Shown here: piece by piece, positions 1 to 64,000 of the stretch
Position numbering within the stretch: the stretch's first letter is position 1
Layout of the letters: every line of letters begins with the position of its first letter
DNA from: Chitinophaga pinensis
GTDB taxonomy: Bacteria; Bacteroidota; Bacteroidia; 2-12-FULL-35-15
DNA: 64,000 nucleotides
Assembly (NCBI GenBank): GCA_945879015.1
Contig: CAMCUO010000005.1
Span: 1,306-65,305 of the forward strand
Direction of reading: 5' to 3'
Notes under the pieces: model-generated
What the model was told of the DNA's origin: nothing
The model's input: the letters and a program-made list of their open reading frames with translations, nothing else
Database searches by the model: none
Translations under genes and position numbers: made by a program

Positions 1-925
1 AACTGGTATATAAAATACGTTAACCTTCCTTTTTCTCTCTTGCTTAAATTAATGGGAAAATATTTGGTAGATGAAGTAGAATTAAAAACGGCAAAATTCT
101 TTTTTATAAAATCAACTATATCTTTTGCTTCCATGTAAAATTTATCGGACAATCGATTTTTCTCCTTTGATAGAATCATGAAATAGTTTAATATTTCCTC
201 CTTACTTGCTTCACATTCTATTTGTTCAAATCCGGGTGGCAATTCTGGAGTAACTTCTGTAATTTCGGGAATCACTTTTTCGACAATTGAAATTTGGTTA
301 GATTCAACATCACTGCCCGAACTTTTTTTTTCTGATATTTCGTTTTCAATAAATCGTTTTACAAGCGGTTCATATTTATTTGTTAGGAATTCGCTGTATT
401 TTAAACATAAATTTTCTAAAAAATTTTTAAATTTCAGAAAATCATTATCAAATGTATATTGGAGGTGGTATTTTAAAAAATATTCGGCTGGCGTTTCATC
501 ACCTTTCACTATTTCCGTTAAAGAAAATTGCAAAGAAAAAAACAAGTCAAAATTATAGTCCCATTTATCTATAAAGCAATTCGTTTCAAAATTAACTATA
601 TTCAAATACTCGGATTCATTATCATTCCTTAAAAAATAGTCGGGGAATGGAAAGACTCTACTGTCTTCTGAATTTTTAAGGGCGCCAGGATACCTTATCT
701 TCTCATAATTTTCCAAATAGCTTCCATTTTCCCCATTATATTGAACTGATATAATGTTTTTTTGCCAAAGAGCGGATTGTATTGCATCCTGAAAGGTTTT
801 TATTAAAAACTGTCGGTCGTATATTTTCCATTTTTCATCACAACCTGTTAACTGAATGAAGATTGAGCCTGTATTTATTTCGTATTTATTTGCCACTTCT
901 GAAATTGTTTTTTTGTTTTTTTCAT
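1..925 (-). CDS. Hypothetical protein of the integrated element; C-terminus outside window, start ambiguous (ATG 925 plus a -1 shift, or GTG 896)
   Basis: My own minus-strand translation is open from 929 to the window edge, more than 300 codons (..TISEVANKYEINTGSIFIQLTGCDEKWKIYDRQF...EEILNYFMILSKEKNRLSDKFYMEAKDIVDF..). It is absent from the ORF track, apparently because its stop lies outside the window. The ATG at 925 is in another register and hits a stop after 16 codons. Confidence 0.55.
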
Positions 926-1074
926 TTACTTACGAATGTTGCCTGATAATAGCGGGTGTTTTTTGTACTGGCGCAATCGCTCTGGTCGCTATTATAAAAT
1001 CTGTTGCGCTCATATGACCAAATGTCGGACGCATCAATTTCAAATAAATCATAAAAAGTGTCGCTTCCGAACAT
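922..1074 (-). CDS. Small hypothetical ORF (50 aa, MFGSDTFYDLFEIDASDIW...)
   Basis: My own translation. Its TGA stop overlaps the ATG at 925 (ATGA), a typical coupled-gene junction. There is no recognisable domain, and it is below the ORF-track length cutoff. Confidence 0.25.
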   Translation of the reverse strand: MFGSDTFYDLFEIDASDIWSYERNRFYNSDQSDCASTKNTRYYQATFVSK

Positions 1075-1190
1075 AACAAACTTAATATTATATAATTGTT
1101 TTAGAATATTATAAAATTACATGATTCCCAATAAATTCCATTCATAAAATGGAAGTTCTTAATGTTTCTCTATTAAAATTTCTGCTTGAT

Positions 1191-2549
1191 TCATTTTCCC
1201 AATACCATTTCCATTGTTTCATCCAATGATTGTTCATCAAATGAAGCCAAATAAATTTCAGTTACTTTTAGGCTTTTATGACCTAATGCTTTTGAGATGG
1301 AGTACAAATCCGCTTTTTTCTTTCTTGCTATATTAGCAAAGCTATTGCGACTTGAGTGAAAATGCAAACGTTTGTTTAGTTTACATGATGCTGCAAGCTT
1401 CTTTAAATTGTAATTTATTTCCGAAGCTTTTGCATCCAATTGCTTTCTTAAAAATTGCTGATCGGAATAGTCAATATCATTATCCAAAATGGGAAACAAA
1501 AAATTTTCCGGCTTAGCGCTTCTCTTTTTGTAATATTTGATTATTTCTTTTGATTCAGAATTTACCTTGATCGACTTAAAGTGTCCCGTTTTACCCATCT
1601 CATAATGCAAACGTCCATTAATGATGTTTATGTTCTTTAGCTGGATTAGGTCGCTAATCCGAATTCCTGCATTATTAAAAGAAAAAAGATAGTAATTACG
1701 AACATCAATCAACTTTTGCTGCTCTGGTGCTTTCAACTTGGTTCGTTTTATTTTTGCCACTTCTTCAGAGGAAAGCGTTTCTTTCTCAGTAGCAACGTTT
1801 TTCATCTTAATGTGTAAAAAAGGATTTTTGTCTCGGTCAATTAATGGTTGTGATTCATTCATTGCTTTATACAAAATTGCTCTTACAGTTTTTAAATGAA
1901 AATTTATAGTGTTTGATTTTTTACCTTCTTTAATAAGAGCAGATTCATATTGTCTCAAAAATTCAACATTTAATTCATCGAAAAGAAGCGATTGCTTCTT
2001 AATATGTTTTTCAATGCTTCTGAGAACAGAGAGATGGTTCTTTGCTGTGGAAAGTTTATTGCGTTCCACTAAATGATCCACTGATTTTTTTGCATATACT
2101 AGAAAATCAGAAGAAGCATTGTATTTGTTGGTTGCTTTGTCTTTAATGTGTTGAGATGTCTGTGAGCCATCAGTTAAAGAAACCTGCTGCTTTACCCGGA
2201 TAACATCATTTAACTTTTGCTCGATGTCTGAATTGATTGCTTTGGCATTGGATAAAGCTTTCTTTTCCGGATTTTTTTTGGTGCGAGTGATATAAAGGCA
2301 ATTGTTTTCATCATCCCAATTTTCAGGTTTTACAGAATAACCAGTGGAGATATACCTTGATTTACGATTAGCTGTTATTCGGAGCATGATAGGGTGAGTA
2401 CCATTTGAATAAGTTTTGTAGGTATAATAAACAATGGCTATCTTTGGTGCTGACATGATTGAATTTAATTTTTTTGCAAAACAAATATAATCATTTTGGT
2501 TGAAACATGGTTGAATCGAAATGCTCTTTTTAATACTTTTTATGAACAT
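1191..2549 (-). CDS. Tyrosine recombinase / phage-type integrase (Bacteroidota mobile-element type)
   Basis: 452 aa. It has an N-terminal arm-type DNA-binding region (KIAIVYYTYKTYSNGTHPIMLRITANRKSRYISTGYSV). Catalytic residues are visible: AGIRISDL (Arg), HSSRNSFA (HxxR), LGHKSLKVTEIY (His...Tyr). Confidence 0.9.
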   Translation of the reverse strand: MFIKSIKKSISIQPCFNQNDYICFAKKLNSIMSAPKIAIVYYTYKTYSNGTHPIMLRITANRKSRYISTGYSVKPENWDDENNCLYITRTKKNPEKKALSNAKAINSDIEQKLNDVIRVKQQVSLTDGSQTSQHIKDKATNKYNASSDFLVYAKKSVDHLVERNKLSTAKNHLSVLRSIEKHIKKQSLLFDELNVEFLRQYESALIKEGKKSNTINFHLKTVRAILYKAMNESQPLIDRDKNPFLHIKMKNVATEKETLSSEEVAKIKRTKLKAPEQQKLIDVRNYYLFSFNNAGIRISDLIQLKNINIINGRLHYEMGKTGHFKSIKVNSESKEIIKYYKKRSAKPENFLFPILDNDIDYSDQQFLRKQLDAKASEINYNLKKLAASCKLNKRLHFHSSRNSFANIARKKKADLYSISKALGHKSLKVTEIYLASFDEQSLDETMEMVLGK

Positions 2550-2625
2550 TCAATGCCTATTTAGTATTTTACAAGTTATTGATATTCAGTAATTAAATAG
2601 AATTTAGTGGAATTAAGTAGAGTTC

Positions 2626-2653
2626 TCTCGACTCTCGAGCGGAGTCGAGAAAC
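2626..2653. repeat. Perfect 9-bp hairpin tctcgactc-tcgagcg-gagtcgaga, a variant of the gagcggagtcgaag repeat family (family B)
   Basis: The inverted repeat was read directly. It shares the core cgagcggagtcga with copies at 3625, 15018 and 37203. Confidence 0.6.
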
Positions 2654-2784
2654 TGCTATTCTCTGCAAAACAATGTCATTAGCAAATTTTAACTTTACTA
2701 AGAATCGATTGTTAATTATTTCGTACTTTAGCATTCATAATTCATCCCCGCCATACTATTTAAATAGTATTTTTGCAATCATAT

Positions 2785-3534
2785 ATGTTTACGTTACTAA
2801 AAAAGGAAATTCGCAGTTTTTTAAGTTCACTCATTGGTTATATAGCCATTGGAGTGTTTTTACTGCTTATTAGTTTGTTCATGTGGTGGATTAAATCCGA
2901 TTCGGGTTCAAGTGCTAATTTGAACGTATTAGATAGCGGTTATGCAAACATTGATTCTTTATTTATCATAGCGCCTTGGGTGTTTCTCTTTTTAATTCCA
3001 GCCATTACCATGCGCTCTTTTGCAGATGAAAAAAAATCTGGAACAATTGAACTTTTACTTACTCGCCCACTTACAGATTTACAAATCATTTTAGCAAAAT
3101 ATTTTGCCGGACTAGTATTGGTTTTGTTTTCTCTATTGCCAACGTTAATTTATTATTATTCAGTGCATAAATTGGGTAGTCCTGTCGGAAACATAGATAC
3201 TGGAGGAATGTGGGGTTCTTATATTGGATTGTTATTCCTAGGTGCTGCTTTTGTTTCTATCGGAATATTTGCTTCTGCTATCACCGACAACCAAGTTGTT
3301 TCTTTTATACTCGCATTATTCCTTTGTTTCTTCATTTATATTGGGTTTGATTTTATTAGCTCTTTTTCTCTTTTCGGAAAAATTGATAATATCATTTTGG
3401 CATTGGGAATAAACAATCATTATGTATCAATGAGTCGCGGAGTAGTGGACACAAGAGATGTATTGTATTTTGTTAGTTTGATTGCTGTATTTATTTTGGG
3501 AACAAGAACGGTTTTGGAAAGTCGTAAATGGTAG
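2785..3534 (+). CDS. gldF: Gliding-motility ABC transporter permease GldF (ABC-2 type)
   Basis: Polytopic membrane protein. Start chosen at MFTLLKKEIRSFLSSLIGY, the typical GldF N-terminus. It is immediately followed by gldG. Confidence 0.8.
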   Translation: MFTLLKKEIRSFLSSLIGYIAIGVFLLLISLFMWWIKSDSGSSANLNVLDSGYANIDSLFIIAPWVFLFLIPAITMRSFADEKKSGTIELLLTRPLTDLQIILAKYFAGLVLVLFSLLPTLIYYYSVHKLGSPVGNIDTGGMWGSYIGLLFLGAAFVSIGIFASAITDNQVVSFILALFLCFFIYIGFDFISSFSLFGKIDNIILALGINNHYVSMSRGVVDTRDVLYFVSLIAVFILGTRTVLESRKW

Positions 3535-3624
3535 GTTGATGTGCAGATTTGCAGATTTTTGATGTGCAGATTATTTGGTTTTAAGTAAATAATTTAATAG
3601 GTAGCAACAAATAATAATTTTAAT

Positions 3625-3650
3625 GTCACACTGAGCGGAGTCGAAGTGCG
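3625..3650. repeat. Family B short repeat gtcacactgagcggagtcgaagtgcg
   Basis: It differs by 1 of 26 nt from the copy at 15018-15043. It is intergenic between gldF and gldG. Confidence 0.7.
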
Positions 3651-3662
3651 TAATTCATAGAG

Positions 3663-5351
3663 ATGAAAAGTAGAAATAAAAAACGGGATTTAGTAGCACT
3701 TGGTTTGGCGATTGCCTTACTGATAATGCTGAACTATATCGGCTCGTTTATGTTTCATCGTTTCGATTTAACTACTGAAAAACGTTATACTTTATCAGAC
3801 GCTACTAAAAAATTATTGGGGGATTTAGACGATGTTGTTTTTGTAAAAGTGTATTTGGAAGGCGAATTCCCTGCTGGTTTCAAGCGTTTGAGAAATGAAA
3901 CTAAAGAAATGTTGGATGAATTCAGAGCTTATTCTGATAATAATATCGAATACGAATTTATTAATCCTTCTGCAAATCCTGATAAAAAAGAACAGAATGA
4001 AGTTCATAAACAACTTTATGAGAAAGGTTTAGACCCTACTAATTTAGAAGTGAAGGATGATAATGGAACTTCGCAACAAATTATTTTCCCTGGAGCAATT
4101 GTAACTTATAAAGGTCATGATTTACCATGGCAACTTCTAAAAACACAAATGGGTCGTTCGCCCGAAGCACAAATAAATAATTCTATTCAATCATTAGAAT
4201 ATGAATTTGCAAGTTGTATAAGAAATTTGAGTGTTCATATTCGTCCAAAAGTTGCATTCATTGCAGGTCACGATGAGTTGGATACACTAGCTGTTCAGGA
4301 TATTGCAGATGCATTGAACGAGTTTTATGCTGTTAAACGTGTTACAATTGATGCACAATTAAAAGCCTTGAGTGGTTTTAAAGCGATTATTATTGCTAAG
4401 CCAGATTCTTCGTTTACTGATAAAGATAAATTCATCATTGATCAATTTATTATGAAAGGCGGGAAAGTACTTTGGTTAATCGATCCATTGTATACTAGTC
4501 CCGACAGTCTTCGCAGAAATGGTGGGACACTTTCTGTACCGTATAATTTGCGATTGGATGATATGTTATTTAAATATGGAGCAAGAATAAACCCTGATTT
4601 GATTGTAGATATGCAATCTTCCATGATTCCTGTGAATGTTTCAATGAAAGGACAACCAGCCAATATTCAAATGAAGCCTTGGATTTTTTCTCCATTGATT
4701 TTGCCTACCGGTAATCATCCAATTGTAAAAAATTTAGATGTAATTAAAATGGATTTCGTTTCAAGCATTGATACAGTTGCATCGATTGGAATTAAAAAAA
4801 CAATTTTATTGCAATCATCAAAATATTCGAAAACGATGCTTTCTCCTGTTAGAGTCGATTTGCGAATGGTGAATATGCCACAAGATGAAAAACGTTTTAA
4901 TAATCCTTATAGAAATGTGGCTGTTTTATTAGAAGGAAAATTCGAATCTGTATTTAAAAATCACCTAGATCCTAAAATTGCAAAGGACAGCGCCATTGGA
5001 TATAAGGCGGATGGAGTAATATCAAAAATGATTGTGATAGCAGATGGAGATGCAATTCGTAACGATATTGATTATCGTTCACAAAAAAAATTGCCTTTGG
5101 GTTACGATAAATATACTAATCAAACGTATGGGAATAAAAATTTCCTACTGAACTGTATGAACTATTTATGCGATGATTCAGGCTTGATTGGTGTTAGAGC
5201 GCGTGAATTAACTTTGAGATTGTTAGATAAGAAGAAATTAAAAAATGAACGATTGAAATGGCAAGTTATGAATAGTGGTTTGCCTTTATTAGGATTAGTT
5301 CTTTTTGGAATCATTTATAATATTAGACGTAAACGTAAATATTCATCCTAA
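3663..5351 (+). CDS. gldG: Gliding-motility-associated ABC transporter accessory/substrate-binding protein GldG
   Basis: 562 aa with an N-terminal TM, a large periplasmic region and a C-terminal TM plus basic tail (LLGLVLFGIIYNIRRKRK). Position after gldF is conserved. Confidence 0.8.
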   Translation: MKSRNKKRDLVALGLAIALLIMLNYIGSFMFHRFDLTTEKRYTLSDATKKLLGDLDDVVFVKVYLEGEFPAGFKRLRNETKEMLDEFRAYSDNNIEYEFINPSANPDKKEQNEVHKQLYEKGLDPTNLEVKDDNGTSQQIIFPGAIVTYKGHDLPWQLLKTQMGRSPEAQINNSIQSLEYEFASCIRNLSVHIRPKVAFIAGHDELDTLAVQDIADALNEFYAVKRVTIDAQLKALSGFKAIIIAKPDSSFTDKDKFIIDQFIMKGGKVLWLIDPLYTSPDSLRRNGGTLSVPYNLRLDDMLFKYGARINPDLIVDMQSSMIPVNVSMKGQPANIQMKPWIFSPLILPTGNHPIVKNLDVIKMDFVSSIDTVASIGIKKTILLQSSKYSKTMLSPVRVDLRMVNMPQDEKRFNNPYRNVAVLLEGKFESVFKNHLDPKIAKDSAIGYKADGVISKMIVIADGDAIRNDIDYRSQKKLPLGYDKYTNQTYGNKNFLLNCMNYLCDDSGLIGVRARELTLRLLDKKKLKNERLKWQVMNSGLPLLGLVLFGIIYNIRRKRKYSS

Positions 5352-6427
5352 TGCGTAAAAACAGAATTGCTATTATTTTAGTAATATTAATGGGTTCACT
5401 TACCTTTTGGTTTATTAATAAAAACCGAAAGAGTACATTAAGTGCAGAAATGAAAAGTTTTGCAGTAAAAGATACAGCATCTATCAGTAAAATATTTTTA
5501 GCAGATAAAAATGGTCGTAATCTTACGTTAGAACGTACAGAAAGTGGTAAATGGACTGTGAATGGAAAATATGGAGTTCGTATGGATGCCTTGGAAACCT
5601 TGCTGAAAACAATTATGCGAGTGGATGTGAAAGAGCCTGTGGGAAAAAAAGCACAAGATAATGTTATCAAGAGATTGGCTACAAGGGCTGTGAAATGTGA
5701 AATTTATCAAAAAGGCGAACTTACTAAAGCCTATTATGTTGGTTCCGAAACACAAGATTTAACGGGTACATACATGATTATGATTGATATTGAAACGATG
5801 CAAGCTATGGAGCGACCTTTTGTAACTTATATTCCAGGCTTTGAAGGATATTTGACAACACGTTATTTTACTGAAGAAAAAGGTTGGAGAGATCGCACTA
5901 TGTTTCAATATAATCCAAATGATATTAAATCAGTAAGAATGGAAATTCCTTACAACCCTTCTTTTGGATATGAATTAACAGTGAAAGGAAATAACGATTA
6001 TGAAATTAAAATGCTTTCGGATAATAAAGTAGTTGCGAATATTGACCCACTAGCAGTAAAACAATACCTTTCATATTTTCAGATTTTAAGTTTCGAAAGT
6101 TTTGAAGTGGATTTAAAACAAAATCAAATTGATTCTGTTTTGAAATCTCAACCAATTAATATTTTAACGGTTACCGATAAAGATGGAAAAGTAAATAAAG
6201 TGAAATTTTTTGCCAGAAAACCTAAAAAGGAGTCTTATGGTAAAGATGGACTTTTGTTAAAATTTGATGAAGAACGAATGGATGCACTAATGAACAACGG
6301 AGTTGATTTTGTTATGGTGCAATTTTACATGTTCGGTAAAGTAATGCCTACAGTCGATTATTTCCAAAAAGGTACAAATCAAAGCCCTCAGCCTGTTAAT
6401 CTTCCGGTAAATAAGCCAAAAGCCTAA
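5351..6427 (+). CDS. DUF4340-like protein commonly following gldG
   Basis: 358 aa with an N-terminal anchor. Its start overlaps the gldG stop (TAATG). Family assignment is from memory of the gldFG neighbourhood, not from a search. Confidence 0.55.
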   Translation: MRKNRIAIILVILMGSLTFWFINKNRKSTLSAEMKSFAVKDTASISKIFLADKNGRNLTLERTESGKWTVNGKYGVRMDALETLLKTIMRVDVKEPVGKKAQDNVIKRLATRAVKCEIYQKGELTKAYYVGSETQDLTGTYMIMIDIETMQAMERPFVTYIPGFEGYLTTRYFTEEKGWRDRTMFQYNPNDIKSVRMEIPYNPSFGYELTVKGNNDYEIKMLSDNKVVANIDPLAVKQYLSYFQILSFESFEVDLKQNQIDSVLKSQPINILTVTDKDGKVNKVKFFARKPKKESYGKDGLLLKFDEERMDALMNNGVDFVMVQFYMFGKVMPTVDYFQKGTNQSPQPVNLPVNKPKA

Positions 6428-6452
6428 ATATTTTTATTAACCAAAATTGCAT

Positions 6453-6480
6453 AAAGTCCCTGTTTTTAGGGACTTTATTT
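6453..6480 (+). terminator. Rho-independent terminator
   Basis: aaagtccct-gttttt-agggacttt followed by atttg, 26 nt after the stop at 6427. Confidence 0.6.
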
Positions 6481-6537
6481 GTTAAAAAGTTGGTTGAAAC
6501 TAAAGTTTGAAAGGCCCCTTTTTTTTGTTTAAATATT

Positions 6538-6545
6538 TATATTTG
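6538..6545 (+). promoter_or_regulatory. Candidate Bacteroidota -7 promoter box TATATTTG (TAnnTTTG) upstream of dnaN
   Basis: Exact match to the TAnnTTTG consensus, 36 nt before the dnaN ATG. Confidence 0.35.
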
Positions 6546-6580
6546 TTCTATTAAATAAAAAAACTTAATTCGACCTAAAT

Positions 6581-7702
6581 ATGAAATTTATTGTTTCCAG
6601 TACTTCATTATTAAAACAATTACAAGCCATCAGTGGTGTGCTTAACTCAAATAATGCTCTTCCGATTTTAGATAATTTTCTTTTCGAAATTGAAAAGGGA
6701 ACTTTGAAGATTTCTGCATCAGATTTGGAAACTACAATGACAACGTCAATTAGTATCGAATCAAAAGATTCAGGTAGCATTGCAGTTCCTGCAAAATTAT
6801 TATTGGATACTTTAAAAACATTTGCAGATCAGCCTTTGACTTTTTCTGTTGATGATAAAAAATACGGAATAGAAATTATTTCTGATTATGGAAAATACAA
6901 ATTAACAGGCCATAACGGAGAAGAGTTTCCAAAATTACCAGCATTGGAATCAGGTTCATCGCTTGATATTGATGCAAGTGTATTAGCATCAGCAATCAAC
7001 AAAACAATTTTTGCAACAGGTAACGATGAACTTCGTCCAGTAATGTCAGGTGTGTTTTGTCAATTAGCTACTGATAGCATTACGTTTGTTGCTACAGATG
7101 CTCATAAATTGGTGCGTTACCGTAGAACAGATGCTAAAGCAAAAGCTGCTTCATCATTCATTATTCCTAAAAAACCATTGAACCTTTTAAAGAATACTTT
7201 AGCTAGTGTTAGTGGAAATGTGAAAATCGAATACAACAATACCAATGCATTTTTCTCATTTGAAAACACAAATTTAATTTGTCGTTTAATTGATGGAAAA
7301 TATCCAAACTACGAAGCAGTTATTCCAAAAGAAAATCCAAATAAATTAACGGTTGATCGTGTTTCATTCTTAAGTTCAATCAAACGTGTCTCTATTTTCT
7401 CAAATAAAACAACTCACCAAGTGCGTTTGAAAATTGCAGGAAGTGAATTGAGTGTTTCTGCGGAAGATCTTGATTTTGCTAACGAAGCAAGCGAAAGATT
7501 AACTTGTCAGTATGGTGGAGAAGACATGGAGATTGGTTTTAACTCTAAATTTTTAGCGGAGATGTTAAGCAACATGTCATGCGAAAATGTAAATTTAGAA
7601 ATGAGCGCACCAAACCGTGCTGGAATTTTATTGCCAACAGAAAAAGATACTGCTGGTGAAGATGTGTTGATGTTGGTGATGCCAGTTATGTTGAATAGCT
7701 AA
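6581..7702 (+). CDS. dnaN: DNA polymerase III beta sliding clamp
   Basis: 373 aa with the typical N-terminus MKFIVSSTSLLKQLQAISGV and three-domain length. Confidence 0.95.
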   Translation: MKFIVSSTSLLKQLQAISGVLNSNNALPILDNFLFEIEKGTLKISASDLETTMTTSISIESKDSGSIAVPAKLLLDTLKTFADQPLTFSVDDKKYGIEIISDYGKYKLTGHNGEEFPKLPALESGSSLDIDASVLASAINKTIFATGNDELRPVMSGVFCQLATDSITFVATDAHKLVRYRRTDAKAKAASSFIIPKKPLNLLKNTLASVSGNVKIEYNNTNAFFSFENTNLICRLIDGKYPNYEAVIPKENPNKLTVDRVSFLSSIKRVSIFSNKTTHQVRLKIAGSELSVSAEDLDFANEASERLTCQYGGEDMEIGFNSKFLAEMLSNMSCENVNLEMSAPNRAGILLPTEKDTAGEDVLMLVMPVMLNS

Positions 7703-7727
7703 ATTCTTGCAAAATATAATTACGAAT

Positions 7728-7757
7728 AAATGTCATCTCGAATTGAGGTGACATTTT
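7728..7757 (+). terminator. Rho-independent terminator after dnaN
   Basis: aaatgtcatctc-gaatt-gaggtgacattt followed by tttg. Confidence 0.6.
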
Positions 7758-7764
7758 TGTTATA

Positions 7765-7892
7765 GAGCGTCATTGCGAGTCACGCCCAGAGCATCGGGGC
7801 GGGATGTGGCAATCTCTCATGATGAGGAGATTCGCTACCATTGAGGAGAGATTGCCACATCTCGCGAAAATGCGGGACTCGCAATGACGCTC
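7765..7892. repeat. Family A composite palindromic element (two roughly 50-nt units in inverted orientation)
   Basis: agagcgtcattgcgagtc...ggatgtggcaatctctc // gagagattgccacatc...gactcgcaatgacgctct. The same two units recur at 23202-23325. Confidence 0.85.
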
Positions 7893-7977
7893 TAATAATA
7901 ATTCAATTTATTTTACTAAATTCGTAATATGAAATGCAAAGCATTCATGATTATCGTATAAACTAATAACCCAATAA

Positions 7978-9090
7978 ATGAAAAAAGTACTACTTTCCAT
8001 CTTCGTTCTATTTGCTACAATTGCAAGTGCGCAAACAACAGTAATTGACAGCATTTTGTCTGGCGGCATCTATCGTAATTACAGAGTATATATTCCTGCT
8101 TCATACACAGGAACAACTGCACGACCACTGGTTTTTGATTTGCATGGTTATACTTCAAGCGCAATTGCTGAACAAGGCTATTCTAATTTTATGCCCATTG
8201 CGGATACTGCCAATGTGATTTTCGTTTATCCGAACGGAACATTAGATGTTAGCAGTCAGCCATATTGGAATGCGGGATTTGGTGCAGCAATGGATGATAT
8301 TGGATTTATTTCCAATTTAATTGATACGCTTTTAACTCAATACAACATTGATGCTAACATGGTTTATTCCTGTGGAATGAGCAATGGCGGATACATGAGT
8401 CATACTTTAGCATGTGAATTAAGTAATAAGATTGCAGCTATTGCTTCAGTAACTGGCAGTATGACTACGTATCAACAATCTATTTGTGTGCCTAATCGTC
8501 CTGTTCCAATTATGCAAATAAGCGGAAATGCAGATGGAACAGTTTCTTACGGAGGAGGAGGAGGCTCAATGGGAATTGATGCTTTGGTAAATTACTGGGT
8601 GACAAATAATAATTGTAATCCTACACCAATTTTTACAAACGTTCCGAATACAAGCACTACAGATGGCTGTACAGCGGAGCATTATTTATACAATGGGGGA
8701 ACAAATGGTTCAACTTGCGAGAAATATAAAATTATTGGTGGGGGACATACTTGGCCTGGTTCTCCATTTATTATTGGTGTTACCAATCAAGATTTTAAAG
8801 CATCCGAAAAAATTTGGTTGTTCTTTAGAAAATATAAATTAAATCAATTAACGGGAATAAGTGATTTGCAAAATGCTGATAAGATTACTCTTTTTCCAAA
8901 CCCAGCTACAAATATTGTAAACATTGAAGGAGAAAATGTTTCTTCAGTAATTATATATGATCTTGATGGAAGAGTGCTTATTCAAACTCAGCAAAAGCAA
9001 ATAGATATTTCTGCTTTAGCAAAGGGAGTTTATTCTGTTGTTGTTATTTCTGAGAAGAATAGAAGTGTGAAAAAATTGGTGAAGATGTAA
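7978..9090 (+). CDS. Secreted esterase (PHB depolymerase / feruloyl esterase family) with T9SS C-terminal sorting domain
   Basis: Signal peptide, GMSNGG nucleophile elbow, and a C-terminal roughly 80-aa T9SS-type tail (ITLFPNPATNIVNIEGE...VYSVVVISEKNRSVKKLVKM). Confidence 0.75.
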   Translation: MKKVLLSIFVLFATIASAQTTVIDSILSGGIYRNYRVYIPASYTGTTARPLVFDLHGYTSSAIAEQGYSNFMPIADTANVIFVYPNGTLDVSSQPYWNAGFGAAMDDIGFISNLIDTLLTQYNIDANMVYSCGMSNGGYMSHTLACELSNKIAAIASVTGSMTTYQQSICVPNRPVPIMQISGNADGTVSYGGGGGSMGIDALVNYWVTNNNCNPTPIFTNVPNTSTTDGCTAEHYLYNGGTNGSTCEKYKIIGGGHTWPGSPFIIGVTNQDFKASEKIWLFFRKYKLNQLTGISDLQNADKITLFPNPATNIVNIEGENVSSVIIYDLDGRVLIQTQQKQIDISALAKGVYSVVVISEKNRSVKKLVKM

Positions 9091-10134
9091 TTACTTATAA
9101 ATAAGTAGTTCTTTCGAGCCATCACTTTTCATATAACCTCTATACATTCCTGCCGAATTAAAAGGCATGGTAATATTTCCTTTTGCATCAATGGCAATAA
9201 GTCCGCCTTCACCTCCAAGAGTTACTAATTTTTTCATCACTACTTCGTTCGCAGCATCTGCAAGAGATAAACCTTTGTATTCCATAAGCGCTGAAACATC
9301 ATAAGCAACTACCGAACGAATAAAAAATTCACCATGACCGGTACAGGAAACTGCACAGGTTTTATTGTTAGCATAAGTTCCAGCACCAATAATAGGTGCA
9401 TCACCAACGCGACCAAATTTCTTATTGGTCATTCCTCCAGTAGAAGTTCCTGCTGCAAGGTTTCCATATTGGTCAAGTGCAACTAAGCCAACCGTTCCAA
9501 ATTTTTTGTCTTTTAAGTCTATATCTGTAGGTTCAACAAAGCTTGTAGTATCAGAATGATCCAGTTGTAGTTGCTCAGCTTTTTTTATTTTCTGTAATTG
9601 ATCCCAACGTTTCTGTTCAAAGAAATAACTGGTGTCAGCAAATTCACATTTACATTGTTTTGCAAATTTTTCTGCTCCGACACCAACCATCATTACATGC
9701 GGTGATTTTTCCATCACGCATCTTGCCGCTGTGATAGGATTTTTTATGGTACGGACTCCGGCTACAGAACCAGCCATCAATGTTTTTCCATTCATGATAG
9801 AAGCATCCATTTCGTTTTTGCCATCAGCAGTAAAAACAGAACCTTTCCCGGCATTGAATAAAGGAGAATCTTCTAGAATTTTTATTGAGACAATAACTGC
9901 ATCAATGCTTGTTCCGCCTTTGCTTAATGTATCGTAACCTTTTTTTAGTGCTTCATTGAGTTTGTCGGTATATTCTTTTTCAAGCTCAGTGCTCATGTTC
10001 TTTTTTAATATCGTTCCAGCACCACCATGTATAGCAAGGGCGAAATTTTTATTAGGTGTTTGCTTTTTCTCTTGCGATAGAACTAGTATCGGTAAAAACA
10101 GAATCAAGTATATAAATAGAGTTGTTTTTTTCAT
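9091..10134 (-). CDS. Isoaspartyl peptidase / L-asparaginase (Ntn hydrolase, asparaginase 2 family)
   Basis: HGGAGT motif and the autoprocessing site GTVGLVALD. Start moved to MKKTTLFIYLILF (signal peptide), 9 codons inside the ORF-track start. Confidence 0.85.
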   Translation of the reverse strand: MKKTTLFIYLILFLPILVLSQEKKQTPNKNFALAIHGGAGTILKKNMSTELEKEYTDKLNEALKKGYDTLSKGGTSIDAVIVSIKILEDSPLFNAGKGSVFTADGKNEMDASIMNGKTLMAGSVAGVRTIKNPITAARCVMEKSPHVMMVGVGAEKFAKQCKCEFADTSYFFEQKRWDQLQKIKKAEQLQLDHSDTTSFVEPTDIDLKDKKFGTVGLVALDQYGNLAAGTSTGGMTNKKFGRVGDAPIIGAGTYANNKTCAVSCTGHGEFFIRSVVAYDVSALMEYKGLSLADAANEVVMKKLVTLGGEGGLIAIDAKGNITMPFNSAGMYRGYMKSDGSKELLIYK

Positions 10135-10180
10135 TTTATGAACCTTAAAATTAATCAACATTATCTTTCCAAATAAAATA

Positions 10181-10209
10181 CACCCCTAACCCCTCTCAAG
10201 AGGGGAATG
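10181..10209. repeat. Family C C-rich/G-rich mini-palindrome (cacccctaacccctctcaagaggggaatg)
   Basis: Hairpin cccctc-tcaa-gagggg. Related elements lie at 16171, 49944 and 52886. Confidence 0.55.
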
Positions 10210-10281
10210 AATACTGCTAATATATAAATAAGTTCTTCGAAAAAATTATTCTTAGTGCCTTTGTGCTCTTAGTGGTATGTT

Positions 10282-10824
10282 TTACAACATCTTCAAAATT
10301 TCATCACTCATTGGGTTTACAGCAGATGAATAGTATTTTACTAATTCTCCTTTTTCGTTAATTAAGTATTTGCAAAAATTCCAAGTAGGCACTTCATTGT
10401 TCCACCCATTTTCTTTTTCATCACTTAACCAATTGTACAAAGTATTATCTTTTACATCAATTTTTTCAAAAAGCTGAAATGTAACTCCGAAATTTTTTCT
10501 GCAAAAAGCACCAATATCTGAATTCGTTCCAGGTTCTTGTCCGCCAAAATTATTTGCAGGAAAACCAAGTATAGTTAGTTTGTTGCCATGTGTTTCATGC
10601 AATTTCTGCAATTCATCATACTGAGGAGTATAGCCACATTCAGAGGCAGTATTCACAATCAATAGTTTTTTTCCTTTATAAGACGAAAAGTCGATTTCTT
10701 TTCCTTCAATAGACTTCAATTTGAAATCATAAAATGATTTTGAACTCATTTTTGTATTATTAGGTCGTGATGAAACTCCTTTTGGAGAAAACAATTTTAG
10801 TAATTGATATATTAAATTTTTCAT
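10282..10824 (-). CDS. Glutathione peroxidase (Cys type)
   Basis: NTASECGYTPQY active-site region and FPANNFGGQEPG. The true start may be the internal MSSKSFYDF at 10749. Confidence 0.85.
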   Translation of the reverse strand: MKNLIYQLLKLFSPKGVSSRPNNTKMSSKSFYDFKLKSIEGKEIDFSSYKGKKLLIVNTASECGYTPQYDELQKLHETHGNKLTILGFPANNFGGQEPGTNSDIGAFCRKNFGVTFQLFEKIDVKDNTLYNWLSDEKENGWNNEVPTWNFCKYLINEKGELVKYYSSAVNPMSDEILKML

Positions 10825-10827
10825 AAA

Positions 10828-13251
10828 TTATTCTACTATCCTCAGTTTTGCAAATTTTATTAATAATTGTTTTTGTCCAATTCCATCAAAAAATATTGTT
10901 GCTTTATTATTTGGAAATGCGCCATCCATACTAACCACTTTTCCACTGCCAAAACGATCGTGCTGGACTTGCATCCCTACATTTAAATCTCGTAAACTTT
11001 CAGTATCGAAATCAGAAGTGTTTTTGGATGCTTTATTTACTTTCACCAACTTTTTCCCAATTACTGGTCGTTGTACAAATGTTTCCTTTGGTTTAGATGT
11101 ATGCAATTTCGGTTTTAATGAATATTCTTCATCAGCAAATATCCGCCCTTTGTTTTCTGTTGGTAACTGAATATATTTTGAATCCAATTCTTCAATGAAT
11201 CTGCTTGGTTCGCAATAAATTAAATTCCCCCAACGGTAACGAGTTGTAGAGTAGGAGAGTGTGATTCTTTTTTCTGCACGTGTTAATGCAACATAAAATA
11301 ATCTTCGTTCTTCTTCCAAATCTGCTCTTTCGGTTAACGACATCTGTGAAGGAAATAAATTTTCTTCCATTCCAACAATATATACATACGGGAACTCTAA
11401 TCCTTTCGCAGCATGAATCGTCATCAATACTACTTTGTTTTTATCTTCTTCTGTTTCGTTCTTTTTATCAGCATCTGTCATTAATGCAATGTCTTGCATG
11501 AAAATATTCAGAGTAGTTGTTGGTTGCTCGCTGTTGGTTGTAGGTTCATCCGTAAATAACAAAGCACTTTCTTCTTCTTCTCTTTTGACTTTTAACTTTT
11601 GACTTTCTTCTCTTTCTAATTGGTTCTCAATCTCCGTTTCATCTTTTACAATTTCAATCTCACTTTCAGTAAATTCTTTTATTCCATTTAGTAATTCTTG
11701 AATATTCTCATGCCTGCTTACTCCTTCGGGAGATTTATCAGCATACAAGTCTTTTAGAATGCCTGAATGTATTGCTATATGTTGTCCTAAGTCATAAGCA
11801 TTTTGTGTTGTCAATTGTGCTGAAAAACTTTTTATCATGCTAGCGAATTCATCAACTTTAGTTTTTGCACCGGTGTTTAGCCCAATATCAAATTCGTTTA
11901 TGTTTTCAATTACTTTCCACAAACTGATATTATGGTCGTTGGCAGCTACAATAATTTTTTCAAGTGTTGTATCGCCAATTCCACGAGCAGGATAATTTAT
12001 TATTCTTTTTAAAGCTTCTTCATCGTTATTGTTAATCGTCATACGATAATAAGCCAATAAATCTTTTATTTCTTTTCGTTGATAAAAAGACAATCCGCCG
12101 TAAATGCGATACGCAATATTTTGTCTACGTAAAGCTTCTTCCATTGCTCTGGATTGCGCATTGGTTCTATATAAAATAGCAAAGTCACGGTTATGCGCCT
12201 GCTCATTCATTTTTGTTTCGAAAATAGAATTGGCAATAAAATTTCCTTCTAAATTATCACTTTCGGTTTTTACAACTTTAATTATTTCACCTTCTGCATT
12301 ATCTGTGAAAACATTTTTTTTCAGCTGATCTTTATTTTTTGCGATAACGGAATTTGCAGCACCAACAATATTTTTTGTAGAACGATAATTTTGTTCCAAT
12401 TTAAAAATGCGTAATTCAGGATAATCTTTTTCGAAATTTAAAATGTTCTGAATGGTTGCTCCACGGAAAGCATAAATACTTTGAGCATCATCACCCACCA
12501 CACATATATTTCGGAAAGCCGCTGCCAACTGTTTAACAATTAAGTATTGAGAAAAGTTGGTATCCTGATACTCATCCACCAAAATATATTTGAACTTATG
12601 TTGATATTTATGAAGCACTGCCGGAAAATCGCGCAAGAGAACATTTGTATTGAATAGCAAATCATCAAAATCCATAGCACCAGCCTTGAAACAGCGGTTG
12701 CGATAAATTTCATAAATAATACCCATTTTTGGTTTGGCCGACTGACGATCTTCCTCTTGAATTTGAGGATTATTAAGATAAGATTGAGCCGAAATCAGGT
12801 TGTTTTTTGCAGAAGAAATTCGCGACAAAACAGCTCCTGGTTTATAAATTTTATCGTCCAAACCTTGTTCTTTAAGGATAGTTTTGATTAAACTTTTGGC
12901 ATCATCCGTATCATAAATGGTAAAATTGGGAGGATAGCCTATTTTTTCAGCCTCACTGCGTAAAATCCTGGCAAAAACTGAGTGAAAAGTACCCATCCAA
13001 AGGTTTTTTGCTTCGCCTTGACCCACAATTTTAGCAATCCGCTCCTTCATTTCTCGAGCGGCCTTATTGGTGAACGTTAAGGATAGAATATTAAAAGGAT
13101 CAACTCCTTTGGTCATGATATGCGCTACTCGGTAGGTCAAAACACGCGTTTTCCCCGAACCCGCTCCTGCTATAATCATTACTGGACCTTCGGTACACTC
13201 AACTGCCTCTCTTTGAACCGGATTTAGCTCTTCTAAATACGTTTTTGACAT
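10828..13251 (-). CDS. UvrD/PcrA-family ATP-dependent DNA helicase
   Basis: 807 aa with Walker A GAGSGKTRVL, VDEYQDTN, and a C-terminal Tudor-like tail (FGSGKVVSMDG...). Confidence 0.9.
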   Translation of the reverse strand: MSKTYLEELNPVQREAVECTEGPVMIIAGAGSGKTRVLTYRVAHIMTKGVDPFNILSLTFTNKAAREMKERIAKIVGQGEAKNLWMGTFHSVFARILRSEAEKIGYPPNFTIYDTDDAKSLIKTILKEQGLDDKIYKPGAVLSRISSAKNNLISAQSYLNNPQIQEEDRQSAKPKMGIIYEIYRNRCFKAGAMDFDDLLFNTNVLLRDFPAVLHKYQHKFKYILVDEYQDTNFSQYLIVKQLAAAFRNICVVGDDAQSIYAFRGATIQNILNFEKDYPELRIFKLEQNYRSTKNIVGAANSVIAKNKDQLKKNVFTDNAEGEIIKVVKTESDNLEGNFIANSIFETKMNEQAHNRDFAILYRTNAQSRAMEEALRRQNIAYRIYGGLSFYQRKEIKDLLAYYRMTINNNDEEALKRIINYPARGIGDTTLEKIIVAANDHNISLWKVIENINEFDIGLNTGAKTKVDEFASMIKSFSAQLTTQNAYDLGQHIAIHSGILKDLYADKSPEGVSRHENIQELLNGIKEFTESEIEIVKDETEIENQLEREESQKLKVKREEEESALLFTDEPTTNSEQPTTTLNIFMQDIALMTDADKKNETEEDKNKVVLMTIHAAKGLEFPYVYIVGMEENLFPSQMSLTERADLEEERRLFYVALTRAEKRITLSYSTTRYRWGNLIYCEPSRFIEELDSKYIQLPTENKGRIFADEEYSLKPKLHTSKPKETFVQRPVIGKKLVKVNKASKNTSDFDTESLRDLNVGMQVQHDRFGSGKVVSMDGAFPNNKATIFFDGIGQKQLLIKFAKLRIVE

Positions 13252-13440
13252 AAATTCTTTAAATTTTGCTCAAAAATAAGCTAAAAATGATGCTAAAAAG
13301 CAGATTTTAATGTGTGTTGAAAAGTAATCCTGCGTTTTTTTTTAACACATGCAACTTTTGGGCATAATTGTACATCTGCTATGTATATTTCAATATAATT
13401 AGTAAATTAGTCGGATAATAAAATCAAAAAAAATTTTAAA

Positions 13441-13851
13441 ATGAAAAAACTTATCTATTCTCTTGTAATTACATTTTTAATGGGATTATCGGTAAACACA
13501 TTCGCTCAAAAAGCAGTTGCTACTATGGCATATTTGAATGTTAAAACTTCTAAAAAAGTTGTAGATGATAAAACTGCAATTGTTAGCTTTCAGTTAAATA
13601 ACATTTCAGATGAAGCTACATTAGCAAAATATAAGAAAGCATTTTCTTCTCAACAAAGAATTCAGTCAGTAACTACTTCTTTGCAAAAAGGAAATATGGC
13701 TTCTTTTTATATTAAAATGGACAAAACAGCAACACTAGAAACTTTACAAAGATTATTCGTTAAGGCACATGTTGCATCAGTAAATGTTGATGGCAAAGTT
13801 GCAGCTACTAAAGATCTTTCTAAATTAAAACAAAAATCTGCTAAAAAATAA
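13441..13851 (+). CDS. Hypothetical secreted protein
   Basis: 136 aa with a signal peptide (MKKLIYSLVITFLMGLSVNTFAQ). No recognisable domain. Confidence 0.5.
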   Translation: MKKLIYSLVITFLMGLSVNTFAQKAVATMAYLNVKTSKKVVDDKTAIVSFQLNNISDEATLAKYKKAFSSQQRIQSVTTSLQKGNMASFYIKMDKTATLETLQRLFVKAHVASVNVDGKVAATKDLSKLKQKSAKK

Positions 13852-13871
13852 TATTTTTTCATACTTATAAA

Positions 13872-14999
13872 ATGGGTATTACTTTTTGTAATCCCCATTT
13901 TGTTTTTTACACCCATTCCATTATTGTGGTCGAACCGATAAACAAACAATTGCATTTCATCATTGGCATTGGACGCTCCGGAACGACCATTCTGAATAAG
14001 ATATTAAATTCTCATCCTTCTATTCACAGTTTACCAGAGGCAAATTTCCTTCTTTTTTTTCTGAACGATTATAAAAATGTAACTCGTTTTACAAAAGAGA
14101 ATATTGAGTTAATGTTTCAGCAGATTAAGATCTTTTCATTGTCGCATCCATTGGTTGGTTGGGAATTGGACATGGAAAATGCAAAGCAAAATCTTATAGA
14201 TATTGTTTCAAAAGGTGAATTGTCCTATGCTACACTTTGTAAAACTATTTATTCTGAAATTAAAGTAACAGGGAAAGACAAGTCAAACGCTACAATGCTG
14301 ATTGATAAAAATCCTGCTTTTACTTTATCAGTTGACCAATTGGAAAAACATTTTCCTGAATCAAAATTTATTTTGTTGGTTAGAGATTACAGAGCAAATG
14401 TATTGTCGAGAAAACAAAATGCTTATTTGAAATCACCTCTTGTGCCTTATAATGCTACTCGTTGGAGAGTTTTTAATCTGATTGCCAATAAGTTTTATCA
14501 AAAGCATAAGAGCAAAGTATTGTTATTGAGATATGAAGATTTGGTGAGCGAATACGATGCATCCATGAAAAAAGTGTTTGCCTTTTTAAATGTGAAAGAG
14601 GAAGATATGAAAGAAACGGACTTGTCGAAAGTGGATGTTTCAAAAATGGAAATTGCTAATGAGCATAAAAAATACTTTTCAAAAAAATATGAAGATTTAA
14701 GTAAGCCAATTAATACCAAGAGAGTAAATGCATGGCAAACAGAATTGAGCAAAGAGGATATTGCTGAGTGTGATACTATTTGTGCGAGTTTTGCTAAAGT
14801 GTTTGGTTATACAGAATTTACTCCTGTTCCTTTTTTCAAAAAAATCGGGATTATCTTAAAGAACATTTTTATTATTATTCCTTCTTATTTAGATATTAAA
14901 AAGGATCAGTTGTTGTACCACGTTTCTGCAAAAACAAAAATGAATGCTTTGATTAAGCGACACGAAACGCTTGGTTTTATTAAGCGTTCAGATTCGTAA
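13872..14999 (+). CDS. PAPS-dependent sulfotransferase
   Basis: 5'-PSB loop GIGRSGTTIL and a 3'-PB-like VRDYRANVLSRK. Confidence 0.75.
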   Translation: MGITFCNPHFVFYTHSIIVVEPINKQLHFIIGIGRSGTTILNKILNSHPSIHSLPEANFLLFFLNDYKNVTRFTKENIELMFQQIKIFSLSHPLVGWELDMENAKQNLIDIVSKGELSYATLCKTIYSEIKVTGKDKSNATMLIDKNPAFTLSVDQLEKHFPESKFILLVRDYRANVLSRKQNAYLKSPLVPYNATRWRVFNLIANKFYQKHKSKVLLLRYEDLVSEYDASMKKVFAFLNVKEEDMKETDLSKVDVSKMEIANEHKKYFSKKYEDLSKPINTKRVNAWQTELSKEDIAECDTICASFAKVFGYTEFTPVPFFKKIGIILKNIFIIIPSYLDIKKDQLLYHVSAKTKMNALIKRHETLGFIKRSDS

Positions 15000-15017
15000 A
15001 TTATACTTAATTATAAC

Positions 15018-15043
15018 GTCACACTGAGCGGAGTCCAAGTGCG
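15018..15043. repeat. Family B short repeat gtcacactgagcggagtccaagtgcg
   Basis: Matches the copy at 3625-3650 at 25 of 26 nt. It lies between the two convergent sulfotransferase genes. Confidence 0.7.
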
Positions 15044-15052
15044 TTATCTTTA

Positions 15053-16096
15053 CTAAATCCGATTCTTCGAAGGAGAAGGCCTGAAGGCTAAAGGTAGCTT
15101 GTATTTTATCTTAATTAAAATTCCCCAGACTGAGGATTTCAAATAACAATAGTTGTAATATAGTTTATCGAAAATAGTAGTTTTTTTTGAAGGAATGTGT
15201 TTCGCATAACCGAATCTCAAAGCCAATTTCTCACAAGCAAAATCAAGCAAAGCAATTTCTTCCGATTTTAATTCATTCACATAAGCATTAACCCTTTCGG
15301 TATTTACCTTTTTTTCCAAATTACCGTGCATACGTTGAATTTTTTCATTCTTTTCCTTAGAAACATTTTCCACCGCATGCTTTTTTATCTCTTTTGAAAG
15401 TTCCTGAAAATTGAGCATTTGCTCGGTATACGGAACATGAATGTAGGAACAAAGCAATTGTAAGTGCTCTGTAGGATCACTTGCCAAGTCTTCATATTTA
15501 ATTAAATGATAGGGAATGTTTTTCGTGGCAAGACATTCAAAAATGCTTTCATAATAATAATTCCAATCGGCTGCCAACTTGTGAATTGGAACATTTTCAT
15601 CCGAATATTTTCTTCTCGATAAAATATTGTCTCTGTAATCTCTAACAATGACAATAAATTTTGCATCAGGAAAGATTTCTGAAATTTTATCAATGTGCAA
15701 AGAGTAAGATGGATTTTTATCGATTACCCAATTCACATTTTTCTTCTCTTTTTGAGATAGGGGGTAATTCAAATAAGCGAGCTTGCAAACATTTGCAAAA
15801 GTTTTATCCTTTAACTGAAGGATATCTTTCTTTAATTCCGGACCGGGTTTCCATATACTTATCACTCTGTTGAAATTTTGGTCGAACATATCAATAAATG
15901 CATCCACTACTTTCTCATCATTAAAATCCTGCTGATGAAAGGTGTGATAAGAGTGCATAATGAATTCGTTTTCTGGACTGGCAATAATCTCAGGATTGGA
16001 ATTGAGTATATTTGTGAGAAGAGTAGTGCCCGAGCGACCCATTCCTACAATAAAGGCAATTTTTGGTAAAGATGATAATGGTTTTAATTCAGTCAT
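15053..16096 (-). CDS. PAPS-dependent sulfotransferase (paralog)
   Basis: GMGRSGTTLL and VRDYRDNILSRRK. Confidence 0.75.
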   Translation of the reverse strand: MTELKPLSSLPKIAFIVGMGRSGTTLLTNILNSNPEIIASPENEFIMHSYHTFHQQDFNDEKVVDAFIDMFDQNFNRVISIWKPGPELKKDILQLKDKTFANVCKLAYLNYPLSQKEKKNVNWVIDKNPSYSLHIDKISEIFPDAKFIVIVRDYRDNILSRRKYSDENVPIHKLAADWNYYYESIFECLATKNIPYHLIKYEDLASDPTEHLQLLCSYIHVPYTEQMLNFQELSKEIKKHAVENVSKEKNEKIQRMHGNLEKKVNTERVNAYVNELKSEEIALLDFACEKLALRFGYAKHIPSKKTTIFDKLYYNYCYLKSSVWGILIKIKYKLPLAFRPSPSKNRI

Positions 16097-16170
16097 TTAA
16101 TAGCTCAGCCTATGTTTTAAGCATTCAATATACAAAGTAATACTTAGGAAAATCTAAAATAGACAAATTA

Positions 16171-16197
16171 TCCCTCTGCTTTTTCAAGGAGAGGGAA
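16171..16197. repeat. Family C mini-palindrome (tccctct-gctttttcaagg-agaggga)
   Basis: Inverted repeat read directly, upstream of the MBOAT operon. Confidence 0.45.
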
Positions 16198-16310
16198 GGC
16201 TGAGGTTTTAAAAGGGCTATTTTTGATTTTCACCTAGTATAAAAGTAACAATTATTCGTTTATTTGAGTATTTTTGAGATATTTGTATAGTATGGTAATG
16301 GGCATAAATT

Positions 16311-18854
16311 ATGAGGCTAATTGACAAATATTTTCCTTTAATTTCAGTTACTTCAGAAAATCGGGAGGCGCTTTTCAATATCGATAGGCTTCGTTTTTTT
16401 AGTCTGGCTTTAGCGCAATTTATTTTAATTCTTTTTATTGTTACTCGCTATAATTTTGAAAAGTCATCAGGAATAATCGATTATGCTCCTTATGTTATTC
16501 TAGTATTTGCAATTTATAGTTTTATTGCCATCCGTTTTCGTCCAGCATTTCTATTTCTTGCGTGTGTTGCACTTGTTTATGCAGCATTTGGAATTCTGGC
16601 TGGAAGTTTTTTTATTCTTATCGGATTAGGTTTGATTTTAATTTGTCACTTACCTATAAAATATACTTATCGCTTTGTATTAATATTAGCTATTGCATTT
16701 CTTCTAGCTCTTTTTAGGACAGAATTTATTTACATTCCATGGATGACTATGACTGCTATGTACATGGCTCCATTGTTTATGTTCCGACTCATTATTTATT
16801 TGTATGAAATAAAGAACGGAGTGGTACCTGCAAATAAATGGCAAAGTATCAGTTACTTTTTTATGTTTCCAAATGTGTTCTTTCTCTTCTTTCCAATTAT
16901 CGATTACAAAACCTATATCAAAACACACCTCGATTCACCTGAAAAAGAAATATGGCAAAAAGGAATTCGATGGATGCTGCGTGGATTGATTCACATCATG
17001 TGTTATCGTTTGATCTGTTTTCATTTTTTAATCGGACCAGTTGAAGTAATTGACCTTCCAACAATGTTGCAATACATGGTGGTTAATTATTCTTTGATTA
17101 TCAGACTTTCTGGTGTATTTCATTTTATGATTGGTCTGGTTTGTATGTTTGGATTCAATCTTCCTCAAATATTTGACAATTATTTTACTGCTACCAGCTT
17201 TGTTGATTTGTGGAGAAGAATAAATATTTATTGGAGAAATTTCGTTCTAAAAATATTTTTCTACCCAACAATGTTTAGGTATAAAAAAATTCTGAAAAAG
17301 AATTTGTTGGCTTTTACCATGATGACGGTTTTCTTTATAACCTGGATAATGCATAGTTATCAGTTGTTTTGGATAACAGGTGTAGTTTCTGTTAGATCCA
17401 TAGATGTTATTTTTTGGATGGTGATTGGTGCATGTATAACTACAAATTCGGTAATTGTTGAAAAATATACTTTAGCTGAAGACAGAGTAGAAAAGCCTCA
17501 ATCGGAGTTTAAAAAGTATTTCATGAAAATAATCCGAATGATGGGAATGTTTCTTTTCATGTCAATTATGTGGTCGTTATGGAATACACGTACATTGGAA
17601 GATTGGCTTTTTATTGTTTCAAAAGGAAAACAAGTTGATTCGAAACAGTTACTTCTTATTTTTTCGGTTGTAATTGGAATTATTGGTTTAGGAATTCTTG
17701 TTCAGATGATGTTGAAAAATGTTAAGTTAAAACAGCTTATTAATAGGAAACCGCACGAAACAATTTTATTGACTTTGTCTACACTTACACTTCTAACATT
17801 ATTTTCTTTCAAAGAAATTCGTTCTAATATACCTTTATCAGTGCAACATTTGTACGATCAAATTTCTGATGGTTCAGCTAACAAACTTGAGAAAACAAAT
17901 GCTGAAGCAGGTTATTACGATAAATTGATTGAAGGCGAAGAGGGCAATACAATTGGCATAGGAGGAAGGTCATTAAAAAAGATGGTGAAGAAAAATCCTT
18001 ATACCAATGCTTATATTTATCAAAACAATATTGTAAACCGAAGAATGAAACCCAATCTCAACATTGTTGGTTCGGATCATAATTTTCAAAGTAATAGTTT
18101 TGGAATAAGAGATAAAGAGTATTCTATAAAAAAACCTCTTGGAACAAAACGTTTAGCATTGCTTGGCGGCTCTTATCAAATGGGTTCTGGTGTAAATAAC
18201 AATGAAGTTTTTGAAGCCATTGCAGAAGAAAGAATGAACAAAGAGTTGGTGGATACAAATTATAAAGCTTTTGAAATTTTCAATTTTGCTGCTGGTGGTT
18301 ATTATTTGTTGCAGCATGTTGAAATAGTTCATACATCTGTATTTCAATACGACATGGATGCCTTGGTATATTTTGCGCATACTGATGAAAGAGGCAAAGT
18401 GGTAAAAGATTTTACTACTATTATCAAGAAAGAATTGCCATTGAAATACCCATTTCTTCAGCAAATTGTCAAAGAAAGCGGCATTAAATCTTATATGAGT
18501 ATTTTACAAATAAGAGAATTACTGACTCCATATGCCGATACAATTATGAAATGGGGTTATAAGGAAATATATGAGCAATGTAAAAAGAACAATGTGGTTC
18601 CTGTTTGGGCCTATATGGAAACTACTACTGAGTTTGTTGATGATGCAGAATATAATGAGCTAAAAGCATACGCTGAATCATTAGGTTTTGTAACTTTGGA
18701 TTTACGCAATACCTATGGCAATATTGATAGAGTTGAAATTCAGATTTCGGATTTAAATACTCACCCAAATGTATTAGGACATCGATTGATTGCTGAAAGG
18801 TTTTATAAAGAGTTGAAATTAAAAAGAGATAGTATTTTTAGAATTGTTGAATAA
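16311..18854 (+). CDS. MBOAT-family membrane acyltransferase (DltB/AlgI-like) fused to a C-terminal SGNH/DltD-like domain
   Basis: 847 aa. The N-terminal roughly 470 aa are polytopic, with the MBOAT signatures DLWRRINIYWRNF and the conserved His in FFITWIMHSYQLFW. After 2-3 further TMs, a soluble domain carries LLGGSYQMGSG (block I-like Ser) and DLNTHPNVLGHRLIAERF (block V-like). Confidence 0.75.
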   Translation: MRLIDKYFPLISVTSENREALFNIDRLRFFSLALAQFILILFIVTRYNFEKSSGIIDYAPYVILVFAIYSFIAIRFRPAFLFLACVALVYAAFGILAGSFFILIGLGLILICHLPIKYTYRFVLILAIAFLLALFRTEFIYIPWMTMTAMYMAPLFMFRLIIYLYEIKNGVVPANKWQSISYFFMFPNVFFLFFPIIDYKTYIKTHLDSPEKEIWQKGIRWMLRGLIHIMCYRLICFHFLIGPVEVIDLPTMLQYMVVNYSLIIRLSGVFHFMIGLVCMFGFNLPQIFDNYFTATSFVDLWRRINIYWRNFVLKIFFYPTMFRYKKILKKNLLAFTMMTVFFITWIMHSYQLFWITGVVSVRSIDVIFWMVIGACITTNSVIVEKYTLAEDRVEKPQSEFKKYFMKIIRMMGMFLFMSIMWSLWNTRTLEDWLFIVSKGKQVDSKQLLLIFSVVIGIIGLGILVQMMLKNVKLKQLINRKPHETILLTLSTLTLLTLFSFKEIRSNIPLSVQHLYDQISDGSANKLEKTNAEAGYYDKLIEGEEGNTIGIGGRSLKKMVKKNPYTNAYIYQNNIVNRRMKPNLNIVGSDHNFQSNSFGIRDKEYSIKKPLGTKRLALLGGSYQMGSGVNNNEVFEAIAEERMNKELVDTNYKAFEIFNFAAGGYYLLQHVEIVHTSVFQYDMDALVYFAHTDERGKVVKDFTTIIKKELPLKYPFLQQIVKESGIKSYMSILQIRELLTPYADTIMKWGYKEIYEQCKKNNVVPVWAYMETTTEFVDDAEYNELKAYAESLGFVTLDLRNTYGNIDRVEIQISDLNTHPNVLGHRLIAERFYKELKLKRDSIFRIVE

Positions 18855-18888
18855 TATATTTGTTTGTCAAACTTAAAATATAAAAAAC

Positions 18889-19152
18889 ATGCGTGCAGAC
18901 ATTAACGAAATAAAAGAAACAGTAAAGGCGTTCGTTAATAAACGTTTTTTAAAAAATGCTGAAGGGAAAGAATTAAACTATTCAACTCCTCTCATTTCTG
19001 GTGGTATTATTGATTCGATACTTGCTATGCAGTTGGTTGTTTTCCTAGAACAAACCTACAGGTTTGAATTTCAAGCACACGAAGTTGATAAAGATAATTT
19101 AGATAACATCGATATCATTGCAGGGTTTGTTGTAAAGAAGTTGAATGCATAA
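18889..19152 (+). CDS. Stand-alone carrier protein (PCP/DltC-like)
   Basis: 87 aa. GGIIDSILAMQLVVFLE contains the phosphopantetheine Ser. Its 3' end overlaps the adenylase start. Confidence 0.8.
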   Translation: MRADINEIKETVKAFVNKRFLKNAEGKELNYSTPLISGGIIDSILAMQLVVFLEQTYRFEFQAHEVDKDNLDNIDIIAGFVVKKLNA

Positions 19153-20599
19153 GGTAAATAAGCTATATCAGCTTCTTGAAAATTCGGCAGAACAGTTTCC
19201 GGATAATACTGCTTTAGTTTTGCAAGAAAAAAAGATTAGCTATCAACAATTAGATTCATTAGCTAATAAAATAAAACAAGCTCTTCATTCTATAAACATT
19301 TCTGAAGGAAATCGTATCGCTATTTGCTCTCCTAAATCCATTGAATTTGTCGCCTCTATTTTCGGAATATTAAAAGCTGGTGCTGCTTATGTTCCTGTTG
19401 ATTATAATTCACCTATTGAACGCAATAATTTTATTATTGAAAATTGTGAAGTAGCTGCAATTATTATTACTAAAGACTTGTTAGAAAATTTTAAAAATAA
19501 TTTTACGTTTTTCGCAGATATTGGAATTGATTTAGTTTTAGCAAAAAGCAATAAGGTAACATTAAAAAAATCTTCTGAAGATTTATCCTATATTCTATAT
19601 ACTTCAGGCTCAACGGGAAATCCAAAGGGTGTAATTTATACCAATGCTGGAGCACTTGAATTTATCAATTGGAGTTCAAATACTTTTTCTCCCACTTCGA
19701 GTGATTGTTTTTCGTCGCATGCGCCTTTTCATTTCGATCTTTCTATTTTTGATTTATATGTTTCTATAAAGCATGGAGCAACTTTGGTTCTGATAAAAGA
19801 AGAAGTGGCGAAACAACCTATGCTATTGGCTCAATTAATTTCAGAACAAAAAATTAGTATTTGGTATTCTACTCCTTCAATTCTAATAATGCTTTCGGAA
19901 TATGGCAAAATGGAAAAGTATAAGTATGATAGTTTGAGATTGATATTATTTGCTGGTGAAGTTTTCCCAATTGTCAAATTAAATACATTAAAGAAAAAAG
20001 TTAAAACATCGGTTTTTTATAATCTTTATGGACCAACAGAAACAAATGTTTGTACGTATTATCAATTGCCTGAAAATATTGAAACAAATATTCCGATTGG
20101 AAAAGTATGCGAACATTATCAAGCCTGTGTTGTTGGTGATGAGCTTTTAATTAGCGGAAAAGGTGTGATGTTGGGTTATTGGAATGTTCCTGAAAAAGAT
20201 AATTTTTGGAAGGACCAAGAAAATAGATTTTGGTACAAAACGGGTGATTTGGTAGATGTTGCAGAGAGTGGAGATTATATCTTTAAAGGCAGAAGAGATA
20301 GAATGGTGAAGCGCAATGGTTATAGAATAGAATTGGATGAAATAGAAACAGGATTAAGTAAACATCCCGATATTGTTATTGCGGCTGTTGTCAGTAAGAA
20401 CAATGAAGAAGAGCAAATGATTATTTCTGCCTTTGTTGTTTTAAGAAATACTGAGCAAAAATCAGTCATAAAAATGAAGGAATATTGTATGAATCACTTA
20501 CCTTCGTATATGGTTCCCAACGACTTTATTTTTGTTGAGGATTTGCCACAAACATCAAGCAATAAAGTGGATTATCAGAAATTAAAACAATTAGCCTAA
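19145..20599 (+). CDS. Stand-alone NRPS-type adenylation enzyme (DltA/PltF-like amino acid--carrier protein ligase)
   Basis: All A-domain cores are readable: LKAGAAYVPVD, LYTSGSTGNPKGV, FHFDLSIFD, NLYGPTETNV, YKTGDL, GRRDRMVKRNGYRIELDEIE, LPSYMVP, NKVDY. Confidence 0.85.
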   Translation: MHKVNKLYQLLENSAEQFPDNTALVLQEKKISYQQLDSLANKIKQALHSINISEGNRIAICSPKSIEFVASIFGILKAGAAYVPVDYNSPIERNNFIIENCEVAAIIITKDLLENFKNNFTFFADIGIDLVLAKSNKVTLKKSSEDLSYILYTSGSTGNPKGVIYTNAGALEFINWSSNTFSPTSSDCFSSHAPFHFDLSIFDLYVSIKHGATLVLIKEEVAKQPMLLAQLISEQKISIWYSTPSILIMLSEYGKMEKYKYDSLRLILFAGEVFPIVKLNTLKKKVKTSVFYNLYGPTETNVCTYYQLPENIETNIPIGKVCEHYQACVVGDELLISGKGVMLGYWNVPEKDNFWKDQENRFWYKTGDLVDVAESGDYIFKGRRDRMVKRNGYRIELDEIETGLSKHPDIVIAAVVSKNNEEEQMIISAFVVLRNTEQKSVIKMKEYCMNHLPSYMVPNDFIFVEDLPQTSSNKVDYQKLKQLA

Positions 20600-21747
20600 T
20601 GGAACTTTCCTTATCAACAGAGCAAATGCTTATCCAGGAAAACATTATTGGTTTTGCTCAAAAAGAATTGAATAATAATATTATTGAGCGCGATAAAAAC
20701 CAGCAGTTTTTACCTGAATTATGGAAAAAATGTGCGGAACAAAAACTTACTGGATTACCTGTTGAGGAAAAATTTGGTGGTGCTGGTTTAGATCCTATTT
20801 CTTCTGTTTTAGCATTGGAAGCATTGGGTTATGGCTCCGATGACGGTGGTTTGAATTTTTCTATATGTGCACATTTATTGGCTTGTGTTGTTCCTATCTG
20901 GAAATACGGAAACGAAAATCAAAAGAAAAAATACTTGCCTGATTTATGTAATGGAAAAAAAATTGCTGTAAATGCAATGACAGAAAGCGAATCGGGTTCG
21001 GATGTTTTTAATATTAAAACAACTGCTAAAAAGCAGGATAATGGATTTGTGATAAACGGAACAAAAACGTTTTGTTCAAATGGTCCAGTTGGAGATATAA
21101 TTTTAGTTTATGCGCTTACTGATGAAAGCAAAGGGTATTATGGTGGAATTACAGCTTTCATTGTAGATAAAAATGCAAAAGGATTTAAAGTCGGTCAGAA
21201 ATATGAGAAAATGGGTTTGCGCAGTTCGGGTATTTCTGAAGTAATATTTGAAAATGTTTTTGTTTCAGAAGAAGATATGGTTGGAGGATTTGGTGGTGGA
21301 GCAACGGTGTTTAATCATTCGATGGAGTGGGAGCGAACTGGTATGGCAGCTTTGCATGTTGGAACCATGCGCAAGTTGCTTGAAAAATCAATTGATTATG
21401 TTCAAACACGCAAATCAGGAAATGAAGTAATCGGTAAAAAACAAGCTATCGCTCATCGCATTGCAAATATGAAAGTTCAATTGGAAGCAGCTTCTTTGCT
21501 TACTTATAAAGCTGCATTAGGATTAGAAAAAAATAAAGAGAACATGATTCATGCAGCTTCAGCTAAACTTTTTGTGAGTGAAGCATTTGTTGCTGCTGCG
21601 ATTGATACCATGCAACTTTTTGGTGGAAATGGTTATATGACAGAATACGGTATTGAAAGAATTGTGCGAGATGCTCTTGGAAGTACTGTTTATTCTGGCA
21701 CATCCGATATTCAACGTAACATCATTTCTCGTTTGCTTGGATTGTAA
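20599..21747 (+). CDS. Acyl-CoA dehydrogenase-family flavoprotein, probably acting on a carrier-bound substrate
   Basis: 382 aa with the ACAD fold length. The C-terminal RDALGSTVYSGTSDIQR has Ser where MCAD has the catalytic Glu, and a Glu is present in SMEWER (IVD-like position). Start shares nt 20599 with the adenylase stop. Confidence 0.8.
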   Translation: MELSLSTEQMLIQENIIGFAQKELNNNIIERDKNQQFLPELWKKCAEQKLTGLPVEEKFGGAGLDPISSVLALEALGYGSDDGGLNFSICAHLLACVVPIWKYGNENQKKKYLPDLCNGKKIAVNAMTESESGSDVFNIKTTAKKQDNGFVINGTKTFCSNGPVGDIILVYALTDESKGYYGGITAFIVDKNAKGFKVGQKYEKMGLRSSGISEVIFENVFVSEEDMVGGFGGGATVFNHSMEWERTGMAALHVGTMRKLLEKSIDYVQTRKSGNEVIGKKQAIAHRIANMKVQLEAASLLTYKAALGLEKNKENMIHAASAKLFVSEAFVAAAIDTMQLFGGNGYMTEYGIERIVRDALGSTVYSGTSDIQRNIISRLLGL

Positions 21748-21790
21748 AATATTTAGTATTTTAGCGCTAGTTCTCGATACTACTAAATTT

Positions 21791-23179
21791 ATGAAACTAT
21801 ACGATGTCATCATTATTGGCGGGGGGCCAACAGGTTCAACTGCTGCGACACTTTTAGCTCAAAAAGGGTTAAGTGTTTTGTTGTTAGAAAAAGAATCCTT
21901 CCCAAGAGAACATGTTGGTGAATCATTGATTCCGATTTCTTATGATCAATTGAATAAGTTGGGATTGGTTGAAGAAATGAAAAAAATTTCTAGTCGTAAA
22001 CCTGGAGTTAGTTTTGATGCAAATGATGGTGTGAACCGATCTTTATGGTGTTTTAAAAGTGTTATTAAAGATGAATCATATTTAGCTTTTCATGTTATCC
22101 GTTCGGCATTTGATAAGCTTTTGTTGGATAATAGTAAAAAAGTGGGAGCTGAAGTGAGAGAGCAATACATGGTGAAAAATGTAATTCTTGATAGAGCAGA
22201 TAAAATAGTAGAAGTGCATGCAACAAATGCAGAAGGCAAAGAAGAAAAATTTGAATCCAAATTTATTGTTGACGCAAGTGGACTAAGTACTTTTCTAGGA
22301 AGAAAATTGGGAGTTAAAAAAGCATATGCGGGTTTAGATAGAGTGGCTACTTGGTCGCACTGGACAAACACCGAATTTGATACAAATTTAAAAGAAGGCG
22401 TTATTAAAATTGTTTATTTGGGTGGAGAGAAAAAAGGATGGATATGGGTTATTCCTGTGAGCAAAGAGCATTTGAGCATTGGTGTGGTTGTGAATAACAG
22501 TCATGTGAAAGAAAAGAAAAAGCAATTTCAAGATTCAGAAGATTGGAAAAAAGATTATTATTTGCAGGAACTACAAGAATGTTATTTGTATAAAACGGTA
22601 TTGAAAAACGCTAAGATGGAGCATAAAGTTGCCATGGCTGGTGACTACTCTTATTACTGCGAAAAAAAGTATGGTGAAAATTATGCTTTAGTTGGAGATG
22701 CTGGTGCATTTTTAGATCCTATTTTTTCAAGCGGAATTTTTGTTGGAATGAAGAGTGCTGAATTGGTAGCGGATGGTATTGAAGCGAACCTGAAAGGAAA
22801 AGGGAATGCTGAAATGGACAAAGCTTATGTTAATATCAATGGTGCTGTCAACTTACTTGAAAAATTTATTCGCTTGTTTTATACTCCTGAAGCACTTGAT
22901 TTTTCTAAGATTGGAACTCCAGAAGGACTTTTAATGTTTAAAAAATACGAACAAACATATTCCGTTTTCCATTACTTATTAGCGGGTGATTTTTTCAATA
23001 ATTATGAAAAGTACAGTGAATTTATTGATACCATACGTGATGAGAAGACTATGGCCAAATTCGAAAATTTAATTGATCACGCGCACAGCGCCTTACCTAA
23101 AAGTTGCGGAGAAGATTTTGAAGAAATGTATGGTGAAATGACGCATAAAATTGAGTTTGATCATAAGGCGTTTGAGTAA
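21791..23179 (+). CDS. FAD-dependent halogenase-like oxidoreductase
   Basis: Start taken at MKLYDVIIIGGGPTGS (GxGxxG). Also carries FPREHVGESLIP, GWIWVIP (WxWxIP) and GDAGAFLDPIFSSG. The ORF-track start at 21653 overlaps the ACAD gene and is rejected. Confidence 0.7.
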   Translation: MKLYDVIIIGGGPTGSTAATLLAQKGLSVLLLEKESFPREHVGESLIPISYDQLNKLGLVEEMKKISSRKPGVSFDANDGVNRSLWCFKSVIKDESYLAFHVIRSAFDKLLLDNSKKVGAEVREQYMVKNVILDRADKIVEVHATNAEGKEEKFESKFIVDASGLSTFLGRKLGVKKAYAGLDRVATWSHWTNTEFDTNLKEGVIKIVYLGGEKKGWIWVIPVSKEHLSIGVVVNNSHVKEKKKQFQDSEDWKKDYYLQELQECYLYKTVLKNAKMEHKVAMAGDYSYYCEKKYGENYALVGDAGAFLDPIFSSGIFVGMKSAELVADGIEANLKGKGNAEMDKAYVNINGAVNLLEKFIRLFYTPEALDFSKIGTPEGLLMFKKYEQTYSVFHYLLAGDFFNNYEKYSEFIDTIRDEKTMAKFENLIDHAHSALPKSCGEDFEEMYGEMTHKIEFDHKAFE

Positions 23180-23201
23180 ATAGCATTGTGCACCCATTCG
23201 T

Positions 23202-23325
23202 GAGAGATTGCCACATCCCGCGAAAATGCGGGACTCGCAATGACGCTCTGTTATGTGGTTATCGCTTTTAGAACGTCATTGCGAGGCACGACCCGAGCAT
23301 TCGGGGCGGGATGTGGCAATCTCTC
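23202..23325. repeat. Family A composite palindromic element, second copy, units in swapped order
   Basis: gagagattgccacatcccgcgaaaatgcgggactcgcaatgacgctct, then a 21-nt spacer, then gaacgtcattgcgaggcacgacccgagcattcggggcgggatgtggcaatctctc. It lies between convergent genes. Confidence 0.85.
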
Positions 23326-23349
23326 CAATATTGCGAAGACCAGTCACCC

Positions 23350-24063
23350 TCAAAAAAACCAAGCACTAACATTCATCACAATCTTCCTTCCCCAAGAAGG
23401 AACATGTTTTAAAAAATAAAAATTCTGAAATTTTAATTGCCACCAAAGTGTTGCATTTACTTTAGCACAAATTTGTTTTTTGTCATTTTCAAATTCTTCA
23501 CGTAAAATATCAATAATCAAAATCCACCGTTCATTTTCTGTTTTGTTCCATACTTCATGTTCGTATGCATCACAGAAGGCAAAGAGTTTTCCATTTTTCC
23601 ATGAAATTTGCTCATTTCCAACTCTCATTCCAATTTCCGGTAAGCTATTTTTGCAGTTTAAAGTAAAGTGACATCGATACATCACATTGCTATCACCATG
23701 ATGTGGTTTTATGGAAGTATTTGCATTTAAAATGGAAAACGAAGCATGTGTCATTGCTGGAATGCTTTCGATTATTCTTGTCGTCTCCGGACATTTTTCA
23801 CAATTTTCTTTTTTCTTTTTGCTCCAAACATACAATGGAAAAATAGTCCAGTTCTCTGCTTTGCTGGCAAGTGATTTATTCATGTAAGGAATAATATTTT
23901 TATCCTTTGATTCAACAAGTTTGGTGAATTCTTTTAAAATTAAATCGTAATTGTCTTCAAAAAGAGCCACCCATTTTTTGTCATGGATATCAAAAAAATT
24001 AGGCTCTGGGCCTTTGTAAGCGCTATTCTCTGCAAACGAATACCATTTCTTTGAATTTCCCAT
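23350..24063 (-). CDS. Aspartyl/asparaginyl beta-hydroxylase (AspH/LpxO) family Fe(II)/2OG dioxygenase, paralog 1
   Basis: KPHHGDSNVMYRCHFTL and FCDAYEHEVWN. Confidence 0.75.
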   Translation of the reverse strand: MGNSKKWYSFAENSAYKGPEPNFFDIHDKKWVALFEDNYDLILKEFTKLVESKDKNIIPYMNKSLASKAENWTIFPLYVWSKKKKENCEKCPETTRIIESIPAMTHASFSILNANTSIKPHHGDSNVMYRCHFTLNCKNSLPEIGMRVGNEQISWKNGKLFAFCDAYEHEVWNKTENERWILIIDILREEFENDKKQICAKVNATLWWQLKFQNFYFLKHVPSWGRKIVMNVSAWFF

Positions 24064-24806
24064 TAGTAAACTTTAAATAGATTAACACTTACTATAGCCA
24101 GTCGTGTAAATGGATGTAAACATTTTGCTAAAAACTTAATTGTTCTAGCAGATAATTTTTTAAGAAAAGTATATTTCTGCCATCTCTTTTGTAAAAAAAG
24201 CGAAGTCATTACTGTTGCGCAAATTTTTTCTTTTTCATTTTTAAATTCATCACGCACAACATCCACCACAAAAATAAAACGATCTTTCTCCGAATTATTA
24301 TACGCTTCATGTTGATAGGCATCCATAAACATCAACCATTTCCCATTTTTCCATGGACGAACTTCCTCTTTAACTTTAAAGGCACATTCTGGAAGTCCAG
24401 CCGGAATTTCCAGTCCTAAATGACATCTATAAATAGTATTTGTATCTCCGCAATGTGGATGAATTTTACTTTTTGCTTCTAATAAATTAAAAGAGGAAGA
24501 AGTAATTTCTGGATATTTTTGAATAATGGAATAAGTTATTGGAAAATATTTCTGATTTTTAAACTGTTGAATTCCCCATGTTCTCAGTGGAATTGTTTTC
24601 CAGCTATTTTCACGCGAAACCATTGATTTTATAAAATAACCAATGAGGTTGTCGCTTTTAAGATATTCTTTGAGTTCTTTATAAATGGCTTCGTAATTTT
24701 CTTCAAACTCTTTTGTCCAGCGAAATTCTTCTGGTTTAGTAAAAGGAGCTTCCGTTCCATGATATTCGTCATTTACGTTATATATGTTGTACCAAGCCTT
24801 TTGCAT
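24063..24806 (-). CDS. AspH/LpxO-family dioxygenase, paralog 2
   Basis: HPHCGDTNTIYRCHLGLEIP and FMDAYQHEAYN. Its stop shares nt 24063 with the paralog 1 start. Confidence 0.75.
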   Translation of the reverse strand: MQKAWYNIYNVNDEYHGTEAPFTKPEEFRWTKEFEENYEAIYKELKEYLKSDNLIGYFIKSMVSRENSWKTIPLRTWGIQQFKNQKYFPITYSIIQKYPEITSSSFNLLEAKSKIHPHCGDTNTIYRCHLGLEIPAGLPECAFKVKEEVRPWKNGKWLMFMDAYQHEAYNNSEKDRFIFVVDVVRDEFKNEKEKICATVMTSLFLQKRWQKYTFLKKLSARTIKFLAKCLHPFTRLAIVSVNLFKVY

Positions 24807-24850
24807 CCACTCTTTATTTATTATATTTGTTTTAGTAAAAACTCTAGCAA

Positions 24851-25537
24851 ATGTCTGAATTCGAATTTACAAATAAAAATCCTAAGTTCTTTTATGATTC
24901 TGCTCAGTTTCCTTTTTTGAAGCCATTGCTTGATAATGTTGGGGTTATTCGAAAAGAGTTGCAAGATATTATTGCTTCAGGAAAGGAAAATCAATGGATG
25001 AATACGTTTCCACATTATGTAAAATCTGACGAGCACAAAGCTTGGAAGGTATTTTCATTTTTGTTCTTTAATATGAAGCTTCCCAACAACGCAAAATTAT
25101 GTCCGAAAACGGCTGAACTCATTTATTCTATTACAGAGATTCTTTCTTGTGATTATTCTTATATGAATCCAGGAACTCATGTGCTGCCTCACAAAGGTTA
25201 TTCACGAATGGTTTTACGTTGTCACATTGCTTTGATTGTTCCAGATGAGGAACTTTGTGCTTTACGTGTTGGAAATGAAATTAAACATTGGAAAGAAGGC
25301 GAACTTATAATTTTTGATGATTCATTTGAACATGAAGCATGGAATAGATCCGACAAAAGAAGAGTTGTTTTAATGTTTGATATTCCAAATCCCCTTTGGG
25401 GATATACTGCTCATGAAATTTCAAAATATAAAATTGATAAAATTGATGATCCTTTTCTTTTATCGATGGCTCCCAAAGATGAATGGATAAAAGCGTTTGA
25501 AAAAGGAATTTTTCCTTTGGAGAGTTTTAAAGATTAA
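24851..25537 (+). CDS. AspH/LpxO-family dioxygenase, paralog 3
   Basis: LPHKGYSRMVLRCHIALIVP and FDDSFEHEAWN. It is divergent from paralog 2 across a 44-bp spacer containing TATATTTG (24821-24828). Confidence 0.75.
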   Translation: MSEFEFTNKNPKFFYDSAQFPFLKPLLDNVGVIRKELQDIIASGKENQWMNTFPHYVKSDEHKAWKVFSFLFFNMKLPNNAKLCPKTAELIYSITEILSCDYSYMNPGTHVLPHKGYSRMVLRCHIALIVPDEELCALRVGNEIKHWKEGELIIFDDSFEHEAWNRSDKRRVVLMFDIPNPLWGYTAHEISKYKIDKIDDPFLLSMAPKDEWIKAFEKGIFPLESFKD

Positions 25538-25602
25538 ATTTTGGTTGAGAATTGTTATATAGTCAATTGATTAAAGGTATTCTCAGCTTAAATGGTTCTG
25601 AC

Positions 25603-26526
25603 TTATTTCTTCTTCACAAAAACTTTCTTCACCAAACCAACCGCTTTCTCAACAACTAAACCTACAATAATTCCAGCAAGGACACAGGATAGTGCTTTTA
25701 TAAACCAGGCCAAAGCAGACATGTTAGCCAAAGTGTGTTCGAGATCGTGAATTAAATTGGCAGAAAATTCAAAGCCGTGAGCAATGATTTCTGCACCCAC
25801 CCAAAGCATGGCTGCGGTACCCACATAACTCAAAATTTTTAGGAAATGCGGCATGAACCTGACAAGACCAAGTCCGAATTTTTGCAGGACAGGATGAAAT
25901 TTATCCTTGGCTAAGTGAAGTCCTATGTCGTCTGCTTTAACAATCAATCCAACAAATCCGTAGACTGCAATAGTAATAAAAACACCAACAGCCAGCATCA
26001 CCAAAATCTGCTTCATCATTGGCTGGTCGGTGACATAACTATAAGCAATGGCAATAATTTCTGCGGAGAGAATAATGTCAGTGCGAACCGCACCTGTAAT
26101 CCTTTCTTTTTCCAATTCATCTGGCGTGATGACTTTTACTTCATCCATTGTTAGAGGCAGATCAGGATGTTTGCTAAACATTGAATGCAACTTTTCGTAC
26201 CCTTCGAAACATAAATAAGCTCCACCTAACATTAAAATTGGTGTGATTGCCCAAGGAGCTAAGTACCCGAGCAACAAAGCTGCAGGAGTTAAAATAAGAA
26301 GTTTATTTATGAGAGATCGTTTGGCAATCCTGTAAATGATAGTTAGTTCACGTGATGGATCGAGTCCAACAACGTACTTTGGCGTAACGGCTGTATCGTC
26401 AATGACAATGCCCGAAACCTTCCCGCTAGTTTTGATTACCTGTGCAGGTACATCACTCAAGTTGGCTGCAGTTGTTTTTACTAAAGCTGAAATATCATCT
26501 AAAAGTGCAAAAAAACCCGAAGCCAT
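25603..26526 (-). CDS. DUF808 (YedI-like) inner-membrane protein
   Basis: 307 aa, polytopic, with N-terminus MASGFFALLDDISALVK typical of the family (recalled, not searched). Confidence 0.55.
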   Translation of the reverse strand: MASGFFALLDDISALVKTTAANLSDVPAQVIKTSGKVSGIVIDDTAVTPKYVVGLDPSRELTIIYRIAKRSLINKLLILTPAALLLGYLAPWAITPILMLGGAYLCFEGYEKLHSMFSKHPDLPLTMDEVKVITPDELEKERITGAVRTDIILSAEIIAIAYSYVTDQPMMKQILVMLAVGVFITIAVYGFVGLIVKADDIGLHLAKDKFHPVLQKFGLGLVRFMPHFLKILSYVGTAAMLWVGAEIIAHGFEFSANLIHDLEHTLANMSALAWFIKALSCVLAGIIVGLVVEKAVGLVKKVFVKKK

Positions 26527-26584
26527 ATGCTATAATTTTGCTAATGTGTACATATTGAAATCGATGCAGGTGATTTTTTTCGAT

Positions 26585-27196
26585 TTAGAGCAAAGCATTT
26601 ATCGCCTCCATATTCTCATCACAAACTTCACCGCTAAATTTTAATTCCGCATTTTGATCGCTCAAAATTGCAGCAGCTTTATTTAGTTTTGCACCAATTG
26701 TTTTGTAGTCATCCACGTGCAATTCGTATAATTGATTGTCCACATGCTCTTGATCTGACAGTAATTTGTAGCCAAGTAACTTGTTGTAATGAATGGCTCT
26801 ATCATTGTCGCTCAATATTCTGATACGAGAAATTTTGCTGACATTTAATTTTAAAAACATAAAATTCAAAAGACACAATGTTGCAAAAACGGCTGCAAAG
26901 GAGCTGATGTAGTCTTTGTCACTAATAAAAATTCCTCCTTCGCCAAATCCTAAGCCTACATCATAATTTTTTGCATTGATGAGTCCAACTTGTTTGCCTT
27001 CAAATTCAATAATAAAATAATAATTGTTTCTGTTGTTTACGGATTTGAACCAAATTTTTTGAGCTTCAGGTGTAATGAAATTACGGTATTCCATGTAATT
27101 AGCAATATCACTTTGGTTTCTCCAATTACGAACCATCTCAATATCTTTTTCTTGCACTCTTACAAGCCGAACGCCATATTGTTCAAGAACTAACAT
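26585..27196 (-). CDS. GNAT-family N-acetyl/acyltransferase (PseH-like size)
   Basis: 203 aa with an N-terminal RLVRVQEKDIEMVRNWRN typical of sugar-N-acetyltransferase GNATs. Start overlaps the GT2 stop. Confidence 0.6.
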   Translation of the reverse strand: MLVLEQYGVRLVRVQEKDIEMVRNWRNQSDIANYMEYRNFITPEAQKIWFKSVNNRNNYYFIIEFEGKQVGLINAKNYDVGLGFGEGGIFISDKDYISSFAAVFATLCLLNFMFLKLNVSKISRIRILSDNDRAIHYNKLLGYKLLSDQEHVDNQLYELHVDDYKTIGAKLNKAAAILSDQNAELKFSGEVCDENMEAINALL

Positions 27197-28107
27197 ATGA
27201 TTTCGTCTTCGTTATAGGAAGGCGCATTGTTCAAAGCTTTTAACATCTGACTTATATATTGTGCGACAATTCCAATGCAGAAAATAATTATACCTGTAGA
27301 AAAAAGAATACTTACAATCAAAGAAGTATAACCTTCCACATCAATTTTTAAGTAAAACTTTTTAATGATGTAAAAAATTCCAATAATGAAATTGATAGTA
27401 GCTAAACTAAATCCAATATAGGTTACCAATTTTAATGGTAGAGTAGATGAAAACATGATGATGGTAGAAGTCATCTTAAACAATCCTGCTACTTTGTAAC
27501 GTTGCTTATGTATGTAATCAGGATTTGCATTTACATCTACAAAGGCTAATTTTTTTGTGTACCATAAACACAATTCATCAATAAAAACAAATTGTTTGTG
27601 ATTGTGTACCAACTTATCAGTCAGTGATTTTTTTAATAATCTAAAACTGCTTCCTTTTCCTTTTTGTGGGCCTTCCAGCTTTGCTAGTATTTTATATGCT
27701 CCAGAAAAAATTCCTCTAAAAAAAGGTTGATTTTGTTTTGGATACAATCCATAAACCAGATCAGCATTTGTATTTTTTTGATTATCGATTAGCTTTTGAA
27801 TTTCTGAAGGGTGAACTTCTAAATCATCATCAATGGTAATAACAAAATCTCCTTTCGCATGTTTGAAGCCACAAACAGTAGCTCCGTGCTGACCGAAATT
27901 TTTACTTAAGCGAATAATGGTTGTGTTGGATGAACTTGCTTTTATTTTTTTTAATACTTCCCAGCTATTGTCGGTACTACAATCATCCACAAAAATAATT
28001 TCGTAGGAATATTTGTTTTCAAAAAATGAAACAATGCTTTGGTGCACCTTCTCAAGTGCATTTTCAGAACCATAAACTGGAATAACTATGCTATAGTTTG
28101 TGCTCAT
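27190..28107 (-). CDS. Family 2 glycosyltransferase, polyprenyl-phosphate sugar transferase type (ArnC/GtrB-like)
   Basis: IVIPVYGSE...IIFVDDCSTDNS, a DxD in TIDDDLEVH, and two C-terminal TM helices. Confidence 0.75.
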   Translation of the reverse strand: MSTNYSIVIPVYGSENALEKVHQSIVSFFENKYSYEIIFVDDCSTDNSWEVLKKIKASSSNTTIIRLSKNFGQHGATVCGFKHAKGDFVITIDDDLEVHPSEIQKLIDNQKNTNADLVYGLYPKQNQPFFRGIFSGAYKILAKLEGPQKGKGSSFRLLKKSLTDKLVHNHKQFVFIDELCLWYTKKLAFVDVNANPDYIHKQRYKVAGLFKMTSTIIMFSSTLPLKLVTYIGFSLATINFIIGIFYIIKKFYLKIDVEGYTSLIVSILFSTGIIIFCIGIVAQYISQMLKALNNAPSYNEDEIIC

Positions 28108-28847
28108 ATTTTACTATTTAAAAGTAATCCACCATCCATTTTTATAACTGTTCCAGTAATTCTTTTTGATGCGGCACTTAATAAAAACGCAGCAGTATTT
28201 GCAACATCAATTGGTTCACTTATTCCAAGTGGGTAACGACTTTCAATTTCTGCAAATTCTTCTTTTGAATAAATTTGCTCTGCTTGTTCCAAAATTTTTG
28301 TCCGAACCAGACCAGGAGCAATGGTGTTTACTCGTATTTTTTTAGAAGCTGTTTCCAAAGCCAATCCTAAAGCAAAAGACTCTAATGCAGCTTTTGATGC
28401 AGTATAAAGCGAACCTCCCGTGTATGGATGATTTGCAGAAATGGATGAAATGAAAACAACTGATGCTTCGTTATTTAATTTTTTTGCAGATAATAATCCA
28501 CTACTCAGCAATACAGCCGATGAAAAATTTATTTTAAAAAGTTCATCAATGTGTCTTGATTTTAAAAACTTTATTGGAAGTGGATTGATAATTCCAGCAC
28601 AATGAACGAAACCATCAATAGCAGGTATTTTAGAAATCAAATAATTAATTTCCTCTTCGTTTGACAAATCAGCAATAAAAAAGCCTGCTTTATTTTTTAA
28701 TAATGCTTTTGTTTTATTTAATTCATCAGCATTGCGACCAGTGATAATGATATTAGCACCCAAAGAATCACACAATTGCGCAGTTGCTCTTCCTATTCCA
28801 GAAGTAGCACCAGTCACCAAAATTGTTTTATTCTCAAGCTCTGTCAT
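28104..28847 (-). CDS. Short-chain dehydrogenase/reductase (FabG-like ketoreductase)
   Basis: VTGATSGIGRATA and YTASKAAL (YxxxK). Confidence 0.8.
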   Translation of the reverse strand: MTELENKTILVTGATSGIGRATAQLCDSLGANIIITGRNADELNKTKALLKNKAGFFIADLSNEEEINYLISKIPAIDGFVHCAGIINPLPIKFLKSRHIDELFKINFSSAVLLSSGLLSAKKLNNEASVVFISSISANHPYTGGSLYTASKAALESFALGLALETASKKIRVNTIAPGLVRTKILEQAEQIYSKEEFAEIESRYPLGISEPIDVANTAAFLLSAASKRITGTVIKMDGGLLLNSKI

Positions 28848-29892
28848 ATTCTAAAAGTTTTGTATAAACATTTTCGGTTTCTAAAATAACACTTCCCCAG
28901 GAATATCCAACTCCGAAACCACTCAATAACAAAGATAATTTTTTTGTTCGTAATGCTTCTTTCATTTTGTAGCACATGGTTAATGGAATAGAAGCGGAGC
29001 TAGTGTTCCCAAAAACATCTATAGAATAAGGCACTTTTTCAAGATCTATTTTTAATTTTTTTCTCACACTTTCGTTGATGAGCTTGTTGGCTTGATGCAT
29101 AACGAAGTAATCTGTATTCTCTTTTGATTTATTACTTTTTTCATAAAGTGTAGTAATATTTGAAGCCGCTTCTTTCAATGCAAAATTAAAAACATCCATT
29201 CCATTTAAAATCAAATGCTTTTTTGCTCTACTAATTCCTGGTTCAATTTCTACTAAATCTTCCAATGTTTTATCAAACGGTGTTCTGCAACTTCCATGTT
29301 CAATTATGATTGCATTTTTTCCGGAGCCATCGCTTTGTAAATTAAAATGCATTTCATTTTTAGTTTGTGAATGCTCTATCAATGTTGCGGTTCCTGCATC
29401 TCCAAAAAGTGGATAAGTGCTTTTATCGGTATATGTTGTAGATGTAGATGACTTATCTCCAACTATCAATAAGCCTTTTTTTAATTGTCCGCTTTGCATT
29501 AAGTTGGTGATTACCGACAATCCATAAACATATCCAGAACAACCTAAGCTGATATCAAATGCGATACAATCTTTTTTTAATCCTAAACGGTTTTGTAATA
29601 AAATGGAAGTCGCTGGTAAAATATAATCGGGTGACTGAGAAACAAAAATCAGGACATCAATTTCTTCAGCACAATTATATTTATCTAATAAATGTTTAGC
29701 TGCTGTAAAACATAAATCGGAGCAAGCAACATCTTTAGCGGCAACTCTTCTTTCTTTTATTCCAGTAGTTTTTGCAAATAATTCTCTTTCCTCAACTGAA
29801 ATATGATTGTAATCGGCAGTTTTTTCTATGTGAGTTGGCACACAGCTGGAGATTGCAATAATATTCGTTTTAGTAGTAGATAGATAGGCCAC
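28834..29892 (-). CDS. KAS III (FabH)-like ketosynthase, copy 2
   Basis: Cys-His-Asn triad contexts: SLGCSGYVYG, MHQAN, GNTSSASIP. Confidence 0.8.
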   Translation of the reverse strand: MAYLSTTKTNIIAISSCVPTHIEKTADYNHISVEERELFAKTTGIKERRVAAKDVACSDLCFTAAKHLLDKYNCAEEIDVLIFVSQSPDYILPATSILLQNRLGLKKDCIAFDISLGCSGYVYGLSVITNLMQSGQLKKGLLIVGDKSSTSTTYTDKSTYPLFGDAGTATLIEHSQTKNEMHFNLQSDGSGKNAIIIEHGSCRTPFDKTLEDLVEIEPGISRAKKHLILNGMDVFNFALKEAASNITTLYEKSNKSKENTDYFVMHQANKLINESVRKKLKIDLEKVPYSIDVFGNTSSASIPLTMCYKMKEALRTKKLSLLLSGFGVGYSWGSVILETENVYTKLLEYDRA

Positions 29893-30129
29893 TTATTTTA
29901 ATTTTTCGATAGTAATATTATAAAGATCTTGGATTGTTTGTGCCGATTTTAAATCAGCGCCATTTAATAATGCATTAAAATTCGCATCAATGTATGCAAT
30001 GATAATTAAGGCATGCATACTGCTCCAACCTTTTATACTTCTAAAGTTTGTAGCGGAGCTAAGAGTCCCAGGTTCTAAATCTTCAAATTCAACTTCTAAA
30101 CCTTTCGTAAATTCTTCTATGCTATTCAT
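29893..30129 (-). CDS. Acyl carrier protein
   Basis: 78 aa. KGWSSMHALIIIAYID has the Ser attachment context. It abuts the downstream KASIII with no gap. Confidence 0.7.
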   Translation of the reverse strand: MNSIEEFTKGLEVEFEDLEPGTLSSATNFRSIKGWSSMHALIIIAYIDANFNALLNGADLKSAQTIQDLYNITIEKLK

Positions 30130-30165
30130 AAATGTAAATATATTAAAATATACAATTCAAGATGA

Positions 30166-31179
30166 CTATAGCTCAATAATGGTTGCACCCCAAGACAAAC
30201 CGACTCCAAATCCTGCGAGTAATATTTTTTGTCCTGGTTTTGCTTTTCCTGATTTAATGGCTTCACTTAATGTAATGGGGATGCTTGCAGCAACTGTGTT
30301 TCCAACACCTGCCATGTAATTAAAAACTTTTTCCTCCGGAATTTTCATTTTTGTTCGTATGGAATTAATCAAAAATAAATTCGCTTGATGAAAAATAAAA
30401 AGATCAACGTCTTCGATATTTAATTTTTCTTTCGCCAATAAATCTTTAATCATTGCTGGAACAGTTTTTAATCCAAAATGAAAAACTCCAGCACCGTCCA
30501 TGTGTAAATTAGCATCGGTAGTCACATTTCCGTGTTCATTTTCTATTTCAATAAAAGAATTTTTTGAAATTGGATTTCTTGCACCACCATCTCTGATGAT
30601 AATTTTTTCTGCCATTTTTCCATCTGTTCCAAAAACGAATGAACTAATGTTAGCATTTTTTTTACCAGACGAAATGAGCGTTGCAGCTGCACCATCACCA
30701 AAAACAAATTTTGAACTTCTATCTTTTTTATGAATATTTTTTGTGAGTGTTGAAGAAGTAATTAGCAAAACATTTTTCAATCCCAAAGACTCAATCATTC
30801 CTTTTGCCATCCCTAATCCATATACAAATCCGCTACAACCTAAACTGTAATCCATTGCTCCAGCATTTATTGGAAGCCCTAATTTTGCTTGTATGATAGA
30901 GGCAGAGGCAGGAAACATGTAATCAAACTCCAAAGCACAAAAAAGTAAAAAATCAATTTCTTCAGGTTTAACTTTGTGTTCTTTGAAAAGTGCTAATGCT
31001 GCTTTAACAGCAAGATCAGAAGCTGTTTCATTTTTAGCTACTATATGCCTTTCAACAACTCCAATTCTTGCATAGTTTTCTTTTTGAGAAACAGTTGCAG
31101 GAAAAGCTTTGAAAAAATCTGTATTACTATAGATTTTTTCGGGAAGATAATAACTGATAGCTTTTATGAATGCCGACAT
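30166..31179 (-). CDS. KAS III (FabH)-like ketosynthase, copy 1
   Basis: SLGCSGFVYG, FHQAN, GNTVAASIP. Confidence 0.8.
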   Translation of the reverse strand: MSAFIKAISYYLPEKIYSNTDFFKAFPATVSQKENYARIGVVERHIVAKNETASDLAVKAALALFKEHKVKPEEIDFLLFCALEFDYMFPASASIIQAKLGLPINAGAMDYSLGCSGFVYGLGMAKGMIESLGLKNVLLITSSTLTKNIHKKDRSSKFVFGDGAAATLISSGKKNANISSFVFGTDGKMAEKIIIRDGGARNPISKNSFIEIENEHGNVTTDANLHMDGAGVFHFGLKTVPAMIKDLLAKEKLNIEDVDLFIFHQANLFLINSIRTKMKIPEEKVFNYMAGVGNTVAASIPITLSEAIKSGKAKPGQKILLAGFGVGLSWGATIIEL

Positions 31180-31309
31180 CTTTGTAAAATGAATAGAAAA
31201 TATTTAAAAAGTGTTTATGACAATTTTCGAATTAAAAGTACAAAAATACTTTCTCATCTTGGGAAAAACTTAATTATATTTGGTGGGTAAAGAATTGTAT
31301 AGAATTTCA

Positions 31310-33304
31310 ATGAAAAAGAACAAAGTAAAGGAAGCCCCTAAGCCTGAAAAAAAGATTGTTGAAAACGTGTTCAGTGAAAAAAAATTGAATCGTAGAATAA
31401 TTTTATTTTTTGTGCTTTTATGTTTTTTGGTTTACGGGAAAAGTATCAAGAATAATTATTCTATGGATGATGAGTTTGTTGTTAGAAATAACCAACAAGT
31501 TCAAAGAGGAATTGAAGCAATACCTGAAATTTTTAGAACAACCTATGTTGTAAATAGTCAAAAATCGAACTACGAATATCGTCCAATTGTTAAAGCATCA
31601 TTTGCGTTAGAGTGTGAGTTTTTTGGAGTAAATCCACATGTTAGTCATTTCATAAATGTGTTGCTTTATACTTTAGCGATAGTATTGCTTTACATGACTC
31701 TCAAGGCTTTACTGTCGAAATACAATATACTTCTTCCTTTTATAATTACGACTTTATTTTTGATTCATCCATTGCATTCCGAAGTTGTAATAAGCATTAA
31801 AAATAGAGATGTTATTTTAAGTTTTACAGGATTTATTCTTTCCATATTCTTTTATTTAAAATTCATTGAAACAAAAAAATATTATCACTTATTTTTCGGA
31901 GTATTTTTTATTCTTTTTGGATTGATGTCTAAAAAAGATGCGATGACCATTGTTGCTATTATTCCCTTTACTCTTTGGTTTTTAAAAGATGTTTCTTTCA
32001 AACGAATGATTCCAATTTTTATTTCTTACATATTTCCAATTCTCATTTATCGATTTGCAAACAAAATTGCGAATCATAATTTTTCGAGAAAAACATTGGA
32101 TTGGGAAAATCCTTTATATCTGGGTTCAACTTTAGCGGATCGTATTCCGAGCGGATTTTATAGCATTTATTTTTATCTAAAAATGTTTTTAATTCCGCAT
32201 CCGCTTGTTTCCTACTATGGCTACAATCAAGTGCCTATAGCTACTTGGTCGAATGCAATTGTATGGATTGTTTTAATCGGATTAATAGGCGTAGGTTATT
32301 ATGTAATTAAAAATTTCAAAACAAAAGGAATTGAAATTTTTGGAATTCTATTCTTTTTAGTAACCATTTCAATGTTTACAAATGTGTTGGTTCCAGTTGT
32401 AGGTATTGTAGGTGAGCGATTTGCATTTATTCCATCACTAGGATTGTGTTTTATATCAGCTTGGGCTTTGTTTAAAGGTTTTAAAATTGCTTTTGAAAAC
32501 AAAGAATTGAAATTTCCAGCACTTTCAAGTCCGATTTTCGTGACTTTAGGTTTAGTTGTTTTGCTATTTAGTATCCGTTCATTTGTTAGAATAAAAGATT
32601 GGAAGGATACATTTACTTTGTATCAAACAGATGTTAAAAATGCTCCAGAATCGGCTCATGCCAACTCATTGATAGCAGCAGCATCCATTCAAAAGATTAA
32701 GGAAAATGAAAAAATGAGCATAAATCAGAAACGATTTTATGTTCAAAATGCGGAAAAATACTATTTAGAATCCATTCGCATTATTCCAGACTACATCTCT
32801 TCCTTAAACAATTTGGGAATGATTTATTACACCTATTACAATCAGCCTGAAAAGTCGATTCCCTATCTTAAAAAGGCAATATCATTAGATACAAATTATG
32901 TGGAAGCATACTTTAACTTAGCGACTTGTGAAGCAAAGGGGAAAAACTATGTTGAAGCAGAAAAACATTACCTGAAATCAATAGAAATTGACTCCAATTT
33001 TGTGAGCACTTATTTTTCATTAAGCGCCATGTATGCGGAAGAAAAGAAGTATGATGAAATTTTAAAATTGAATCAAAATGCTATAGATAAAGGGGTTAAG
33101 GCAGATGTATTGCATGTGAATATTGGTAATGTTTATTTCATGAGAAAGGATACAATTTCTGCAGTACCGCATTTTGAAGAATGCATACGTTTGAACTCAA
33201 ATAACAGGTTTTTGAACTCGTTTTTGGCCAATTATTTCAAAGAAAAGGGTGATTTAGTGAAAGCGAACAAATATTATGACTTGATGGGGGCTTCAAAACG
33301 TTAA
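31310..33304 (+). CDS. GT-C-like polytopic membrane protein (PMT/ArnT-like) with C-terminal TPR repeats
   Basis: About 11 TM segments. An acidic first-loop motif YSMDDEFVV follows TM1. The C-terminal roughly 200 aa hold TPR repeats (NNLGMIYY..., AYFNLATCE..., TYFSLSAMY...). ATG at 31310 is preferred over the GTG at 31280. Confidence 0.65.
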   Translation: MKKNKVKEAPKPEKKIVENVFSEKKLNRRIILFFVLLCFLVYGKSIKNNYSMDDEFVVRNNQQVQRGIEAIPEIFRTTYVVNSQKSNYEYRPIVKASFALECEFFGVNPHVSHFINVLLYTLAIVLLYMTLKALLSKYNILLPFIITTLFLIHPLHSEVVISIKNRDVILSFTGFILSIFFYLKFIETKKYYHLFFGVFFILFGLMSKKDAMTIVAIIPFTLWFLKDVSFKRMIPIFISYIFPILIYRFANKIANHNFSRKTLDWENPLYLGSTLADRIPSGFYSIYFYLKMFLIPHPLVSYYGYNQVPIATWSNAIVWIVLIGLIGVGYYVIKNFKTKGIEIFGILFFLVTISMFTNVLVPVVGIVGERFAFIPSLGLCFISAWALFKGFKIAFENKELKFPALSSPIFVTLGLVVLLFSIRSFVRIKDWKDTFTLYQTDVKNAPESAHANSLIAAASIQKIKENEKMSINQKRFYVQNAEKYYLESIRIIPDYISSLNNLGMIYYTYYNQPEKSIPYLKKAISLDTNYVEAYFNLATCEAKGKNYVEAEKHYLKSIEIDSNFVSTYFSLSAMYAEEKKYDEILKLNQNAIDKGVKADVLHVNIGNVYFMRKDTISAVPHFEECIRLNSNNRFLNSFLANYFKEKGDLVKANKYYDLMGASKR

Positions 33305-33449
33305 TTTTAATGCAACTAAATAGGTTTAAAAACATCTTATTTAACAGATAAATAGTATTTTAGACATGATTTAATAATCGTTTATTTTTGAATCTCAATT
33401 AAGTCAAATTTCTTCAATCCTTAATATAGATTTTGTATAATTTTTTCAG

Positions 33450-33490
33450 AGTCGGAATTCCTTAATTATTAAGCGATTCCGACTTTTTTA
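33450..33490 (+). terminator. Rho-independent terminator insulating the island from the rpsL operon
   Basis: agtcggaat-(17 nt)-attccgact followed by tttttt. Confidence 0.6.
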
Positions 33491-33542
33491 TGCCCGAAAT
33501 ATTAAATTTTTCGGATAAATCACGTTTTTTTTTGAACTGTCT

Positions 33543-33572
33543 ATTGTTTATAATAAATATTTATTACCTTTG
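33543..33572 (+). promoter_or_regulatory. Candidate Bacteroidota sigma-A promoter of the ribosomal array (TTG ... TACCTTTG)
   Basis: TAnnTTTG match at 33565-33572 with a TTG 18 nt upstream. It lies 68 nt before the rpsL ATG. Confidence 0.4.
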
Positions 33573-33639
33573 CCCTCCCAAAAAAGCGGGGGTGTATTTA
33601 ATTTACACTGAAAAACGATAAAAATTTAACAACAGAAAA

Positions 33640-34041
33640 ATGCCTACAATATCACAATTAGTGCGTAAAGGGAGATTAAAAGCAGTTAACAAAAGTAAGT
33701 CTGCAGCTCTTGATTCTTGTCCACAAAAACGTGGGGTTTGTACTCGTGTTTACACGACTACTCCAAAGAAACCGAATTCAGCTATGAGAAAAGTAGCTCG
33801 TGTGCGTTTAACCAACAAAAAAGAGGTGAATGCATACATCCCGGGAGAAGGTCATAACCTGCAAGAACACTCAATTGTGTTGATTCGTGGTGGAAGAGTT
33901 AAAGATTTACCAGGAGTTCGTTATCACATCGTTCGTGGTGCTTTAGATACTTCAGGAGTTGATGGTCGTAACCAAAGACGTTCAAAATACGGAACAAAGA
34001 AACCAAAAGCAGGAGCTGCTAAACCAGCTGCTAAAAAATAA
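33640..34041 (+). CDS. rpsL: 30S ribosomal protein S12
   Basis: [12 protein letters not shown]..., [10 protein letters not shown]. Confidence 0.97.
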
Positions 34042-34113
34042 TTAAAAATCGAGTGAGGATTTGAGTAAGGAAAAACCTGAAGCAACAAATTTAAGCTCTA
34101 AAAAAAACAAACA

Positions 34114-34584
34114 ATGAGAAAGACCAAAGCCAAAAAGAGAATTCTTTTACCTGATCCAAAATTCAATGATATTTTGGTAACACGTTTTGTAAACAATTTA
34201 ATGTATGATGGTAAAAAAAGTACTTCATACGATGTATTTTATGATGCAATCGAAATTGTTCAGAAAAGAACTCCAGATGTTGATGGTTTAGAAACTTTCA
34301 AAAAAGCATTGAGTAATATCACTCCAGCAGTTGAAGTTCGTAGTCGCAGAGTTGGTGGTGCAACATTTCAAATTCCTTCTGAGATTCGTCCAGAAAGAAA
34401 ACTTTCAATGGGAATTAAGTGGATGATTCTTTATGCTCGTAAACGTAACGAAAAATCAATGGCTCAGAAATTAGCTGGAGAAATTGTTGCAGCAGCAAAA
34501 GAAGAAGGTGCAGCTTACAAAAAGAAAGAAGACGTTCATAAAATGGCAGAAGCTAACAAAGCTTTCTCTCACTTTAGATTTTAA
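34114..34584 (+). CDS. rpsG: 30S ribosomal protein S7
   Basis: 156 aa, [23 protein letters not shown]. Confidence 0.97.
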
Positions 34585-34721
34585 TTAATGTTGCGCTTTG
34601 CGCTTACATTAATTTATCCTGATGAAATCGGGATTTTATAAATAAGAATAAGAATAGCGTTGTTGAATGTGAGTTTAGGTAAAACCAACAACAAACAACC
34701 AGCAACAAACAACTAATTAAA

Positions 34722-36845
34722 ATGGCAGATTTAAGATATACAAGAAACATTGGAATTGCAGCTCACATCGATGCAGGTAAAACAACTTGCACCGAGCGTA
34801 TTCTTTATTATACAGGAGTGAATCACAAAATTGGTGAAGTTCATGACGGTGCAGCAACAATGGATTGGATGGTTCAAGAGCAAGAGAGAGGTATAACAAT
34901 CACATCTGCTGCTACTACTTGTTTTTGGAAATACAGAGACCAACAATATAAAGTAAACATTATTGATACACCGGGTCACGTTGACTTTACAGTTGAGGTG
35001 AATCGTTCATTACGCATCCTTGATGGTTTAGTTTTCTTGTTTTCTGCTGTTGATGGTGTTGAGCCACAATCAGAAACAAACTGGAGACTAGCTAACAACT
35101 ATAACGTAACCCGTATTGGTTTCGTAAATAAAATGGATCGCTCTGGTGCTGACTTTTTAAAGGTTGTTGCACAAGTGAAAGAAGTATTGGGTGGAAATCC
35201 TTTACCATTACAATTGCCGATTGGTGCTGAAGAAACATTTGTTGGAGTGGTTGATTTGATTAATTTCCGTGGAATTGTTTGGAATGAAGAAGATCAAGGA
35301 ATGACTTTCAAAGAAGTTCCTATTCCAGCAGAAATGATGGAAGAAGCAAAAGAGTGGAGAGGTAAATTATTGGAAGCAATCGCGGAATTCGATGATAGAT
35401 TGATGGAGAAATTTTTCGTAGATCCTGAATCTCTTACAGAGCGCGAAATTCTTGATGCACTTCGTCAAGCTTGTGTTGCGAACAAAGTAGTTCCAATGGT
35501 TTGCGGATCAGCATTTAAAAATAAAGGTGTTCAAACAATGTTGGATTTGGTAATGGAATTAATGCCATCACCAATGGATAAAGAAGAAACCAAAGGAACA
35601 CATCCTGATACTGGTGCAGAAATTTCTCGTAAGCCAGATGTTAAAGAGCCATTTACAGCATTAGCATTTAAAATTGCAACCGATCCTTTTGTTGGTCGTT
35701 TGTGTTTCTTCCGTGCTTATTCTGGTCGTTTAGATGCTGGTTCATATGTATTAAATACTCGCAGTGGAAACAAAGAACGTATTTCTCGTATTTTCCAAAT
35801 GCATGCAAATAAACAAAACGCAATTGATTTTATTGAAGCAGGTGATATTGGTGCAGCTGTAGGATTTAAAGATATCAAAACAGGTGATACACTTTGTGAT
35901 GAGAAACATCCTATCGTTCTTGAATCAATGAATTTCCCTGAGCCTGTTATAGGTGTTGCCATTGAGCCTAAAACTCAAGCTGACTTGGATAAATTAGGCG
36001 TTTCATTAAATAAATTAGCTGAAGAAGATCCTACTTTCCGTGTTAAAACGGATGAAGATAGTGGTCAAACAATCATCAGTGGAATGGGGGAACTTCACTT
36101 AGAGATTATTATGGATCGTTTGAAGCGTGAATTCAAAGTTGAATGTAATCAAGGTCCGCCTCAAGTATCATACAAGGAAACTATTAATGGCGAAGTATCA
36201 CACCGCGAGGTTTATAAAAAACAATCTGGTGGTCGTGGTAAGTTTGCCGATATACAAGTTGTTATTTCTCCAGTTGATGCAGATTTTGATGCAACAACAA
36301 AAAAAGCTGGTGGATTACAATTCGTAAACGAAATTTCTGGTGGTAATATTCCTCGTGAATTTATTCCAGCAGTTGAAAAAGGATTTAAATCAGCAATGGT
36401 GAATGGTGTATTAGCAGGTTATCCTGTAGATACATTAAAAGTAAGATTGTTAGATGGTTCATATCACAATGTCGATTCAGATGCATTATCGTTTGAGATT
36501 TGTGCTCGTTCTGCATTCCGTGAAGCAATGCCAAAAGCAAAACCAGTTTTATTGGAGCCTATCATGAAAGTGGAAGTTCTTACTCCAGAACAAAACATGG
36601 GTGATGTTGTAGGTGATTTGAATAAACGCAGAGGTATGATTGAAGGAATGGATACTAGAGCTGGTTCTCAAGTTATCAAAGCAAAAGTTCCATTGTCTGA
36701 AATGTTTGGATACGTTACAACTTTGCGCACTATCACTTCTGGTCGTGCAACTTCTACAATGGAATTTTCTCATTATGCAGAAGCTCCACGTAGCACTTCA
36801 GATGAGGTAATCGCTAAAGCAAAAGGTAAAGCAGAAAAAGTATAA
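34722..36845 (+). CDS. fusA: Elongation factor G
   Basis: 707 aa, [22 protein letters not shown]. Confidence 0.97.
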
Positions 36846-36877
36846 TAAATTAACATCGTTCTTTATAAAACAAAACT

Positions 36878-37186
36878 ATGAGCCAAAAAATCAGAATCAA
36901 ATTAAAATCTTACGACTTCAACTTAGTTGACAAGTCAGCAGAGAAAATTGTTAAAACTGTGAAAATGACAGGAGCTGTTGTTAGTGGACCAATTCCATTG
37001 CCAACACAGAAAAAAATCTATACTGTTTTACGTTCTCCGCACGTTAATAAAAAAGCACGTGAGCAATTTCAATTGTGCTCATACAAAAGATTGTTAGACA
37101 TCTACAACTCAACTTCTAAAACGGTTGACGCACTTATGAAATTAGAATTACCAAGTGGAGTAGAAGTTGAAATCAAAGCATCGTAA
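36878..37186 (+). CDS. rpsJ: 30S ribosomal protein S10
   Basis: 102 aa, [13 protein letters not shown]. Confidence 0.97.
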
Positions 37187-37202
37187 TAAAATTTGTTGAG
37201 CC

Positions 37203-37228
37203 GTCACCCTGAGAGGAGTCGAAGGGGG
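37203..37228. repeat. Family B-related repeat gtcaccctgagaggagtcgaaggggg
   Basis: Shares the gtcac-ctgag-ggagtcgaag core with the copies at 3625 and 15018. It lies between rpsJ and rplC. Confidence 0.55.
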
Positions 37229-37279
37229 AAGGCAGACAAATCTCAATAAGAAAAAAAAATAATTAATTAATTAAACACA

Positions 37280-37897
37280 ATGTCTGGAATAATAGGTAAA
37301 AAAATTGGAATGACTAGTATCTTCAGTGCCAATGGTAAATATATACCATGCACAGTTATTGAAGCTGGTCCTTGCGTTGTTACGCAAGTAAAAACCTTGG
37401 AGAAAGACGGATACGCTTCAGTACAATTGGCTTTTGATGAGAAGAAAGAAAAACATACTTCTTCTGCTATGCAAGGTCATTTCGCTAAAGCCGCCACCAC
37501 TCCTAAACGTAAATTAGTTGAATTTAAATACTTCGAAACTGCAAAAACTCTTGGAGAAGTAGTTACTGTTGATCTTTTCGCTGAAGGCGATTTTATTGAT
37601 GTAGCTGGCACTTCAAAAGGTAAAGGTTTTCAGGGTGTTGTTAAACGCCACGGTTTTGGTGGAGTTGGTGGAACTACTCACGGTCAACATGATCGTTTGC
37701 GTGCACCAGGTTCATTAGGAGCTTCTTCTTGGCCTTCACGTGTATTCAAAGGAATGAGAATGGGCGGAAGAATGGGTGGAGATCGCGTTAAAATCCAAAA
37801 CTTAGAAGTAGTAAAAGTAATTGCTGATAAAAATCTTTTAATTATCAAAGGTTCTATCGCAGGAGCAAAAGGTTCATACGTTACAATCGAGAAATAA
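37280..37897 (+). CDS. rplC: 50S ribosomal protein L3
   Basis: 205 aa, [13 protein letters not shown]. Confidence 0.97.
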
Positions 37898-37898
37898 A

Positions 37899-38528
37899 AT
37901 GGAAGTATCAATTTTAAATATAAGCGGTAAAGCAACTTCTAAGAAGTTGAGCTTAAACGATGCAATCTTTGGCATCGAGCCGAATGACCATGCCATTTAT
38001 TTGGATGTTAAACAACATTTAGCAAATAAACGTCAAGGTACTCACAAATCTAAAGAAAGAGCTGAAGTTCGTGGTTCTAGCAAGAAATTAAAAAACCAAA
38101 AAGGTACAGGTGGAGCTCGTGCAGGTAACGATAAATCTCCAACCCGTGTTGGTGGTGGTAGAGCATTCGGACCTCGTCCAAGAGACTACGCTTTCAAATT
38201 GAATAAAAAATTGAAGCGTTTGGCTCGTATGTCGGCATTAACTTATAAAGCTCAAGGTAGCAGTATTACTATTTTAGAAGATTTCATTTTTGATTCTCCT
38301 AAAACACAGAAATATGCTGATTTGATGAATAATTTAAAGCTTTCCGACAAAAAAACACTATTGGTGTTGGGTGAATCAAATAAAAACATATATTTGTCCT
38401 CCCGAAATTTGACCAATGCAAAAGTCGTAACTGCTTCGGATTTAAACACTTACGATATTTTGAACGCAACAAATTTGTTGTTAGTTGAGAGCTCATTGAA
38501 GGAAATTGAAAATTTATTAAGCAATTAA
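37899..38528 (+). CDS. rplD: 50S ribosomal protein L4
   Basis: 209 aa, [12 protein letters not shown]. Confidence 0.96.
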
Positions 38529-38532
38529 TAAG

Positions 38533-38823
38533 ATGAACGTGATAGTAAAACCGGTTATAACCGAAAAAATGACAGCACAGGGCGAAAAATTTAATCGCTA
38601 TGGTTTTGTAGTGGCAAAAGCTGCTAACAAAGTGGAAATAAAATCAGCTGTTGAGAAATTATATGGTGTTACTGTTGAATCAGTAAACACTCAAAATTAT
38701 ATTGGTAAAATAAAAACTCGTAACACTACAAAAGGTATTGCTATTGGTAGAGTGAACCAACATAAAAAAGCAGTTGTGACGCTTAAAGCAGGCGAATCAA
38801 TTGATTTTTACGCAGGCATTTAA
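38533..38823 (+). CDS. rplW: 50S ribosomal protein L23
   Basis: 96 aa; position and sequence are typical. Confidence 0.95.
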   Translation: MNVIVKPVITEKMTAQGEKFNRYGFVVAKAANKVEIKSAVEKLYGVTVESVNTQNYIGKIKTRNTTKGIAIGRVNQHKKAVVTLKAGESIDFYAGI

Positions 38824-38915
38824 TAAATGAAAATCCTAATTTTATTTAGGATTTAGAGATTAGAATTTTAATAAACTATACTCCGAGCAGTCGGAGTGAT
38901 AATAAAAAAACTGAG

Positions 38916-39740
38916 ATGGCTTTAAAGAAATTTAGACCCCTAACCCCAGGGCAACGATTTAAATTAGTTAGTGATAACGATGATATTACGCACGGCAAAC
39001 CTGAAAAGAGTTTGTTGGAGCCAGTAAAAAAATCGGGAGGACGCGATAATACAGGTAAAATGACTATGCGCTACATTGGTGGTGGTCACAAACAACAATA
39101 TCGTATTATCGATTTCAAAAGAGATAAAGCAGGAATTCCAGCAACAGTTAAAACAATTGAGTACGATCCAAATCGTACTGCTCGTATTGCTCTAGTAGTT
39201 TATGCTGATGGTGAAAAACGTTATATCGTTGCTCCAACAGGTTTACAAGTAGGACAAAAAATTGTATCAGGTAAAGATGCTACTCCAGAAGTTGGAAACG
39301 CATTGTATTTAGCTGATATTCCATTAGGTACAACAATCCACAATATTGAATTACGTCCAGGACAAGGTGCTATCATGGCTCGTAGTGCTGGTTCTGCAGC
39401 TCAATTGAGTGCTAGAGATGGTAAATATGCAATCGTTAAAATGCCTTCAGGTGAAACACGTATGGTGTTAATTACTTGTATGGCTACAATTGGTGCTGTA
39501 TCTAATGCTGACCATAACTTAGAAATAAGCGGTAAAGCAGGTCGTACTCGTTGGCAAGGTCGCAGACCGAGAACTCGTCCGGTAGCTATGAACCCAGTCG
39601 ATCACCCAATGGGTGGAGGTGAAGGTAGAGCTTCAGGAGGTCACCCTCGTTCACGTACAGGAACACCTTCAAAAGGATATAAAACACGTTATCCTAAAAA
39701 GGCTTCTAACAAATACATTATCGAAAGAAGAAAAAAATAA
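38916..39740 (+). CDS. rplB: 50S ribosomal protein L2
   Basis: 274 aa, [25 protein letters not shown]. Confidence 0.97.
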
Positions 39741-39799
39741 TAATATAAACAGTTTAATGGTCTCGCTTATTTGGGATTCACAACTTAAAAACAAAATAG

Positions 39800-40078
39800 A
39801 TGTCACGTTCATTAAAAAAAGGTCCTTTTATCGACTGGAAACTTGAGAAAAAATTATTAGATCTTCAAGCTTCAGGTAAAAAAACAGTAATTAAAACTTG
39901 GTCACGTAGATCAATGATTTCTCCAGATTTCGTTGGTTTAACAGTAGCAGTTCACAATGGAAATAAATTTATTCCAGTTTATGTAACTGAAAACATGGTT
40001 GGACATAAGTTCGGTGAATTTTCACCAACACGTACATTCAGAGGTCACTCTGGAAACAAAGATAAAGTAGCTAAATAA
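39800..40078 (+). CDS. rpsS: 30S ribosomal protein S19
   Basis: 92 aa, [12 protein letters not shown]. Confidence 0.97.
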
Positions 40079-40109
40079 GATTATTAAAGAGATTATAATA
40101 TAAAGTAAA

Positions 40110-40550
40110 ATGGGAGTTAGAAAACAAAACGCGGCAGATGCGCGCAAAGAGGCAAACAAAAGCAGATATTTTGCTGTATTGAAAAATTGCCCTACATCTC
40201 CACGTAAGATGAGATTGTTGGCCGACCTTATTAGAGGTAAAGAAGTTTTTATGGCTTTGAATATTTTAAAGTTCAATCCAAAAGAAGCATCTGGCAGATT
40301 AGAAAAATTGTTGACATCAGCAATTTCTAACTATGAAGCAAAAACAGGACAACGTTCTGAAGATAGCAACTTAGTTGTGAAAGAAATTTTTGTTGACAGT
40401 GCATTACAAATGAAGCGTTTAAGAACTGCTCCACAAGGTCGTGCAAACAGAATCAGAAAGCGTTCAAATCACGTTACTATTGTTGTTGACAGCAAAAAAG
40501 TAGAAGAGAAGAAAAAAGTATCAAACAAGAAACAAGAAGAAACTAAATAA
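40110..40550 (+). CDS. rplV: 50S ribosomal protein L22 (with K/E-rich C-terminal extension)
   Basis: 146 aa; position and core sequence are typical. Confidence 0.95.
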
Positions 40551-40559
40551 TAATTTTCA

Positions 40560-41348
40560 ATGGGACAAAAAGCAAATCCGATAGGCTTACGTTTAGGCAT
40601 CATTAAAGGATGGGATTCAAACTGGTACGGTGGAAAAAATTTCGCTGATAAATTAGTTGAAGATTTTAAAATCAGAGAATATTTGAAAGCTCGTTTAGCT
40701 AAAGCAAGTATTTCAAAAATCGTAATTGAAAGAACAGTTAAAATTATTACTGTTACAATTAATACTTCTCGTCCGGGAATCATTATCGGTAAAGGCGGAG
40801 CTGAAGTTGATAAAATTAAAGAAGAATTAAAAAAGATTACAAAAAAAGATATTCAAATCAATATTTTTGAAATTAAACGTCCGGAATTAGATGCTCGTTT
40901 AGTTGCTGATAGTATTGCTCGTCAAATTGAAGGACGTATTTCTTTCCGTAGAGCTGTGAAAATGGCAGTTGCTTCTACAATGAGAATGGGTGCTGAAGGT
41001 ATTAAAGTAAAGTGTTCTGGTCGTTTAGCTGGAGCAGAGATGGCACGTACTGAAGGATACAAAGAAGGACGTACTCCATTGCATACTTTGCGTGCTGATA
41101 TTGATTATGCTTTGGGTGAAGCTCACACAACTTATGGTCGTATTGGTGTAAAAGTTTGGATTTGTAAAGGTGAAGTTTATGGAAAACGTGATCTTTCTCC
41201 AAATGTTGGAAATGCAGCAGCAGGTTCAAAAGATGGAAAAGGTGGCGGATCTCATAAAGGTGGAAATCCAAAGTTTGATAACAAACGCGGACCAGGTGGA
41301 CCAAGAAAAGGTGGAAACGATAACAGAGGTAGAGATTCTAGAAAATAG
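40560..41348 (+). CDS. rpsC: 30S ribosomal protein S3 (with Gly/Lys-rich C-terminal extension)
   Basis: 262 aa, [14 protein letters not shown]. Confidence 0.97.
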
Positions 41349-41393
41349 TTTTTGAAAAGAACAAAATATTAATTGATATAATAAAAAAATACA

Positions 41394-41822
41394 ATGTTAC
41401 AGCCGAAAAGAACCAAATATAGAAAGATGCACAAAATGAAAATGAAAGGCAACGCTAAGCGTGGTGATCAACTTTCATTCGGTTCATTTGGATTAAAGGC
41501 AACGGAAGGATGCTGGGTGACAGCTCGTCAATTAGAAGCTGCAAGGGTTGCAGTTACTCGTTTCATGAAACGTGAAGGTCAAATATGGATTTGTGTTTTC
41601 CCTGATAAACCTATTACATCTAAGCCTGCAGAGGTTCGTATGGGTAAAGGTAAAGGTGCTCCTGAATATTGGGTTGCCGTAGTAAAACCAGGTCGTATTC
41701 TTTTTGAAGCAGAAGGCGTTCCAATGGAAGTTGCAAAAGAAGCATTGCGTTTGGCAGCTCAAAAATTGCCAATCACAACTAAATTCATCGTTAGAAGAGA
41801 TTACGCTGCAGAAGCGAACTAA
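41394..41822 (+). CDS. rplP: 50S ribosomal protein L16
   Basis: 142 aa, [11 protein letters not shown]. Confidence 0.97.
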
Positions 41823-41900
41823 ATAAAAGAACACCAACAAAATGAAATGAAGCCTGTAAAGGCGAAATTCCATTCGACAAAAAACAAAAAAAACAAACGA

Positions 41901-42104
41901 ATGAAACAAGAAGATATCAAACAACTTTCAACTGCTGATTTAGCTGATAGAATCAAAGAACAAAAAAATTCTTTGTCTAAATTAAAGTTAAATCATTCAG
42001 TATCTCCTATTGAAAATCCGTCTAGCATCACTGCTAACAGAAAAACAGTAGCTAGATTACAAACAGAATTGCGTTCAAGACAAATAGCTGAGGCTAAAAA
42101 ATAA
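41901..42104 (+). CDS. rpmC: 50S ribosomal protein L29
   Basis: 67 aa starting at [14 protein letters not shown]. The ORF-track start at 41847 adds an atypical 18-aa basic extension. Confidence 0.9.
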
Positions 42105-42112
42105 TTTCAAAC

Positions 42113-42370
42113 ATGGAAGAAAGAAATTTAAGAAAAGAAAAAATTGGTACGGTTACAAGTAACAAAATGGAAAAATCCATTGTGGTTTCTGTTGAACGTA
42201 AAGTAAAACATCCGAAATACGGAAAGTTTTTAAACAAGACAACAAAGTTTGTGGCACATGATGATGCAAACACTTGCAATATTGGTGATACTGTGAAAAT
42301 TGTTGAGACTCGTCCTATCAGTAAAAGTAAATGCTGGAGATTAGTTGAAGTAATCGAAAGAGCTAAGTAA
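42113..42370 (+). CDS. rpsQ: 30S ribosomal protein S17
   Basis: 85 aa, [14 protein letters not shown]. Confidence 0.96.
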
Positions 42371-42454
42371 AAATAAGGATTAAGGATTTTATTATTTGGG
42401 ATTTGTGTCCTTTTAAAATCCTAAATCTTAAATCCTAAATAAGAAAATAGTAAA

Positions 42455-42823
42455 ATGGTACAACAAGAATCAAGATTATTAGTAGCAGATAACAGCGGTG
42501 CAAAAGAAGTGCTTGTTATTCGTGTACTTGGTGGAACGAAAAAAAGATATGCTTCTATTGGAGATAAAGTGGTAGTAACAGTAAAACACGCTTTGCCTTC
42601 CGGAAACATTAAAAAAGGTGCAGTTTCTAAAGCAGTTGTTGTTAGAACAAAAAAAGAAATCAGCCGTTCAGACGGATCTTATATTCGTTTTGATGACAAT
42701 GCAGTTGTATTGTTAAACGCAACAGACGAATTAAGAGGAACACGTATTTTCGGGCCAGTAGCTCGTGAATTAAGAGATAAAAATTTTATGAAAATTATTT
42801 CTTTAGCACCTGAAGTATTATAG
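42455..42823 (+). CDS. rplN: 50S ribosomal protein L14
   Basis: 122 aa, [18 protein letters not shown]. Confidence 0.97.
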
Positions 42824-42874
42824 ATAATTAGTATTACCGTCTGCTTCAGCAAATGGGATTAAAAATAAAAAACA

Positions 42875-43201
42875 ATGAAAGTTAAATTACATATCAAAAA
42901 AGACGACTTAGTAAAAGTCCTTGCAGGCGACTCAAAAGGTCAAGAGGGGAAAGTTTTATCAATTGATAAAATTAAAAACCGTGCACTTGTTGAAGGAGTA
43001 AATTTAGTATCAAAACATACTAAGCCGGATGCAAAAAATCCTCAAGGAGGAATCATTAAGAAAGAAGCAACGGTGCATATTTCAAACTTAATGTTAGTTG
43101 AACCAGGAACAGGTAAAGTTACCCGTGTTGGTCGCAAATTAGATGAAAAATCGAATAAATTAGTACGTTACTCAAAAAAGACCGGGGAGGTAATTAAATA
43201 A
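42875..43201 (+). CDS. rplX: 50S ribosomal protein L24
   Basis: 108 aa with a KOW motif region ([15 protein letters not shown]). Confidence 0.95.
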
Positions 43202-43758
43202 TGGGATATTCACCACGTTTAAAAGACAAATATAAAGCAGACGTAGTTCCAGCTTTACAAAAAAAGTACGGTTACAGCAGTTCAATGCAAGTGCCTAAAC
43301 TTCAAAAGATATGCCTTAATCAAGGTGTTGGAGACGCAGTTTCTGATAAAAAATTGATTGAAAGCGCTATCAAAGAAATGTCAACAATCAGCGGACAAAA
43401 AGCTGTTTCTACCATTTCTAAAAAGGATATTTCTAACTTCAAACTTCGTAAAGGCGTGCCTATCGGAGTAAGAGTTACTCTTCGCGGAGATATGATGTAT
43501 GAGTTTTTGGACAGATTAATTTCTGTTGCATTACCTCGTATTCGTGATTTCAGAGGAATCAATGATAAAGGTTTTGACGGAAGTGGAAACTATACTTTAG
43601 GTGTTACTGAACAAATCATTTTCCCGGAAATTGATATTGATAAAGTAAGTAAGATTATGGGTATGGACATAACTTTCGTTACTTCAGCTGATTCAGACGG
43701 AGAAGCATTAGCATTGTTAAGTGAATTTGGATTACCATTTAAGAACCAAAAAAAATAA
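43201..43758 (+). CDS. rplE: 50S ribosomal protein L5
   Basis: 185 aa; position and sequence are typical. Confidence 0.96.
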
Positions 43759-43767
43759 TATAAGTCG

Positions 43768-44037
43768 ATGGCAAAAGAATCAATGAAAGCAAGAGAAGTT
43801 AAACGTAAGAAACTTGCTGATCTATACGCTGAAAGAAGAGCTGCTTTAAAAGCTGCAGGAGATTCAGTTGGACTGCAAAAATTACCAAGAGCTTCTTCAC
43901 CAACTCGTCAACGTAACCGTTGTAGATTAACTGGTCGTCCTAGAGGTTATATGCGTCAATTCGGTATTTCACGTAATCAATTCCGTGAAATGGTATTGGA
44001 TGGTTTAATTCCGGGATTGACAAAATCAAGTTGGTAA
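43768..44037 (+). CDS. rpsN: 30S ribosomal protein S14 (long form)
   Basis: 89 aa, [13 protein letters not shown]. Confidence 0.96.
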
Positions 44038-44110
44038 TTCGGTTCGATTACAAAAAGAGTATTAATGTATAATTATCCTGCGTGCGGGATAACATATAAA
44101 ACCAAATAAA

Positions 44111-44506
44111 ATGACAGATACAATTGCAGATTACCTCACAAGAGTGAGAAATGCTATCAAAGCAAACCACAGAATCGTAGAGATTCCTTCTTCTAACCTT
44201 AAAAAAGAGATTACTAAGATCCTTTTCGAAAAAGGCTACATCCTTAGTTACAAATTTGAAGATTCAGCTTCTCAAGGCAACATTAAAATTGCATTGAAAT
44301 ACCATCCTGTTAACAAACAGTCGGCTATCAAAAATCTTGAAAGAGTGAGTTCTCCAGGTTTACGTAAGTATACTGGTTCTGCTAAAATACCTCGCGTATT
44401 GAACGGATTAGGAATCGCTATTATTTCAACTTCAAAAGGTGTAATGACTGATAAAGAAGCGAAAACACAAAAAGTAGGTGGTGAAGTATTGTGTTATGTT
44501 TATTAA
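44111..44506 (+). CDS. rpsH: 30S ribosomal protein S8
   Basis: 131 aa, TDTIADYLTRVRNA. Confidence 0.97.
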   Translation: MTDTIADYLTRVRNAIKANHRIVEIPSSNLKKEITKILFEKGYILSYKFEDSASQGNIKIALKYHPVNKQSAIKNLERVSSPGLRKYTGSAKIPRVLNGLGIAIISTSKGVMTDKEAKTQKVGGEVLCYVY

Positions 44507-44525
44507 TATTTAGGAGGAAAGAAAA

Positions 44526-45080
44526 ATGTCAAGAATAGGTAAATTACCAATAACACTTCCGAAAGGAGTAGAGGTAAATGTTTCAGATAAAAACGTTGCA
44601 ACTGTTAAAGGACCAAAAGGAACTTTAACTCAAGCAATGGATACAGCAATTACTGTTGCAAACGCCGATGGTGTATTAACAGTAGCTCGTGCAACTGACC
44701 AAAAACGTCATAGAGCAATGCATGGTTTATACCGTGCGCTTCTAGCTTCAATGATAAAAGGTGTTAGCGAAGGATATAAAACAGAACAAGAACTTGTTGG
44801 TGTTGGTTATCGTGCTGCAAACAAAGGACAATTGTTAGAATTAACTTTAGGTTATTCTCATAACGTTGCTTTTGAATTGCCAGTTGAAATAAAAGTAACT
44901 ACTGCAACAGAAAAAGGTTCGAACCCAAAAATTATTTTGGAATCAGCTGATAAACAATTGTTAGGTGCAGTTGCTGCTAAAATTCGTTCTATGCGTAAAC
45001 CTGAACCTTATAAAGGAAAAGGTATCAAATTTACTAATGAGATTTTGAGAAGAAAAGCAGGTAAATCAGCAGGTAAATAA
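44526..45080 (+). CDS. rplF: 50S ribosomal protein L6
   Basis: 184 aa, MSRIGKLPITLPKGV. Confidence 0.97.
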   Translation: MSRIGKLPITLPKGVEVNVSDKNVATVKGPKGTLTQAMDTAITVANADGVLTVARATDQKRHRAMHGLYRALLASMIKGVSEGYKTEQELVGVGYRAANKGQLLELTLGYSHNVAFELPVEIKVTTATEKGSNPKIILESADKQLLGAVAAKIRSMRKPEPYKGKGIKFTNEILRRKAGKSAGK

Positions 45081-45131
45081 TAAAATAAGAATTTAATTGT
45101 CGGCTAAACCGACAGAAATAAGGTAAATAAA

Positions 45132-45491
45132 ATGGCTAATAACACAAAAGAATTCAGAAGAAACAGAATCAAACAACGTATTCGTAAGGTTGTTAATGGT
45201 GACGCACAAAGTCCACGTTTGTCTGTTTTTAGAAGTAATAAAGGTATCTACGTTCAATTGATCGATGATATTTCAGAAAAAACTTTAATTGCTGCATCTT
45301 CAGCTGATAAAGGAATTGCTGATGTAAAAGGAAATAAAATTGATCAAGCAAAATTGGTAGGTAAAGCTATTGCTGAAAAAGCTATCAAGGCAGGTATTTC
45401 ATCGGTACGTTTTGACAGAAATGGTTATTTGTACCATGGTCGTGTTAAATCATTAGCAGAAGGTGCTCGTGAAGCAGGTTTAAAATTCTAA
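45132..45491 (+). CDS. rplR: 50S ribosomal protein L18
   Basis: 119 aa; position and sequence are typical. Confidence 0.96.
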
Positions 45492-45583
45492 AAATTACAA
45501 ATTACAAATTGAAAATTAAAGATTGAAAGATTAAAGTGAGATAAAAATCCTAAATCCTAAATCTAAAATCTAAAAATAGAAAA

Positions 45584-46102
45584 ATGTCAAACGCAAACAT
45601 TAAGAGAGTAAAATCAAGTGATATCGAATTGAAAGATAAACTTGTTAGCATCCAACGTGTAACTAAGGTTACAAAAGGAGGAAGAAACTTTACATTTTCA
45701 GCTATTGTTGTAGTTGGAAACGAAAAAGGAATTGTTGGATATGGTTTGGGTAAAGCAAAAGAAGTAACTGATGCTATTACTAAAGGTATTGATGATGCTA
45801 AAAAGAATTTAATTAAAGTTGCAATCGTTAAAGGAACTGTTCCTCACGAACAATATGGTAAGTTCAGCGGATCATTGGTTTTCTTGAAACCAGCAGCACA
45901 CGGAACTGGTGTTATTGCAGGTGGTGCGATGCGTGCAGTTTTAGAAAGCGTTGGTGTAACAGATGTATTGGCAAAATCAAAAGGCTCATCAAATCCTCAC
46001 AACGTTGTGAAAGCAACTATGGATGCGTTGATGAAAATGCGTGATGCTGCTACAGTTGCGCAAACTCGTGGTATATCAATGGAAAAAGTATTTAACGGAT
46101 AA
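45584..46102 (+). CDS. rpsE: 30S ribosomal protein S5
   Basis: 172 aa, [14 protein letters not shown]. Confidence 0.97.
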
Positions 46103-46207
46103 TTAAGTTAAAAAGTTAAAAAGTTGAAAAGTTAAAAAGTTGATGTTTTAGTAACAACTTTGAAACCTTAAAACTTTCAAACCTTAAAACTTTCAAACTA
46201 AAATAAA

Positions 46208-46384
46208 ATGGCAACAATTAAAATTAAACAGGTAAAAAGCGGAATCGGTCAAACAGTGCGTCAAAAGCGTACTTTGCAAGCTTTAGGTTTTATCAAAATG
46301 AACCAAACTATTGAAAAGGAAGCAACTCCTCAGATTCTTGGGATGGTGAAAAAAGTAGCTCATTTGCTAGTTGAAGTAAAATAA
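46208..46384 (+). CDS. rpmD: 50S ribosomal protein L30
   Basis: Not in the ORF track (58 aa). My translation is MATIKIKQVKSGIGQTVRQKRTLQALGFIKMNQTIEKEATPQILGMVKKVAHLLVEVK. It sits in the canonical slot between rpsE and rplO. Confidence 0.9.
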   Translation: MATIKIKQVKSGIGQTVRQKRTLQALGFIKMNQTIEKEATPQILGMVKKVAHLLVEVK

Positions 46385-46467
46385 AAATTAGAGAAGTATT
46401 GAATTAGAGAATGCAGAATAACTAAAATCACATTCGCTAAATCTACAAATCAATAAAAAGAAAAAAA

Positions 46468-46935
46468 ATGAATTTAAGTAATTTAACACCAGCAGAAGGT
46501 TCAGTAAAAAACGCTAAAAAGCGTATTGGTAGAGGTCAAGGATCTGGAAAAGGCGGAACTTCAACAAAAGGTCACAAAGGTGCTCAGTCACGTTCTGGAT
46601 ACTCTGCTAAAAGAGGTTTTGAAGGTGGTCAAATGCCATTACAAAGACGTGTTCCAAAATTTGGATTTAAAAATATTAATCGTGTTGAATACCGTGGAAT
46701 TAACTTAGATGTTATTCAAGGATTAGTTGATGCGAACAAAGTAGCTACAATCGATTTAGCATTTTTAATTTCAAAAGGATTGGCTCACAAAAACGATAAA
46801 GTAAAAGTGCTTGGTCGTGGTGAATTAAAATCAAAAGTTGATGTTTCTGTTCATGCATTTTCTGCATCAGCAAAATCAGCAATTGAAGCAAAAGGTGGAT
46901 CAGCTGTTTCGGTTGAAAAAGTTGCAAAAGCTTAA
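46468..46935 (+). CDS. rplO: 50S ribosomal protein L15
   Basis: 155 aa, MNLSNLTPAEGS..RIGRGQGSGKGGT. Confidence 0.96.
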   Translation: MNLSNLTPAEGSVKNAKKRIGRGQGSGKGGTSTKGHKGAQSRSGYSAKRGFEGGQMPLQRRVPKFGFKNINRVEYRGINLDVIQGLVDANKVATIDLAFLISKGLAHKNDKVKVLGRGELKSKVDVSVHAFSASAKSAIEAKGGSAVSVEKVAKA

Positions 46936-46957
46936 TTAAACGCAGTAATACTGTTTT

Positions 46958-48304
46958 ATGAAAAACTTTATAAATACATTAAAAAACATTTGGAAAATTG
47001 AGGAACTAAGAGGTCGTATTCTTATGACACTTGGTCTTATTTTGATTTACCGTTTGGGTTCATATGTTGTTCTTCCAGGAGTTAATACACAAGTTCTTGC
47101 TGATGCAAGTAAATCTTCAAACGAAGGAATTATTGGATTGATTAATATTTTTGCAGGTGGAGCATTTTCTCGTGCATCTATTTTCGGATTAGGAATTATG
47201 CCTTATATCTCTGCATCTATTGTTGTGCAATTATTAGGAATGGCTTTGCCATATTTCAGAAAATTACAAATGTCTGGAGAAAGTGGTCGTAAAAAAATAA
47301 ATCAAATCACTCGTTTTTTGACAGTTGGTATCACTTTGATGCAAGCTCCTGGGTACATTGCTACTCAAATTACAAGCAAACCGGGTGTTGTTGCTGATCC
47401 TGGGTTTTTCTGGATGGCGCAATCTATTTTGATTTTAATTACAGGAACGATGTTCGTTATGTGGTTAGGAGAAAAAATTACAGATAAAGGAATTGGAAAT
47501 GGTATTTCATTAATCATTATGATTGGTATCATTGCTCGTTTACCTGAATCTTTTTTACAAGAATTTGCTAATCGCTTAGGTGGTGACGGTGGAGGTGGTG
47601 GATTAATCATGTTGTTAATCGAAATGGTTCTTTTATTATTAATTATTGTTGGAACAATTATGTTGGTTCAAGGAACAAGAAAAATTCCTGTTCAATACGC
47701 TAAAAAAATTGTTGGAAGTAAACAATATGGTGGTACTCGTCAGTATATTCCTTTAAAAGTAAATGCTGCAGGTGTAATGCCAATCATCTTTGCGCAAGCA
47801 ATTATGTTTATCCCAATTACAGTTATTTCTTATGCTCAATCCGATTCATTGACAGGTGTGCTAGGTGCTTTGTCTAATCACAATGGATTCTGGTATAATT
47901 TAGTTTTTGCATTATTAATTATTGTGTTTACTTATTTCTATACAGCTATTACGGTTAATCCTAATCAAATGGCAGAAGACATGAAACGCAATGGTGGATT
48001 TGTACCAGGTGTTGTACCAGGTAAAAAAACAGCTGAATTTATTGATGCTGTGATGTCGCGTATTACATTACCAGGTTCTATTCTATTAGCATTTGTGGCT
48101 ATTTTGCCAGCATTCGCTTATATATTAAATGTAGATGCAGGATTCGCACAATTTTTTGGTGGAACATCTTTATTGATTTTGGTTGGTGTTGTGTTGGATA
48201 CATTACAACAAATAGAAAGTTATTTATTAATGCGTCATTATGATGGATTGATGAAAACAGGAAGAATAAAAGGTCGTTCTTCAATGAGTATGACCACAGC
48301 TTAA
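46958..48304 (+). CDS. secY: Preprotein translocase subunit SecY
   Basis: 448 aa, 10-TM pattern, canonical position. Confidence 0.96.
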   Translation: MKNFINTLKNIWKIEELRGRILMTLGLILIYRLGSYVVLPGVNTQVLADASKSSNEGIIGLINIFAGGAFSRASIFGLGIMPYISASIVVQLLGMALPYFRKLQMSGESGRKKINQITRFLTVGITLMQAPGYIATQITSKPGVVADPGFFWMAQSILILITGTMFVMWLGEKITDKGIGNGISLIIMIGIIARLPESFLQEFANRLGGDGGGGGLIMLLIEMVLLLLIIVGTIMLVQGTRKIPVQYAKKIVGSKQYGGTRQYIPLKVNAAGVMPIIFAQAIMFIPITVISYAQSDSLTGVLGALSNHNGFWYNLVFALLIIVFTYFYTAITVNPNQMAEDMKRNGGFVPGVVPGKKTAEFIDAVMSRITLPGSILLAFVAILPAFAYILNVDAGFAQFFGGTSLLILVGVVLDTLQQIESYLLMRHYDGLMKTGRIKGRSSMSMTTA

Positions 48305-48326
48305 TATAAGAAGAGGAGAAAGAAAC

Positions 48327-49115
48327 GTGTCGAAAGGCTTGTATTATAAAACGAAAGAAGAGATAGAATTAATAAGAGAAAGTTCTTTACTTGTTGGAAA
48401 AACTTTAGCCGAAGTTGCAAAAGTTATTAAACCCGGAATCACTACACTATCATTAGATAAAGTAGCGTACGAGTTTATTAATGATAACAAAGCAATTCCC
48501 GCTTTTTTGAATTACAGCGGTTTTCCGAATTCACTATGCATTTCTGTAAATGCACAAGTGGTTCACGGAATACCAGGAAAGTATGAATTAAAAGATGGTG
48601 ATATTGTTTCTGTTGATTGTGGAGTTATAAAAAATAAATTTTTTGGTGACTCTGCATATACCTTTGCAATAGGAGAAGTAAAGCCCGAAATTTTGAATCT
48701 CTTACAGGTTACAAAAGAAAGTCTTTACAAAGCAATTGAAGTATCAATAGTTGGAAAGCGATTAGGAGATGTTGGTGAAGCAGTTCAAGATTATGCCGAA
48801 AAAAATGGATACTCTGTAGTAAGAGAATTAGTTGGACACGGAATAGGACAGAATTTGCACGAAGCACCGGAAGTTCCAAATTATGGAAAAAGAGGAACAG
48901 GATTAAAGTTGCAAGAAGGGTTGGTAATCGCAATTGAGCCAATGATTAATTTTGGTAAAAAAGCAATTAAAACAGATAGTGATGGTTGGACAATTGCAAC
49001 TGCTGATAATTTACCATCAGCACACTTTGAGCACACAATAGCAATAGGAAAAAACAAAGCAGATATTTTATCAAGCTTTGAATATATTGAAGAAGTATTA
49101 AAGAATAAAAAATAA
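48327..49115 (+). CDS. map: Type I methionine aminopeptidase (GTG start)
   Basis: 262 aa with metal-site contexts VDCG, GHGIGQNLHE, IEPM. The start codon is gtg at 48327. Confidence 0.93.
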   Translation: MSKGLYYKTKEEIELIRESSLLVGKTLAEVAKVIKPGITTLSLDKVAYEFINDNKAIPAFLNYSGFPNSLCISVNAQVVHGIPGKYELKDGDIVSVDCGVIKNKFFGDSAYTFAIGEVKPEILNLLQVTKESLYKAIEVSIVGKRLGDVGEAVQDYAEKNGYSVVRELVGHGIGQNLHEAPEVPNYGKRGTGLKLQEGLVIAIEPMINFGKKAIKTDSDGWTIATADNLPSAHFEHTIAIGKNKADILSSFEYIEEVLKNKK

Positions 49116-49137
49116 AGATTAGGATTTTTAAAAAAGT

Positions 49138-49356
49138 ATGGCCAAACAATCATCAATTGAGCAAGATGGAACAATATTAGAAGCATTGTCAAATGCAATG
49201 TTTCGTGTTGAGCTCGAAAATGGACATGTGATTACAGCTCACATTTCAGGAAAAATGCGAATGCACTATATTAAAATTTTAACAGGCGATAAAGTAAAAA
49301 TTGAAATGTCGCCCTACGATTTAACAAAAGGAAGAATATCTTACAGATATAAATAA
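49138..49356 (+). CDS. infA: Translation initiation factor IF-1
   Basis: 72 aa, [30 protein letters not shown]. Confidence 0.97.
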
Positions 49357-49395
49357 TAAAATAAAAGATTAGTAATAAAGTAATTCATAGAAATA

Positions 49396-49512
49396 ATGAA
49401 AGTTAGAACATCCATTAAAAAGAGAAGTGTTGACTGCAAAATCGTTCGCAGAAAGGGCGTTTTGTATGTAATCAACAAAAAAAATCCTAAGTTTAAACAA
49501 AGACAAGGATAA
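49396..49512 (+). CDS. rpmJ: 50S ribosomal protein L36
   Basis: Not in the ORF track (38 aa). My translation is [38 protein letters not shown]. Confidence 0.92.
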
Positions 49513-49564
49513 TTAAAAACGAAAATTCAATGTGATAAAATCACATTATTAAACAAAAAATAAA

Positions 49565-49942
49565 ATGGCTAGAATTGCAGGTATTGACTTACCAAACAAC
49601 AAAAGAGGAGAAATCGGTTTAACATATATTTATGGTATCGGCCGTAGTACTGCTCAAAAAGTATTGACAGAAGCAGGAATCGATTGGAACGTTAAAGTTC
49701 AAGATTGGAATGACGATCAGTTAACTGCTATTCGTACAATCTTAACTGATAAATATAAATTAGAAGGTTCTTTACGTTCTGAAGTTCAATTAAACATTAA
49801 ACGTTTGATGGATATTGGTGCTTACAGAGGAATTCGCCATCGTGTTGGTTTACCAGTTCGTGGACAAACAACTAAAAACAACGCACGTACTAGAAAAGGT
49901 AAGCGTAAAACAGTTGCAAACAAGAAAAAAGTAACTAAATAA
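49565..49942 (+). CDS. rpsM: 30S ribosomal protein S13
   Basis: 125 aa, [10 protein letters not shown]. Confidence 0.97.
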
Positions 49943-49943
49943 A

Positions 49944-49977
49944 CCTCTCCCCAACCCTCTCCAAATAGAGAGGGAGG
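49944..49977. repeat. Family C mini-palindrome (cctctccccaaccctctccaaatagagagggagg)
   Basis: Hairpin ccctct-ccaaatag-agaggg, directly after the rpsM stop. Confidence 0.55.
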
Positions 49978-50043
49978 ATAAGGAAAAAAAAGTAAATTAA
50001 TTAAACGGTCAGCGTTAACTGACGATCATATAAATAAAAACAA

Positions 50044-50454
50044 ATGGCTAAAACAAATCAAGCAACAACTACAGTAAAAGCTGCCGCTAAGAAAAGAGTT
50101 GTAAAAGTAGATGCAATTGGCGAAGCGCATATCAATGCTACCTTCAACAATATCATCATTTCATTAACAAATTTAACTGGACAAGTTATTTCTTGGTCTA
50201 GTGCTGGAAAAATGGGTTTCCGTGGTTCTAAGAAAAACACACCTTATGCAGCTCAATTAGCAGCTTCAGATTGTGCTAAAGTTGCTTACGACAATGGATT
50301 GAGAAAAGTGAAAGTATTTGTAAAAGGTCCAGGTGCTGGTCGTGAATCGGCTATCCGTACTTTAGCAGCTGCTGGAATTGAAGTTACAGAAATCATGGAT
50401 ATCACGCCAATCCCTCACAATGGTTGTCGTCCTCCAAAACGCAGAAGAGTATAG
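50044..50454 (+). CDS. rpsK: 30S ribosomal protein S11
   Basis: 136 aa; sequence is typical. Confidence 0.97.
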
Positions 50455-50558
50455 AAGAAATTATAAATTATGAATTAGTAATGAAAAATGATAATCATAA
50501 TTTGTAGCAAAAAAATAAAAATTTATAATTCATAATTTACAATTTATAATTACAACAA

Positions 50559-51164
50559 ATGGCAAGATACATCGGCCCCAAATCAAGAATAGCAAGAAAA
50601 TTTAAAGAACCAATTTTTGGTCCTGATAAAGTATTAGAAAAAAAGAACTACCCTCCTGGACAACATGGTTTGTCTAAGAAGCGTTCGAAGCAATCAGAAT
50701 ATGCTGTTCAGTTACAAGAGAAACAAAAAGCAAAATATACTTACGGTATTTTAGAGCGTCAATTCTGGAAAATTTATACAATGGCTCAACGTGCACATGG
50801 TGTTACAGGTGAGGTATTGTTACAATTGATCGAATCTCGTATCGATAACGTTGTTTATCGTATGGGTATTTCTCCTACACGTAGTGGTGCTCGCCAATTA
50901 GTTGGTCACCGTCACATTACTGTTAACGGAAACGTAATGAACATTCCTTCTTATATTTTAAAACCAGGTGATATTGTTGCAGTTCGTGAGCGTTCAAAAA
51001 CATTAGAAGTAATTAGTGCTAGTGTTTCTGGTGCTAATAATGCTTACCCTTGGATGGATTTTGATAAAACTTCTATGACAGGAAAATTCATTTCTGTTCC
51101 TGAAAGAGTTCAAATTCCAGAAAATATTAAAGAACAATTAATTGTCGAATTGTACTCTAAATAA
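50559..51164 (+). CDS. rpsD: 30S ribosomal protein S4
   Basis: 201 aa, [15 protein letters not shown]. Confidence 0.97.
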
Positions 51165-51239
51165 TAGAGAATTAGTATTGGTGCTTGCATCATTTATAAG
51201 AAAAATTAAAATAGTAATTAACTTAATAAAATATAACAC

Positions 51240-52232
51240 ATGGCAATTTTAGCTTTTCAAAAACCTGATAAGGTAATTATGATTAACTCTAGTGAAACTG
51301 AAGGTCAATTCGAATTCCGTCCTCTAGAGCCTGGTTATGGTATTACTGTTGGTAATGCTTTAAGAAGAATTTTATTGTCATCTTTAGAAGGCCATGCTAT
51401 CACTACTATCAAAATAGAAGGTGTTGATCATGAATTTTCTACACTTAAAGGTGTTGCAGAAGATATAACTGAAATCATTTTGAACTTAAAACAAGTTCGT
51501 TTCAAAAAGCAAATTGAAACAACAGATTTCGAAAAAGTAACGGTAACAGTTACTGGTAAAAGTCAGTTAACTGCTGGAGATATCGGTAAATTTACTTCAG
51601 GATTCCAAGTATTAAATTCAGATCTAGTTATCTGCAACATGGAATCAAACGTGAAATTGAAAATTGAATTAACAATTGATAAAGGTCGTGGTTATGTTCC
51701 TGCTGAAGAGAACAAACCAGTAAATGCTTCTGCTGGATTAATTCCAATCGATTCTATCTACACTCCAATCAAAAATGTTCAATACAGCATCGAAAACTTC
51801 CGTGTTGAGCAAAAAACAGATTATGAGAAGTTGATTATGAACATCACAACTGATGGTTCTATTCATCCGAAAGAAGCTTTGAAAGAAGCTGCTAAAATTT
51901 TAATTCACCACTTCATGTTATTCTCTGATGAGCGTATCACTTTGGATACTGAAGAAAAAATGGCTACTGAAGAGTTTGATGAAACATCATTACACATGCG
52001 TCAGTTGCTTAAAACTAAACTAGTTGATATGGATTTGTCAGTTCGTGCTTTAAATTGCTTAAAAGCTGCTGATGTTGAAACTTTAGCTGATTTAGTATCA
52101 TTTGCAAAACACGACCTTTTAAAATTCAGAAACTTCGGTAAAAAATCACTTACTGAATTGGAAGACTTAGTTGCAAACAAAGGTTTGACTTTCGGAATGA
52201 ACTTAGCAAAATATAAATTAGATAAAGAATAA
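51240..52232 (+). CDS. rpoA: DNA-directed RNA polymerase alpha subunit
   Basis: 330 aa, [25 protein letters not shown]. Confidence 0.97.
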
Positions 52233-52242
52233 AAACAGATTA

Positions 52243-52304
52243 GAGATATGAGATGTGAGATGTGAGACGTTTAGTTTTATCTCACATCTCACATCTCACA
52301 TCTC
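52243..52304 (+). repeat. 25-bp-stem hairpin whose arms are tandem heptamers (gagatgt x3 / acatctc x3), between rpoA and rplQ
   Basis: Left arm gagatatgagatgtgagatgtgaga (52243-52267), 12-nt loop, right arm tctcacatctcacatctcacatctc (52280-52304). There is one mismatch. Confidence 0.85.
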
Positions 52305-52319
52305 AATACTAAAAATAAA

Positions 52320-52814
52320 ATGAGACACGGAGATAAATTAAATAATTTAGGCAGAAAAACTGCTCATCGTAAGGCGATGTTAGCTAATATGGCTAGTTCA
52401 TTAATTTTACACAAACGCATTAGCACTACGCTTGCAAAAGCAAAGGCATTGAGAATTTATGTTGAGCCAATTTTGACAAAATCAAAAGATGATTCAACTC
52501 ATTCAAGACGTACGGTTTTTGCATATTTGGGTAACAAAGAAGCAGTAGAAATGCTTTTCAAAGATATATCATCAAAAATTGCTGATCGTCCAGGTGGATA
52601 CACTAGAATTCTTAAGACTGGTGGCCGTTTAGGCGATAATGCTGATATGTGCTTTATCGAATTGGTTGACTTCAACGAAAATATGTTAGCTGCTAAAGCT
52701 CCTGCTAAAGCTAAAACATCTAGACGTGGTGGTAAAAAGAAATCAACAGATACAACAGCTAAAACAGTTGAAAAAACTGAAGAATCAACAGATGACAACA
52801 CAAAAAGTGAATAA
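52320..52814 (+). CDS. rplQ: 50S ribosomal protein L17 (with C-terminal low-complexity extension)
   Basis: 164 aa, [21 protein letters not shown]. Confidence 0.96.
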
Positions 52815-52840
52815 TTTGTTGACTTAATATTTTTAATCTT

Positions 52841-52877
52841 AAAAAGGATAAAGTAATTTTGCTTTATCCTTTTTTTA
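52841..52877 (+). terminator. Rho-independent terminator ending the ribosomal array
   Basis: aggataaag-(8 nt)-ctttatcct followed by ttttttt. Confidence 0.7.
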
Positions 52878-52885
52878 TGCACGGA

Positions 52886-52922
52886 CCTCACCCCGACCAT
52901 CTCCTTGGAGAAGGAGAGGGAG
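52886..52922. repeat. Family C-like C-rich/G-rich element (acctcaccccgaccatctccttggagaaggagagggag)
   Basis: Hairpin ctcctt-ggag-aaggag flanked by C-rich and G-rich arms. Confidence 0.45.
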
Positions 52923-52935
52923 AAAAAGAAAAACT

Positions 52936-54072
52936 ATGAAGTATACAGCAAAAACTCCCGCAATTTTATTACTTGAAGATGGTAAAGTATTTCACGGAAA
53001 AGCTGCCGGAAAGATTGGTATAGCTACTGGTGAAATATGCTTCAATACTGGGATGACCGGATACCAGGAAATATTTACAGATCCTTCTTATTTCGGACAA
53101 ATCATTGTAGCAACCAATGTACACATTGGAAATTACGGGGTAAATAAAGATGAAGTGGAATCAGACTCTATTAAAATTGCTGGTTTAGTTTGTAAACAGT
53201 TCAATGAGTTTCATTCCCGTAAACGTTCTGATGGCTCTTTAAAGGATTATTTTGTAGATGGAAACATTGTTGCCATTTCAGATGTAGATACACGCGCAAT
53301 CGTTCGTTATATTCGTGATAAAGGCGCTATGAATTGTATCATTTCCTCAGAAACGCAAGACATATCAGTTCTTAAAGAAAAACTTTCAAAAGTGCCTTCT
53401 ATGGCTGGCTTAGAGCTTTCCTCAAAAGTAAGCACCACTAAACCTTATTTTGTTGGAGATCCTAATGCTGATTATAAAGTTGCAGTAACAGATTATGGTG
53501 TAAAGAAAAACATCTTGCGTTCATTGGTTGAGCGTGGTTGTTATTTGCAAGTATTTCCTATGAAAACTTCTTTCGAAGAAATGAAAAAATGGAATCCTGA
53601 TGGATTTATGATTTCAAACGGACCCGGTGATCCATCTGTTATGAATGAAGAGATTGTAACAATTAAAACAATTATAAATTCGGGTATTCCAACATTCGGA
53701 ATTTGTTTGGGACATCAATTGATTGCTGAAGCTTCAGGAATTTCAACATTTAAAATGCATAAAGGACACAGAGGAATTAATCATCCTGTAAAAAATATTC
53801 TTACTGGTAAAAGTGAAATTACTTCGCAAAACCATGGATTTGGTGTAAAGGCAGAAGATGTTGCCAAAGTGAAAAATATGGAAGTAACACACATCAACTT
53901 AAATGATAATACTATTGAAGGATTACGTTATACTGATAGAAATGTTTTCTCTGTTCAATATCACCCGGAAGCTTGTCCAGGTCCATACGATGCCCGCTAT
54001 TTATTTGATGATTTTATTACTATGATTTCATCAGTAAAAAAGAAAGAAAAGAAAACGGCTGTTCCAGCTTAA
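52936..54072 (+). CDS. carA: Carbamoyl-phosphate synthase small (glutaminase) subunit
   Basis: 378 aa, GICLGHQL nucleophile context, VQYHPE. Confidence 0.93.
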   Translation: MKYTAKTPAILLLEDGKVFHGKAAGKIGIATGEICFNTGMTGYQEIFTDPSYFGQIIVATNVHIGNYGVNKDEVESDSIKIAGLVCKQFNEFHSRKRSDGSLKDYFVDGNIVAISDVDTRAIVRYIRDKGAMNCIISSETQDISVLKEKLSKVPSMAGLELSSKVSTTKPYFVGDPNADYKVAVTDYGVKKNILRSLVERGCYLQVFPMKTSFEEMKKWNPDGFMISNGPGDPSVMNEEIVTIKTIINSGIPTFGICLGHQLIAEASGISTFKMHKGHRGINHPVKNILTGKSEITSQNHGFGVKAEDVAKVKNMEVTHINLNDNTIEGLRYTDRNVFSVQYHPEACPGPYDARYLFDDFITMISSVKKKEKKTAVPA

Positions 54073-54088
54073 GAGCTTTTGTATTTAG

Positions 54089-54850
54089 TTATATTTTTAT
54101 TCCTGTCCTTACAGTATAATCTATTCTGTTTAAAAGAATTTTTTCTGGAGATACTTCAAAGTATTCATCTACTGCTTTCCTCGCACCTTCCCAATGGCCA
54201 TAGTCATCAATTATAAGAACGCCTTTTTTTACAAGTAGTGGGAATAAATGCAATAATTCGTGTTTTGTTGATTCATACCAATCAGTATCAAGTCGTAAAA
54301 TACTTATACTGGTAGGCAAAACAAAAGGGATTGTATCTTCCACTTTTCCTTTAGTAAAAATAATTTTTTCAGAATTATATCCAGTAGAAAGCATGTTTTT
54401 TTTGACCTCATCAAGCGGACCATAACACCATATTATATCCTTTTCTTTTTCCGTTTTATTCAAAAGCTTTTTTGCAGAATTGCCACCAAAATCGACATCT
54501 TTTTCTGTGGGTTCTGACATGCCTTCAAAAGTATCATAGAGGTATATTTTTCTAGATGTGTCTTTAAAATGGATTAAAGTCAATGCCATCATCATTGCGC
54601 TGCCACCTTTGTAAACGCCACATTCTACAAAATCACCGGGTATTTTATTTTTAACAATGTATTCTACACTTTTAAATAATGAATACATGGGCTCAACTGA
54701 ACAAGTGGAAAACTGTTTGCATTTGTTGTAAATGGCTTCAAAATCAGGCTCCGTCATATCAATCGGAATCCCTGATTTGTTTATTGTGGAATCAGTTTTT
54801 TTGATTTCATAGCCAATATTTCGAAGAGTTTTTTTTATAAAATGTTTCAT
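54089..54850 (-). CDS. TylF/MycF-family class I SAM-dependent O-methyltransferase
   Basis: FVECGVYKGGSAMMMA, LYDTFEGM, LRLDTDWYEST, IIDDYGHWEGA. Confidence 0.75.
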   Translation of the reverse strand: MKHFIKKTLRNIGYEIKKTDSTINKSGIPIDMTEPDFEAIYNKCKQFSTCSVEPMYSLFKSVEYIVKNKIPGDFVECGVYKGGSAMMMALTLIHFKDTSRKIYLYDTFEGMSEPTEKDVDFGGNSAKKLLNKTEKEKDIIWCYGPLDEVKKNMLSTGYNSEKIIFTKGKVEDTIPFVLPTSISILRLDTDWYESTKHELLHLFPLLVKKGVLIIDDYGHWEGARKAVDEYFEVSPEKILLNRIDYTVRTGIKI

Positions 54851-54975
54851 GCTTGCTTCTAATTATGGTGAACAGCTTCCATAATGCTATTTCAATGGCA
54901 ATTTATGTCGCCTTTTCGAGTATGATCTCTTGACGATATTGTTAACTATTACTAGTGACCTCGAAGGGAGTCGAA

Positions 54976-55015
54976 TGGCGAGACTTTGCTCGCCACCGGG
55001 AGCAGTGCCTCGTGG
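54976..55015. repeat. Double-hairpin insert E1 (tggcgag-actttg-ctcgcca + ccgggag-cagtgc-ctcgtgg)
   Basis: Inserted at the T-stem/T-loop junction of the relic tRNA. It is the most diverged of the four copies. Confidence 0.7.
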
Positions 55016-55059
55016 CCCATAACCTTCGGTACCGGAAACCGACACTCTATCCAGTTGAG

Positions 55060-55100
55060 TGGCGAGGCTTAGCTCGTCATCGCGAGCTACGCCTCGCCAC
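55060..55100. repeat. Double-hairpin insert E2 (tggcgaggcttagctcgtcatcgcgagctacgcctcgccac)
   Basis: Inserted between tRNA positions 10 and 11 (D-stem). Confidence 0.75.
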
Positions 55101-55114
55101 TACATAATAATTTG

Positions 55115-55188
55115 TGACCTCGAAGGGAGTCGAACCCCCAACCTTCGGTACCGGAAACCGACACTCTATCCAGTTGAGCTACGAAGCC
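55115..55188 (-). tRNA. tRNA-Arg (anticodon CCG)
   Basis: Hand fold of GGCTTCG-TA-GCTC-AACTGGATA-GAGT-G-TCGGT-TTCCGGT-ACCGA-AGGTT-GGGGG-TTCGACT-CCCTT-CGAGGTC-A, 74 nt, no encoded CCA. Four G-U pairs fall in the acceptor and T stems. Confidence 0.75.
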
Positions 55189-55202
55189 AAATTTGTTTTT
55201 TA

Positions 55203-55264
55203 CTCAGTTGAGTGGCGAGGTTTCACTCGCCATCGCGAGTTTTTTGCCTCGCGACTACGAAGCC
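55203..55264 (-). pseudogene. 5' fragment of tRNA-Arg (positions 1-19) with double-hairpin insert E3
   Basis: ctcagttgag + insert + ctacgaagcc. It ends 14 nt before the intact tRNA. Confidence 0.7.
55213..55255. repeat. Double-hairpin insert E3 (tggcgag-gtttca-ctcgcca + tcgcgag-ttttttgc-ctcgcga)
   Basis: Same D-stem insertion point as E2 and E4. Stems are conserved and loops differ. Confidence 0.75.
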
Positions 55265-55292
55265 ATATTTGTTGCAAAGGTAAATTATCTAA

Positions 55293-55553
55293 TTATACTT
55301 TATCGAAATATTTAGTAATGAGTTTATGAAGGTTTTCTGTATTTAAATTTTTCAATTTTTTCTCTAAAATCATCGCATCTGAGCGGCTTTGTTTTTCAAA
55401 ATATCCTATTAATTCCCAAGGAATATATGGTTTTGTAGATTTTTCAATCCCTGAATTGTGCCTATTTAATCTATCTTTAATACTGTTTTTTTGCCCAATA
55501 TAAAAGCGATTGTGACTTTTTGAATGTAAAATATATACGTAAAATTCTACCAT
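55293..55553 (-). CDS. Small GIY-YIG nuclease-family protein
   Basis: 86 aa: FYVYILHS...RFYIGQKNSIKDRLNRHNSG...ILEKKLK (GIY, YIG, Arg and Glu elements). Confidence 0.8.
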   Translation of the reverse strand: MVEFYVYILHSKSHNRFYIGQKNSIKDRLNRHNSGIEKSTKPYIPWELIGYFEKQSRSDAMILEKKLKNLNTENLHKLITKYFDKV

Positions 55554-55562
55554 AATTTATTG

Positions 55563-55654
55563 CCAAACCTTCGGTACCGGAAACCGACACTCTATCCAGT
55601 TGAGTGGCGAGGCTTTGCTCGCCATCGCGAGCTACGCCTCGCGACTACGGAACC
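55563..55654 (-). pseudogene. 5' two-thirds of a second tRNA-Arg(CCG) allele (positions 1 to about 48) with insert E4, truncated where the GIY-YIG gene begins
   Basis: ccaaaccttcggtaccggaaaccgacactctatccagttgag + insert + ctacggaacc. The acceptor 5' strand is GGTTCCG, against GGCTTCG in the intact copy. There is no T arm. Confidence 0.7.
55605..55645. repeat. Double-hairpin insert E4 (tggcgag-gctttg-ctcgcca + tcgcgag-ctacgc-ctcgcga)
   Basis: Cleanest copy, with two perfect 7-bp stems. Confidence 0.8.
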
Positions 55655-55760
55655 ATTATGTTGTAAAGATATTAACTATTTCCCTATGTTTTTATTAGAA
55701 GCAATACAATAAAATCAGTACTTTTATGTTTATATAATGCACTAATTGTGTTTATCTATA

Positions 55761-58109
55761 ATGAAAAAAATAAGTTTACTATTCTCTTTCCTAATACTCG
55801 TTTCTATTCTTTCAGCTCAGCAAATTCCTATTGGTGCGTGGCAAGAACATCTTTCCTATAAGAATGCCATTTCTGTAGCGGAAGGTAATGGATTAGTATA
55901 TTGTTTAACGACCAGCGGTATTTTCAATTTTAAAAAATCTGATAACTCTATGACTCGTTTATCTAAAGTAAACGGATTGTCGGACATAGAAGGTGTGGTA
56001 GTTAATTATAATCCCTATAACAACAAGTTTTTAATTGCCTATAAAAATTCTAACATAGATATTATTGAGACTGGACAGATTATTAATATTTCTGACATTA
56101 AAAGTAAATCAATTATTGGTAACAAATCCATTAATAATATTTATTTTATCAATCAATTTGCTTACTTATCCTGTGGTTTTGGAATTGTTGTTTTAGATAC
56201 CGAAAGAAACGAAATAAAAGATACCTATTATATTGGTCCATTAGGAGGAGCAATTAATGTTATGGACCTTACTTCTGATGGAACTTATTTTTATGCTGCA
56301 ACCGAAACATGTATTTATAAAGCTTTGGTTAGCAATCCTAATTTATCAAATTACACATCCTGGACAAACATAAATAATGTTGCTACAGGACTTGATTTGC
56401 CAATAGGAATGTTTAATTCAGTTACATCTTTTTATGGAAATATTTACGCAAATTTTTCAAAAAATAGTATGACAGGTGCTTACGGAGAAGATTCTTTATT
56501 TGTTTTTGATGGCACTAATTGGACGCATTTTATTCCACCGGGTTTTCCAATATCAGGAAGTGGCTATGTTTGTCATTCGATAAAAATAAATAATAATCAG
56601 TTGGTTTTAGTTTTGGATGGTTCTGTTCTGACCTATAATTCAACATTAGGTGGAACAGGTTATTATTCAGGATATTTAGGAGATATTACAAGAGCAAAAG
56701 CAGCTGTGCTGGATGCTGCAGGTTCCATTTGGTTTGCTGATAGTAAATTTGGGCTGGCTTCATGGCGGCCAAGCATTGGCTATCAATATCGTTATCCAAA
56801 TGGACCTAGCAGCGAAAGTGTATTAAATATGTGTCTGGAAAAAAATCAGTTATACGTTGCTCCGGGTGGATATGCAAAATATAAAATTGATGGAATATAT
56901 CAATTTAAAGAAGAGCAATGGTATAATATAAGATCAACCTCCACAGCCGTTTCTATGGATTCAATTCAGGATATTATGAATGTTTTAGTAGATCCCAATG
57001 ATCCCAAAAAATTATATGCTACTAGTTGGAATTTTGGTATGTTGGAATTGTATGATGGTCAGCCAGTGAAATTATATAATACTACCAATAGTACTTTGTC
57101 TGATATAGATGCCCCAGGTTATAATATTTGGACCTATGGTTTAGCCGTTGATGAAGGTGGAAATTTGTGGGTAAGTAATTCAGGTGTTAGCAGTTCTCTT
57201 TGTTATAAAAATACTAGTGGCGTTTGGGGAGCATTAGATTTTGAATCAATTATCAATAAGGCAAATGTCGAACAGATACTTATTGATAAACAGGATCAAA
57301 AATGGGTAGTTATTTCTAATAGTGGTGGAGGAATTTTGGTGTATAAAGGAAATACGACTGATCCTCCTGCATTAGGTTCTAATGCTAAAAAATTAACTAC
57401 AGCAGCTGGCAATGGTGGTTTACCAAGCAATGTTGTTTATTGTTTAGCAGAAGATTTAGATGATGAAATTTGGGTAGGCACTGATAAAGGAATTGCTGTT
57501 TTTTATTCGCCAGAAAATGTATTCTCAGGTTCAAATTTTGATGCTCAACAAATTTTGTTGGAACAGGATGGTCAAGTGCAAATATTACTTGAAACAGAAA
57601 ACGTTCTTTCGATTGCTGTTGATGATGCAAATCGTAAATGGATCGGAACTACTAATTCTGGCGTGTATTTAATGTCAGCAGATGGAACAACTCAAATTCA
57701 TCATTTTGATATTTCTAACAGTCCGCTATTCAGCAATACTGTAAAAAGCATAACTATTAATCACGAAACGGGTGAAGTATATTTTGGAACAAATAAAGGA
57801 ATTATTTCTTATAGAGGAACTTCAATAGAGGCATTAGAGAGCTTTACAGATGTTTATGCTTTTCCTAATCCTGTTAAACACGATTATGAAGGGCCAATTG
57901 CAATAAAAGGATTAATGAATAATTCTACTTTAAAAATCACTGACATTAGTGGTGCTTTGGTTTATGAAATGAAATCGGAAGGCGGACAAGCCATTTGGTA
58001 TGGCAAAAATTTCAAAGATGAACGAGTAAGTTCAGGGGTTTACATGGTTTTTTGCACAAGTGAAGATGGAGCTAAAAAAACGGTCACCAAAATATTGGTA
58101 ATAAATTAA
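55761..58109 (+). CDS. Double beta-propeller (two-component-regulator propeller repeats) protein with T9SS C-terminal domain; PorZ-like
   Basis: Signal peptide MKKISLLFSFLILVSILSAQQ and repeated W(I/V)GT..G(I/V) propeller blades (IWVGTDKGIAVF, KWIGTTNSGVYLM, VYFGTNKGIISY). It has a C-terminal sorting tail (AFPNPVKHDYEGPIAIKGL...KTVTKILVIN). Length matches PorZ-type proteins. Confidence 0.65.
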   Translation: MKKISLLFSFLILVSILSAQQIPIGAWQEHLSYKNAISVAEGNGLVYCLTTSGIFNFKKSDNSMTRLSKVNGLSDIEGVVVNYNPYNNKFLIAYKNSNIDIIETGQIINISDIKSKSIIGNKSINNIYFINQFAYLSCGFGIVVLDTERNEIKDTYYIGPLGGAINVMDLTSDGTYFYAATETCIYKALVSNPNLSNYTSWTNINNVATGLDLPIGMFNSVTSFYGNIYANFSKNSMTGAYGEDSLFVFDGTNWTHFIPPGFPISGSGYVCHSIKINNNQLVLVLDGSVLTYNSTLGGTGYYSGYLGDITRAKAAVLDAAGSIWFADSKFGLASWRPSIGYQYRYPNGPSSESVLNMCLEKNQLYVAPGGYAKYKIDGIYQFKEEQWYNIRSTSTAVSMDSIQDIMNVLVDPNDPKKLYATSWNFGMLELYDGQPVKLYNTTNSTLSDIDAPGYNIWTYGLAVDEGGNLWVSNSGVSSSLCYKNTSGVWGALDFESIINKANVEQILIDKQDQKWVVISNSGGGILVYKGNTTDPPALGSNAKKLTTAAGNGGLPSNVVYCLAEDLDDEIWVGTDKGIAVFYSPENVFSGSNFDAQQILLEQDGQVQILLETENVLSIAVDDANRKWIGTTNSGVYLMSADGTTQIHHFDISNSPLFSNTVKSITINHETGEVYFGTNKGIISYRGTSIEALESFTDVYAFPNPVKHDYEGPIAIKGLMNNSTLKITDISGALVYEMKSEGGQAIWYGKNFKDERVSSGVYMVFCTSEDGAKKTVTKILVIN

Positions 58110-58139
58110 TTTTTTAAAGAGCTCCATTGTTGTTAAAAT

Positions 58140-58865
58140 ATGCTTCACAAAACAGGTGGTATAATACTTCAAACAACAAATTACTCCGATACTAGTTTAA
58201 TTGCTAAAATTTACACCGAGCGATTTGGCTTGCAATCCTACATGATTTCAGGTGCTAGAAGCAAAAAGTCAAAAACAAAAGCTTCATTGTTTCGGCCCAT
58301 GGCTATTGTAGATATTGAAGTTTCCAATTCTACTAAATCAAATTTACATCGCATTTCCGAAATTTCTATTCAACATCCCTATTCTGATATTCCATACAAT
58401 ATTGTAAAAAGCTCAATTGCAATTTTTTTAAATGAAGTATTATTCCGGTCTTTAAAAGAAGAACATCCGGATGAGGATTTGTTTTCATTTATAAAAAATT
58501 CATTATTGATTTTGGACATTAAAAATGAAAGTTGTTCAAGCTTTCATCTTTGTTTTTTAGTTCAAATAAGTAAATTTTTTGGTTTCTATCCTCAAGGAAG
58601 TTTTTCTGAAAGTAATTCTTATTTTGATTTGTGTAATGGTAAATTCACTTCTCAAATTCCTAGCCACAACAATTATTTAAATCCAAGCTTAGCTCTTTTA
58701 TTAGATAAAATTATGCAAGCTAAATTTGAGAATATTCATGAAATAAAAATAGATTCAATTCATAGGAAAACAGTACTATATTCTCTCGTTTTTTTCTTCC
58801 AATTTCACATTCCATCCTTCGGAGAAATCAAGTCCATGGCTGTTTTGGAGGAGGTAATCAGTTAA
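58140..58865 (+). CDS. recO: DNA repair protein RecO
   Basis: 241 aa, N-terminus MLHKTGGIILQTTNYSDTSLIAKIYT typical of RecO. Confidence 0.85.
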   Translation: MLHKTGGIILQTTNYSDTSLIAKIYTERFGLQSYMISGARSKKSKTKASLFRPMAIVDIEVSNSTKSNLHRISEISIQHPYSDIPYNIVKSSIAIFLNEVLFRSLKEEHPDEDLFSFIKNSLLILDIKNESCSSFHLCFLVQISKFFGFYPQGSFSESNSYFDLCNGKFTSQIPSHNNYLNPSLALLLDKIMQAKFENIHEIKIDSIHRKTVLYSLVFFFQFHIPSFGEIKSMAVLEEVIS

Positions 58866-58927
58866 ATTTGGATTTTAATCGAAATTTTTGTATGTTTGAA
58901 TATTATAAACCCTTAAACCCTAATCAT

Positions 58928-59542
58928 ATGAAAAAAATTTACTCTTTAATTATTGCCATATCAATTACCCTTTTTAGCATAAACGCATCAGCAGTTACTA
59001 TCGTAGTTATGGTTGGACAAAATGCTAGCGGTGTTGCGGCCAATGAATACAATCCAGCAACTTATACAGCTAATGTTGGTGATGTAGTTGCATTTACTTG
59101 GTTTAGTGGTATGCATAATGTAACGAATGGTTCAGTTCCTGCTGGGGCTGCAACATTTGCATCTGGAACAATGAGTAGTACTGGTGTTTACAATTACACT
59201 GTTACTGTGTCTGGTTCTTATGGTTATTTTTGTTCTTTTCATGCTTCTACAATGTTTGGTGGATTTAGTGCAACAGTAACTGGTATTGCTAATCCAACAG
59301 TTGATTTATTGACAAGTGCTTATCCAAATCCTTTCAAGGATAAATTTACACTTAAGTATGGTGCAGTTGAGTCTATTGATTTGTTTAACATTATTGGTGA
59401 AAAAGTAAAAACTTTTGAATTGCCGAAAAATGAAACAAAAACAGAAATTGACCTTACTGATTTAAATACTGGTGTTTATTTCATCCGTACTTACCATGAA
59501 GGAGTTATTGTTGAAACTAAAAAGATTGTAAAAACTAAATAA
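58928..59542 (+). CDS. Secreted type-1 copper (cupredoxin/plastocyanin-like) protein with T9SS C-terminal domain
   Basis: Signal peptide. Candidate Cu ligands are His in SGMHNV and C-x2-H-x3-M in YFCSFHASTMFG. It has a C-terminal T9SS tail (AYPNPFKDKFTLKY...GVYFIRTYHEGVIVETKKIVKTK). Confidence 0.7.
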   Translation: MKKIYSLIIAISITLFSINASAVTIVVMVGQNASGVAANEYNPATYTANVGDVVAFTWFSGMHNVTNGSVPAGAATFASGTMSSTGVYNYTVTVSGSYGYFCSFHASTMFGGFSATVTGIANPTVDLLTSAYPNPFKDKFTLKYGAVESIDLFNIIGEKVKTFELPKNETKTEIDLTDLNTGVYFIRTYHEGVIVETKKIVKTK

Positions 59543-59562
59543 TCTTTTTTTTGATTTTTTTG

Positions 59563-59601
59563 AAATCGCCAAGAGTAATTCTCTTGGCGATTTTATTTTT
59601 T
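59563..59601 (+). terminator. Rho-independent terminator
   Basis: aaatcgccaagag-taatt-ctcttggcgattt followed by tatttttt. Confidence 0.75.
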
Positions 59602-59627
59602 GTATCTTTATAATAAACATATCTAAA

Positions 59628-60011
59628 ATGAAATCTATTCTTATTTTTTGTTTCTTTTTTATAGCATCAAGCATTGTTTCTGCTCAAGCAGATAAACAAA
59701 ACATAAAAGTGGTTACTAATACCGAACCTTCTTTCCCGAAAGGTGACAATGCTTTGTTTACATATGTTTATATGAATTTAAAGTATTCTGAAGAGTCGAA
59801 AAAAAAATATATTGAGGGTGAAGTTACACTTAGCTTTGACGTGAAGCCTGATAGTACTGTTACAAATGTATCCGTAATAAGTGGTGTTGGATATGGAGTG
59901 GATGAAGAAGTAAAAAAGTTAATTCAATCATTGAAATTTAGTCCCGGTGTTCAAAATGGAACAGTTATTAAAATGAATACGATGTATACATTCCCTGTAA
60001 AAGCTCATTAG
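59628..60011 (+). CDS. TonB C-terminal-domain protein (periplasmic/secreted)
   Basis: 127 aa with a signal peptide and a TonB_C-like core (PSFPKGDNALFTYVYMNLKY...IEGEVTLSFDV...). Confidence 0.65.
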   Translation: MKSILIFCFFFIASSIVSAQADKQNIKVVTNTEPSFPKGDNALFTYVYMNLKYSEESKKKYIEGEVTLSFDVKPDSTVTNVSVISGVGYGVDEEVKKLIQSLKFSPGVQNGTVIKMNTMYTFPVKAH

Positions 60012-60015
60012 AGGC

Positions 60016-61038
60016 ATGAAAATACGCATTCTAATATCGTTTTTAATAATATCTACTGGGATTTATGCTCAACGTAAAAGTCGCAGAAACGATACGTTGC
60101 GTATCTTCAATAAAATTGATACTACTTATATTGAAGATTATCACGATATGTTTACGCTCAGAACCATTGCAGTTGTTCGCTACAATAATTTTACGTTAAC
60201 TGATAATGTTTCTGGTGCCAAAATGCAATATGGTATAAACGATAATCTTAGCATGGGTTTGGGGTTAAGTTTTAAATCAATAGGAGTTGAGTATCAGCAA
60301 AAAATTTATGGTAACTCTATTCAATATTCTTTAGCAACAGGAGGGAACTCAAGGCGTTTTATTTATGATGTTTATTATAGATATACAAAAGGGTTTCGTT
60401 CTCGTGATAGATATTTAACAGGTGATACATTATTAGGTAAGCCTTTGTGGGATTATCTTTACAGACCAGATATTACGAATTACAATGCGGGCTTTAATTT
60501 TTTATATGTCTTTAATAACAAAAAATTTTCAAGTGCGGCTCCATATAGTTTTACACAACGCCAAAAAAAGAATGCGGGTTCTTTGTTGTTAGGAACATAT
60601 GCATTGTTGTATGGACTTACTGCCGATACGGTTATGTTTCCAGATTCATTAAGAAATTCGTTTCAGCCTGAATTACAATTTAAAAATGCGTCCTCTTATA
60701 CGTGGGGCATCTCATGTGGTTATACATACACTGTAACCATTGGTAAATATTGGTATTTGAATATGTCAACTGTGCCAGGTATTTCTTTTCAAGGTTTTTA
60801 TTCCACCAATGCTTTCGATCAAATTTCTTACCAAAATGGATCACTTGGCCTAACATTGCAATCAAAATTTTCAATTGGGTTTAATAAAAAGTTAAATTAT
60901 TTAGGGCTTTGTTATGCTGCAAATAATTATTTGATAAATAATGATTCTCGGTCTTCATTAAATTATAAATTCAGTTCTATAAGAATATATTACGGCCACC
61001 GTTTTGATATAAGAAGTTTTCTTAAAAAGAGATTGTAA
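60016..61038 (+). CDS. Hypothetical outer-membrane beta-barrel-like protein (possibly DUF4421)
   Basis: 340 aa with a signal peptide and alternating aromatic/polar strands, but the C-terminus (...IRSFLKKRL) has no terminal aromatic residue. The family name is recalled, not verified. Confidence 0.4.
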   Translation: MKIRILISFLIISTGIYAQRKSRRNDTLRIFNKIDTTYIEDYHDMFTLRTIAVVRYNNFTLTDNVSGAKMQYGINDNLSMGLGLSFKSIGVEYQQKIYGNSIQYSLATGGNSRRFIYDVYYRYTKGFRSRDRYLTGDTLLGKPLWDYLYRPDITNYNAGFNFLYVFNNKKFSSAAPYSFTQRQKKNAGSLLLGTYALLYGLTADTVMFPDSLRNSFQPELQFKNASSYTWGISCGYTYTVTIGKYWYLNMSTVPGISFQGFYSTNAFDQISYQNGSLGLTLQSKFSIGFNKKLNYLGLCYAANNYLINNDSRSSLNYKFSSIRIYYGHRFDIRSFLKKRL

Positions 61039-61040
61039 TT

Positions 61041-63416
61041 CTACTTCTTCTTACTCACAATTTCAAATTGCTGAATAATAGACTCACCTTCTTCGTCAAC
61101 TAATGTAAGTGTATGAATGCCTTCATCTGGAGTTAAACCCATTTGGTGGTTACTTTGAGTTGTTCCAATAAATACTCCATCCAAGTGCCAATAGATATTT
61201 ATATTTCCTTTGCGATGTGCTACTTGAAAAATTGTTTTTCCCATTGAACCATCAATCTCAACAGGAACATATATTTTACTGAATAGTTTTGGATAAATAA
61301 TTTCCATTCCACTTAATCCAGTTGTTTCGCAATCGCTCCGTAAGGGTGGCAATTCTTTATAAGTGGAGTTTTTCGATTTAAAATAAAATTCCATTGCTGG
61401 TGGCAAAACAAACCAACTTATATGTTTCATTTTATTTACATCCTCGCAATTGCTGTTCACTCTATAAGTTTCATTTGCATCCAAATGAATTAAACGATGG
61501 TATTTGCAGGACTCAGTTCTTAATCCACTTTTTTGTATTCTCACTTCTTCAACAGGTTTACAAATATCAGTTGCGCGAGAACCACTTTGTTTACAAAGTT
61601 TTATTTTTTCCATTTCATCATAGGGAGGAGTAAACCATTTCCCAGGTTTTAATACACTAAAAATATCAAACAGAATTGGTGCAGCAGTTTCTATTCCAAT
61701 CAATCCTGGGCGACCTTCACCATCAGCATTTCCTACCCAAACTCCTACAACATATTTTGGAGTTATTCCTATAGCCCAACCATCTCTATAACCAAAACTT
61801 GTTCCTGTTTTCCAAGCAACTTTTGATGAGGATGTATATTGTTTCCACCCTCCATCTTCATCTGGACGAGCAACTTCAACCATTGCTTCAAACGTAAAAT
61901 AGATGGATGCAGCATCAATGATGGATGAGTTTTCTAAATCAGATTTTTTTTCTTCTTGTAATGTATAATAGGGTGCATGGAAATCATTCCTATCGTATTT
62001 TCCTCCATAGCTTGTATAGTTGTTTAAAGCGCGAGCCATACTTGCATACATTCCAGTTATATCCCATAATTTTCCTTCTGCTCCGCCCAAAATAACTGAT
62101 AATCCATAATGATCTGGAGCACTTGTTAGTGTTGTCATTCCTAGTTTTTTTAGATTGTAATTAAATTTTTCAATTCCATAATTTTGTAGCATACGAACAG
62201 CTGGAATATTTAAACTTCTGGCCAATGCACGCTTTGCTGGAACAGCACCATCAAATGTTTGATTGTAATTTTGCGGAGCGTAACCTGCAATTTGTGTTGG
62301 AATATCTGGAATAAGAGTAGTGGATAATAATTCTCCATCATTTAGCATGCTAGCAAATAGAAATGGTTTTAAAATACTTCCTGTACTTCTAGGAGCGCTT
62401 ATTACATCTACATCTCCTTCGTATTCTGGTTTCCCTTTGTTATTGGTGTTTCCAACATAAGCCAATACATTTCCTGTATTTACATCTAACACAATTGCAC
62501 AAGCATTGTGAATTTCATTTCCTCTTAAAATTTTATGGTGATTTTCAATAATGGTATTTACTCGTTCTTGTAAATGCCCATCTAATGTTGAAATAATTCG
62601 TTGCCCAGAAAAGTTTTCTTTTACAGCTCTTTGTAAAAGATGTGGGGCTAGTTGGGTTATAGCGTGTGGCTTTCCAGGTAATGGTTCTTGTTTGCTTAAT
62701 TCACATGTTTCTTTATCAATAAGTTTTGCTACAAATAATTGATCCAATAATCGGTTTCTTTTTTTGAATAATCGTTCTTGATTTTTTCCTGGATAAATTA
62801 AACTTGGAGCATTCGGCAAAACTGCCAATGTTGCGGCTTCTGCCCATGATAATTTTGATGGCTCTCGACCAAAATATCGCCATGAAGCAGCATCAATTCC
62901 CACTACATTGCTTCCGAATGGTGCATTTGATGCATAAAGTTCGAGGATTTCTTTTTTTGAATAACTGAACTCTAATCTGGTTGCTAAAATAATTTCAATA
63001 AATTTTTCAAAGAATGTTCGTTTTTGCCCTTTTCTTGACATGCGAATTACTTGCATTGTTATAGTGCTTCCACCGCTAATGGTTCGTTTAGCTTCTATAT
63101 TTTGTTTTGTTGCTCTAGCAATAGCTGCAGGGCTTACTCCCCAATGTGAGTAATATCCTCTATCCTCGAATTGAATTATACAATCAATAAATTTTTGAGG
63201 CAATTTTTTTGTTAATGGAAATCTCCATTGTCCATCTTCTGCAATTTTTGCAGCAAGTAATTCTCCTTTGTTATCTTCTAATACTGTACTAGTTTTGTTT
63301 TTAAATAGGGGAGAAGGTAAGCAGAGGCAATACCAAGAAACTAAAATTAGTAGTAGTATCGAAAGTATCCCTTTTCTAGTTTTAAGAAAATTTAATATGA
63401 AAGGAATACGTTTCAA
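61041..63416 (-). CDS. pbpC: Penicillin-binding protein 1C (bifunctional GT51 transglycosylase / transpeptidase)
   Basis: 791 aa with FEDRGYYSHWGV, GGSTITMQ, STGSILKPF (SxxK), SLN, KTGTS and a C-terminal PBP1C-type domain. Confidence 0.85.
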   Translation of the reverse strand: MKRIPFILNFLKTRKGILSILLLILVSWYCLCLPSPLFKNKTSTVLEDNKGELLAAKIAEDGQWRFPLTKKLPQKFIDCIIQFEDRGYYSHWGVSPAAIARATKQNIEAKRTISGGSTITMQVIRMSRKGQKRTFFEKFIEIILATRLEFSYSKKEILELYASNAPFGSNVVGIDAASWRYFGREPSKLSWAEAATLAVLPNAPSLIYPGKNQERLFKKRNRLLDQLFVAKLIDKETCELSKQEPLPGKPHAITQLAPHLLQRAVKENFSGQRIISTLDGHLQERVNTIIENHHKILRGNEIHNACAIVLDVNTGNVLAYVGNTNNKGKPEYEGDVDVISAPRSTGSILKPFLFASMLNDGELLSTTLIPDIPTQIAGYAPQNYNQTFDGAVPAKRALARSLNIPAVRMLQNYGIEKFNYNLKKLGMTTLTSAPDHYGLSVILGGAEGKLWDITGMYASMARALNNYTSYGGKYDRNDFHAPYYTLQEEKKSDLENSSIIDAASIYFTFEAMVEVARPDEDGGWKQYTSSSKVAWKTGTSFGYRDGWAIGITPKYVVGVWVGNADGEGRPGLIGIETAAPILFDIFSVLKPGKWFTPPYDEMEKIKLCKQSGSRATDICKPVEEVRIQKSGLRTESCKYHRLIHLDANETYRVNSNCEDVNKMKHISWFVLPPAMEFYFKSKNSTYKELPPLRSDCETTGLSGMEIIYPKLFSKIYVPVEIDGSMGKTIFQVAHRKGNINIYWHLDGVFIGTTQSNHQMGLTPDEGIHTLTLVDEEGESIIQQFEIVSKKK

Positions 63417-63424
63417 TTAGTATA

Positions 63425-64000
63425 TTAATTGGTAGAATTTTTATTTTTCAATTCGTTTCGCAATTGACGAGCAGTTTTTTTGCTACCATCATGACTCCAG
63501 CCAGGCGGGCCAAAAACATACATAAATTTTGCTTTTAAAGAAGATGATTTACGTAAGTCTTTACCAATATTTATCCATTCATGAAAAACCATTTTTATTG
63601 GGTGATGTGTTTTTATATTTTCTGTTAGTCCATAAATCACTTTCTCTTTTGCATCTTCTGCCACAAATGTTCCAAATAACTTGTCCCAAATGATAAAAAC
63701 CATTCCCATGTTTTTATCAAGATACTTTACATTGCTTGCGTGATGGACTCTATGGTGGGATGGAGTAGACATGAAATATTCAAGAAACCCTAGTTTGTTC
63801 ACTGTTTTTGTATGAATGAGAATGCCGTATATTTGAGTAGCAGAATAAATAAACATAATGTCAATTCCTTTGAACCCTAAAAGTGCTAATGGAATAAAAT
63901 AAATAAAGCGATACAATGGTTGAAAAACAGATGATCGAAATCCTACGGTTAAATTAAATTCCTCAGATGAATGATGCGTAACATGAACAGCCCAAAACAT
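63425..64000 (-). CDS. Fatty-acid hydroxylase / sterol desaturase-family membrane protein (N-terminus probably outside window)
   Basis: His boxes HVTHHSSEEF and HHRVHHASN. The reading frame reaches the window edge. Confidence 0.7.
   Translation of the reverse strand: MFWAVHVTHHSSEEFNLTVGFRSSVFQPLYRFIYFIPLALLGFKGIDIMFIYSATQIYGILIHTKTVNKLGFLEYFMSTPSHHRVHHASNVKYLDKNMGMVFIIWDKLFGTFVAEDAKEKVIYGLTENIKTHHPIKMVFHEWINIGKDLRKSSSLKAKFMYVFGPPGWSHDGSKKTARQLRNELKNKNSTN

Follow-up and report, generated by a model that had tools for sequence, protein, structure and literature searches.

A predicted L-prolyl-[carrier protein] dehydrogenase in a Bacteroidota operon headed by an MBOAT-SGNH fusion protein

The window (the whole stretch of 64,000 nucleotides that was analysed) carries an ACAD homolog whose predicted catalytic base stands where isovaleryl-CoA dehydrogenase (IVD) has it, and not where MCAD has it. 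This raises the question of which substrate the enzyme acts on and what its product is used for. Our results indicate that the gene very probably codes for a FAD-dependent member of the PigA/RedW/PltE/Bmp3/AnaB family, the L-prolyl-[carrier protein] dehydrogenases, as far as activity can be predicted. In itself, the protein is an ordinary member of this known family, predicted to oxidise carrier-bound proline to pyrrole. The unusual part of the locus is its neighbours, and we regard the first gene of the operon as more interesting than the dehydrogenase. The features of the dehydrogenase gene are the following:

20599..21747, + strand: predicted L-prolyl-[carrier protein] dehydrogenase with ACAD fold (Pfam, NCBIfam and PDB matches, AF2 model)
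21331..21333, + strand: codon of Glu245, predicted catalytic base (Glu244 in AnaB and PigA, Glu254 in IVD; alignment, invariance, PDB entry 6af6)
21694..21696, + strand: codon of Ser366, aligned with the MCAD base Glu376 (alignment, invariance)

The open reading frame at 20599..21747 (+), described as an ACAD homolog in an earlier note on this DNA, is indeed present. It begins with ATG and codes for a 382-aa product in which Pfam recognises all three ACAD domains (PF02771, PF02770 and PF00441). The top NCBIfam models are PigA (418 bits) and RedW (381 bits), and the best acyl-CoA enzyme reaches 289 bits. Both top scores lie below the equivalog cut-offs of these models (418 versus 500 for PigA, NF053553; 381 versus 650 for RedW, NF045652). 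Hence, the protein belongs to the family and is the orthologue of neither prodiginine enzyme; a curated model for the wider L-prolyl-[carrier protein] dehydrogenase family is absent from NCBIfam. Against PDB sequences, the best matches are AnaB (4irn, 3.4e-95), Bmp3 (6cxt, 8e-87) and PigA (5zw0, 1e-85), with IVD (~1e-62) and MCAD (~1e-53) weaker; AnaB scores 322 bits and IVD 212. The AF2 model (pLDDT 88) gives the same three structures as best Foldseek matches (4irn, 5zw0 and 6cxt, TM 0.91-0.95; 0.94-0.95 for 4irn and 5zw0). These matches to AnaB, Bmp3 and PigA support the proposal, made from the sequence alone, that the enzyme would oxidise a carrier-tethered aminoacyl (prolyl) thioester. Identity to the characterised members is 37-39% in the fold-search alignments, and the values of 46-48% were measured against uncharacterised genome relatives only. 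The close relatives all come from uncultured Bacteroidota MAGs.

The active-site columns were determined in a MAFFT alignment of the dehydrogenase with human IVD, human MCAD, AnaB, PigA, Bmp3 and B. subtilis MmgC, in which the human IVD and MCAD references match PDB 1ivh_A and 1ege_A at every residue. E245 shares its column with IVD E254, PigA E244, a Glu in both AnaB and Bmp3, and MCAD T255. S366 shares its column with MCAD E376, IVD A375, PigA S365 and a Ser in both AnaB and Bmp3. Both placements had been claimed beforehand for IVD and MCAD and are borne out by the human sequences. The statement in the earlier note that prolyl-carrier-protein oxidases have a base near residue 244 also proved sound, as it matches PigA E244, the Glu that is replaced by Ala in PDB entry 6af6. 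The two residues are encoded within the motifs SMEWERTGM (21319-21345) and TVYSGTS (21685-21705). E245, S366, W244 and R246 show no variation across 38 homologues of the dehydrogenase (57-93% identity), and the match at E245 and S366 is therefore not due to chance. Moreover, of the 66 sequences that make up the clade of the dehydrogenase, AnaB, PigA and Bmp3, 64 have the Glu/Ser pair.

The earlier note had allowed for E245 lying outside the active site. In the AF2 model and the alignment, this residue is placed at the beginning of helix 234-270 and coincides with IVD Glu254 in its position on the helix, which argues against such a placement. Sequence and structure comparison show Glu245 as the sole active-site glutamate. 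It lies on the long first helix of the C-terminal domain, where AnaB, PigA, Bmp3 and IVD have their proven bases. We predict that Glu245 is the catalytic base, with a geometry taken from the alignment to solved homologues. For AnaB and Bmp3, the literature describes this Glu as the catalytic base and as essential (PMC11177257). The Glu/Ser pair has been published before as a hallmark of AnaB, PigA and Bmp3, which are all L-prolyl-[carrier protein] dehydrogenases, and the catalytic arrangement is therefore not new.

The dehydrogenase gene lies within a co-directional run whose other members are the following:

16311..18854, + strand: 847-aa membrane protein, N-terminal half DltB-like MBOAT, C-terminal half SGNH (AF2 and Foldseek); first gene of the run
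18889..19152, + strand: stand-alone carrier protein of 87 aa, serine motif GGIIDS (PP-binding, NCBIfam, position kept in relatives)
19145..20599, + strand: stand-alone adenylation enzyme, predicted to be L-proline specific (AMP-binding and AMP-binding_C, PltF match, specificity code)
21791..23179, + strand: flavin-dependent halogenase of carrier-substrate type, 462 aa counted from the ATG at 21791 (Trp_halogenase and FAD_binding_3, PDB matches)

The MBOAT-SGNH gene is directly upstream of the carrier gene, 35 nt away, and the order that follows is carrier protein, adenylation enzyme, dehydrogenase and halogenase. The carrier gene overlaps the start of the adenylation gene by 8 nt and the stop of the latter overlaps the ATG of the dehydrogenase by 1 nt (TAATG), so that these three genes are translationally coupled through overlapping start and stop codons. 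The carrier protein matches PP-binding weakly (E 0.009) and scores 75 bits, below cut-off, with NCBIfam models of stand-alone carriers, those of AsbD and DltC being weaker.

Based on the gene context and the biochemistry of characterised relatives, we propose a pathway of four steps. First, the adenylation enzyme would load L-proline onto the 87-aa carrier protein. Second, Glu245 would deprotonate the prolyl thioester at C2 while a hydride passes to FAD, and a second round of oxidation would yield the pyrrolyl-2-carboxyl-S-carrier protein. Third, the halogenase would halogenate the still-tethered pyrrole. The halogenase matches PDB entries 8zop, CndH (3e1t), Mpy16 (5buk), CmlS, Bmp2 (5bva) and PltA (5dbj). 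Reading the alignment, we found the motifs GGGPTG (GxGxxG) and GWIWVIP (WxWxIP), together with a Lys in the column of CndH Lys76, which we take to be the catalytic Lys. Hence, the protein is assigned by its sequence to the PltA/Bmp2/Mpy16/CndH type, that is, the carrier-substrate halogenases (variant B). Its gene is co-located with that of the dehydrogenase in the loci L001-L006, L008, L026, L027, L029, L034, L040 and L082. PigA, RedW, PltE and Bmp3, which form the pyrrolyl-2-carboxyl-S-carrier protein, share the fold of the dehydrogenase and its Ser at the MCAD-376 column, and the plt and bmp clusters have an adjacent carrier-substrate halogenase, as here. However, the pathway in the window is not that of prodiginine, pyoluteorin or bmp, and its partner is an MBOAT-SGNH protein instead of a PKS, KS or thioesterase.

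Pfam and PDB sequence searches gave no match for the 847-aa protein at the head of the operon. The Foldseek search with its AF2 model (pLDDT 84) placed DltB first (6bug_C, E 3.6e-7; 8jem), followed by HHAT and PORCN, and the C-terminal half matched SGNH/GDSL folds, PatB among them. In JGI, homologues are labelled either 'DltB (MBOAT superfamily)' or 'AlgI'. Five residues stand out as invariant: H348, a candidate for the conserved catalytic His of MBOATs, S621 and H818, candidates for the Ser and His of the SGNH domain, and Y535 and Y536. The acid position of the SGNH domain is Asn in the clade of the window and Asp in distant members of the family. The published acyl-shuttle motif FXYXXF, found on DltX or on the MBOAT C-terminus, is absent from the 847-aa protein; the linker that joins its last membrane helix to the SGNH domain carries an invariant GYYxxL(I/L). 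MBOAT-SGNH genes are conserved with the cassette across Bacteroidota, and the order MBOAT-SGNH, carrier, adenylation enzyme, dehydrogenase, halogenase is kept down to 27-34% MBOAT identity.

This arrangement recalls the Dlt system of teichoic-acid D-alanylation (DltA, DltC, DltB, DltX and DltD), where an adenylation enzyme and a small carrier also stand beside an MBOAT. DltB is the closest solved fold of the operon MBOAT, and the SGNH domain is presumably the final transferase, in a Dlt-like manner. The Dlt pathway provides a precedent for an MBOAT with a carrier-protein thioester as donor (PMC12148441). Unlike in Dlt, MBOAT and SGNH form here one polypeptide, neither DltX nor FXYXXF is present and the motif reads GYYxxL, an oxidised, halogenated proline and not D-Ala is predicted as the acyl group, and the host is a Gram-negative member of the Bacteroidota without teichoic acids. 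Given the proline-type adenylation code and the Bacteroidota host, the operon is therefore Dlt-like at most and not a Dlt system. PatA/PatB and AlgI/AlgJ/AlgX follow the same two-module logic of MBOAT plus SGNH for the acylation of extracytoplasmic polymers, but they are encoded as separate proteins and not fused as in the 847-aa protein. Moreover, these O-acetyltransferases use acetyl-CoA as donor and no carrier protein (PMC12148441).

The fourth step is the least certain. On the cytoplasmic side, the MBOAT-SGNH fusion would take over (halo)pyrrole-2-carbonyl from the carrier and hand it outward, perhaps through Tyr535/Tyr536 and then through Ser621, with a glycan or glycolipid of the cell surface as acceptor. 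Glycosyltransferase, N-acyl-sugar, hydroxylase and sulfotransferase genes on either side would serve to build and modify this acceptor. For this step it is the gene order that suggests a Dlt-like route acylating a surface glycoconjugate with (halo)pyrrole-2-carbonyl. In its full form, the reading is that the cassette, which leads from proline to halopyrrole, serves as acyl-donor arm for a carrier-dependent MBOAT-SGNH fusion acyltransferase of Bacteroidota that has not been described before and would esterify a sulfated or hydroxylated surface glycan or glycolipid with this group. We put it forward tentatively, as a possibility of somewhat less than even chance. If true, a Dlt-like logic would operate in a Gram-negative bacterium with an acyl group of natural-product type. 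Other members of the MBOAT-SGNH family may use other carrier-borne acids, as for instance the copy in locus L083, whose neighbours code for a carrier protein, for adenylating enzymes and for a chorismate-lyase-like protein.

The remaining genes of the cluster bear on this reading and on its main alternative:

13441..13851, + strand: conserved 136-aa protein at the left edge of the cluster (homologues in L002, L004, L005 and L082; no match in family searches)
13872..14999, + strand: sulfotransferase (PF13469, PF00685; conserved in L002, L004, L005 and L082)
15053..16096, - strand: sulfotransferase (PF13469, PF00685; conserved in relatives)
23350..24063, - strand: LpxO/OlsC-type Fe/2-oxoglutarate hydroxylase, first of three (PF05118; OlsC model 104 bits, below cut-off)
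24063..24806, - strand: LpxO/OlsC-type hydroxylase, second of three (PF05118; OlsC model 111 bits, below cut-off)
24851..25537, + strand: LpxO/OlsC-type hydroxylase, third of three (PF05118; OlsC model 133 bits, below cut-off)
26585..27196, - strand: GNAT protein (Acetyltransf_3), candidate PseH-like amino-sugar N-acyltransferase
27190..28107, - strand: GT2 glycosyltransferase, ArnC/PgfS-like (polyprenyl-phosphate sugar transferase type)
28104..28847, - strand: SDR / 3-oxoacyl-ACP reductase-like protein
28834..29892, - strand: KAS III (FabH-like), second copy
29893..30129, - strand: 78-aa probable second acyl carrier protein (from position only, without family match)
30166..31179, - strand: KAS III (FabH-like), first copy; the conserved cluster ends here on the right

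The pyrrolyl-S-carrier cassettes known so far mostly supply secondary-metabolite pathways. Accordingly, the (halo)pyrrolyl thioester might end in a diffusible small molecule, either by hydrolysis or decarboxylation to free halopyrrole, as in the bmp pathway, or by KAS III/ACP transfer or extension with shuttling of the CloN2/CloN1 type; the MBOAT-SGNH protein would then serve an unrelated acylation. The two KAS III genes and the small ACP-like gene kept between them, which are conserved in L001-L006 and L082, fit this outcome. So does a distant MBOAT-SGNH paralogue in L081, which is found amid Wzy, glycosyltransferases and sulfotransferases, with carrier and adenylation genes absent. However, in L008, L026-L029 and L034 the KAS III, ACP and SDR genes are missing while the five-gene set from MBOAT-SGNH to halogenase is intact, and a search of the cluster for a thioesterase, a PKS or a condensation domain found none. 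The immediate 5' position of the co-directional MBOAT-SGNH gene next to the carrier gene, and the L083 family member adjoining a different set of carrier protein and adenylating enzymes, also speak against an unrelated acylation. Altogether, we consider the small-molecule outcome less likely than not, though well worth keeping in view. The surface-glycan reading is favoured by the envelope-glycan genes that surround the family: GT2, GT4, GT8 and ABC-2/ABC exporter genes accompany the cassette in L008 and L027, the L081 paralogue has the neighbours named above, and the window has the ArnC-like GT2 and the PseH-like GNAT.

A different issue is whether the dehydrogenase proceeds as far as the pyrrole. 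Four-electron oxidation (to pyrrole) and two-electron oxidation (to pyrroline) are not told apart by sequence, and we infer the pyrrole from the neighbouring halogenase. Halogenases of the PltA/Bmp2/Mpy16 type act on aromatic pyrrolyl-S-carrier substrates, and here such a gene is translationally adjacent to the dehydrogenase and co-conserved with it. The dehydrogenase could instead be an AnaB-type two-electron oxidase that stops at the pyrroline-5-carboxyl-S-carrier protein. AnaB (anatoxin-a prolyl-ACP oxidase, 4irn) ranks first among its PDB matches in sequence as well as in fold, has the same catalytic Glu column and identical HSMEWER and YSGTS motifs, and likewise adjoins a stand-alone proline adenylation enzyme with an identical specificity code. 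The product of AnaB is 1-pyrroline-5-carboxyl-ACP (PMC6053186). On the other hand, AnaB is only 39% identical to the dehydrogenase (fold-search alignment) and its product feeds a PKS, whereas the cluster here lacks an AnaE/F/G-type PKS and has the halogenase next in line. The dehydrogenase is also as near to Bmp3 as to AnaB (Kimura distances of 1.11 and 1.12), and the cyanobacterial AnaB sequences cluster together, apart from its nearest neighbours. An arrest at the pyrroline is thus improbable.

That the tethered amino acid is not proline at all seems very improbable. The adenylation specificity code is a prediction only, and the best full-length NCBIfam models for the adenylation enzyme are of DltA type and below cut-off, which leaves some room for another substrate. 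However, the best single-domain PDB match, and thus the closest structural relative at this level, is the L-proline--[prolyl-carrier protein] ligase PltF (6o6e, 273 bits). Moreover, the 10-residue code DLFYLALVCK equals that of AnaC in the anatoxin loci L044, L045, L048 and L049 and is common to 38 of the 62 adenylation enzymes beside dehydrogenase homologues. AnaC is known to activate proline (PMC6053186).

Human IVD (1ivh) carries its catalytic Glu254 (MCAD 255) at the helix position that Glu245 has in the dehydrogenase, and has no Glu at the MCAD-376 column, and the T255E/E376G variant of MCAD (1egd) reproduces this Glu placement, also without a Glu at 376. IVD differs in having Gly-Ala at 374/375 where the dehydrogenase has Tyr-Ser, in forming a separate clade, and in its acyl-CoA substrate as opposed to the predicted carrier-protein thioester. 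Grouping with IVD was an outcome that the earlier note had reckoned with, and the neighbour-joining tree speaks against it: the clade of the dehydrogenase, AnaB, PigA and Bmp3 leaves out IVD and MmgC in 100 of 100 bootstraps. A true IVD-like or short/branched-chain catabolic acyl-CoA dehydrogenase, in the cluster by accident, is hardly conceivable despite the common base position, the full ACAD fold (TM ~0.9 to IVD) and the label 'acyl-CoA dehydrogenase family protein' of homologues in source databases, given this separation, the lower IVD bit score, the Gly/Ala and GxGT (not YSGT) at the MCAD-376 column of IVD-like sequences in the fetched loci, the absence of leucine-catabolic genes among the biosynthetic and envelope genes nearby, and the translational coupling to carrier and Pro-type adenylation genes.

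Two minor observations concern the comparison with MCAD. Among the CoA-adenine columns, the only one that could be placed is that of MCAD Asp253, which we take to be an adenine-binding residue of the CoA site; the dehydrogenase has Glu243 there (codon 21325-27), and the acidic residue is therefore not lost. The MCAD peptide ending in EGTAQIQR, quoted in the earlier note, is correct for the pig form, whereas human MCAD reads EGTSQIQR.

The open reading frame at 20599-21747 (+) begins with ATG and encodes a 382-aa protein with three acyl-CoA dehydrogenase (ACAD) domains. The residues that characterize its predicted active site are encoded as follows.

21319-21345, +, peptide SMEWERTGM, which includes E243 and E245
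21331-21333, +, codon of E245
21685-21705, +, peptide TVYSGTS
21694-21696, +, codon of S366

An earlier note had placed the catalytic base of this protein at the position used by isovaleryl-CoA dehydrogenase (IVD), with a serine in place of the catalytic Glu376 of the medium-chain enzyme (MCAD). Our MAFFT alignment bears out both assignments. E245 shares a column with E254 of IVD, E244 of PigA, a Glu of AnaB and Bmp3, and T255 of MCAD; S366 shares one with E376 of MCAD, A375 of IVD and a Ser of AnaB, PigA and Bmp3. In this comparison, the human IVD and MCAD references were established by full-length identity to PDB chains 1ivh_A and 1ege_A, and the AnaB, Bmp3, PigA and Bacillus subtilis MmgC sequences were taken from PDB search alignments. 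The Foldseek matches of the query model include 1egd, the T255E/E376G variant of MCAD, the classical case showing that the base can stand at either of these two columns.

Conservation around both residues is strict. In 38 database homologues with 57-93% identity, W244, E245, R246, Y365, S366, G367 and T368 are invariant. Moreover, we surveyed both columns in 87 sequences, namely 80 homologues extracted from genomes, six reference proteins and the query. The Glu/Ser combination was found in 64 of them, all within a 66-member clade that holds AnaB, PigA and Bmp3, and the remaining two members of this clade carry Glu/Ala. Sequences outside the clade are either IVD-like, with Glu at the first column, Gly or Ala at the second and a GxGT motif, or MCAD-like, without Glu at the first column and with Glu at the second. 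Judged from these columns, the coincidence of Glu245 and Ser366 is more than chance, and the pair offers a simple diagnostic for the prolyl-carrier-protein dehydrogenase family.

The NCBIfam ranking is headed by the prodigiosin enzyme PigA (418 bits) and RedW, an L-prolyl-[PCP] dehydrogenase (381 bits), and the next model is an acyl-CoA enzyme at 289 bits. Both leading scores lie below the NCBIfam equivalog cut-offs; these thresholds of prodiginine-specific models are the only family test on which the query falls short. The best PDB sequence matches are the AnaB prolyl-ACP oxidase (4irn, 3.4e-95), 6cxt_B (8e-87), which is Bmp3 (PMC11177257), and PigA (5zw0, 1e-85), with IVD (~1e-62) and MCAD (~1e-53) further down the list. 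With 38 homologues as input, AlphaFold2 gave a model (pLDDT 88, pTM 0.89) that matches AnaB, PigA and Bmp3 best in Foldseek (TM 0.91-0.95) and places E245 near the start of a helix spanning residues 234-270. In a neighbour-joining tree with bootstraps computed on Kimura distances, the query groups with AnaB, PigA and Bmp3, and each of the 100 replicates leaves IVD and MmgC outside this group. Hence, the tree rejects a catabolic enzyme of the IVD type, the grouping that the earlier note had named as fatal to its proposal: the query has the base position in common with IVD, yet it is not an IVD.

The note's suggestion that prolyl-carrier-protein oxidases use a base near residue 244 also proved accurate, as PigA E244 corresponds to E245 of the query and PDB entry 6af6, entitled 'PigA with FAD and proline', carries Ala instead of Glu at this residue. 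In AnaB and Bmp3 this Glu has been described as the essential catalytic base, and the proposed mechanism has it abstract the C2 proton of the prolyl thioester, after which FAD receives a hydride (PMC11177257). Because family matches, fold, tree and the published role of the Glu agree, they support the interpretation of the protein as an oxidase of a carrier-tethered prolyl thioester with an IVD-type base. By comparison, it is an ACAD-fold flavoenzyme whose only candidate base, Glu245, stands where AnaB, PigA and Bmp3 have their proven base. It shares the structural features of the AnaB, PigA, RedW, PltE and Bmp3 family and would work alike. Its database label, 'acyl-CoA dehydrogenase family protein', can thus be corrected to prolyl-carrier-protein dehydrogenase. 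The Glu245/Ser366 pattern is a published hallmark of these enzymes and not a new arrangement; the finding is correct, already explained and of low interest by itself.

The genes next to the dehydrogenase fit this assignment; the unexpected part, and the wider value of the finding, lies in the further surroundings.

13441-13851, +, 136-aa protein with no family match, kept at the cluster edge in four related loci (L002, L004, L005, L082)
16311-18854, +, 847-aa MBOAT-SGNH fusion protein, directly upstream of the carrier gene
18889-19152, +, 87-aa carrier protein that has a GGIIDS motif and matches PP-binding weakly and a stand-alone ACP model with 75 bits
19145-20599, +, 484-aa stand-alone adenylation enzyme, upstream of the dehydrogenase
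21791-23179, +, 462-aa flavin-dependent halogenase, starting 44 nt after the dehydrogenase stop
23350-25537, two genes on - and one on +, three tandem paralogous PF05118 (LpxO/OlsC-type) hydroxylases, kept in related clusters
26585-31179, -, PseH-like GNAT, ArnC-like GT2, SDR, KAS III, 78-aa ACP-like protein and KAS III

The carrier and adenylation genes overlap by 8 nt, and the adenylation gene and the dehydrogenase ATG by 1 nt (TAATG). The best single-domain PDB relative of the adenylation enzyme is PltF, an L-proline--[prolyl-carrier protein] ligase (6o6e, 273 bits); the LgrA entries ranked above it are sums of two domains of 190-209 bits each. The ten specificity positions, read by alignment to the GrsA PheA segment (the control returned the canonical DAWTIAAICK), give the code DLFYLALVCK. 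Of 62 adenylation enzymes encoded next to dehydrogenase homologues, 38 have this code, which makes it the commonest, and it is identical in the enzymes next to AnaB homologues in four anatoxin loci of Cuspidothrix and Microcoleus (L044, L045, L048, L049), which are AnaC. It has been reported that AnaC activates proline and that AnaB oxidises prolyl-ACP (PMC6053186). The best NCBIfam model for the carrier protein (75 bits) represents the ACP of a planctomycete pathway for ornithine lipids (OlsH/OlsI) that was described recently. We did not adopt this assignment, as the score falls short of the cut-off (130) and the cluster has no GH3-like OlsH.

Homologues from other phyla vary in these features. 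The only two clade members with Ala rather than Ser at the MCAD-376 column come from Herpetosiphonaceae (Chloroflexota; L033, L037) and have the motifs STIEWERGF and TLYAGTS; the partner adenylation domain in L037 reads DVQFMAHVAK, the classical code for proline in NRPS enzymes. Actinomycete homologues (Streptomyces, Actinokineospora; L053, L055-L057, L059, L060) keep Glu/Ser in a HVM(K/R)WEIL motif, without Arg after the Glu. The best nearby adenylation-domain matches in these loci have only 23-28% identity and other codes (DLLQLTVDSK and similar), and may not be the cognate enzymes.

The halogenase retains the motifs GGGPTG and GWIWVIP as well as a Lys in the column of CndH Lys76, and its solved relatives in the PDB search include CndH, Mpy16, Bmp2, PltA and CmlS. 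Mpy16, Bmp2 and PltA halogenate pyrrolyl-S-carrier proteins. Given these relatives, we favour a four-electron oxidation to pyrrole by the dehydrogenase over the two-electron outcome of AnaB. A TTG at 21653, overlapping the dehydrogenase gene, was discarded as the halogenase start because the ATG at 21791 precedes GGGPTG and agrees with the public gene call. In one related MAG (L005), an AT3-family (PF01757) membrane acyltransferase gene lies between dehydrogenase and halogenase (11439-12566, -).

The 847-aa protein had no significant match in Pfam, NCBIfam or PDB sequence searches, and was identified by structure prediction and Foldseek only. Its AlphaFold2 model (pLDDT 84, pTM 0.78) has a polytopic N-terminal half that best matches DltB (6bug_C, E 3.6e-7; 8jem), followed by HHAT and PORCN, and a C-terminal half whose matches are SGNH/GDSL proteins, the peptidoglycan O-acetyltransferase PatB among them. 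The protein has over 1,700 homologues, mostly in Bacteroidota, some named 'DltB (MBOAT superfamily)' or 'AlgI' (JGI) and others 'SGNH/GDSL hydrolase' (NCBI). The residues invariant across the family include H348 (membrane domain), Y535/Y536 (GYYxxL motif, within the low-confidence linker just N-terminal to the SGNH domain), S621 (SGNH block I) and H818 (SGNH block V). A recent mechanistic paper describes bacterial MBOAT/SGNH systems as pairs of separate proteins, in which the acyl group passes via the Tyr of a FXYXXF motif to the SGNH Ser; a carrier-protein thioester donor (DltC) is used only in the Dlt pathway, the D-alanylation of teichoic acids, and the other systems use acyl-CoA (PMC12148441). 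Unlike those pairs, the protein described here is a fusion with another Tyr motif and has its own carrier and adenylation enzyme genes. The operon is alike in logic to Dlt, yet it is not a Dlt system, as it differs in acyl group, host, fused architecture and the lack of FXYXXF.

Altogether, we propose that the adenylation enzyme would activate proline and charge the 87-aa carrier protein with it, that the dehydrogenase would oxidise the prolyl-S-carrier, probably twice, to pyrrolyl-2-carboxyl-S-carrier protein, and that the halogenase would modify the tethered pyrrole. More speculatively, the DltB-like domain of the 847-aa protein would take the acyl group from the carrier and relay it via the linker Tyr to Ser621 of the SGNH domain, and from there to a surface glycan or glycolipid built, hydroxylated and sulfated by products of the flanking genes. 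Taken as a whole, this last transfer is a tentative proposal that we consider rather more doubtful than probable. As to the acceptor, the Ols-type match of the carrier and the OlsC-like hydroxylases would also be compatible with a lipid in place of a glycan.

As the chief alternative to this transfer, the pyrrolyl thioester may end up in a small molecule, either by release or through the KAS III/ACP genes. The run at 26585-31179, which holds these genes, resembles a route to an amino sugar that is N-acylated with a hydroxyacyl group and carried on polyprenyl phosphate; Flavobacterium O-antigens are known to contain 3,5-dihydroxyhexanoyl amino sugars. The window is identical to an 89 kb ENA metagenome contig (ERZ27280328 k141_2655788), and its nearest relatives among genomes are MAGs of uncultured Bacteroidota/Bacteroidia, with dehydrogenase identities of 71-93%. 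The 13.4-31.2 kb block comprises the small protein and two sulfotransferases, the core from MBOAT-SGNH protein to halogenase, the three hydroxylases, and the genes from the PseH-like GNAT to the KAS III, small-ACP, KAS III set. It is kept in full in L002, L004, L005 and L082, and in its retrievable parts in L001, L003 and L006, which stop short of the left edge. The DUF808 gene at 25603-26526 is not counted in the system because it is not conserved in related clusters, and tRNA and Rfam scans of the window returned only one tRNA-Arg, far from the locus.

In distant Bacteroidota (L008, L026-L029, L034; MBOAT-SGNH identity 27-34%), the five-gene core alone is retained, with no halogenase match in L028. 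Its neighbours there are GT2, GT4 and GT8 glycosyltransferase, sulfotransferase-like, methyltransferase and ABC exporter genes. In a Saprospiraceae MAG (L008), an ABC-2 permease/ATPase pair (6298-7986, -) sits between the MBOAT-SGNH gene and the other four core genes, an arrangement that ties the cassette to ABC-transporter-dependent glycan export. The genomic context as a whole points to modification of a cell-envelope glycoconjugate.

In envelope-glycan loci of uncultured Bacteroidota, an MBOAT-SGNH fusion is conserved together with its own carrier, adenylation enzyme, dehydrogenase and halogenase, and this setting suggests that halopyrrole biosynthesis of the thiotemplated type has an end point not described before. 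A literature search pairing MBOAT with pyrrole and halogenase gave no paper that mentions MBOAT, and among the papers listed for pyrrole-2-carboxyl with polysaccharide none had a pyrrole term; absence from the library searched is no proof of novelty. If the link is functional, the acylation chemistry of bacterial surface polymers would extend to halogenated heteroaromatic acyl groups, and pyrrole pathways of the thiotemplated type would acquire an end point of a new kind.

Elsewhere too, members of the MBOAT-SGNH family lie in glycan loci. In Rhodocaloribacter litoris (L081), a member without a carrier protein lies among Wzy, glycosyltransferase, sulfotransferase and heparinase II/III-like genes. 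In L083 (706-7878), a second paralogue of 858 aa precedes a different set, made up of a carrier protein, a pair of AMP-binding enzymes and an Rv2949c-like protein of the chorismate-pyruvate-lyase type, an arrangement suggesting that other aromatic acids borne on carriers can also serve this family.

Follow-up and report, generated by a model that had tools for sequence, protein, structure and literature searches.

Thiotemplated halopyrrole biosynthesis is known as a natural-product pathway and Dlt-type, MBOAT-mediated acylation as a part of cell-wall physiology, and a locus in which genes resembling both are joined raises the question whether its flavin-dependent halogenase is real and what it serves. 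We analyzed a stretch of 64,000 nucleotides from Chitinophaga pinensis (GCA_945879015.1, contig CAMCUO010000005.1, positions 1,306 to 65,305 of the forward strand), in the following called the window, to which all coordinates refer. A first-pass annotation made from the sequence alone had noticed four halogenase-type signatures in the ORF at 21791-23179, had proposed the lysine in SSRKPGVSF as the chloramine-forming residue of carrier-substrate halogenases, and had noted that the ORF lies directly downstream of genes for a peptidyl carrier protein (PCP), an adenylase and an ACAD. Each of these specific claims survived testing. The gene very probably encodes a real flavin-dependent halogenase (FDH), which probably chlorinates or brominates a proline-derived pyrrole held on a carrier protein. 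Moreover, it is the last gene of a tight operon with a DltB-like membrane protein, and this suggests, by inference from synteny and predicted folds, that the halogenated pyrrole is attached to the cell surface. The first-pass annotation had missed this membrane protein, which travels with the cassette across phyla, and it had missed that the halogenase lies outside the PltA clade and that about a third of the family members are orphans.

Sequence Signatures and Predicted Fold of the Halogenase

The ORF at 21791-23179 on the + strand translates into 462 amino acids and ends in a stop codon. An alternative TTG start at 21653 would yield 508 amino acids, but the ATG at 21791 matches the 460-470-aa length and the N-terminus of over 100 homologues. 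The relevant elements are the following:

21818-21835 (+), IIIGGGPTGS, with the GxGxxG FAD-binding motif at G10-G15
21920-21922 (+), Glu44 in the HVGESLIP block of LLEKESFPREHVGESLIP, the equivalent of CmlS E44
21998-22000 (+), Lys70 in SSRKPGVSF, the predicted chloramine-forming catalytic lysine
22436-22456 (+), GWIWVIP (G216-P222), the WxWxIP halogenase signature
22694-22735 (+), GDAGAFLDPIFSSG (G302-G315), the second FAD-binding (GD) motif

Lys70 lies 26 residues after Glu44, close to the distance of about 30 residues given in the first-pass annotation. It aligns with CndH K76 and CmlS K71 (the CmlS chain carries an offset of +20), with the second Lys of FPKKFG in Mpy16, PltA and ChlB4, and with the corresponding Lys of FasV; this position would correspond to K73 in PltA and K79 in PrnA. 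In 34 family members of 47-100% identity Lys70 and Glu44 are invariant, as are G10, G11, G12, G15, W217, P222, G302 and D303, while W219 is at least 90% conserved. The WxWxIP motif is kept in nearly all of 28 aligned family members, with minor variants in three, and in all six reference halogenases aligned. The N-terminal block is shared with CndH, CmlS, Mpy16, PltA and FasV, in the form LLE(K/R)xxFPRxxxGESL with CndH, CmlS and FasV.

These similarities are far beyond chance. The Pfam model Trp_halogenase (PF04820) scores 6.5e-26, with 91.6 bits against a cutoff of 21, and a phmmer search of the PDB gave 6e-50 to 1e-37 for eight solved halogenase sequences, i.e., FasV (8zop, 173.6 bits), CndH (156.6 bits), Mpy16, CmlS (148.8 bits), two Bmp2 entries, PltA and ChlB4, followed by RadH at 6e-32. 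In a Foldseek search of the PDB with an AF2 model (pLDDT 84.9), ranks 1-40 were halogenases plus the uncharacterized entry 3nix, and the first non-halogenase, the monooxygenase PnpA, appeared at rank 41. The best fold match was PltA with TM 0.78/0.83. 3nix, a structural-genomics entry from Cytophaga hutchinsonii of the same phylum called a flavoprotein/dehydrogenase and without assigned function, matches with TM 0.78/0.89 and a sequence E-value of 5e-32.

Although the protein shares the GxGxxG, HVGESL, catalytic Lys, WxWxIP and GDA motifs with the pyrrolyl-S-carrier-protein halogenases PltA, Mpy16 and Bmp2 of the pyoluteorin, marinopyrrole and bmp pathways, the identity over the structural alignments is only about 26-28%. 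A neighbor-joining tree places its family outside the PltA/Mpy16/ChlB4 clade, and it carries RKPGVSF instead of the FPKKFGAAW motif and lacks the insertion of roughly 30 residues that follows the Lys in this clade. The family is a coherent, uncharacterized clade with its own signature, RKPGVxF and KKGWIWVIP, and a conserved C-terminal region with an invariant Cys439. Compared with the "variant B" halogenases CndH and CmlS its C-terminal domain is different and shorter, the pathway context differs, and the score against the CmlS equivalog model NF033113 is 191.4 bits and thereby far below the cutoff of 900.

A Predicted Proline-to-Pyrrole Cassette in a Five-Gene Operon

The halogenase gene closes a co-directional operon:

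16311-18854 (+), an 847-aa membrane protein, predicted DltB-like MBOAT fused to an SGNH domain
18889-19152 (+), an 87-aa PCP with the presumed phosphopantetheine site Ser43 in GIIDS (19015-19017)
19145-20599 (+), a 484-aa stand-alone adenylating enzyme, predicted L-proline--[carrier protein] ligase
20599-21747 (+), a 382-aa FAD enzyme of the acyl-CoA-dehydrogenase family, predicted L-prolyl-S-PCP dehydrogenase
21791-23179 (+), the halogenase

The genes are separated by a 34-bp gap, an 8-bp overlap, a 1-bp overlap and a 43-bp gap, respectively. A scan for sigma-70 promoters and terminators was at chance level, but the tool applied does not cover Bacteroidota promoters.

The PCP is closest to the Bmp1 carrier domain of 6CXT (4.6e-7), which is the Bmp3-Bmp1 complex (PMC8857579), followed by PltL and PigG, while DltC scores only 0.8. 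The Pfam model PP-binding is weak at 0.0094, and the best NCBIfam hit, ACP_for_OlsHI (75 bits against a cutoff of 130), led to a planctomycete GH3-type ornithine-lipid pathway that we judged tangential. The adenylase scores 1.4e-70 for AMP-binding, and its best single-domain PDB hits are PltF (6o6e, 273 bits) and PigI (7thn, 230 bits), against 191-199 bits for DltA. Notably, its specificity code DLFYLALVCK equals the published stand-alone L-Pro consensus L(L/F)YLALVC (PMC3874040). The anchor positions were validated with a sequence that should correspond to GrsA, which returned the correct Phe code DAWTIAAICK, and the code of the adenylase is conserved in cassette orthologues from three phyla. 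A D-Ala Dlt operon was rejected because of the Pro code, and the DltA models of NCBIfam also remain below cutoff.

The dehydrogenase is predicted to form the pyrrole. Its best NCBIfam hits are PigA (3.7e-125, 418 bits against a cutoff of 500) and RedW (5e-114, 381 bits against a cutoff of 650), both below the equivalog cutoffs, and its best PDB hits are AnaB (4irn, 3e-95), Bmp3 (6cxt) and PigA (5zw0), all aligned over the full length. It contains YSGTS, with Ser at the position where typical ACADs appear to carry YEGTS with the MCAD-type catalytic Glu; AnaB shares YSGTS, and Bmp3 and PigA have FSGT at the same place. Moreover, a Glu in GISEV lies at what is likely the position of the IVD-type base. 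However, the best PDB hit AnaB seems to stop at the two-electron pyrroline. A tblastn search of the dehydrogenase against plasmids, performed to obtain annotated PltF/PigI neighbors, gave only unannotated or generic hits.

A Predicted DltB-Like MBOAT-SGNH Fusion Protein

Sequence searches with the 847-aa protein found no Pfam or PDB match, and a profile search gave only weak GDSL hits, so that structure prediction was needed. Homologues are named DltB, AlgI or SGNH by their sources. The AF2 model (pLDDT 83.6) gave DltB (6bug/8jem) as the best Foldseek hits, with E = 1.9e-7 for the top hit, followed by HHAT and PORCN, while the C-terminal part (about residues 560-847) matches GDSL esterases. 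The following residues are invariant in 36 sequences:

17223-17225 (+), N305
17352-17354 (+), H348
18171-18173 (+), S621
18762-18764 (+), H818
N658 of the same protein

A family profile aligns N305 and H348 to the "RWH" and "WHG" histidines of a canonical PF03062 MBOAT, the first His being replaced by Asn (RRIN instead of RWH). The canonical SGNH acid position is Asn816 in the window protein, with Asp814 nearby. A crude hydropathy topology was ambiguous, and an extracytoplasmic location of the SGNH domain is inferred only from a K/R-rich segment before the last TM helix and from signal-anchored unfused homologues.

The arrangement follows the four-part logic of the Dlt system (DltA-DltC-DltB-DltD), which D-alanylates teichoic acids, with a stand-alone adenylase, a small carrier protein, an MBOAT and an SGNH-type partner, DltD being probably SGNH-like as well, encoded by contiguous and co-directional genes. 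It differs from it in the Pro code, in the carrier resembling Bmp1 and PltL more than DltC, in the two inserted on-carrier tailoring enzymes, in the fusion of MBOAT and SGNH, and in the host, a Gram-negative Bacteroidota without teichoic acid.

Conservation of the Cassette and Its Surroundings

Of 50 related loci with at least 7 kb upstream, 28 carry the adenylase and the dehydrogenase, and 23 of these also carry an MBOAT, which is the MBOAT-SGNH fusion in 22 and a canonical MBOAT in one. Five have adenylase, dehydrogenase and halogenase without an MBOAT within 10 kb, six further loci have an MBOAT only, and 15 are orphans with none of the partner genes within 10 kb. One orphan is a 67%-identical paralogue in a genome that also carries the cassette, and the family is therefore not obligately carrier-linked. 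The loci that carry adenylase and dehydrogenase come from Bacteroidia including Saprospiraceae, from Rubricoccaceae and from Chloroflexota. In Calditrichia an unfused layout exists, consisting of an adenylase, two halogenases, a carrier, a canonical MBOAT and three signal-anchored proteins. Planctomycetota loci have halogenase plus MBOAT-SGNH, and a search for a carrier protein or adenylase in these loci found none. One related locus, here L023 (L-numbers denote related loci), is a compact operon that holds only MBOAT-SGNH, PCP, adenylase, dehydrogenase and two halogenases, of which one is a true PltA-clade enzyme. The linkage also survives rearrangement, as in L026.

In the window the operon is surrounded by further genes:

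13872-14999 (+), sulfotransferase 1 (NoeE-like; Sulfotransfer_3 2.4e-27, NoeE the only NCBIfam hit), present in L006 and L026
15053-16096 (-), sulfotransferase 2
23350-24063 (-), 24063-24806 (-) and 24851-25537 (+), three Asp/Asn-beta-hydroxylase-family (OlsC/LpxO-like) dioxygenases (Asp_Arg_Hydrox 1e-39 to 1e-43; OlsC and LpxO the best NCBIfam models, both below cutoff), syntenic in L001, L006, L007 and L026
26585-27196 (-), PseH-like GNAT
27190-28107 (-), ArnC/PgfS-like GT2
28104-28847 (-), SDR
28834-29892 (-), FabH-type KASIII
29893-30129 (-), 78-aa putative ACP
30166-31179 (-), second KASIII
31280-33304 (+), 674-aa multi-pass membrane protein with C-terminal TPR repeats, which may be a periplasmic glycan transferase or polymerase, although only TPR families were hit; syntenic in L002, L006, L007 and L026

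The six genes at 26585-31179, a presumed glycan- or lipid-building module, are syntenic in L006 and L007 and present but rearranged in L026. GC content is a uniform 31-37% across the window and the locus sits between uvrD-like and ribosomal-protein genes, for which reason we rejected a horizontally acquired island.

A Model for the Pathway and Alternative Explanations

Taken at a level of confidence that is better than even but not high, the halogenase is the tailoring step of a Dlt-like, thiotemplated acylation pathway. In this model the adenylase activates L-proline and loads it onto Ser43 of the PCP, which is strongly inferred from specificity code and homology, and the dehydrogenase oxidizes prolyl-S-PCP to pyrrolyl-2-carboxyl-S-PCP, based on homology to AnaB, Bmp3 and PigA. 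The halogenase would use FADH2, O2 and halide to make hypohalous acid, which Lys70, positioned by Glu44, captures as a haloamine to halogenate the pyrrole ring while it is still on the carrier; motifs, fold and context support this step, while no activity was measured for any component and no flavin reductase is encoded in the locus. The MBOAT domain would then accept the halopyrrolyl group at the cytoplasmic face and pass it through the membrane via His348, and the SGNH domain (Ser621/His818) would esterify an extracytoplasmic acceptor, probably the sulfated, N-acylated glycan or glycolipid built by the sulfotransferases, the ArnC-like GT2, the GNAT, the KASIII/ACP/SDR genes and the TPR membrane protein. 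This last step rests on predicted fold and conserved synteny only. A homologous MBOAT-SGNH in Rhodocaloribacter litoris lies in a GT4/Wzy/sulfotransferase polysaccharide locus, which fits a glycan-acylating role.

It is possible, but unlikely, that the cassette instead yields a diffusible small molecule, i.e., free halopyrrole-2-carboxylate or a further-elaborated metabolite, and that the MBOAT-SGNH protein is an ordinary polysaccharide O-acetyltransferase that merely neighbors it or has an SGNH domain acting only as a releasing thioesterase. The characterized thiotemplated halopyrroles pyoluteorin, marinopyrrole and the bmp products seem to be small molecules, five loci lack an MBOAT within 10 kb, the MBOAT-SGNH family occurs without the cassette in R. 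litoris, and the two KASIII enzymes and the ACP could extend a pyrrolyl starter. However, no thioesterase, condensation domain, NRPS or PKS is present in the operon, the KASIII module is absent from L019, L021 and L023, MBOAT-SGNH lies immediately upstream and stays linked through rearrangement and across phyla, the L023 operon contains nothing beyond the cassette, MBOAT-SGNH and halogenases, and in Calditrichia a carrier is found next to a canonical MBOAT as in dlt. Still less likely, the enzyme is a halogenase acting on a free aromatic or lipid substrate or on another carrier-bound acyl group. The orphans lie at conserved housekeeping positions (Na+/H+ exchanger-halogenase and IspG-halogenase-PaaABC). 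Carrier proteins were not detected in the Planctomycetota loci either, the partner adenylase in L016 lacks Asp235 (code YGPILALAIK) and no dehydrogenase is present, so the acyl group there is not proline-derived, and in L023 the PltA-type enzyme could by itself perform the pyrrole halogenation. On the other hand, in the window the enzyme is the only halogenase and follows the dehydrogenase in one operon, 28 of 50 loci keep adenylase and dehydrogenase next to it, and PltA is the best fold match over nearly its full length including the C-terminal helices.

That the protein is a non-halogenating group-A flavoprotein such as a geranylgeranyl reductase, a UbiH-like hydroxylase or a QhpG/LodB-like monooxygenase is very unlikely. 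Many sources annotate homologues as "geranylgeranyl reductase" or "flavin-dependent dehydrogenase", and QhpG and LodB reach 118 and 115 bits. However, the geranylgeranyl reductase model TIGR02032 scores 146.8 bits and remains below its cutoff of 158.8 and below the CmlS model, UbiH scores 40 bits against a cutoff of 392, and GGR and FixC structures score only about 1e-11 compared with 1e-32 to 6e-50 for halogenases. The halogenase residues and the fold ranking likewise speak against this assignment.

Implications for Envelope Biology

In the literature searched we found no report of such a surface decoration: searches for MBOAT-SGNH proteins combined with a carrier and a halogenase, for links of DltB to pyrrole or prolyl groups, for pyrrole-2-carboxyl groups on polysaccharides (a badly discriminating search), and for MBOATs and halogenases in Bacteroidetes gave nothing relevant, as did those for the 10-residue adenylase codes and for 8ZOP, although absence there is no proof of novelty. 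Even the conservative reading documents a halopyrrole-type cassette in a phylum for which no published example was found in the same literature. Moreover, the locus provides a directly testable five-gene unit and a large uncharacterized FDH clade for biocatalysis, with over 100 clusters at 47% identity or more. More tentatively, and with somewhat less than even likelihood, the locus exemplifies a previously undescribed pathway of Bacteroidota, Rhodothermota and Chloroflexota, with partial or variant loci in Planctomycetota and Calditrichota, in which a Dlt-like MBOAT/SGNH machine exports a carrier-bound, enzymatically halogenated pyrrole-2-carboxyl group, or other acyl groups in the variants, and esterifies it onto a cell-envelope glycan or glycolipid. 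This would be the first halogenated, NRPS-tailored decoration of a bacterial cell surface and would make the RKPGV/KKGWIWVIP halogenases a new functional clade of FDHs dedicated to envelope modification. If the model holds, it joins two systems that have been studied separately, and it would imply that uncultured freshwater and soil Bacteroidia, and members of other phyla, display organohalogen groups on their surface.

Gene Model and Operon Context

Translation of positions 21791–23179 (+) yields a 462-aa protein ending in a stop codon, which contains all the strings noted in the first-pass annotation, i.e., IIIGGGPTGS, LLEKESFPREHVGESLIP, SSRKPGVSF, GWIWVIP, and GDAGAFLDPIFSSG, and their positions were verified. 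While an automated ORF list extends the frame to a TTG at 21653, the ATG at 21791 fits the length of 460–470 aa and the N-terminus of more than 100 homologs. The neighboring genes are as described in the first-pass annotation, and they are all encoded on the + strand, separated by an 8-bp overlap, a 1-bp overlap, and a 43-bp gap:

18889–19152 (+), 87-aa carrier protein (PCP)
19145–20599 (+), 484-aa adenylase
20599–21747 (+), 382-aa ACAD, the predicted dehydrogenase
21791–23179 (+), 462-aa predicted flavin-dependent halogenase

Assignment to the Flavin-Dependent Halogenases

The Pfam model Trp_halogenase scores 91.6 bits against a cutoff of 21. The best NCBIfam model is CmlS with 191 bits, which is far below the equivalog cutoff, so that the protein is a relative and not an ortholog, and the geranylgeranyl-reductase superfamily model falls below its own cutoff (146.8 against 158.8). 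Compared with PDB sequences, the top ten matches are FasV (8zop), CndH, Mpy16, CmlS, Bmp2 (two entries), PltA, ChlB4, the uncharacterized Cytophaga protein 3nix, and RadH (6e-50 to 6e-32), while GGR and FixC score only about 1e-11. In the alignments obtained from this search Lys70 falls on CndH K76 and on CmlS K71 (this chain has a +20 tag offset), and Glu44 falls on CmlS E44. A second search recovered PltA and ChlB4, and in a joint MAFFT alignment K70 matches the second Lys of their FPKKFG motif. Moreover, in 34 family members at 47–100% identity K70, E44, W217, P222, G302, and D303 are invariant and W219 is nearly so. An AF2 model (pLDDT 84.9) has PltA as its best structural neighbor, at TM 0.78/0.83 over about 447 columns. 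Ranks 1–40 of this structural comparison are halogenases plus 3nix, and the first ordinary monooxygenase appears at rank 41. The two findings that would have spoken against the first-pass annotation as a halogenase, a missing Lys or orthology to non-halogenating flavoproteins, were therefore not obtained.

A neighbor-joining tree of 28 family members plus six solved halogenases places the protein in a coherent clade with its own signatures, RKPGVxF around the Lys and KKGWIWVIP. This clade is separate from PltA/Mpy16/ChlB4, which share an insertion of roughly 30 aa after the Lys that the family lacks, and it is also separate from FasV, CndH, and CmlS. The protein represents a new lineage of the predicted carrier-substrate type and not a PltA ortholog.

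A Predicted Proline-to-Pyrrole Cassette Upstream of the Halogenase Gene

The best single-domain PDB hits of the adenylase are the L-proline–carrier-protein ligases PltF (273 bits) and PigI (230 bits), ahead of DltA at 191–199 bits. The ten specificity residues were extracted by alignment to GrsA-PheA, and the GrsA segment returned the correct Phe code, DAWTIAAICK, which validates the anchors. The adenylase gives DLFYLALVCK, an exact match to the published L-Pro consensus of stand-alone enzymes, L(L/F)YLALVC (PMC3874040). The code is conserved in cassette orthologs from Bacteroidia and Saprospiraceae, while it is DLLYLALVCK in a Chloroflexota locus and DLLYNALVCK in a Rubricoccaceae locus. The ACAD aligns end to end with AnaB (322 bits), Bmp3 (295 bits), and PigA (291 bits), ahead of generic ACADs at 257 bits or less, and its best NCBIfam models are PigA and RedW, both below cutoff. 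Like those enzymes it has a Ser in its 'YSGTS' motif, where typical ACADs probably have 'YEGTS' carrying the MCAD-type catalytic Glu, and it has a Glu in 'GISEV' at what is presumably the IVD-type base position. For the carrier the best PDB hit is the Bmp1 carrier domain of 6CXT (4.6e-7), which is the Bmp3–Bmp1 complex (PMC8857579), followed by PltL and PigG, while DltC scores 0.8. The best NCBIfam hit of the carrier is 'ACP_for_OlsHI' at 75 bits against a cutoff of 130, i.e., the carrier of a recently described GH3-dependent ornithine-lipid pathway in planctomycetes (PMC12493201).

A Predicted MBOAT-SGNH Fusion Protein Encoded Upstream of the Carrier Protein

Directly upstream of the PCP gene, following a 34-bp gap and on the same strand, lies a gene that was not interpreted in the first-pass annotation. 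It encodes an 847-aa polytopic membrane protein, for which no Pfam or PDB sequence match was found. Some sources call its homologs DltB, AlgI, or SGNH hydrolase. An alignment of 36 sequences shows that N305, H348, S621, N658, and H818 are invariant. The AF2 model (pLDDT 83.6) matches DltB best (6bug, 8jem; E about 1e-7), then HHAT, PORCN, DGAT1, and ACAT, while its C-terminal domain matches GDSL/SGNH esterases, although the canonical SGNH acid position is Asn816 in this protein, with Asp814 nearby. A profile of the family aligns 'LWRRINIYW' and 'WIMHSYQ' to 'LWQRWHISL' and 'GFWHGAKW' of a canonical PF03062 MBOAT, and N305 and H348 are therefore the MBOAT Asn/His-His pair.

Conservation of the Gene Linkage

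Two scans supplied the loci for comparison, which comprise 24 loci from GTDB species genomes, all of them MAGs, and 80 metagenome loci. From these, 50 non-redundant loci with at least 7 kb upstream of the halogenase gene were analyzed for partner genes.

Table. Partner genes within the flank of the halogenase gene in 50 non-redundant loci (partner genes: number of loci)
MBOAT-SGNH + Pro-type adenylase + dehydrogenase: 22
Canonical MBOAT + adenylase + dehydrogenase: 1
Adenylase + dehydrogenase only: 5
MBOAT-SGNH only: 2
Canonical MBOAT only: 4
Adenylase only: 1
None of these (orphans): 15

The linkage survives gene-order rearrangement in L026, a metagenome contig of 4.5 Mb, and it recurs in Saprospiraceae (locus L021), Rubricoccaceae (L023), and Chloroflexota (L019, whose 969-aa protein is 31% identical over 834 residues). 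The Rubricoccaceae MAG locus L023 is a compact operon of MBOAT-SGNH, PCP, adenylase, dehydrogenase, the family halogenase, and a second halogenase (L023:11406–12764; FPHKFGAAW, WVWQIPI), which falls inside the PltA/Mpy16/ChlB4 clade. This independently supports a pyrrolyl-S-PCP intermediate, and it could mean that two different halogenation steps occur on one carrier. A Calditrichia MAG locus (L016:7002–17286) has an unfused Dlt-like layout of an adenylase, two family halogenases, a 90-aa carrier, a canonical PF03062 MBOAT, and three signal-anchored paralogs of about 370 aa with no Pfam match. It has no dehydrogenase gene and its adenylase lacks Asp235, so the acyl group there differs, and this is probably a different halogenated acyl group on the same export logic. 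Moreover, an MBOAT-SGNH homolog in the isolate Rhodocaloribacter litoris lies in a GT4/Wzy/GT2/sulfotransferase polysaccharide locus without the cassette, which suggests that the general job of this family is glycan O-acylation.

The Wider Locus

The operon is located between a UvrD-like helicase gene and what looks, judged from ORF sizes, like the rpsL/EF-G ribosomal gene block. Within this region two NoeE-like sulfotransferases are encoded in addition to the following features, which are listed together with those further out in the window:

1191–2549 (-) and 7978–9090 (+), a tyrosine-recombinase (phage integrase family) gene at the left end of the window and a T9SS-sorted (Por_Secre_tail) secreted protein
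2773–6427, GldG-like ABC auxiliary genes
23350–25537, three adjacent paralogous Asp/Asn-beta-hydroxylase-family (OlsC/LpxO-like) dioxygenase genes, immediately after the halogenase gene
25603–26526 (-), DUF808 membrane protein gene
26585–31179 (-), module of a PseH-like GNAT, an ArnC/PgfS-like polyprenyl-phosphate GT2, an SDR, two FabH-type KASIII enzymes, and a 78-aa ACP
33640–52814, region that looks, from ORF sizes and order only, like the rpsL/rpsG/EF-G, S10, spc, and alpha ribosomal-protein operons, with, e.g., a 707-aa EF-G-sized ORF, a 448-aa SecY-sized ORF, and a 330-aa RpoA-sized ORF

The set of sulfotransferase, dioxygenase, GNAT, GT2, SDR, KASIII, and ACP genes, which also includes a gene for a TPR-tailed polytopic membrane protein, is syntenic in the two loci L006 and L007 and present but rearranged in L026. 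The three dioxygenase genes are syntenic with the halogenase gene in L006, L007, L026, and a further locus, L001, and their substrate could be a lipid acyl chain, a sugar, or the carrier-bound prolyl group. The DUF808 gene lies between the third dioxygenase gene and the GNAT gene, which are directly adjacent in L006 and L007, so that it looks like a local insertion. In light of what is generally known of O-antigen and Arn/Gtr-type pathways, the set looks like machinery for a sulfated, N-acylated sugar carried on a polyprenyl phosphate, which makes this a plausible acceptor, although by inference only. The GC content is a uniform 31–37%, so there is no sign of recent acquisition, and with the apparent ribosomal-protein operons next to it the cluster appears to sit in a core chromosomal region.

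Proposed Mechanism and Alternative Explanations

From the sequences we strongly infer that the adenylase loads L-Pro on Ser43 of the PCP and that the dehydrogenase aromatizes it to pyrrolyl-2-carboxyl-S-PCP, although AnaB, the closest structure, probably stops at the two-electron oxidation. Using FADH2, O2, and halide, the halogenase would then form a Lys70 haloamine and halogenate the ring. From predicted fold and synteny we further infer that the MBOAT takes the acyl group from the PCP and relays it through His348, and that the SGNH domain, if it is extracytoplasmic, esterifies an extracytoplasmic glycan or lipid.

However, 30% of the family loci are orphans, and two sets of these sit at conserved housekeeping positions, i.e., following a Na+/H+ exchanger gene in L003 (10001–11377) and L027 (10001–11392), and between ispG and paaABC in L018 and L028 (both at about 10001–11370). 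These paralogs have all catalytic residues intact, and the L027 copy is 67% identical to the protein studied here and co-exists with a cassette copy in the same genome. Furthermore, Planctomycetota MAGs pair the family halogenase directly with MBOAT-SGNH (L011:9911–14125 and L014:7163–11407), with a sulfotransferase and a GT4 nearby in L014, while no carrier protein or adenylase was detectable within 10 kb, which is unexplained. These cases mean that the family is not strictly tied to a pyrrolyl-PCP substrate, and they keep alive the alternative explanations of a small-molecule product or of a different substrate. Taken together, the interpretation of the first-pass annotation is supported. 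We are highly confident that the gene encodes a functional flavin-dependent halogenase and consider it likely that its substrate in this operon is pyrrolyl-S-PCP, whereas a Dlt-style delivery of the product to the envelope is at best about as likely as not and is proposed tentatively.

Relation to Known Systems

Full-text searches in an incomplete body of literature found no paper linking MBOAT or DltB-type proteins with halogenases or pyrrolyl carrier proteins, which is only weak evidence of novelty. The protein is predicted to work like PltA, Bmp2, and Mpy16, but it is not in their clade. Similarly, the operon would work like dlt, but it is not a dlt operon, as it has a Pro code, a PltL/Bmp1-like carrier, two predicted on-carrier tailoring enzymes, and a fused MBOAT-SGNH, in a Gram-negative host.

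Follow-up and report, generated by a model that had tools for sequence, protein, structure and literature searches.

Which substrates are served by three diverged hydroxylases of one family that are encoded side by side in a member of the Bacteroidota? To our knowledge, bacterial enzymes of the family PF05118 are known only as acyl hydroxylases of lipid A and of ornithine lipids. The stretch of DNA analysed here (the window, 64,000 nt from contig CAMCUO010000005.1, Chitinophaga pinensis) contains three genes of this family:

23350..24063 (-): paralog 1, 237 aa, PF05118 Fe(II)/2OG hydroxylase with H121-x-G-D, H169 and R179; cationic amphipathic C-terminal tail
24063..24806 (-): paralog 2, 247 aa, PF05118 hydroxylase with H-x-G-D; strongly cationic amphipathic tail
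24807..24850: divergent spacer of 44 bp with the sequence TATATTTG at 24822-24829, 21 nt before the ATG of paralog 3
24851..25537 (+): paralog 3, 228 aa, PF05118 hydroxylase, soluble

The three ORFs of 228-247 aa at 23350-25537 had been reported in a first-pass annotation of the sequence and exist exactly as described there. The assignment to the AspH/LpxO family was equally correct, since all three proteins, aligned over the full PF05118 (Asp_Arg_Hydrox) model (positions 1-157), scored 136-148 bits (gathering threshold 22.6; E 1e-39 to 1e-43), far beyond chance. Two sequence blocks had been described as shared. Both K/H/L-P-H-H/C/K-G and F-x-D-A/S-Y/F-E/Q-H-E-V/A-W/Y-N are present, but the second half of the first block had been slightly garbled and should read [MIV]-[YL]-R-C-H.

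The catalytic site is intact in all three paralogs. The structure model of paralog 3 (pLDDT 91, pTM 0.90) superposed on human AspH with an rmsd of 1.4-1.9 Å (E 4e-17, 30% identity), and its residues H114, H161, R171, R123, H125 and S103 correspond to H679, H725, R735, R688, H690 and S668 of the human enzyme. Paralogs 1 and 2 were aligned to AspH by sequence (E 3e-17). The iron-binding His pair and the 2OG-binding Arg, Arg and His occupy invariant equivalent columns in all three proteins, which are predicted to be Fe(II)/2-oxoglutarate hydroxylases of the AspH/OlsC/LpxO family with an AspH-type site. All orthogroups keep the H-x-G motif; the iron motifs read PHHGD, PHCGD and PHKGY in the paralogs and AHRGP in OlsC. 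As a marker for peptide rather than lipid substrates the motif had to be discarded, because bona fide OlsC, a lipid hydroxylase, also possesses H-x-G and only LpxO shows H-x-D.

Paralogs 1 and 2, but not paralog 3, end in the tails that had been noted before. These tails are cationic, aromatic and amphipathic (muH 0.5-0.64) without a transmembrane-grade segment, that of paralog 2 carries a charge of +9 over 62 residues, and their character is kept across the orthologs. The tail of paralog 3 is acidic and conserved in sequence. Hydropathy analysis revealed no transmembrane-grade segment in any of the three proteins, the N-terminus included (no KD19 >= 1.6), and judged by their sequences all three are apparently cytoplasmic.

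The identities between the paralogs are low, 29-38% (paralog 1 versus paralog 2, 38%; paralog 1 versus paralog 3, 29%), and in the phylogenetic tree they fell into three separate orthogroups with bootstrap values of 97-100% each, which rules out a recent tandem duplication. They represent three old, anciently diverged orthogroups, with gain and loss proceeding by modules. Paralog 3 is the universal member of the locus, the orthogroup of paralog 2 is widespread, and that of paralog 1, its sister, is limited to one subclade. Paralogs 1 and 2 had been proposed to be translationally coupled at nt 24063, and there the stop codon of paralog 2 and the start codon of paralog 1 do overlap by one base (TAATG). 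Wherever a related locus carries paralog 1 the junction is tight, between -1 and +4 nt, with the identical 1-nt overlap in 11 of 15 loci (L002 and L008, duplicates of L001 and L009, left out).

The gap between paralogs 2 and 3 is, as described, 44 bp. The box described in it had been placed at 24821-24828; it is present in the spacer but starts one base further on. Because TAnnTTTG occurred in the window at chance frequency (103 occurrences versus 105.6 expected), the box alone has no statistical weight. Only 9 of 42 loci have it at a matching position, 18-21 nt ahead of the start codon of paralog 3; they include L001, the window's own contig, and loci of a separate clade. For these two reasons TATATTTG was dropped as evidence for a promoter and is kept only as a weak lead to a candidate Bacteroidota -7 element. 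A scan of the region against Rfam yielded no significant match.

Downstream of paralog 3 the following genes are located:

26585..27196 (-): GNAT acyltransferase (Acetyltransf_3, weakly PseH-like), of all partners the one most tightly conserved with paralog 3
27190..28107 (-): ArnC/GtrB/PgfS-type GT2 glycosyltransferase ending in two TM helices, predicted polyprenyl-phosphate sugar synthase
28104..28847 (-): FabG-like short-chain dehydrogenase (SDR), probable ketoacyl reductase
28834..29892 (-): KASIII (FabH-like) condensing enzyme
29893..30129 (-): carrier-like protein of 78 aa between the two KASIII genes, without Pfam match; position kept in 43 loci
30166..31179 (-): second KASIII (FabH-like)
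31310..33304 (+): GT-C+TPR protein with a domain of about 10 TM helices, C-terminal TPR repeats and the motifs DD, YRP and HPxH[ST]E, predicted to be ArnT/TMTC-like

The first-pass annotation had left open whether the triplet is conserved together with its neighbours or whether such genes occur scattered, as generic protein hydroxylases. They are not scattered but tied to a locus for glycan and acyl biosynthesis. Paralog 3 is accompanied by the GNAT gene in 57/60 and by the GT2 gene in 56/60 loci, and it usually also adjoins the SDR-KASIII-carrier-KASIII genes (SDR in 35/44, KASIII in 33/44 related loci); the loci come mostly from MAGs, some with doubtful taxonomic labels, and the co-occurrence counts are not phylogenetically independent. 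Six Pfam-annotated contexts (L083, L084, L086, L087, L094 and L095) agreed with this synteny. Minimal loci retain the GT-C/TPR protein, sulfotransferases, two hydroxylases, GNAT and GT2, and have neither KASIII nor MBOAT. The locus is widely conserved in the Bacteroidota (hundreds of genomes) with the paralogs as fixed members. The DUF808 gene at 25603-26526 does not belong to the cluster; it was absent from all 80 related genome loci and therefore represents an insertion in the lineage of the window. Genes for amino-sugar synthesis (aminotransferase, dehydratase), a flippase or PAPS synthesis were not found to be conserved within the locus. The locus appears to be undescribed; we found no account of it in literature searches on the cluster itself, on PF05118 in Bacteroidota, on a hassallidin hydroxylase and on TMTC-like systems of bacteria that include sulfotransferases.

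The similarity of the GNAT to PseH is weak (51 bits, cut-off 93), and the GT2 resembles ArnC and PgfS. Orthologs of the GT-C+TPR protein matched the Pfam families PMT_2 (4/9) and TMTC_DUF1736 (3/9); the window's own copy had no significant Pfam match, and a profile of the membrane N-terminal domain found nothing among PDB sequences. The motifs DD, YRP and HPxHT have been reported for the TMTCs, a family for which ArnT is the nearest homolog of known structure (PMC7801869). We predict that the product of 31310..33304 is an ArnT/TMTC-like GT-C glycosyltransferase.

On the other side of the hydroxylase genes the window contains two sulfotransferases, an acyltransferase and an accessory cassette:

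13872..14999 (+): PAPS-type sulfotransferase 1 (Sulfotransfer_3/_1)
15053..16096 (-): PAPS-type sulfotransferase 2 (Sulfotransfer_3/_1)
16311..18854 (+): MBOAT-SGNH fusion O-acyltransferase, 847 aa, by predicted fold
18889..23179 (+): accessory cassette encoding an 87-aa carrier protein and three enzymes; predicted product halopyrrole-2-carboxyl-S-carrier
19145-20599: amino-acid adenylation enzyme of the cassette
20599-21747: PigA/RedW-like prolyl-carrier dehydrogenase of the cassette
21791-23179: CmlS/PltA-like FADH2 halogenase of the cassette

Hydroxylation followed by sulfation had been suggested for this island, and the synteny supports this idea. Sulfotransferases were present in 23 of 26 loci with at least two hydroxylases versus 3 of 8 single-copy loci (Fisher p 0.009, uncorrected for phylogeny), and paralogs 1 and 2 co-occur with 2-5 PAPS sulfotransferases and the GT-C+TPR protein. 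The association is one of presence and absence only, as the numbers of hydroxylases and sulfotransferases did not correspond 1:1 (Spearman rho 0.24, p 0.17). In the literature we found no characterised case of hydroxylation and subsequent sulfation of a sugar-borne acyl group.

The 847-aa protein matched nothing in Pfam, NCBIfam or PDB sequences, even at E values up to 1. In structure prediction followed by Foldseek its N-terminal half resembled DltB, HHAT and PORCN and its C-terminal half GDSL esterases. The MBOAT mentioned in the first-pass annotation is therefore present at fold level, as an MBOAT-SGNH fusion (the ORF at 1191-2549, a candidate for that role, is a phage-type integrase). The further proposal that it uses the new hydroxyl groups as acceptors is unlikely, because by analogy to the Dlt and Pat systems it should acylate on the outer face of the membrane, from a carrier protein, and would not reach cytoplasmic hydroxyl groups as the sulfotransferases could. 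The general mechanism of MBOAT-SGNH proteins has been described (PMC12148441). The fusion is an accessory member of at least 8 of 34 loci (a lower bound obtained with our own HMM), and distant homologs are encoded in loci for polysaccharides, together with Wzy, GT4s and sulfotransferases. The accessory cassette is predicted to make the halopyrrole-2-carboxylate that feeds it.

In our opinion the three paralogs are cytoplasmic tailoring hydroxylases of an envelope glycosylation pathway that proceeds via polyprenyl-phosphate sugars, with sulfation of the hydroxyl groups they introduce. We give this reading a probability of about 0.5; the substrate, and every step beyond the presence of 2OG hydroxylases in the locus, we infer from synteny and family analogy. 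Several of the observations given above count against it: the GNAT resembles PseH only weakly, the GT-C/TPR copy of the window matched neither Pfam nor PDB sequences, the co-occurrence counts are not phylogenetically independent, and the locus does not conserve amino-sugar synthesis, flippase or PAPS synthesis genes. A polyprenyl-phosphate-sugar pathway is proposed because the conserved partners are a GNAT, an ArnC-like GT2 and an ArnT/TMTC-like GT-C. The GNAT would N-acylate an amino sugar in the cytoplasm, with an acyl group built, where these genes are present, by the KASIII-carrier-SDR set. OlsC and LpxO hydroxylate C2 of acyl chains, and AspH the beta-carbon of Asp or Asn, which is alpha to the side-chain carboxyl. 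Following this common chemistry the hydroxylases would add a hydroxyl group to the carbon adjoining a carbonyl or carboxyl group. Soluble paralog 3 might act on a soluble intermediate, nucleotide-bound or carrier-bound, and paralogs 1 and 2, which their cationic amphipathic tails would keep at the membrane surface, on a lipid-linked one. The neighbouring sulfotransferases would then O-sulfate the new hydroxyl groups. The decorated sugar would be built on polyprenyl phosphate and, after flipping, be transferred by the GT-C to an envelope acceptor at the outer face of the inner membrane, in the manner of Arn, Gtr and PMT systems. In genomes that have it, the MBOAT-SGNH protein could finally esterify the transferred product with halopyrrole-2-carboxylate from its own carrier protein.

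The best of the alternatives, though an improbable one, is the tailoring of a diffusible specialised metabolite, i.e. a sulfated, glycosylated acyl or halopyrrole product. The substrate of the hydroxylases would then be an acyl or aminoacyl intermediate tethered to a carrier, as is suspected for their NRPS-linked cyanobacterial relatives. The nearest outgroup of paralog 3 is indeed a cyanobacterial group encoded directly upstream of a 3,024-aa NRPS that starts with a condensation domain, with GT2 and SDR genes adjacent, and this leaves room for peptide or lipopeptide substrates. The KASIII-carrier-KASIII-SDR set, the adenylation enzyme, the prolyl-carrier dehydrogenase and the halogenase are typical of natural-product clusters, and module content differs between genomes. 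However, the invariant partners comprise a GT2 of polyprenyl-phosphate type that has TM helices and a membrane transferase of the GT-C/TPR kind, and these two, like the MBOAT-SGNH protein, whose family is found elsewhere in Wzy-type polysaccharide loci, all act on membrane-linked or extracytoplasmic polymers. Moreover, neither an exporter nor a thioesterase is conserved in the locus, and the minimal loci keep two hydroxylases without any carrier-protein or KASIII gene.

Even less probable is a role as membrane-lipid acyl 2-hydroxylases in the sense of OlsC and LpxO, acting on ornithine or other aminolipids or on lipid A, with an incidental position in the locus. This was the framing of the first-pass annotation, and it is not supported. 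It is true that OlsC and LpxO were the only NCBIfam models matched, that JGI automatic names of some paralog 3 orthologs read "ornithine lipid ester-linked acyl 2-hydroxylase", that OlsC also combines H-x-G with a hydrophobic C-terminal tail, and that a membrane lipid as substrate would be in keeping with the amphipathic tails of paralogs 1 and 2. In addition, the gene of the ornithine-lipid 2-hydroxylase of Flavobacterium is still unknown according to a 2026 review (PMC12971839), and if the lipid reading were correct the paralogs would be candidates for this long-missing enzyme. On the other hand, they scored 55.5, 65.8 and 98.4 bits with the LpxO model NF033391 (cut-off 500; annotated LpxO of Klebsiella 552 and of B. 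cenocepacia 524) and 104, 110.6 and 132.6 bits with the OlsC model NF052565 (cut-off 450; Pseudoroseomonas OlsC, which carries H-x-G, 536), i.e. 4-9 fold under the equivalog cut-offs. They form clades separate from the OlsC+LpxO branch (90% bootstrap), do not have the N-terminal segment of OlsC and LpxO, and differ from the H-x-D of LpxO. By these sequence criteria the paralogs are not LpxO or OlsC orthologs. No gene for lipid A or ornithine-lipid synthesis was present in the Pfam-annotated contexts, and none of the OlsB-, OlsA- or OlsF-type acyltransferase families occurred among the Pfam-annotated neighbours in eight contexts, bearing in mind that OlsC genes need not adjoin synthase genes. 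The near-invariant linkage to GNAT and GT2 would also be left without explanation.

The least probable reading, Asp/Asn beta-hydroxylation of proteins or peptides as by eukaryotic AspH with sulfation of the hydroxylated residues, can appeal to the shared two-His site, to an identity with human AspH (29-39%) on par with that to OlsC (31-36%), to a conserved TPR-containing protein (AspH binds its substrate via a TPR domain) and to the prediction of protein hydroxylation followed by sulfation from bacterial beta-hydroxylase and sulfotransferase neighbourhoods by Iyer et al. (2010; PMC2938197), but the enzymes look cytoplasmic, without a transmembrane-grade N-terminal segment, the TPR repeats of the locus belong to a type of membrane protein in which they face outward, H-x-G is found in OlsC as well, collagen-like and tail-collar genes such as those noted by Iyer et al. 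are absent, and no candidate substrate ORF is conserved in the locus, the only small one tested (13441-13851, secreted, 136 aa) recurring weakly in just 2 loci. A peptide substrate might still be encoded elsewhere.

If we return to envelope glycosylation, a more far-reaching version can be put forward tentatively, although we would not bet on it. The locus may represent a previously unrecognised but widespread system of the Bacteroidota in which the GT2 and the GT-C+TPR protein load a periplasmic or outer-membrane acceptor, possibly proteins in view of the TPR repeats, with a sugar that is first, in the cytoplasm, N-acylated, hydroxylated by dedicated AspH/OlsC-type dioxygenases and O-sulfated, and that in some lineages receives an ester of halogenated pyrrole-2-carboxylate outside the cytoplasm from a Dlt-like MBOAT-SGNH protein. 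Were this so, glycoconjugates would join EGF domains and membrane lipids as a third class of PF05118 substrates. The Bacteroidota, dominant in soils, waters and guts, would possess a surface glycoconjugate that is both sulfated and hydroxylated, with a possible bearing on surface charge, recognition by phages and predators, gliding and the attachment of T9SS cargo. Sulfate together with a halopyrrole ester would be a new bacterial surface decoration, and if a Dlt-like system does esterify a polymer with a halogenated pyrrole, envelope acylation of this sort would be new as well.

Among the characterised members of the family, OlsC shares with the paralogs the Pfam family, a similar size, the H-x-G...H iron motif and the 2OG-binding Arg/His, a hydrophobic or amphipathic tail follows its catalytic core as in paralogs 1 and 2, and no curated model scored higher with any of the three (104-133 bits; 31-36% identity). 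In contrast to OlsC, the window paralogs lack an N-terminal extension of about 45 residues, fall into a separate clade and are partnered by GNAT, GT2, GT-C and sulfotransferases rather than by aminolipid genes. LpxO, likewise an envelope-modifying bacterial dioxygenase, has the family and the catalytic core in common with them; however, identity is only 23-29% and the scores are 55-98 bits against 500, and LpxO has H-x-D (RHRDP or LHRDP) and hydrophobic N- and C-terminal segments whereas in the paralogs the motif is H-x-G and no stretch reaches a KD19 of 1.6. With human AspH they share 29-39% identity, a fold that superposes at 1.4-1.9 Å (paralog 3 model), the identical two-His iron site (H679, H725) and the 2OG/substrate residues S668, R688, H690 and R735. 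AspH, however, faces the ER lumen as a type II membrane protein, is fused to a TPR domain and has EGF-like domains as substrates, while the window proteins are small (228-247 aa), stand-alone and apparently cytoplasmic, without TM segment or TPR.

At the level of the pathway, the locus resembles the Arn (ArnC/ArnT), Gtr and PMT/TMTC systems in the pairing of a GT2, which should load a sugar on polyprenyl phosphate, with a polytopic GT-C. A cytoplasmic N-acylating enzyme acting before lipid loading also has its counterpart in Arn, in the ArnA formyltransferase. PF05118 hydroxylases, several sulfotransferases, the KASIII-carrier-SDR set and the MBOAT-SGNH protein, on the other hand, occur in none of these known systems. 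The accessory part is comparable to Dlt (DltA-D) and PatA/PatB, with carrier protein, adenylating enzyme, MBOAT and SGNH domain in one gene block; it differs from them in that MBOAT and SGNH are fused in one protein of 847 aa and that the acyl group should be a halogenated pyrrole-2-carboxylate derived from proline instead of D-alanine or acetate.

The three open reading frames lie exactly where the first-pass annotation had placed them:

23350-24063 (-), paralog 1, 237 aa
24063-24806 (-), paralog 2, 247 aa
24851-25537 (+), paralog 3, 228 aa

All three match the Pfam family PF05118 end to end (136-148 bits, cut-off 22.6), and paralog 1 is 38% identical to paralog 2 and 29% to paralog 3. The stop codon of paralog 2 and the start codon of paralog 1 overlap by one base (TAATG), as had been noted. 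This junction measures -1 to +4 nt wherever paralog 1 is present, and the identical 1-nt overlap occurs in 11 of 15 such loci (two duplicate contigs excluded). Paralog 3 is divergent over 44 bp, and this spacer does contain the TATATTTG box reported for it, at 24822-24829, one base away from the position first assigned. TAnnTTTG is no commoner than chance in the window (103 seen, 105.6 expected), and 9 of 42 loci have it 18-21 nt ahead of the paralog 3 ortholog, so the box is at best a weak promoter lead.

The oxygenase domain of human AspH aligns with all three paralogs with the catalytic residues in register. The residues of paralog 3 correspond to those of AspH as follows: H114=H679, H161=H725, R171=R735, R123=R688, H125=H690 and S103=S668; paralogs 1 and 2 have the same residues in these columns. 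Structures were predicted for two proteins, paralog 3 and the MBOAT-SGNH protein described below. AspH structures are the best match to the AlphaFold model of paralog 3 (pLDDT 91, pTM 0.90), superimposing at 1.4-1.9 Å with 30% identity; proline hydroxylases come next and match far less well. A 2OG/Fe site is thus present in all three proteins by alignment and in paralog 3 also in the model, and the three are assigned as 2OG hydroxylases. Because no transmembrane-grade hydrophobic segment is found in any of the three, they look cytoplasmic. The amphipathic C-terminal tails ascribed to paralogs 1 and 2, and lacking in paralog 3, were borne out (muH 0.5-0.64). They are aromatic-rich, carry a net charge of +1 to +11 across orthologs and are conserved in character; these cationic tails could act as an interfacial membrane anchor. 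The tail of paralog 3 is acidic and conserved in sequence.

A regular expression found an Asp at +3 from the first iron-binding His (H-x-G-D) in 16 of 18 paralog 1 orthologs and 43 of 51 paralog 2 orthologs, most exceptions being matches in the wrong register. The equivalent motif is H-x-G-Y/F in paralog 3 and H-x-G-P in OlsC and AspH. LpxO differs in its classical H-x-D motif, and has hydrophobic N- and C-terminal segments. H-x-G is therefore common to OlsC, AspH and all three window paralogs and, since OlsC has it as well as AspH, does not discriminate peptide from lipid hydroxylases.

The only curated NCBI models matched by the paralogs are those of OlsC (104-133 bits, cut-off 450) and LpxO (55-98 bits, cut-off 500). 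Scores so far under the cut-offs do not support the proposed LpxO/OlsC identity, nor did lipid A or ornithine lipid find support as substrates.

Amino acid identity of the paralogs to reference proteins. The OlsC reference is an alphaproteobacterial protein (536 bits, counted as true OlsC); the LpxO references are annotated proteins from Klebsiella, Acinetobacter and B. cenocepacia.
Paralog 1: OlsC 31%, human AspH 29%, LpxO 24-29%
Paralog 2: OlsC 32%, human AspH 30%, LpxO 23-28%
Paralog 3: OlsC 36%, human AspH 39% (over 126 aa), LpxO 29%

In neighbour-joining trees that included LpxO and OlsC the window proteins fell into three separate orthogroups, with bootstrap values of 100% for paralog 1, 97% for paralog 2 and 100% for paralog 3. 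Paralogs 1 and 2 were sisters (100%), OlsC grouped with LpxO (90%) and paralog 3 with a cyanobacterial group (70%). A recent triplication was rejected, as separate, supported orthogroups mark the three paralogs as old and maintained. Loci carry one, two or three hydroxylase copies, with a maximum of six in one locus, and extra paralog 2-type copies arose independently in other lineages. The six, in a Bacteroidota MAG (L061, 3575-10666), are consecutive PF05118 genes next to a GNAT-GT2-SDR-KASIII set, two of them very divergent (about 46 bits). The nearest outgroup of paralog 3 is a cyanobacterial homolog of about 190 aa, found in Calothrix brevissima NIES-22 (L079, 7682-19678) and in loci L070-L073 and L077. 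In Calothrix the homolog immediately precedes the gene of a 3,024-aa NRPS whose first domain is a condensation domain, and divergent GT2 and SDR genes stand on its upstream side. Such an arrangement could specify a glycolipopeptide, with an acyl group or an Asp/Asn residue as the target of the hydroxylase homolog.

The neighbourhood of the hydroxylases was compared in 80 related genome loci and in Pfam-annotated contigs, most of them MAG contigs, some with doubtful labels. Flavobacterium, Sphingobacteriaceae and Arcticibacter are among the MAG lineages represented (L053, L057, L059, L076). The genes concerned in the window are:

13872-14999 (+), sulfotransferase
15053-16096 (-), sulfotransferase
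16311-18854 (+), 847-aa protein, predicted MBOAT-SGNH
25603-26526 (-), DUF808 membrane protein
26585-27196 (-), GNAT
27190-28107 (-), GT2
28104-28847 (-), SDR
28834-31179 (-), KASIII, 78-aa carrier and KASIII
31310-33304 (+), probable GT-C glycosyltransferase with TPRs (GT-C/TPR)

The three hydroxylases are tied to a conserved locus, which is kept across Bacteroidota. A convergent GNAT gene follows paralog 3 in 57 of 60 loci and GT2 is in its neighbourhood in 56 of 60. Beyond GT2 there usually follow SDR (35/44), KASIII (33/44), a 78-aa carrier-like ORF (43 loci) and a second KASIII, all neighbour counts being lower bounds because tblastn overlooks divergent homologs. None of these partners was found in 14 loci with distant homologs, mostly cyanobacterial. 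The DUF808 gene between paralog 3 and GNAT was rejected as a cluster member; it is absent from all 80 related loci, in each of which the 3' ends of paralog 3 and GNAT abut or overlap, and is a lineage-specific insertion. GT2 is similar to ArnC and PgfS and ends in two transmembrane helices, like polyprenyl-phosphate sugar synthases.

It is attractive to regard the paralogs as bulk-lipid hydroxylases of the OlsC/LpxO type, because the ornithine-lipid 2-hydroxylase of Flavobacterium is still unidentified (PMC12971839), but such a role leaves both the synteny and the low model scores unexplained.

The conserved "TPR protein" has about ten transmembrane segments before its TPRs. PMT_2 is matched by 4 of 9 orthologs (best E 3e-7) and TMTC_DUF1736 by 3 of 9 (best E 3e-6), and the motifs DD, YRP and HPxH[ST] occur in the order seen in TMTCs. 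These motifs are known from TMTC O-mannosyltransferases, for which ArnT is the nearest homolog of solved structure (PMC7801869). As the window copy has no significant Pfam match, its assignment is based on orthology and motifs. The gene at 31310-33304 (+), annotated merely as "TPR", has YSMDDEF, YEYRP and HPLHSEVV, and probably encodes a GT-C glycosyltransferase paired with the ArnC-like GT2. It is tandemly duplicated in six related loci (L009, L048, L053, L057, L058 and L076) and present in four copies in L012. PAPS-type sulfotransferases, weakly NoeE-like, usually number 2-5 per locus.

Gene content is modular. Minimal Crocinitomicaceae loci retain GT-C/TPR, two or three sulfotransferases, a paralog 2-type gene, paralog 3, GNAT and GT2, and are devoid of KASIII, SDR, carrier and MBOAT. 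Iterative HMM searches of 34 long loci, which are not phylogenetically independent and yield lower bounds, detected sulfotransferases in 23 of 26 loci with at least two hydroxylase genes versus 3 of 8 paralog-3-only loci (Fisher p 0.009, uncorrected for phylogeny). GT-C/TPR was absent from all eight paralog-3-only loci. Hydroxylase and sulfotransferase copy numbers showed no 1:1 relation in the 34 loci (rho 0.24). Paralog 3 thus tracks GNAT and GT2, and the membrane-tailed paralogs track the sulfotransferases and GT-C.

The 847-aa protein has no annotation at the sequence level. In its model (pLDDT 84) the N-terminal half resembles DltB, HHAT and PORCN and the C-terminal half GDSL esterases, which identifies it as a predicted MBOAT-SGNH fusion; it carries an invariant WRR...W motif and His348, along with Ser621, Asn658 and His818. 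It is the first gene of a co-directional block at 16311-23179 (+) that goes on with an 87-aa carrier, an amino-acid adenylation enzyme, a PigA/RedW-like prolyl-carrier dehydrogenase (418 bits, below the cut-off of 500 of the PigA model) and a PltA/CmlS-like halogenase. Carrier, adenylation enzyme, dehydrogenase and halogenase make up the classical route to a halopyrrole-2-carboxyl-S-carrier. The block looks like a Dlt-type system predicted to esterify an extracytoplasmic polymer with halogenated pyrrole-2-carboxylate, and we know of no description of such envelope acylation. Distant MBOAT-SGNH homologs lie in Wzy/GT4-type polysaccharide loci with sulfotransferases, one of them in the cultured Rhodocaloribacter litoris. 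In another polysaccharide locus, with a sulfotransferase and a carbamoyltransferase, two MBOAT-SGNH paralogs surround a carrier protein, two AMP-ligases and an Rv2949c-like chorismate pyruvate-lyase gene (L093, 2706-12556), which suggests carrier-dependent aromatic (4-hydroxybenzoyl?) glycan acylation parallel to the pyrrole cassette. Since MBOAT-SGNH enzymes transfer acyl groups onto extracytoplasmic polymers (PMC12148441), the window protein is an unlikely consumer of cytoplasmic hydroxyls, and the idea that it uses the new hydroxyls as acceptors was not upheld.

The window, from an uncultured member of the Bacteroidia with a T9SS sorting domain in a neighbouring gene, has about 33% G+C throughout, and two metagenome assemblies hold identical contigs. 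The cluster shows no compositional sign of a mobile island. About 11 kb ahead of the first sulfotransferase, at 1191-2549 (-), is a tyrosine recombinase gene (phage integrase family, Arm DNA-binding domain), with the housekeeping genes dnaN, a uvrD/pcrA-type helicase and asparaginase standing between it and the cluster. At 33640 onwards (+) the cluster adjoins the ribosomal str/S10/spc operon region (S12, S7, EF-G and so on), an adjacency peculiar to this genome, S12 being absent from the flanks of related loci. Between the halogenase gene and paralog 1, which converge, lies a GC-rich nested palindrome (23202-23325; 20-nt arms 100% complementary, -77 kcal/mol, z = -10) without an Rfam match. 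Its arm sequence is present a second time at 7799-7865, in the spacer that follows dnaN. The palindrome is a REP- or MITE-like element repeated between genes, and possibly a bidirectional terminator.

The paralogs might instead tailor a diffusible natural product, as the cyanobacterial sister group adjoining an NRPS with GT2 and SDR genes would suggest, but the partners GT2, GT-C and MBOAT-SGNH are membrane-linked and the minimal loci count against it. Another alternative, that proteins are hydroxylated on Asp/Asn and then sulfated, was put forward by Iyer et al. for other gene neighbourhoods in bacteria (PMC2938197); it fits poorly with apparently cytoplasmic paralogs and with the failure to find a conserved substrate ORF.

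We found no description of this locus in the literature searched, and the three genes represent new subfamilies of a known enzyme family in a new conserved context. From the first-pass annotation we retain hydroxylation followed by sulfation and the link to a glycan locus, and give up the LpxO/OlsC identity, the lipid substrates and the MBOAT as user of the hydroxyls. OlsC and LpxO hydroxylate C2 of an acyl chain and AspH the beta-carbon of Asp/Asn, a position alpha to the carboxyl of the side chain; the common chemistry of the family would be hydroxylation of a carbon adjacent to a carbonyl or carboxyl. For this reason we propose the N-acyl substituent of a sugar intermediate, or a position on it next to a carboxyl, as the site hydroxylated by the paralogs, with paralog 3 acting while the intermediate is soluble and paralogs 1 and 2 once it is membrane-bound; the sulfotransferases would then act on the new hydroxyl groups. 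The locus would operate in the manner of the Arn, Gtr or PMT systems, the sugar being tailored in the cytoplasm, loaded onto polyprenyl phosphate by GT2, flipped and finally transferred by the GT-C enzyme.
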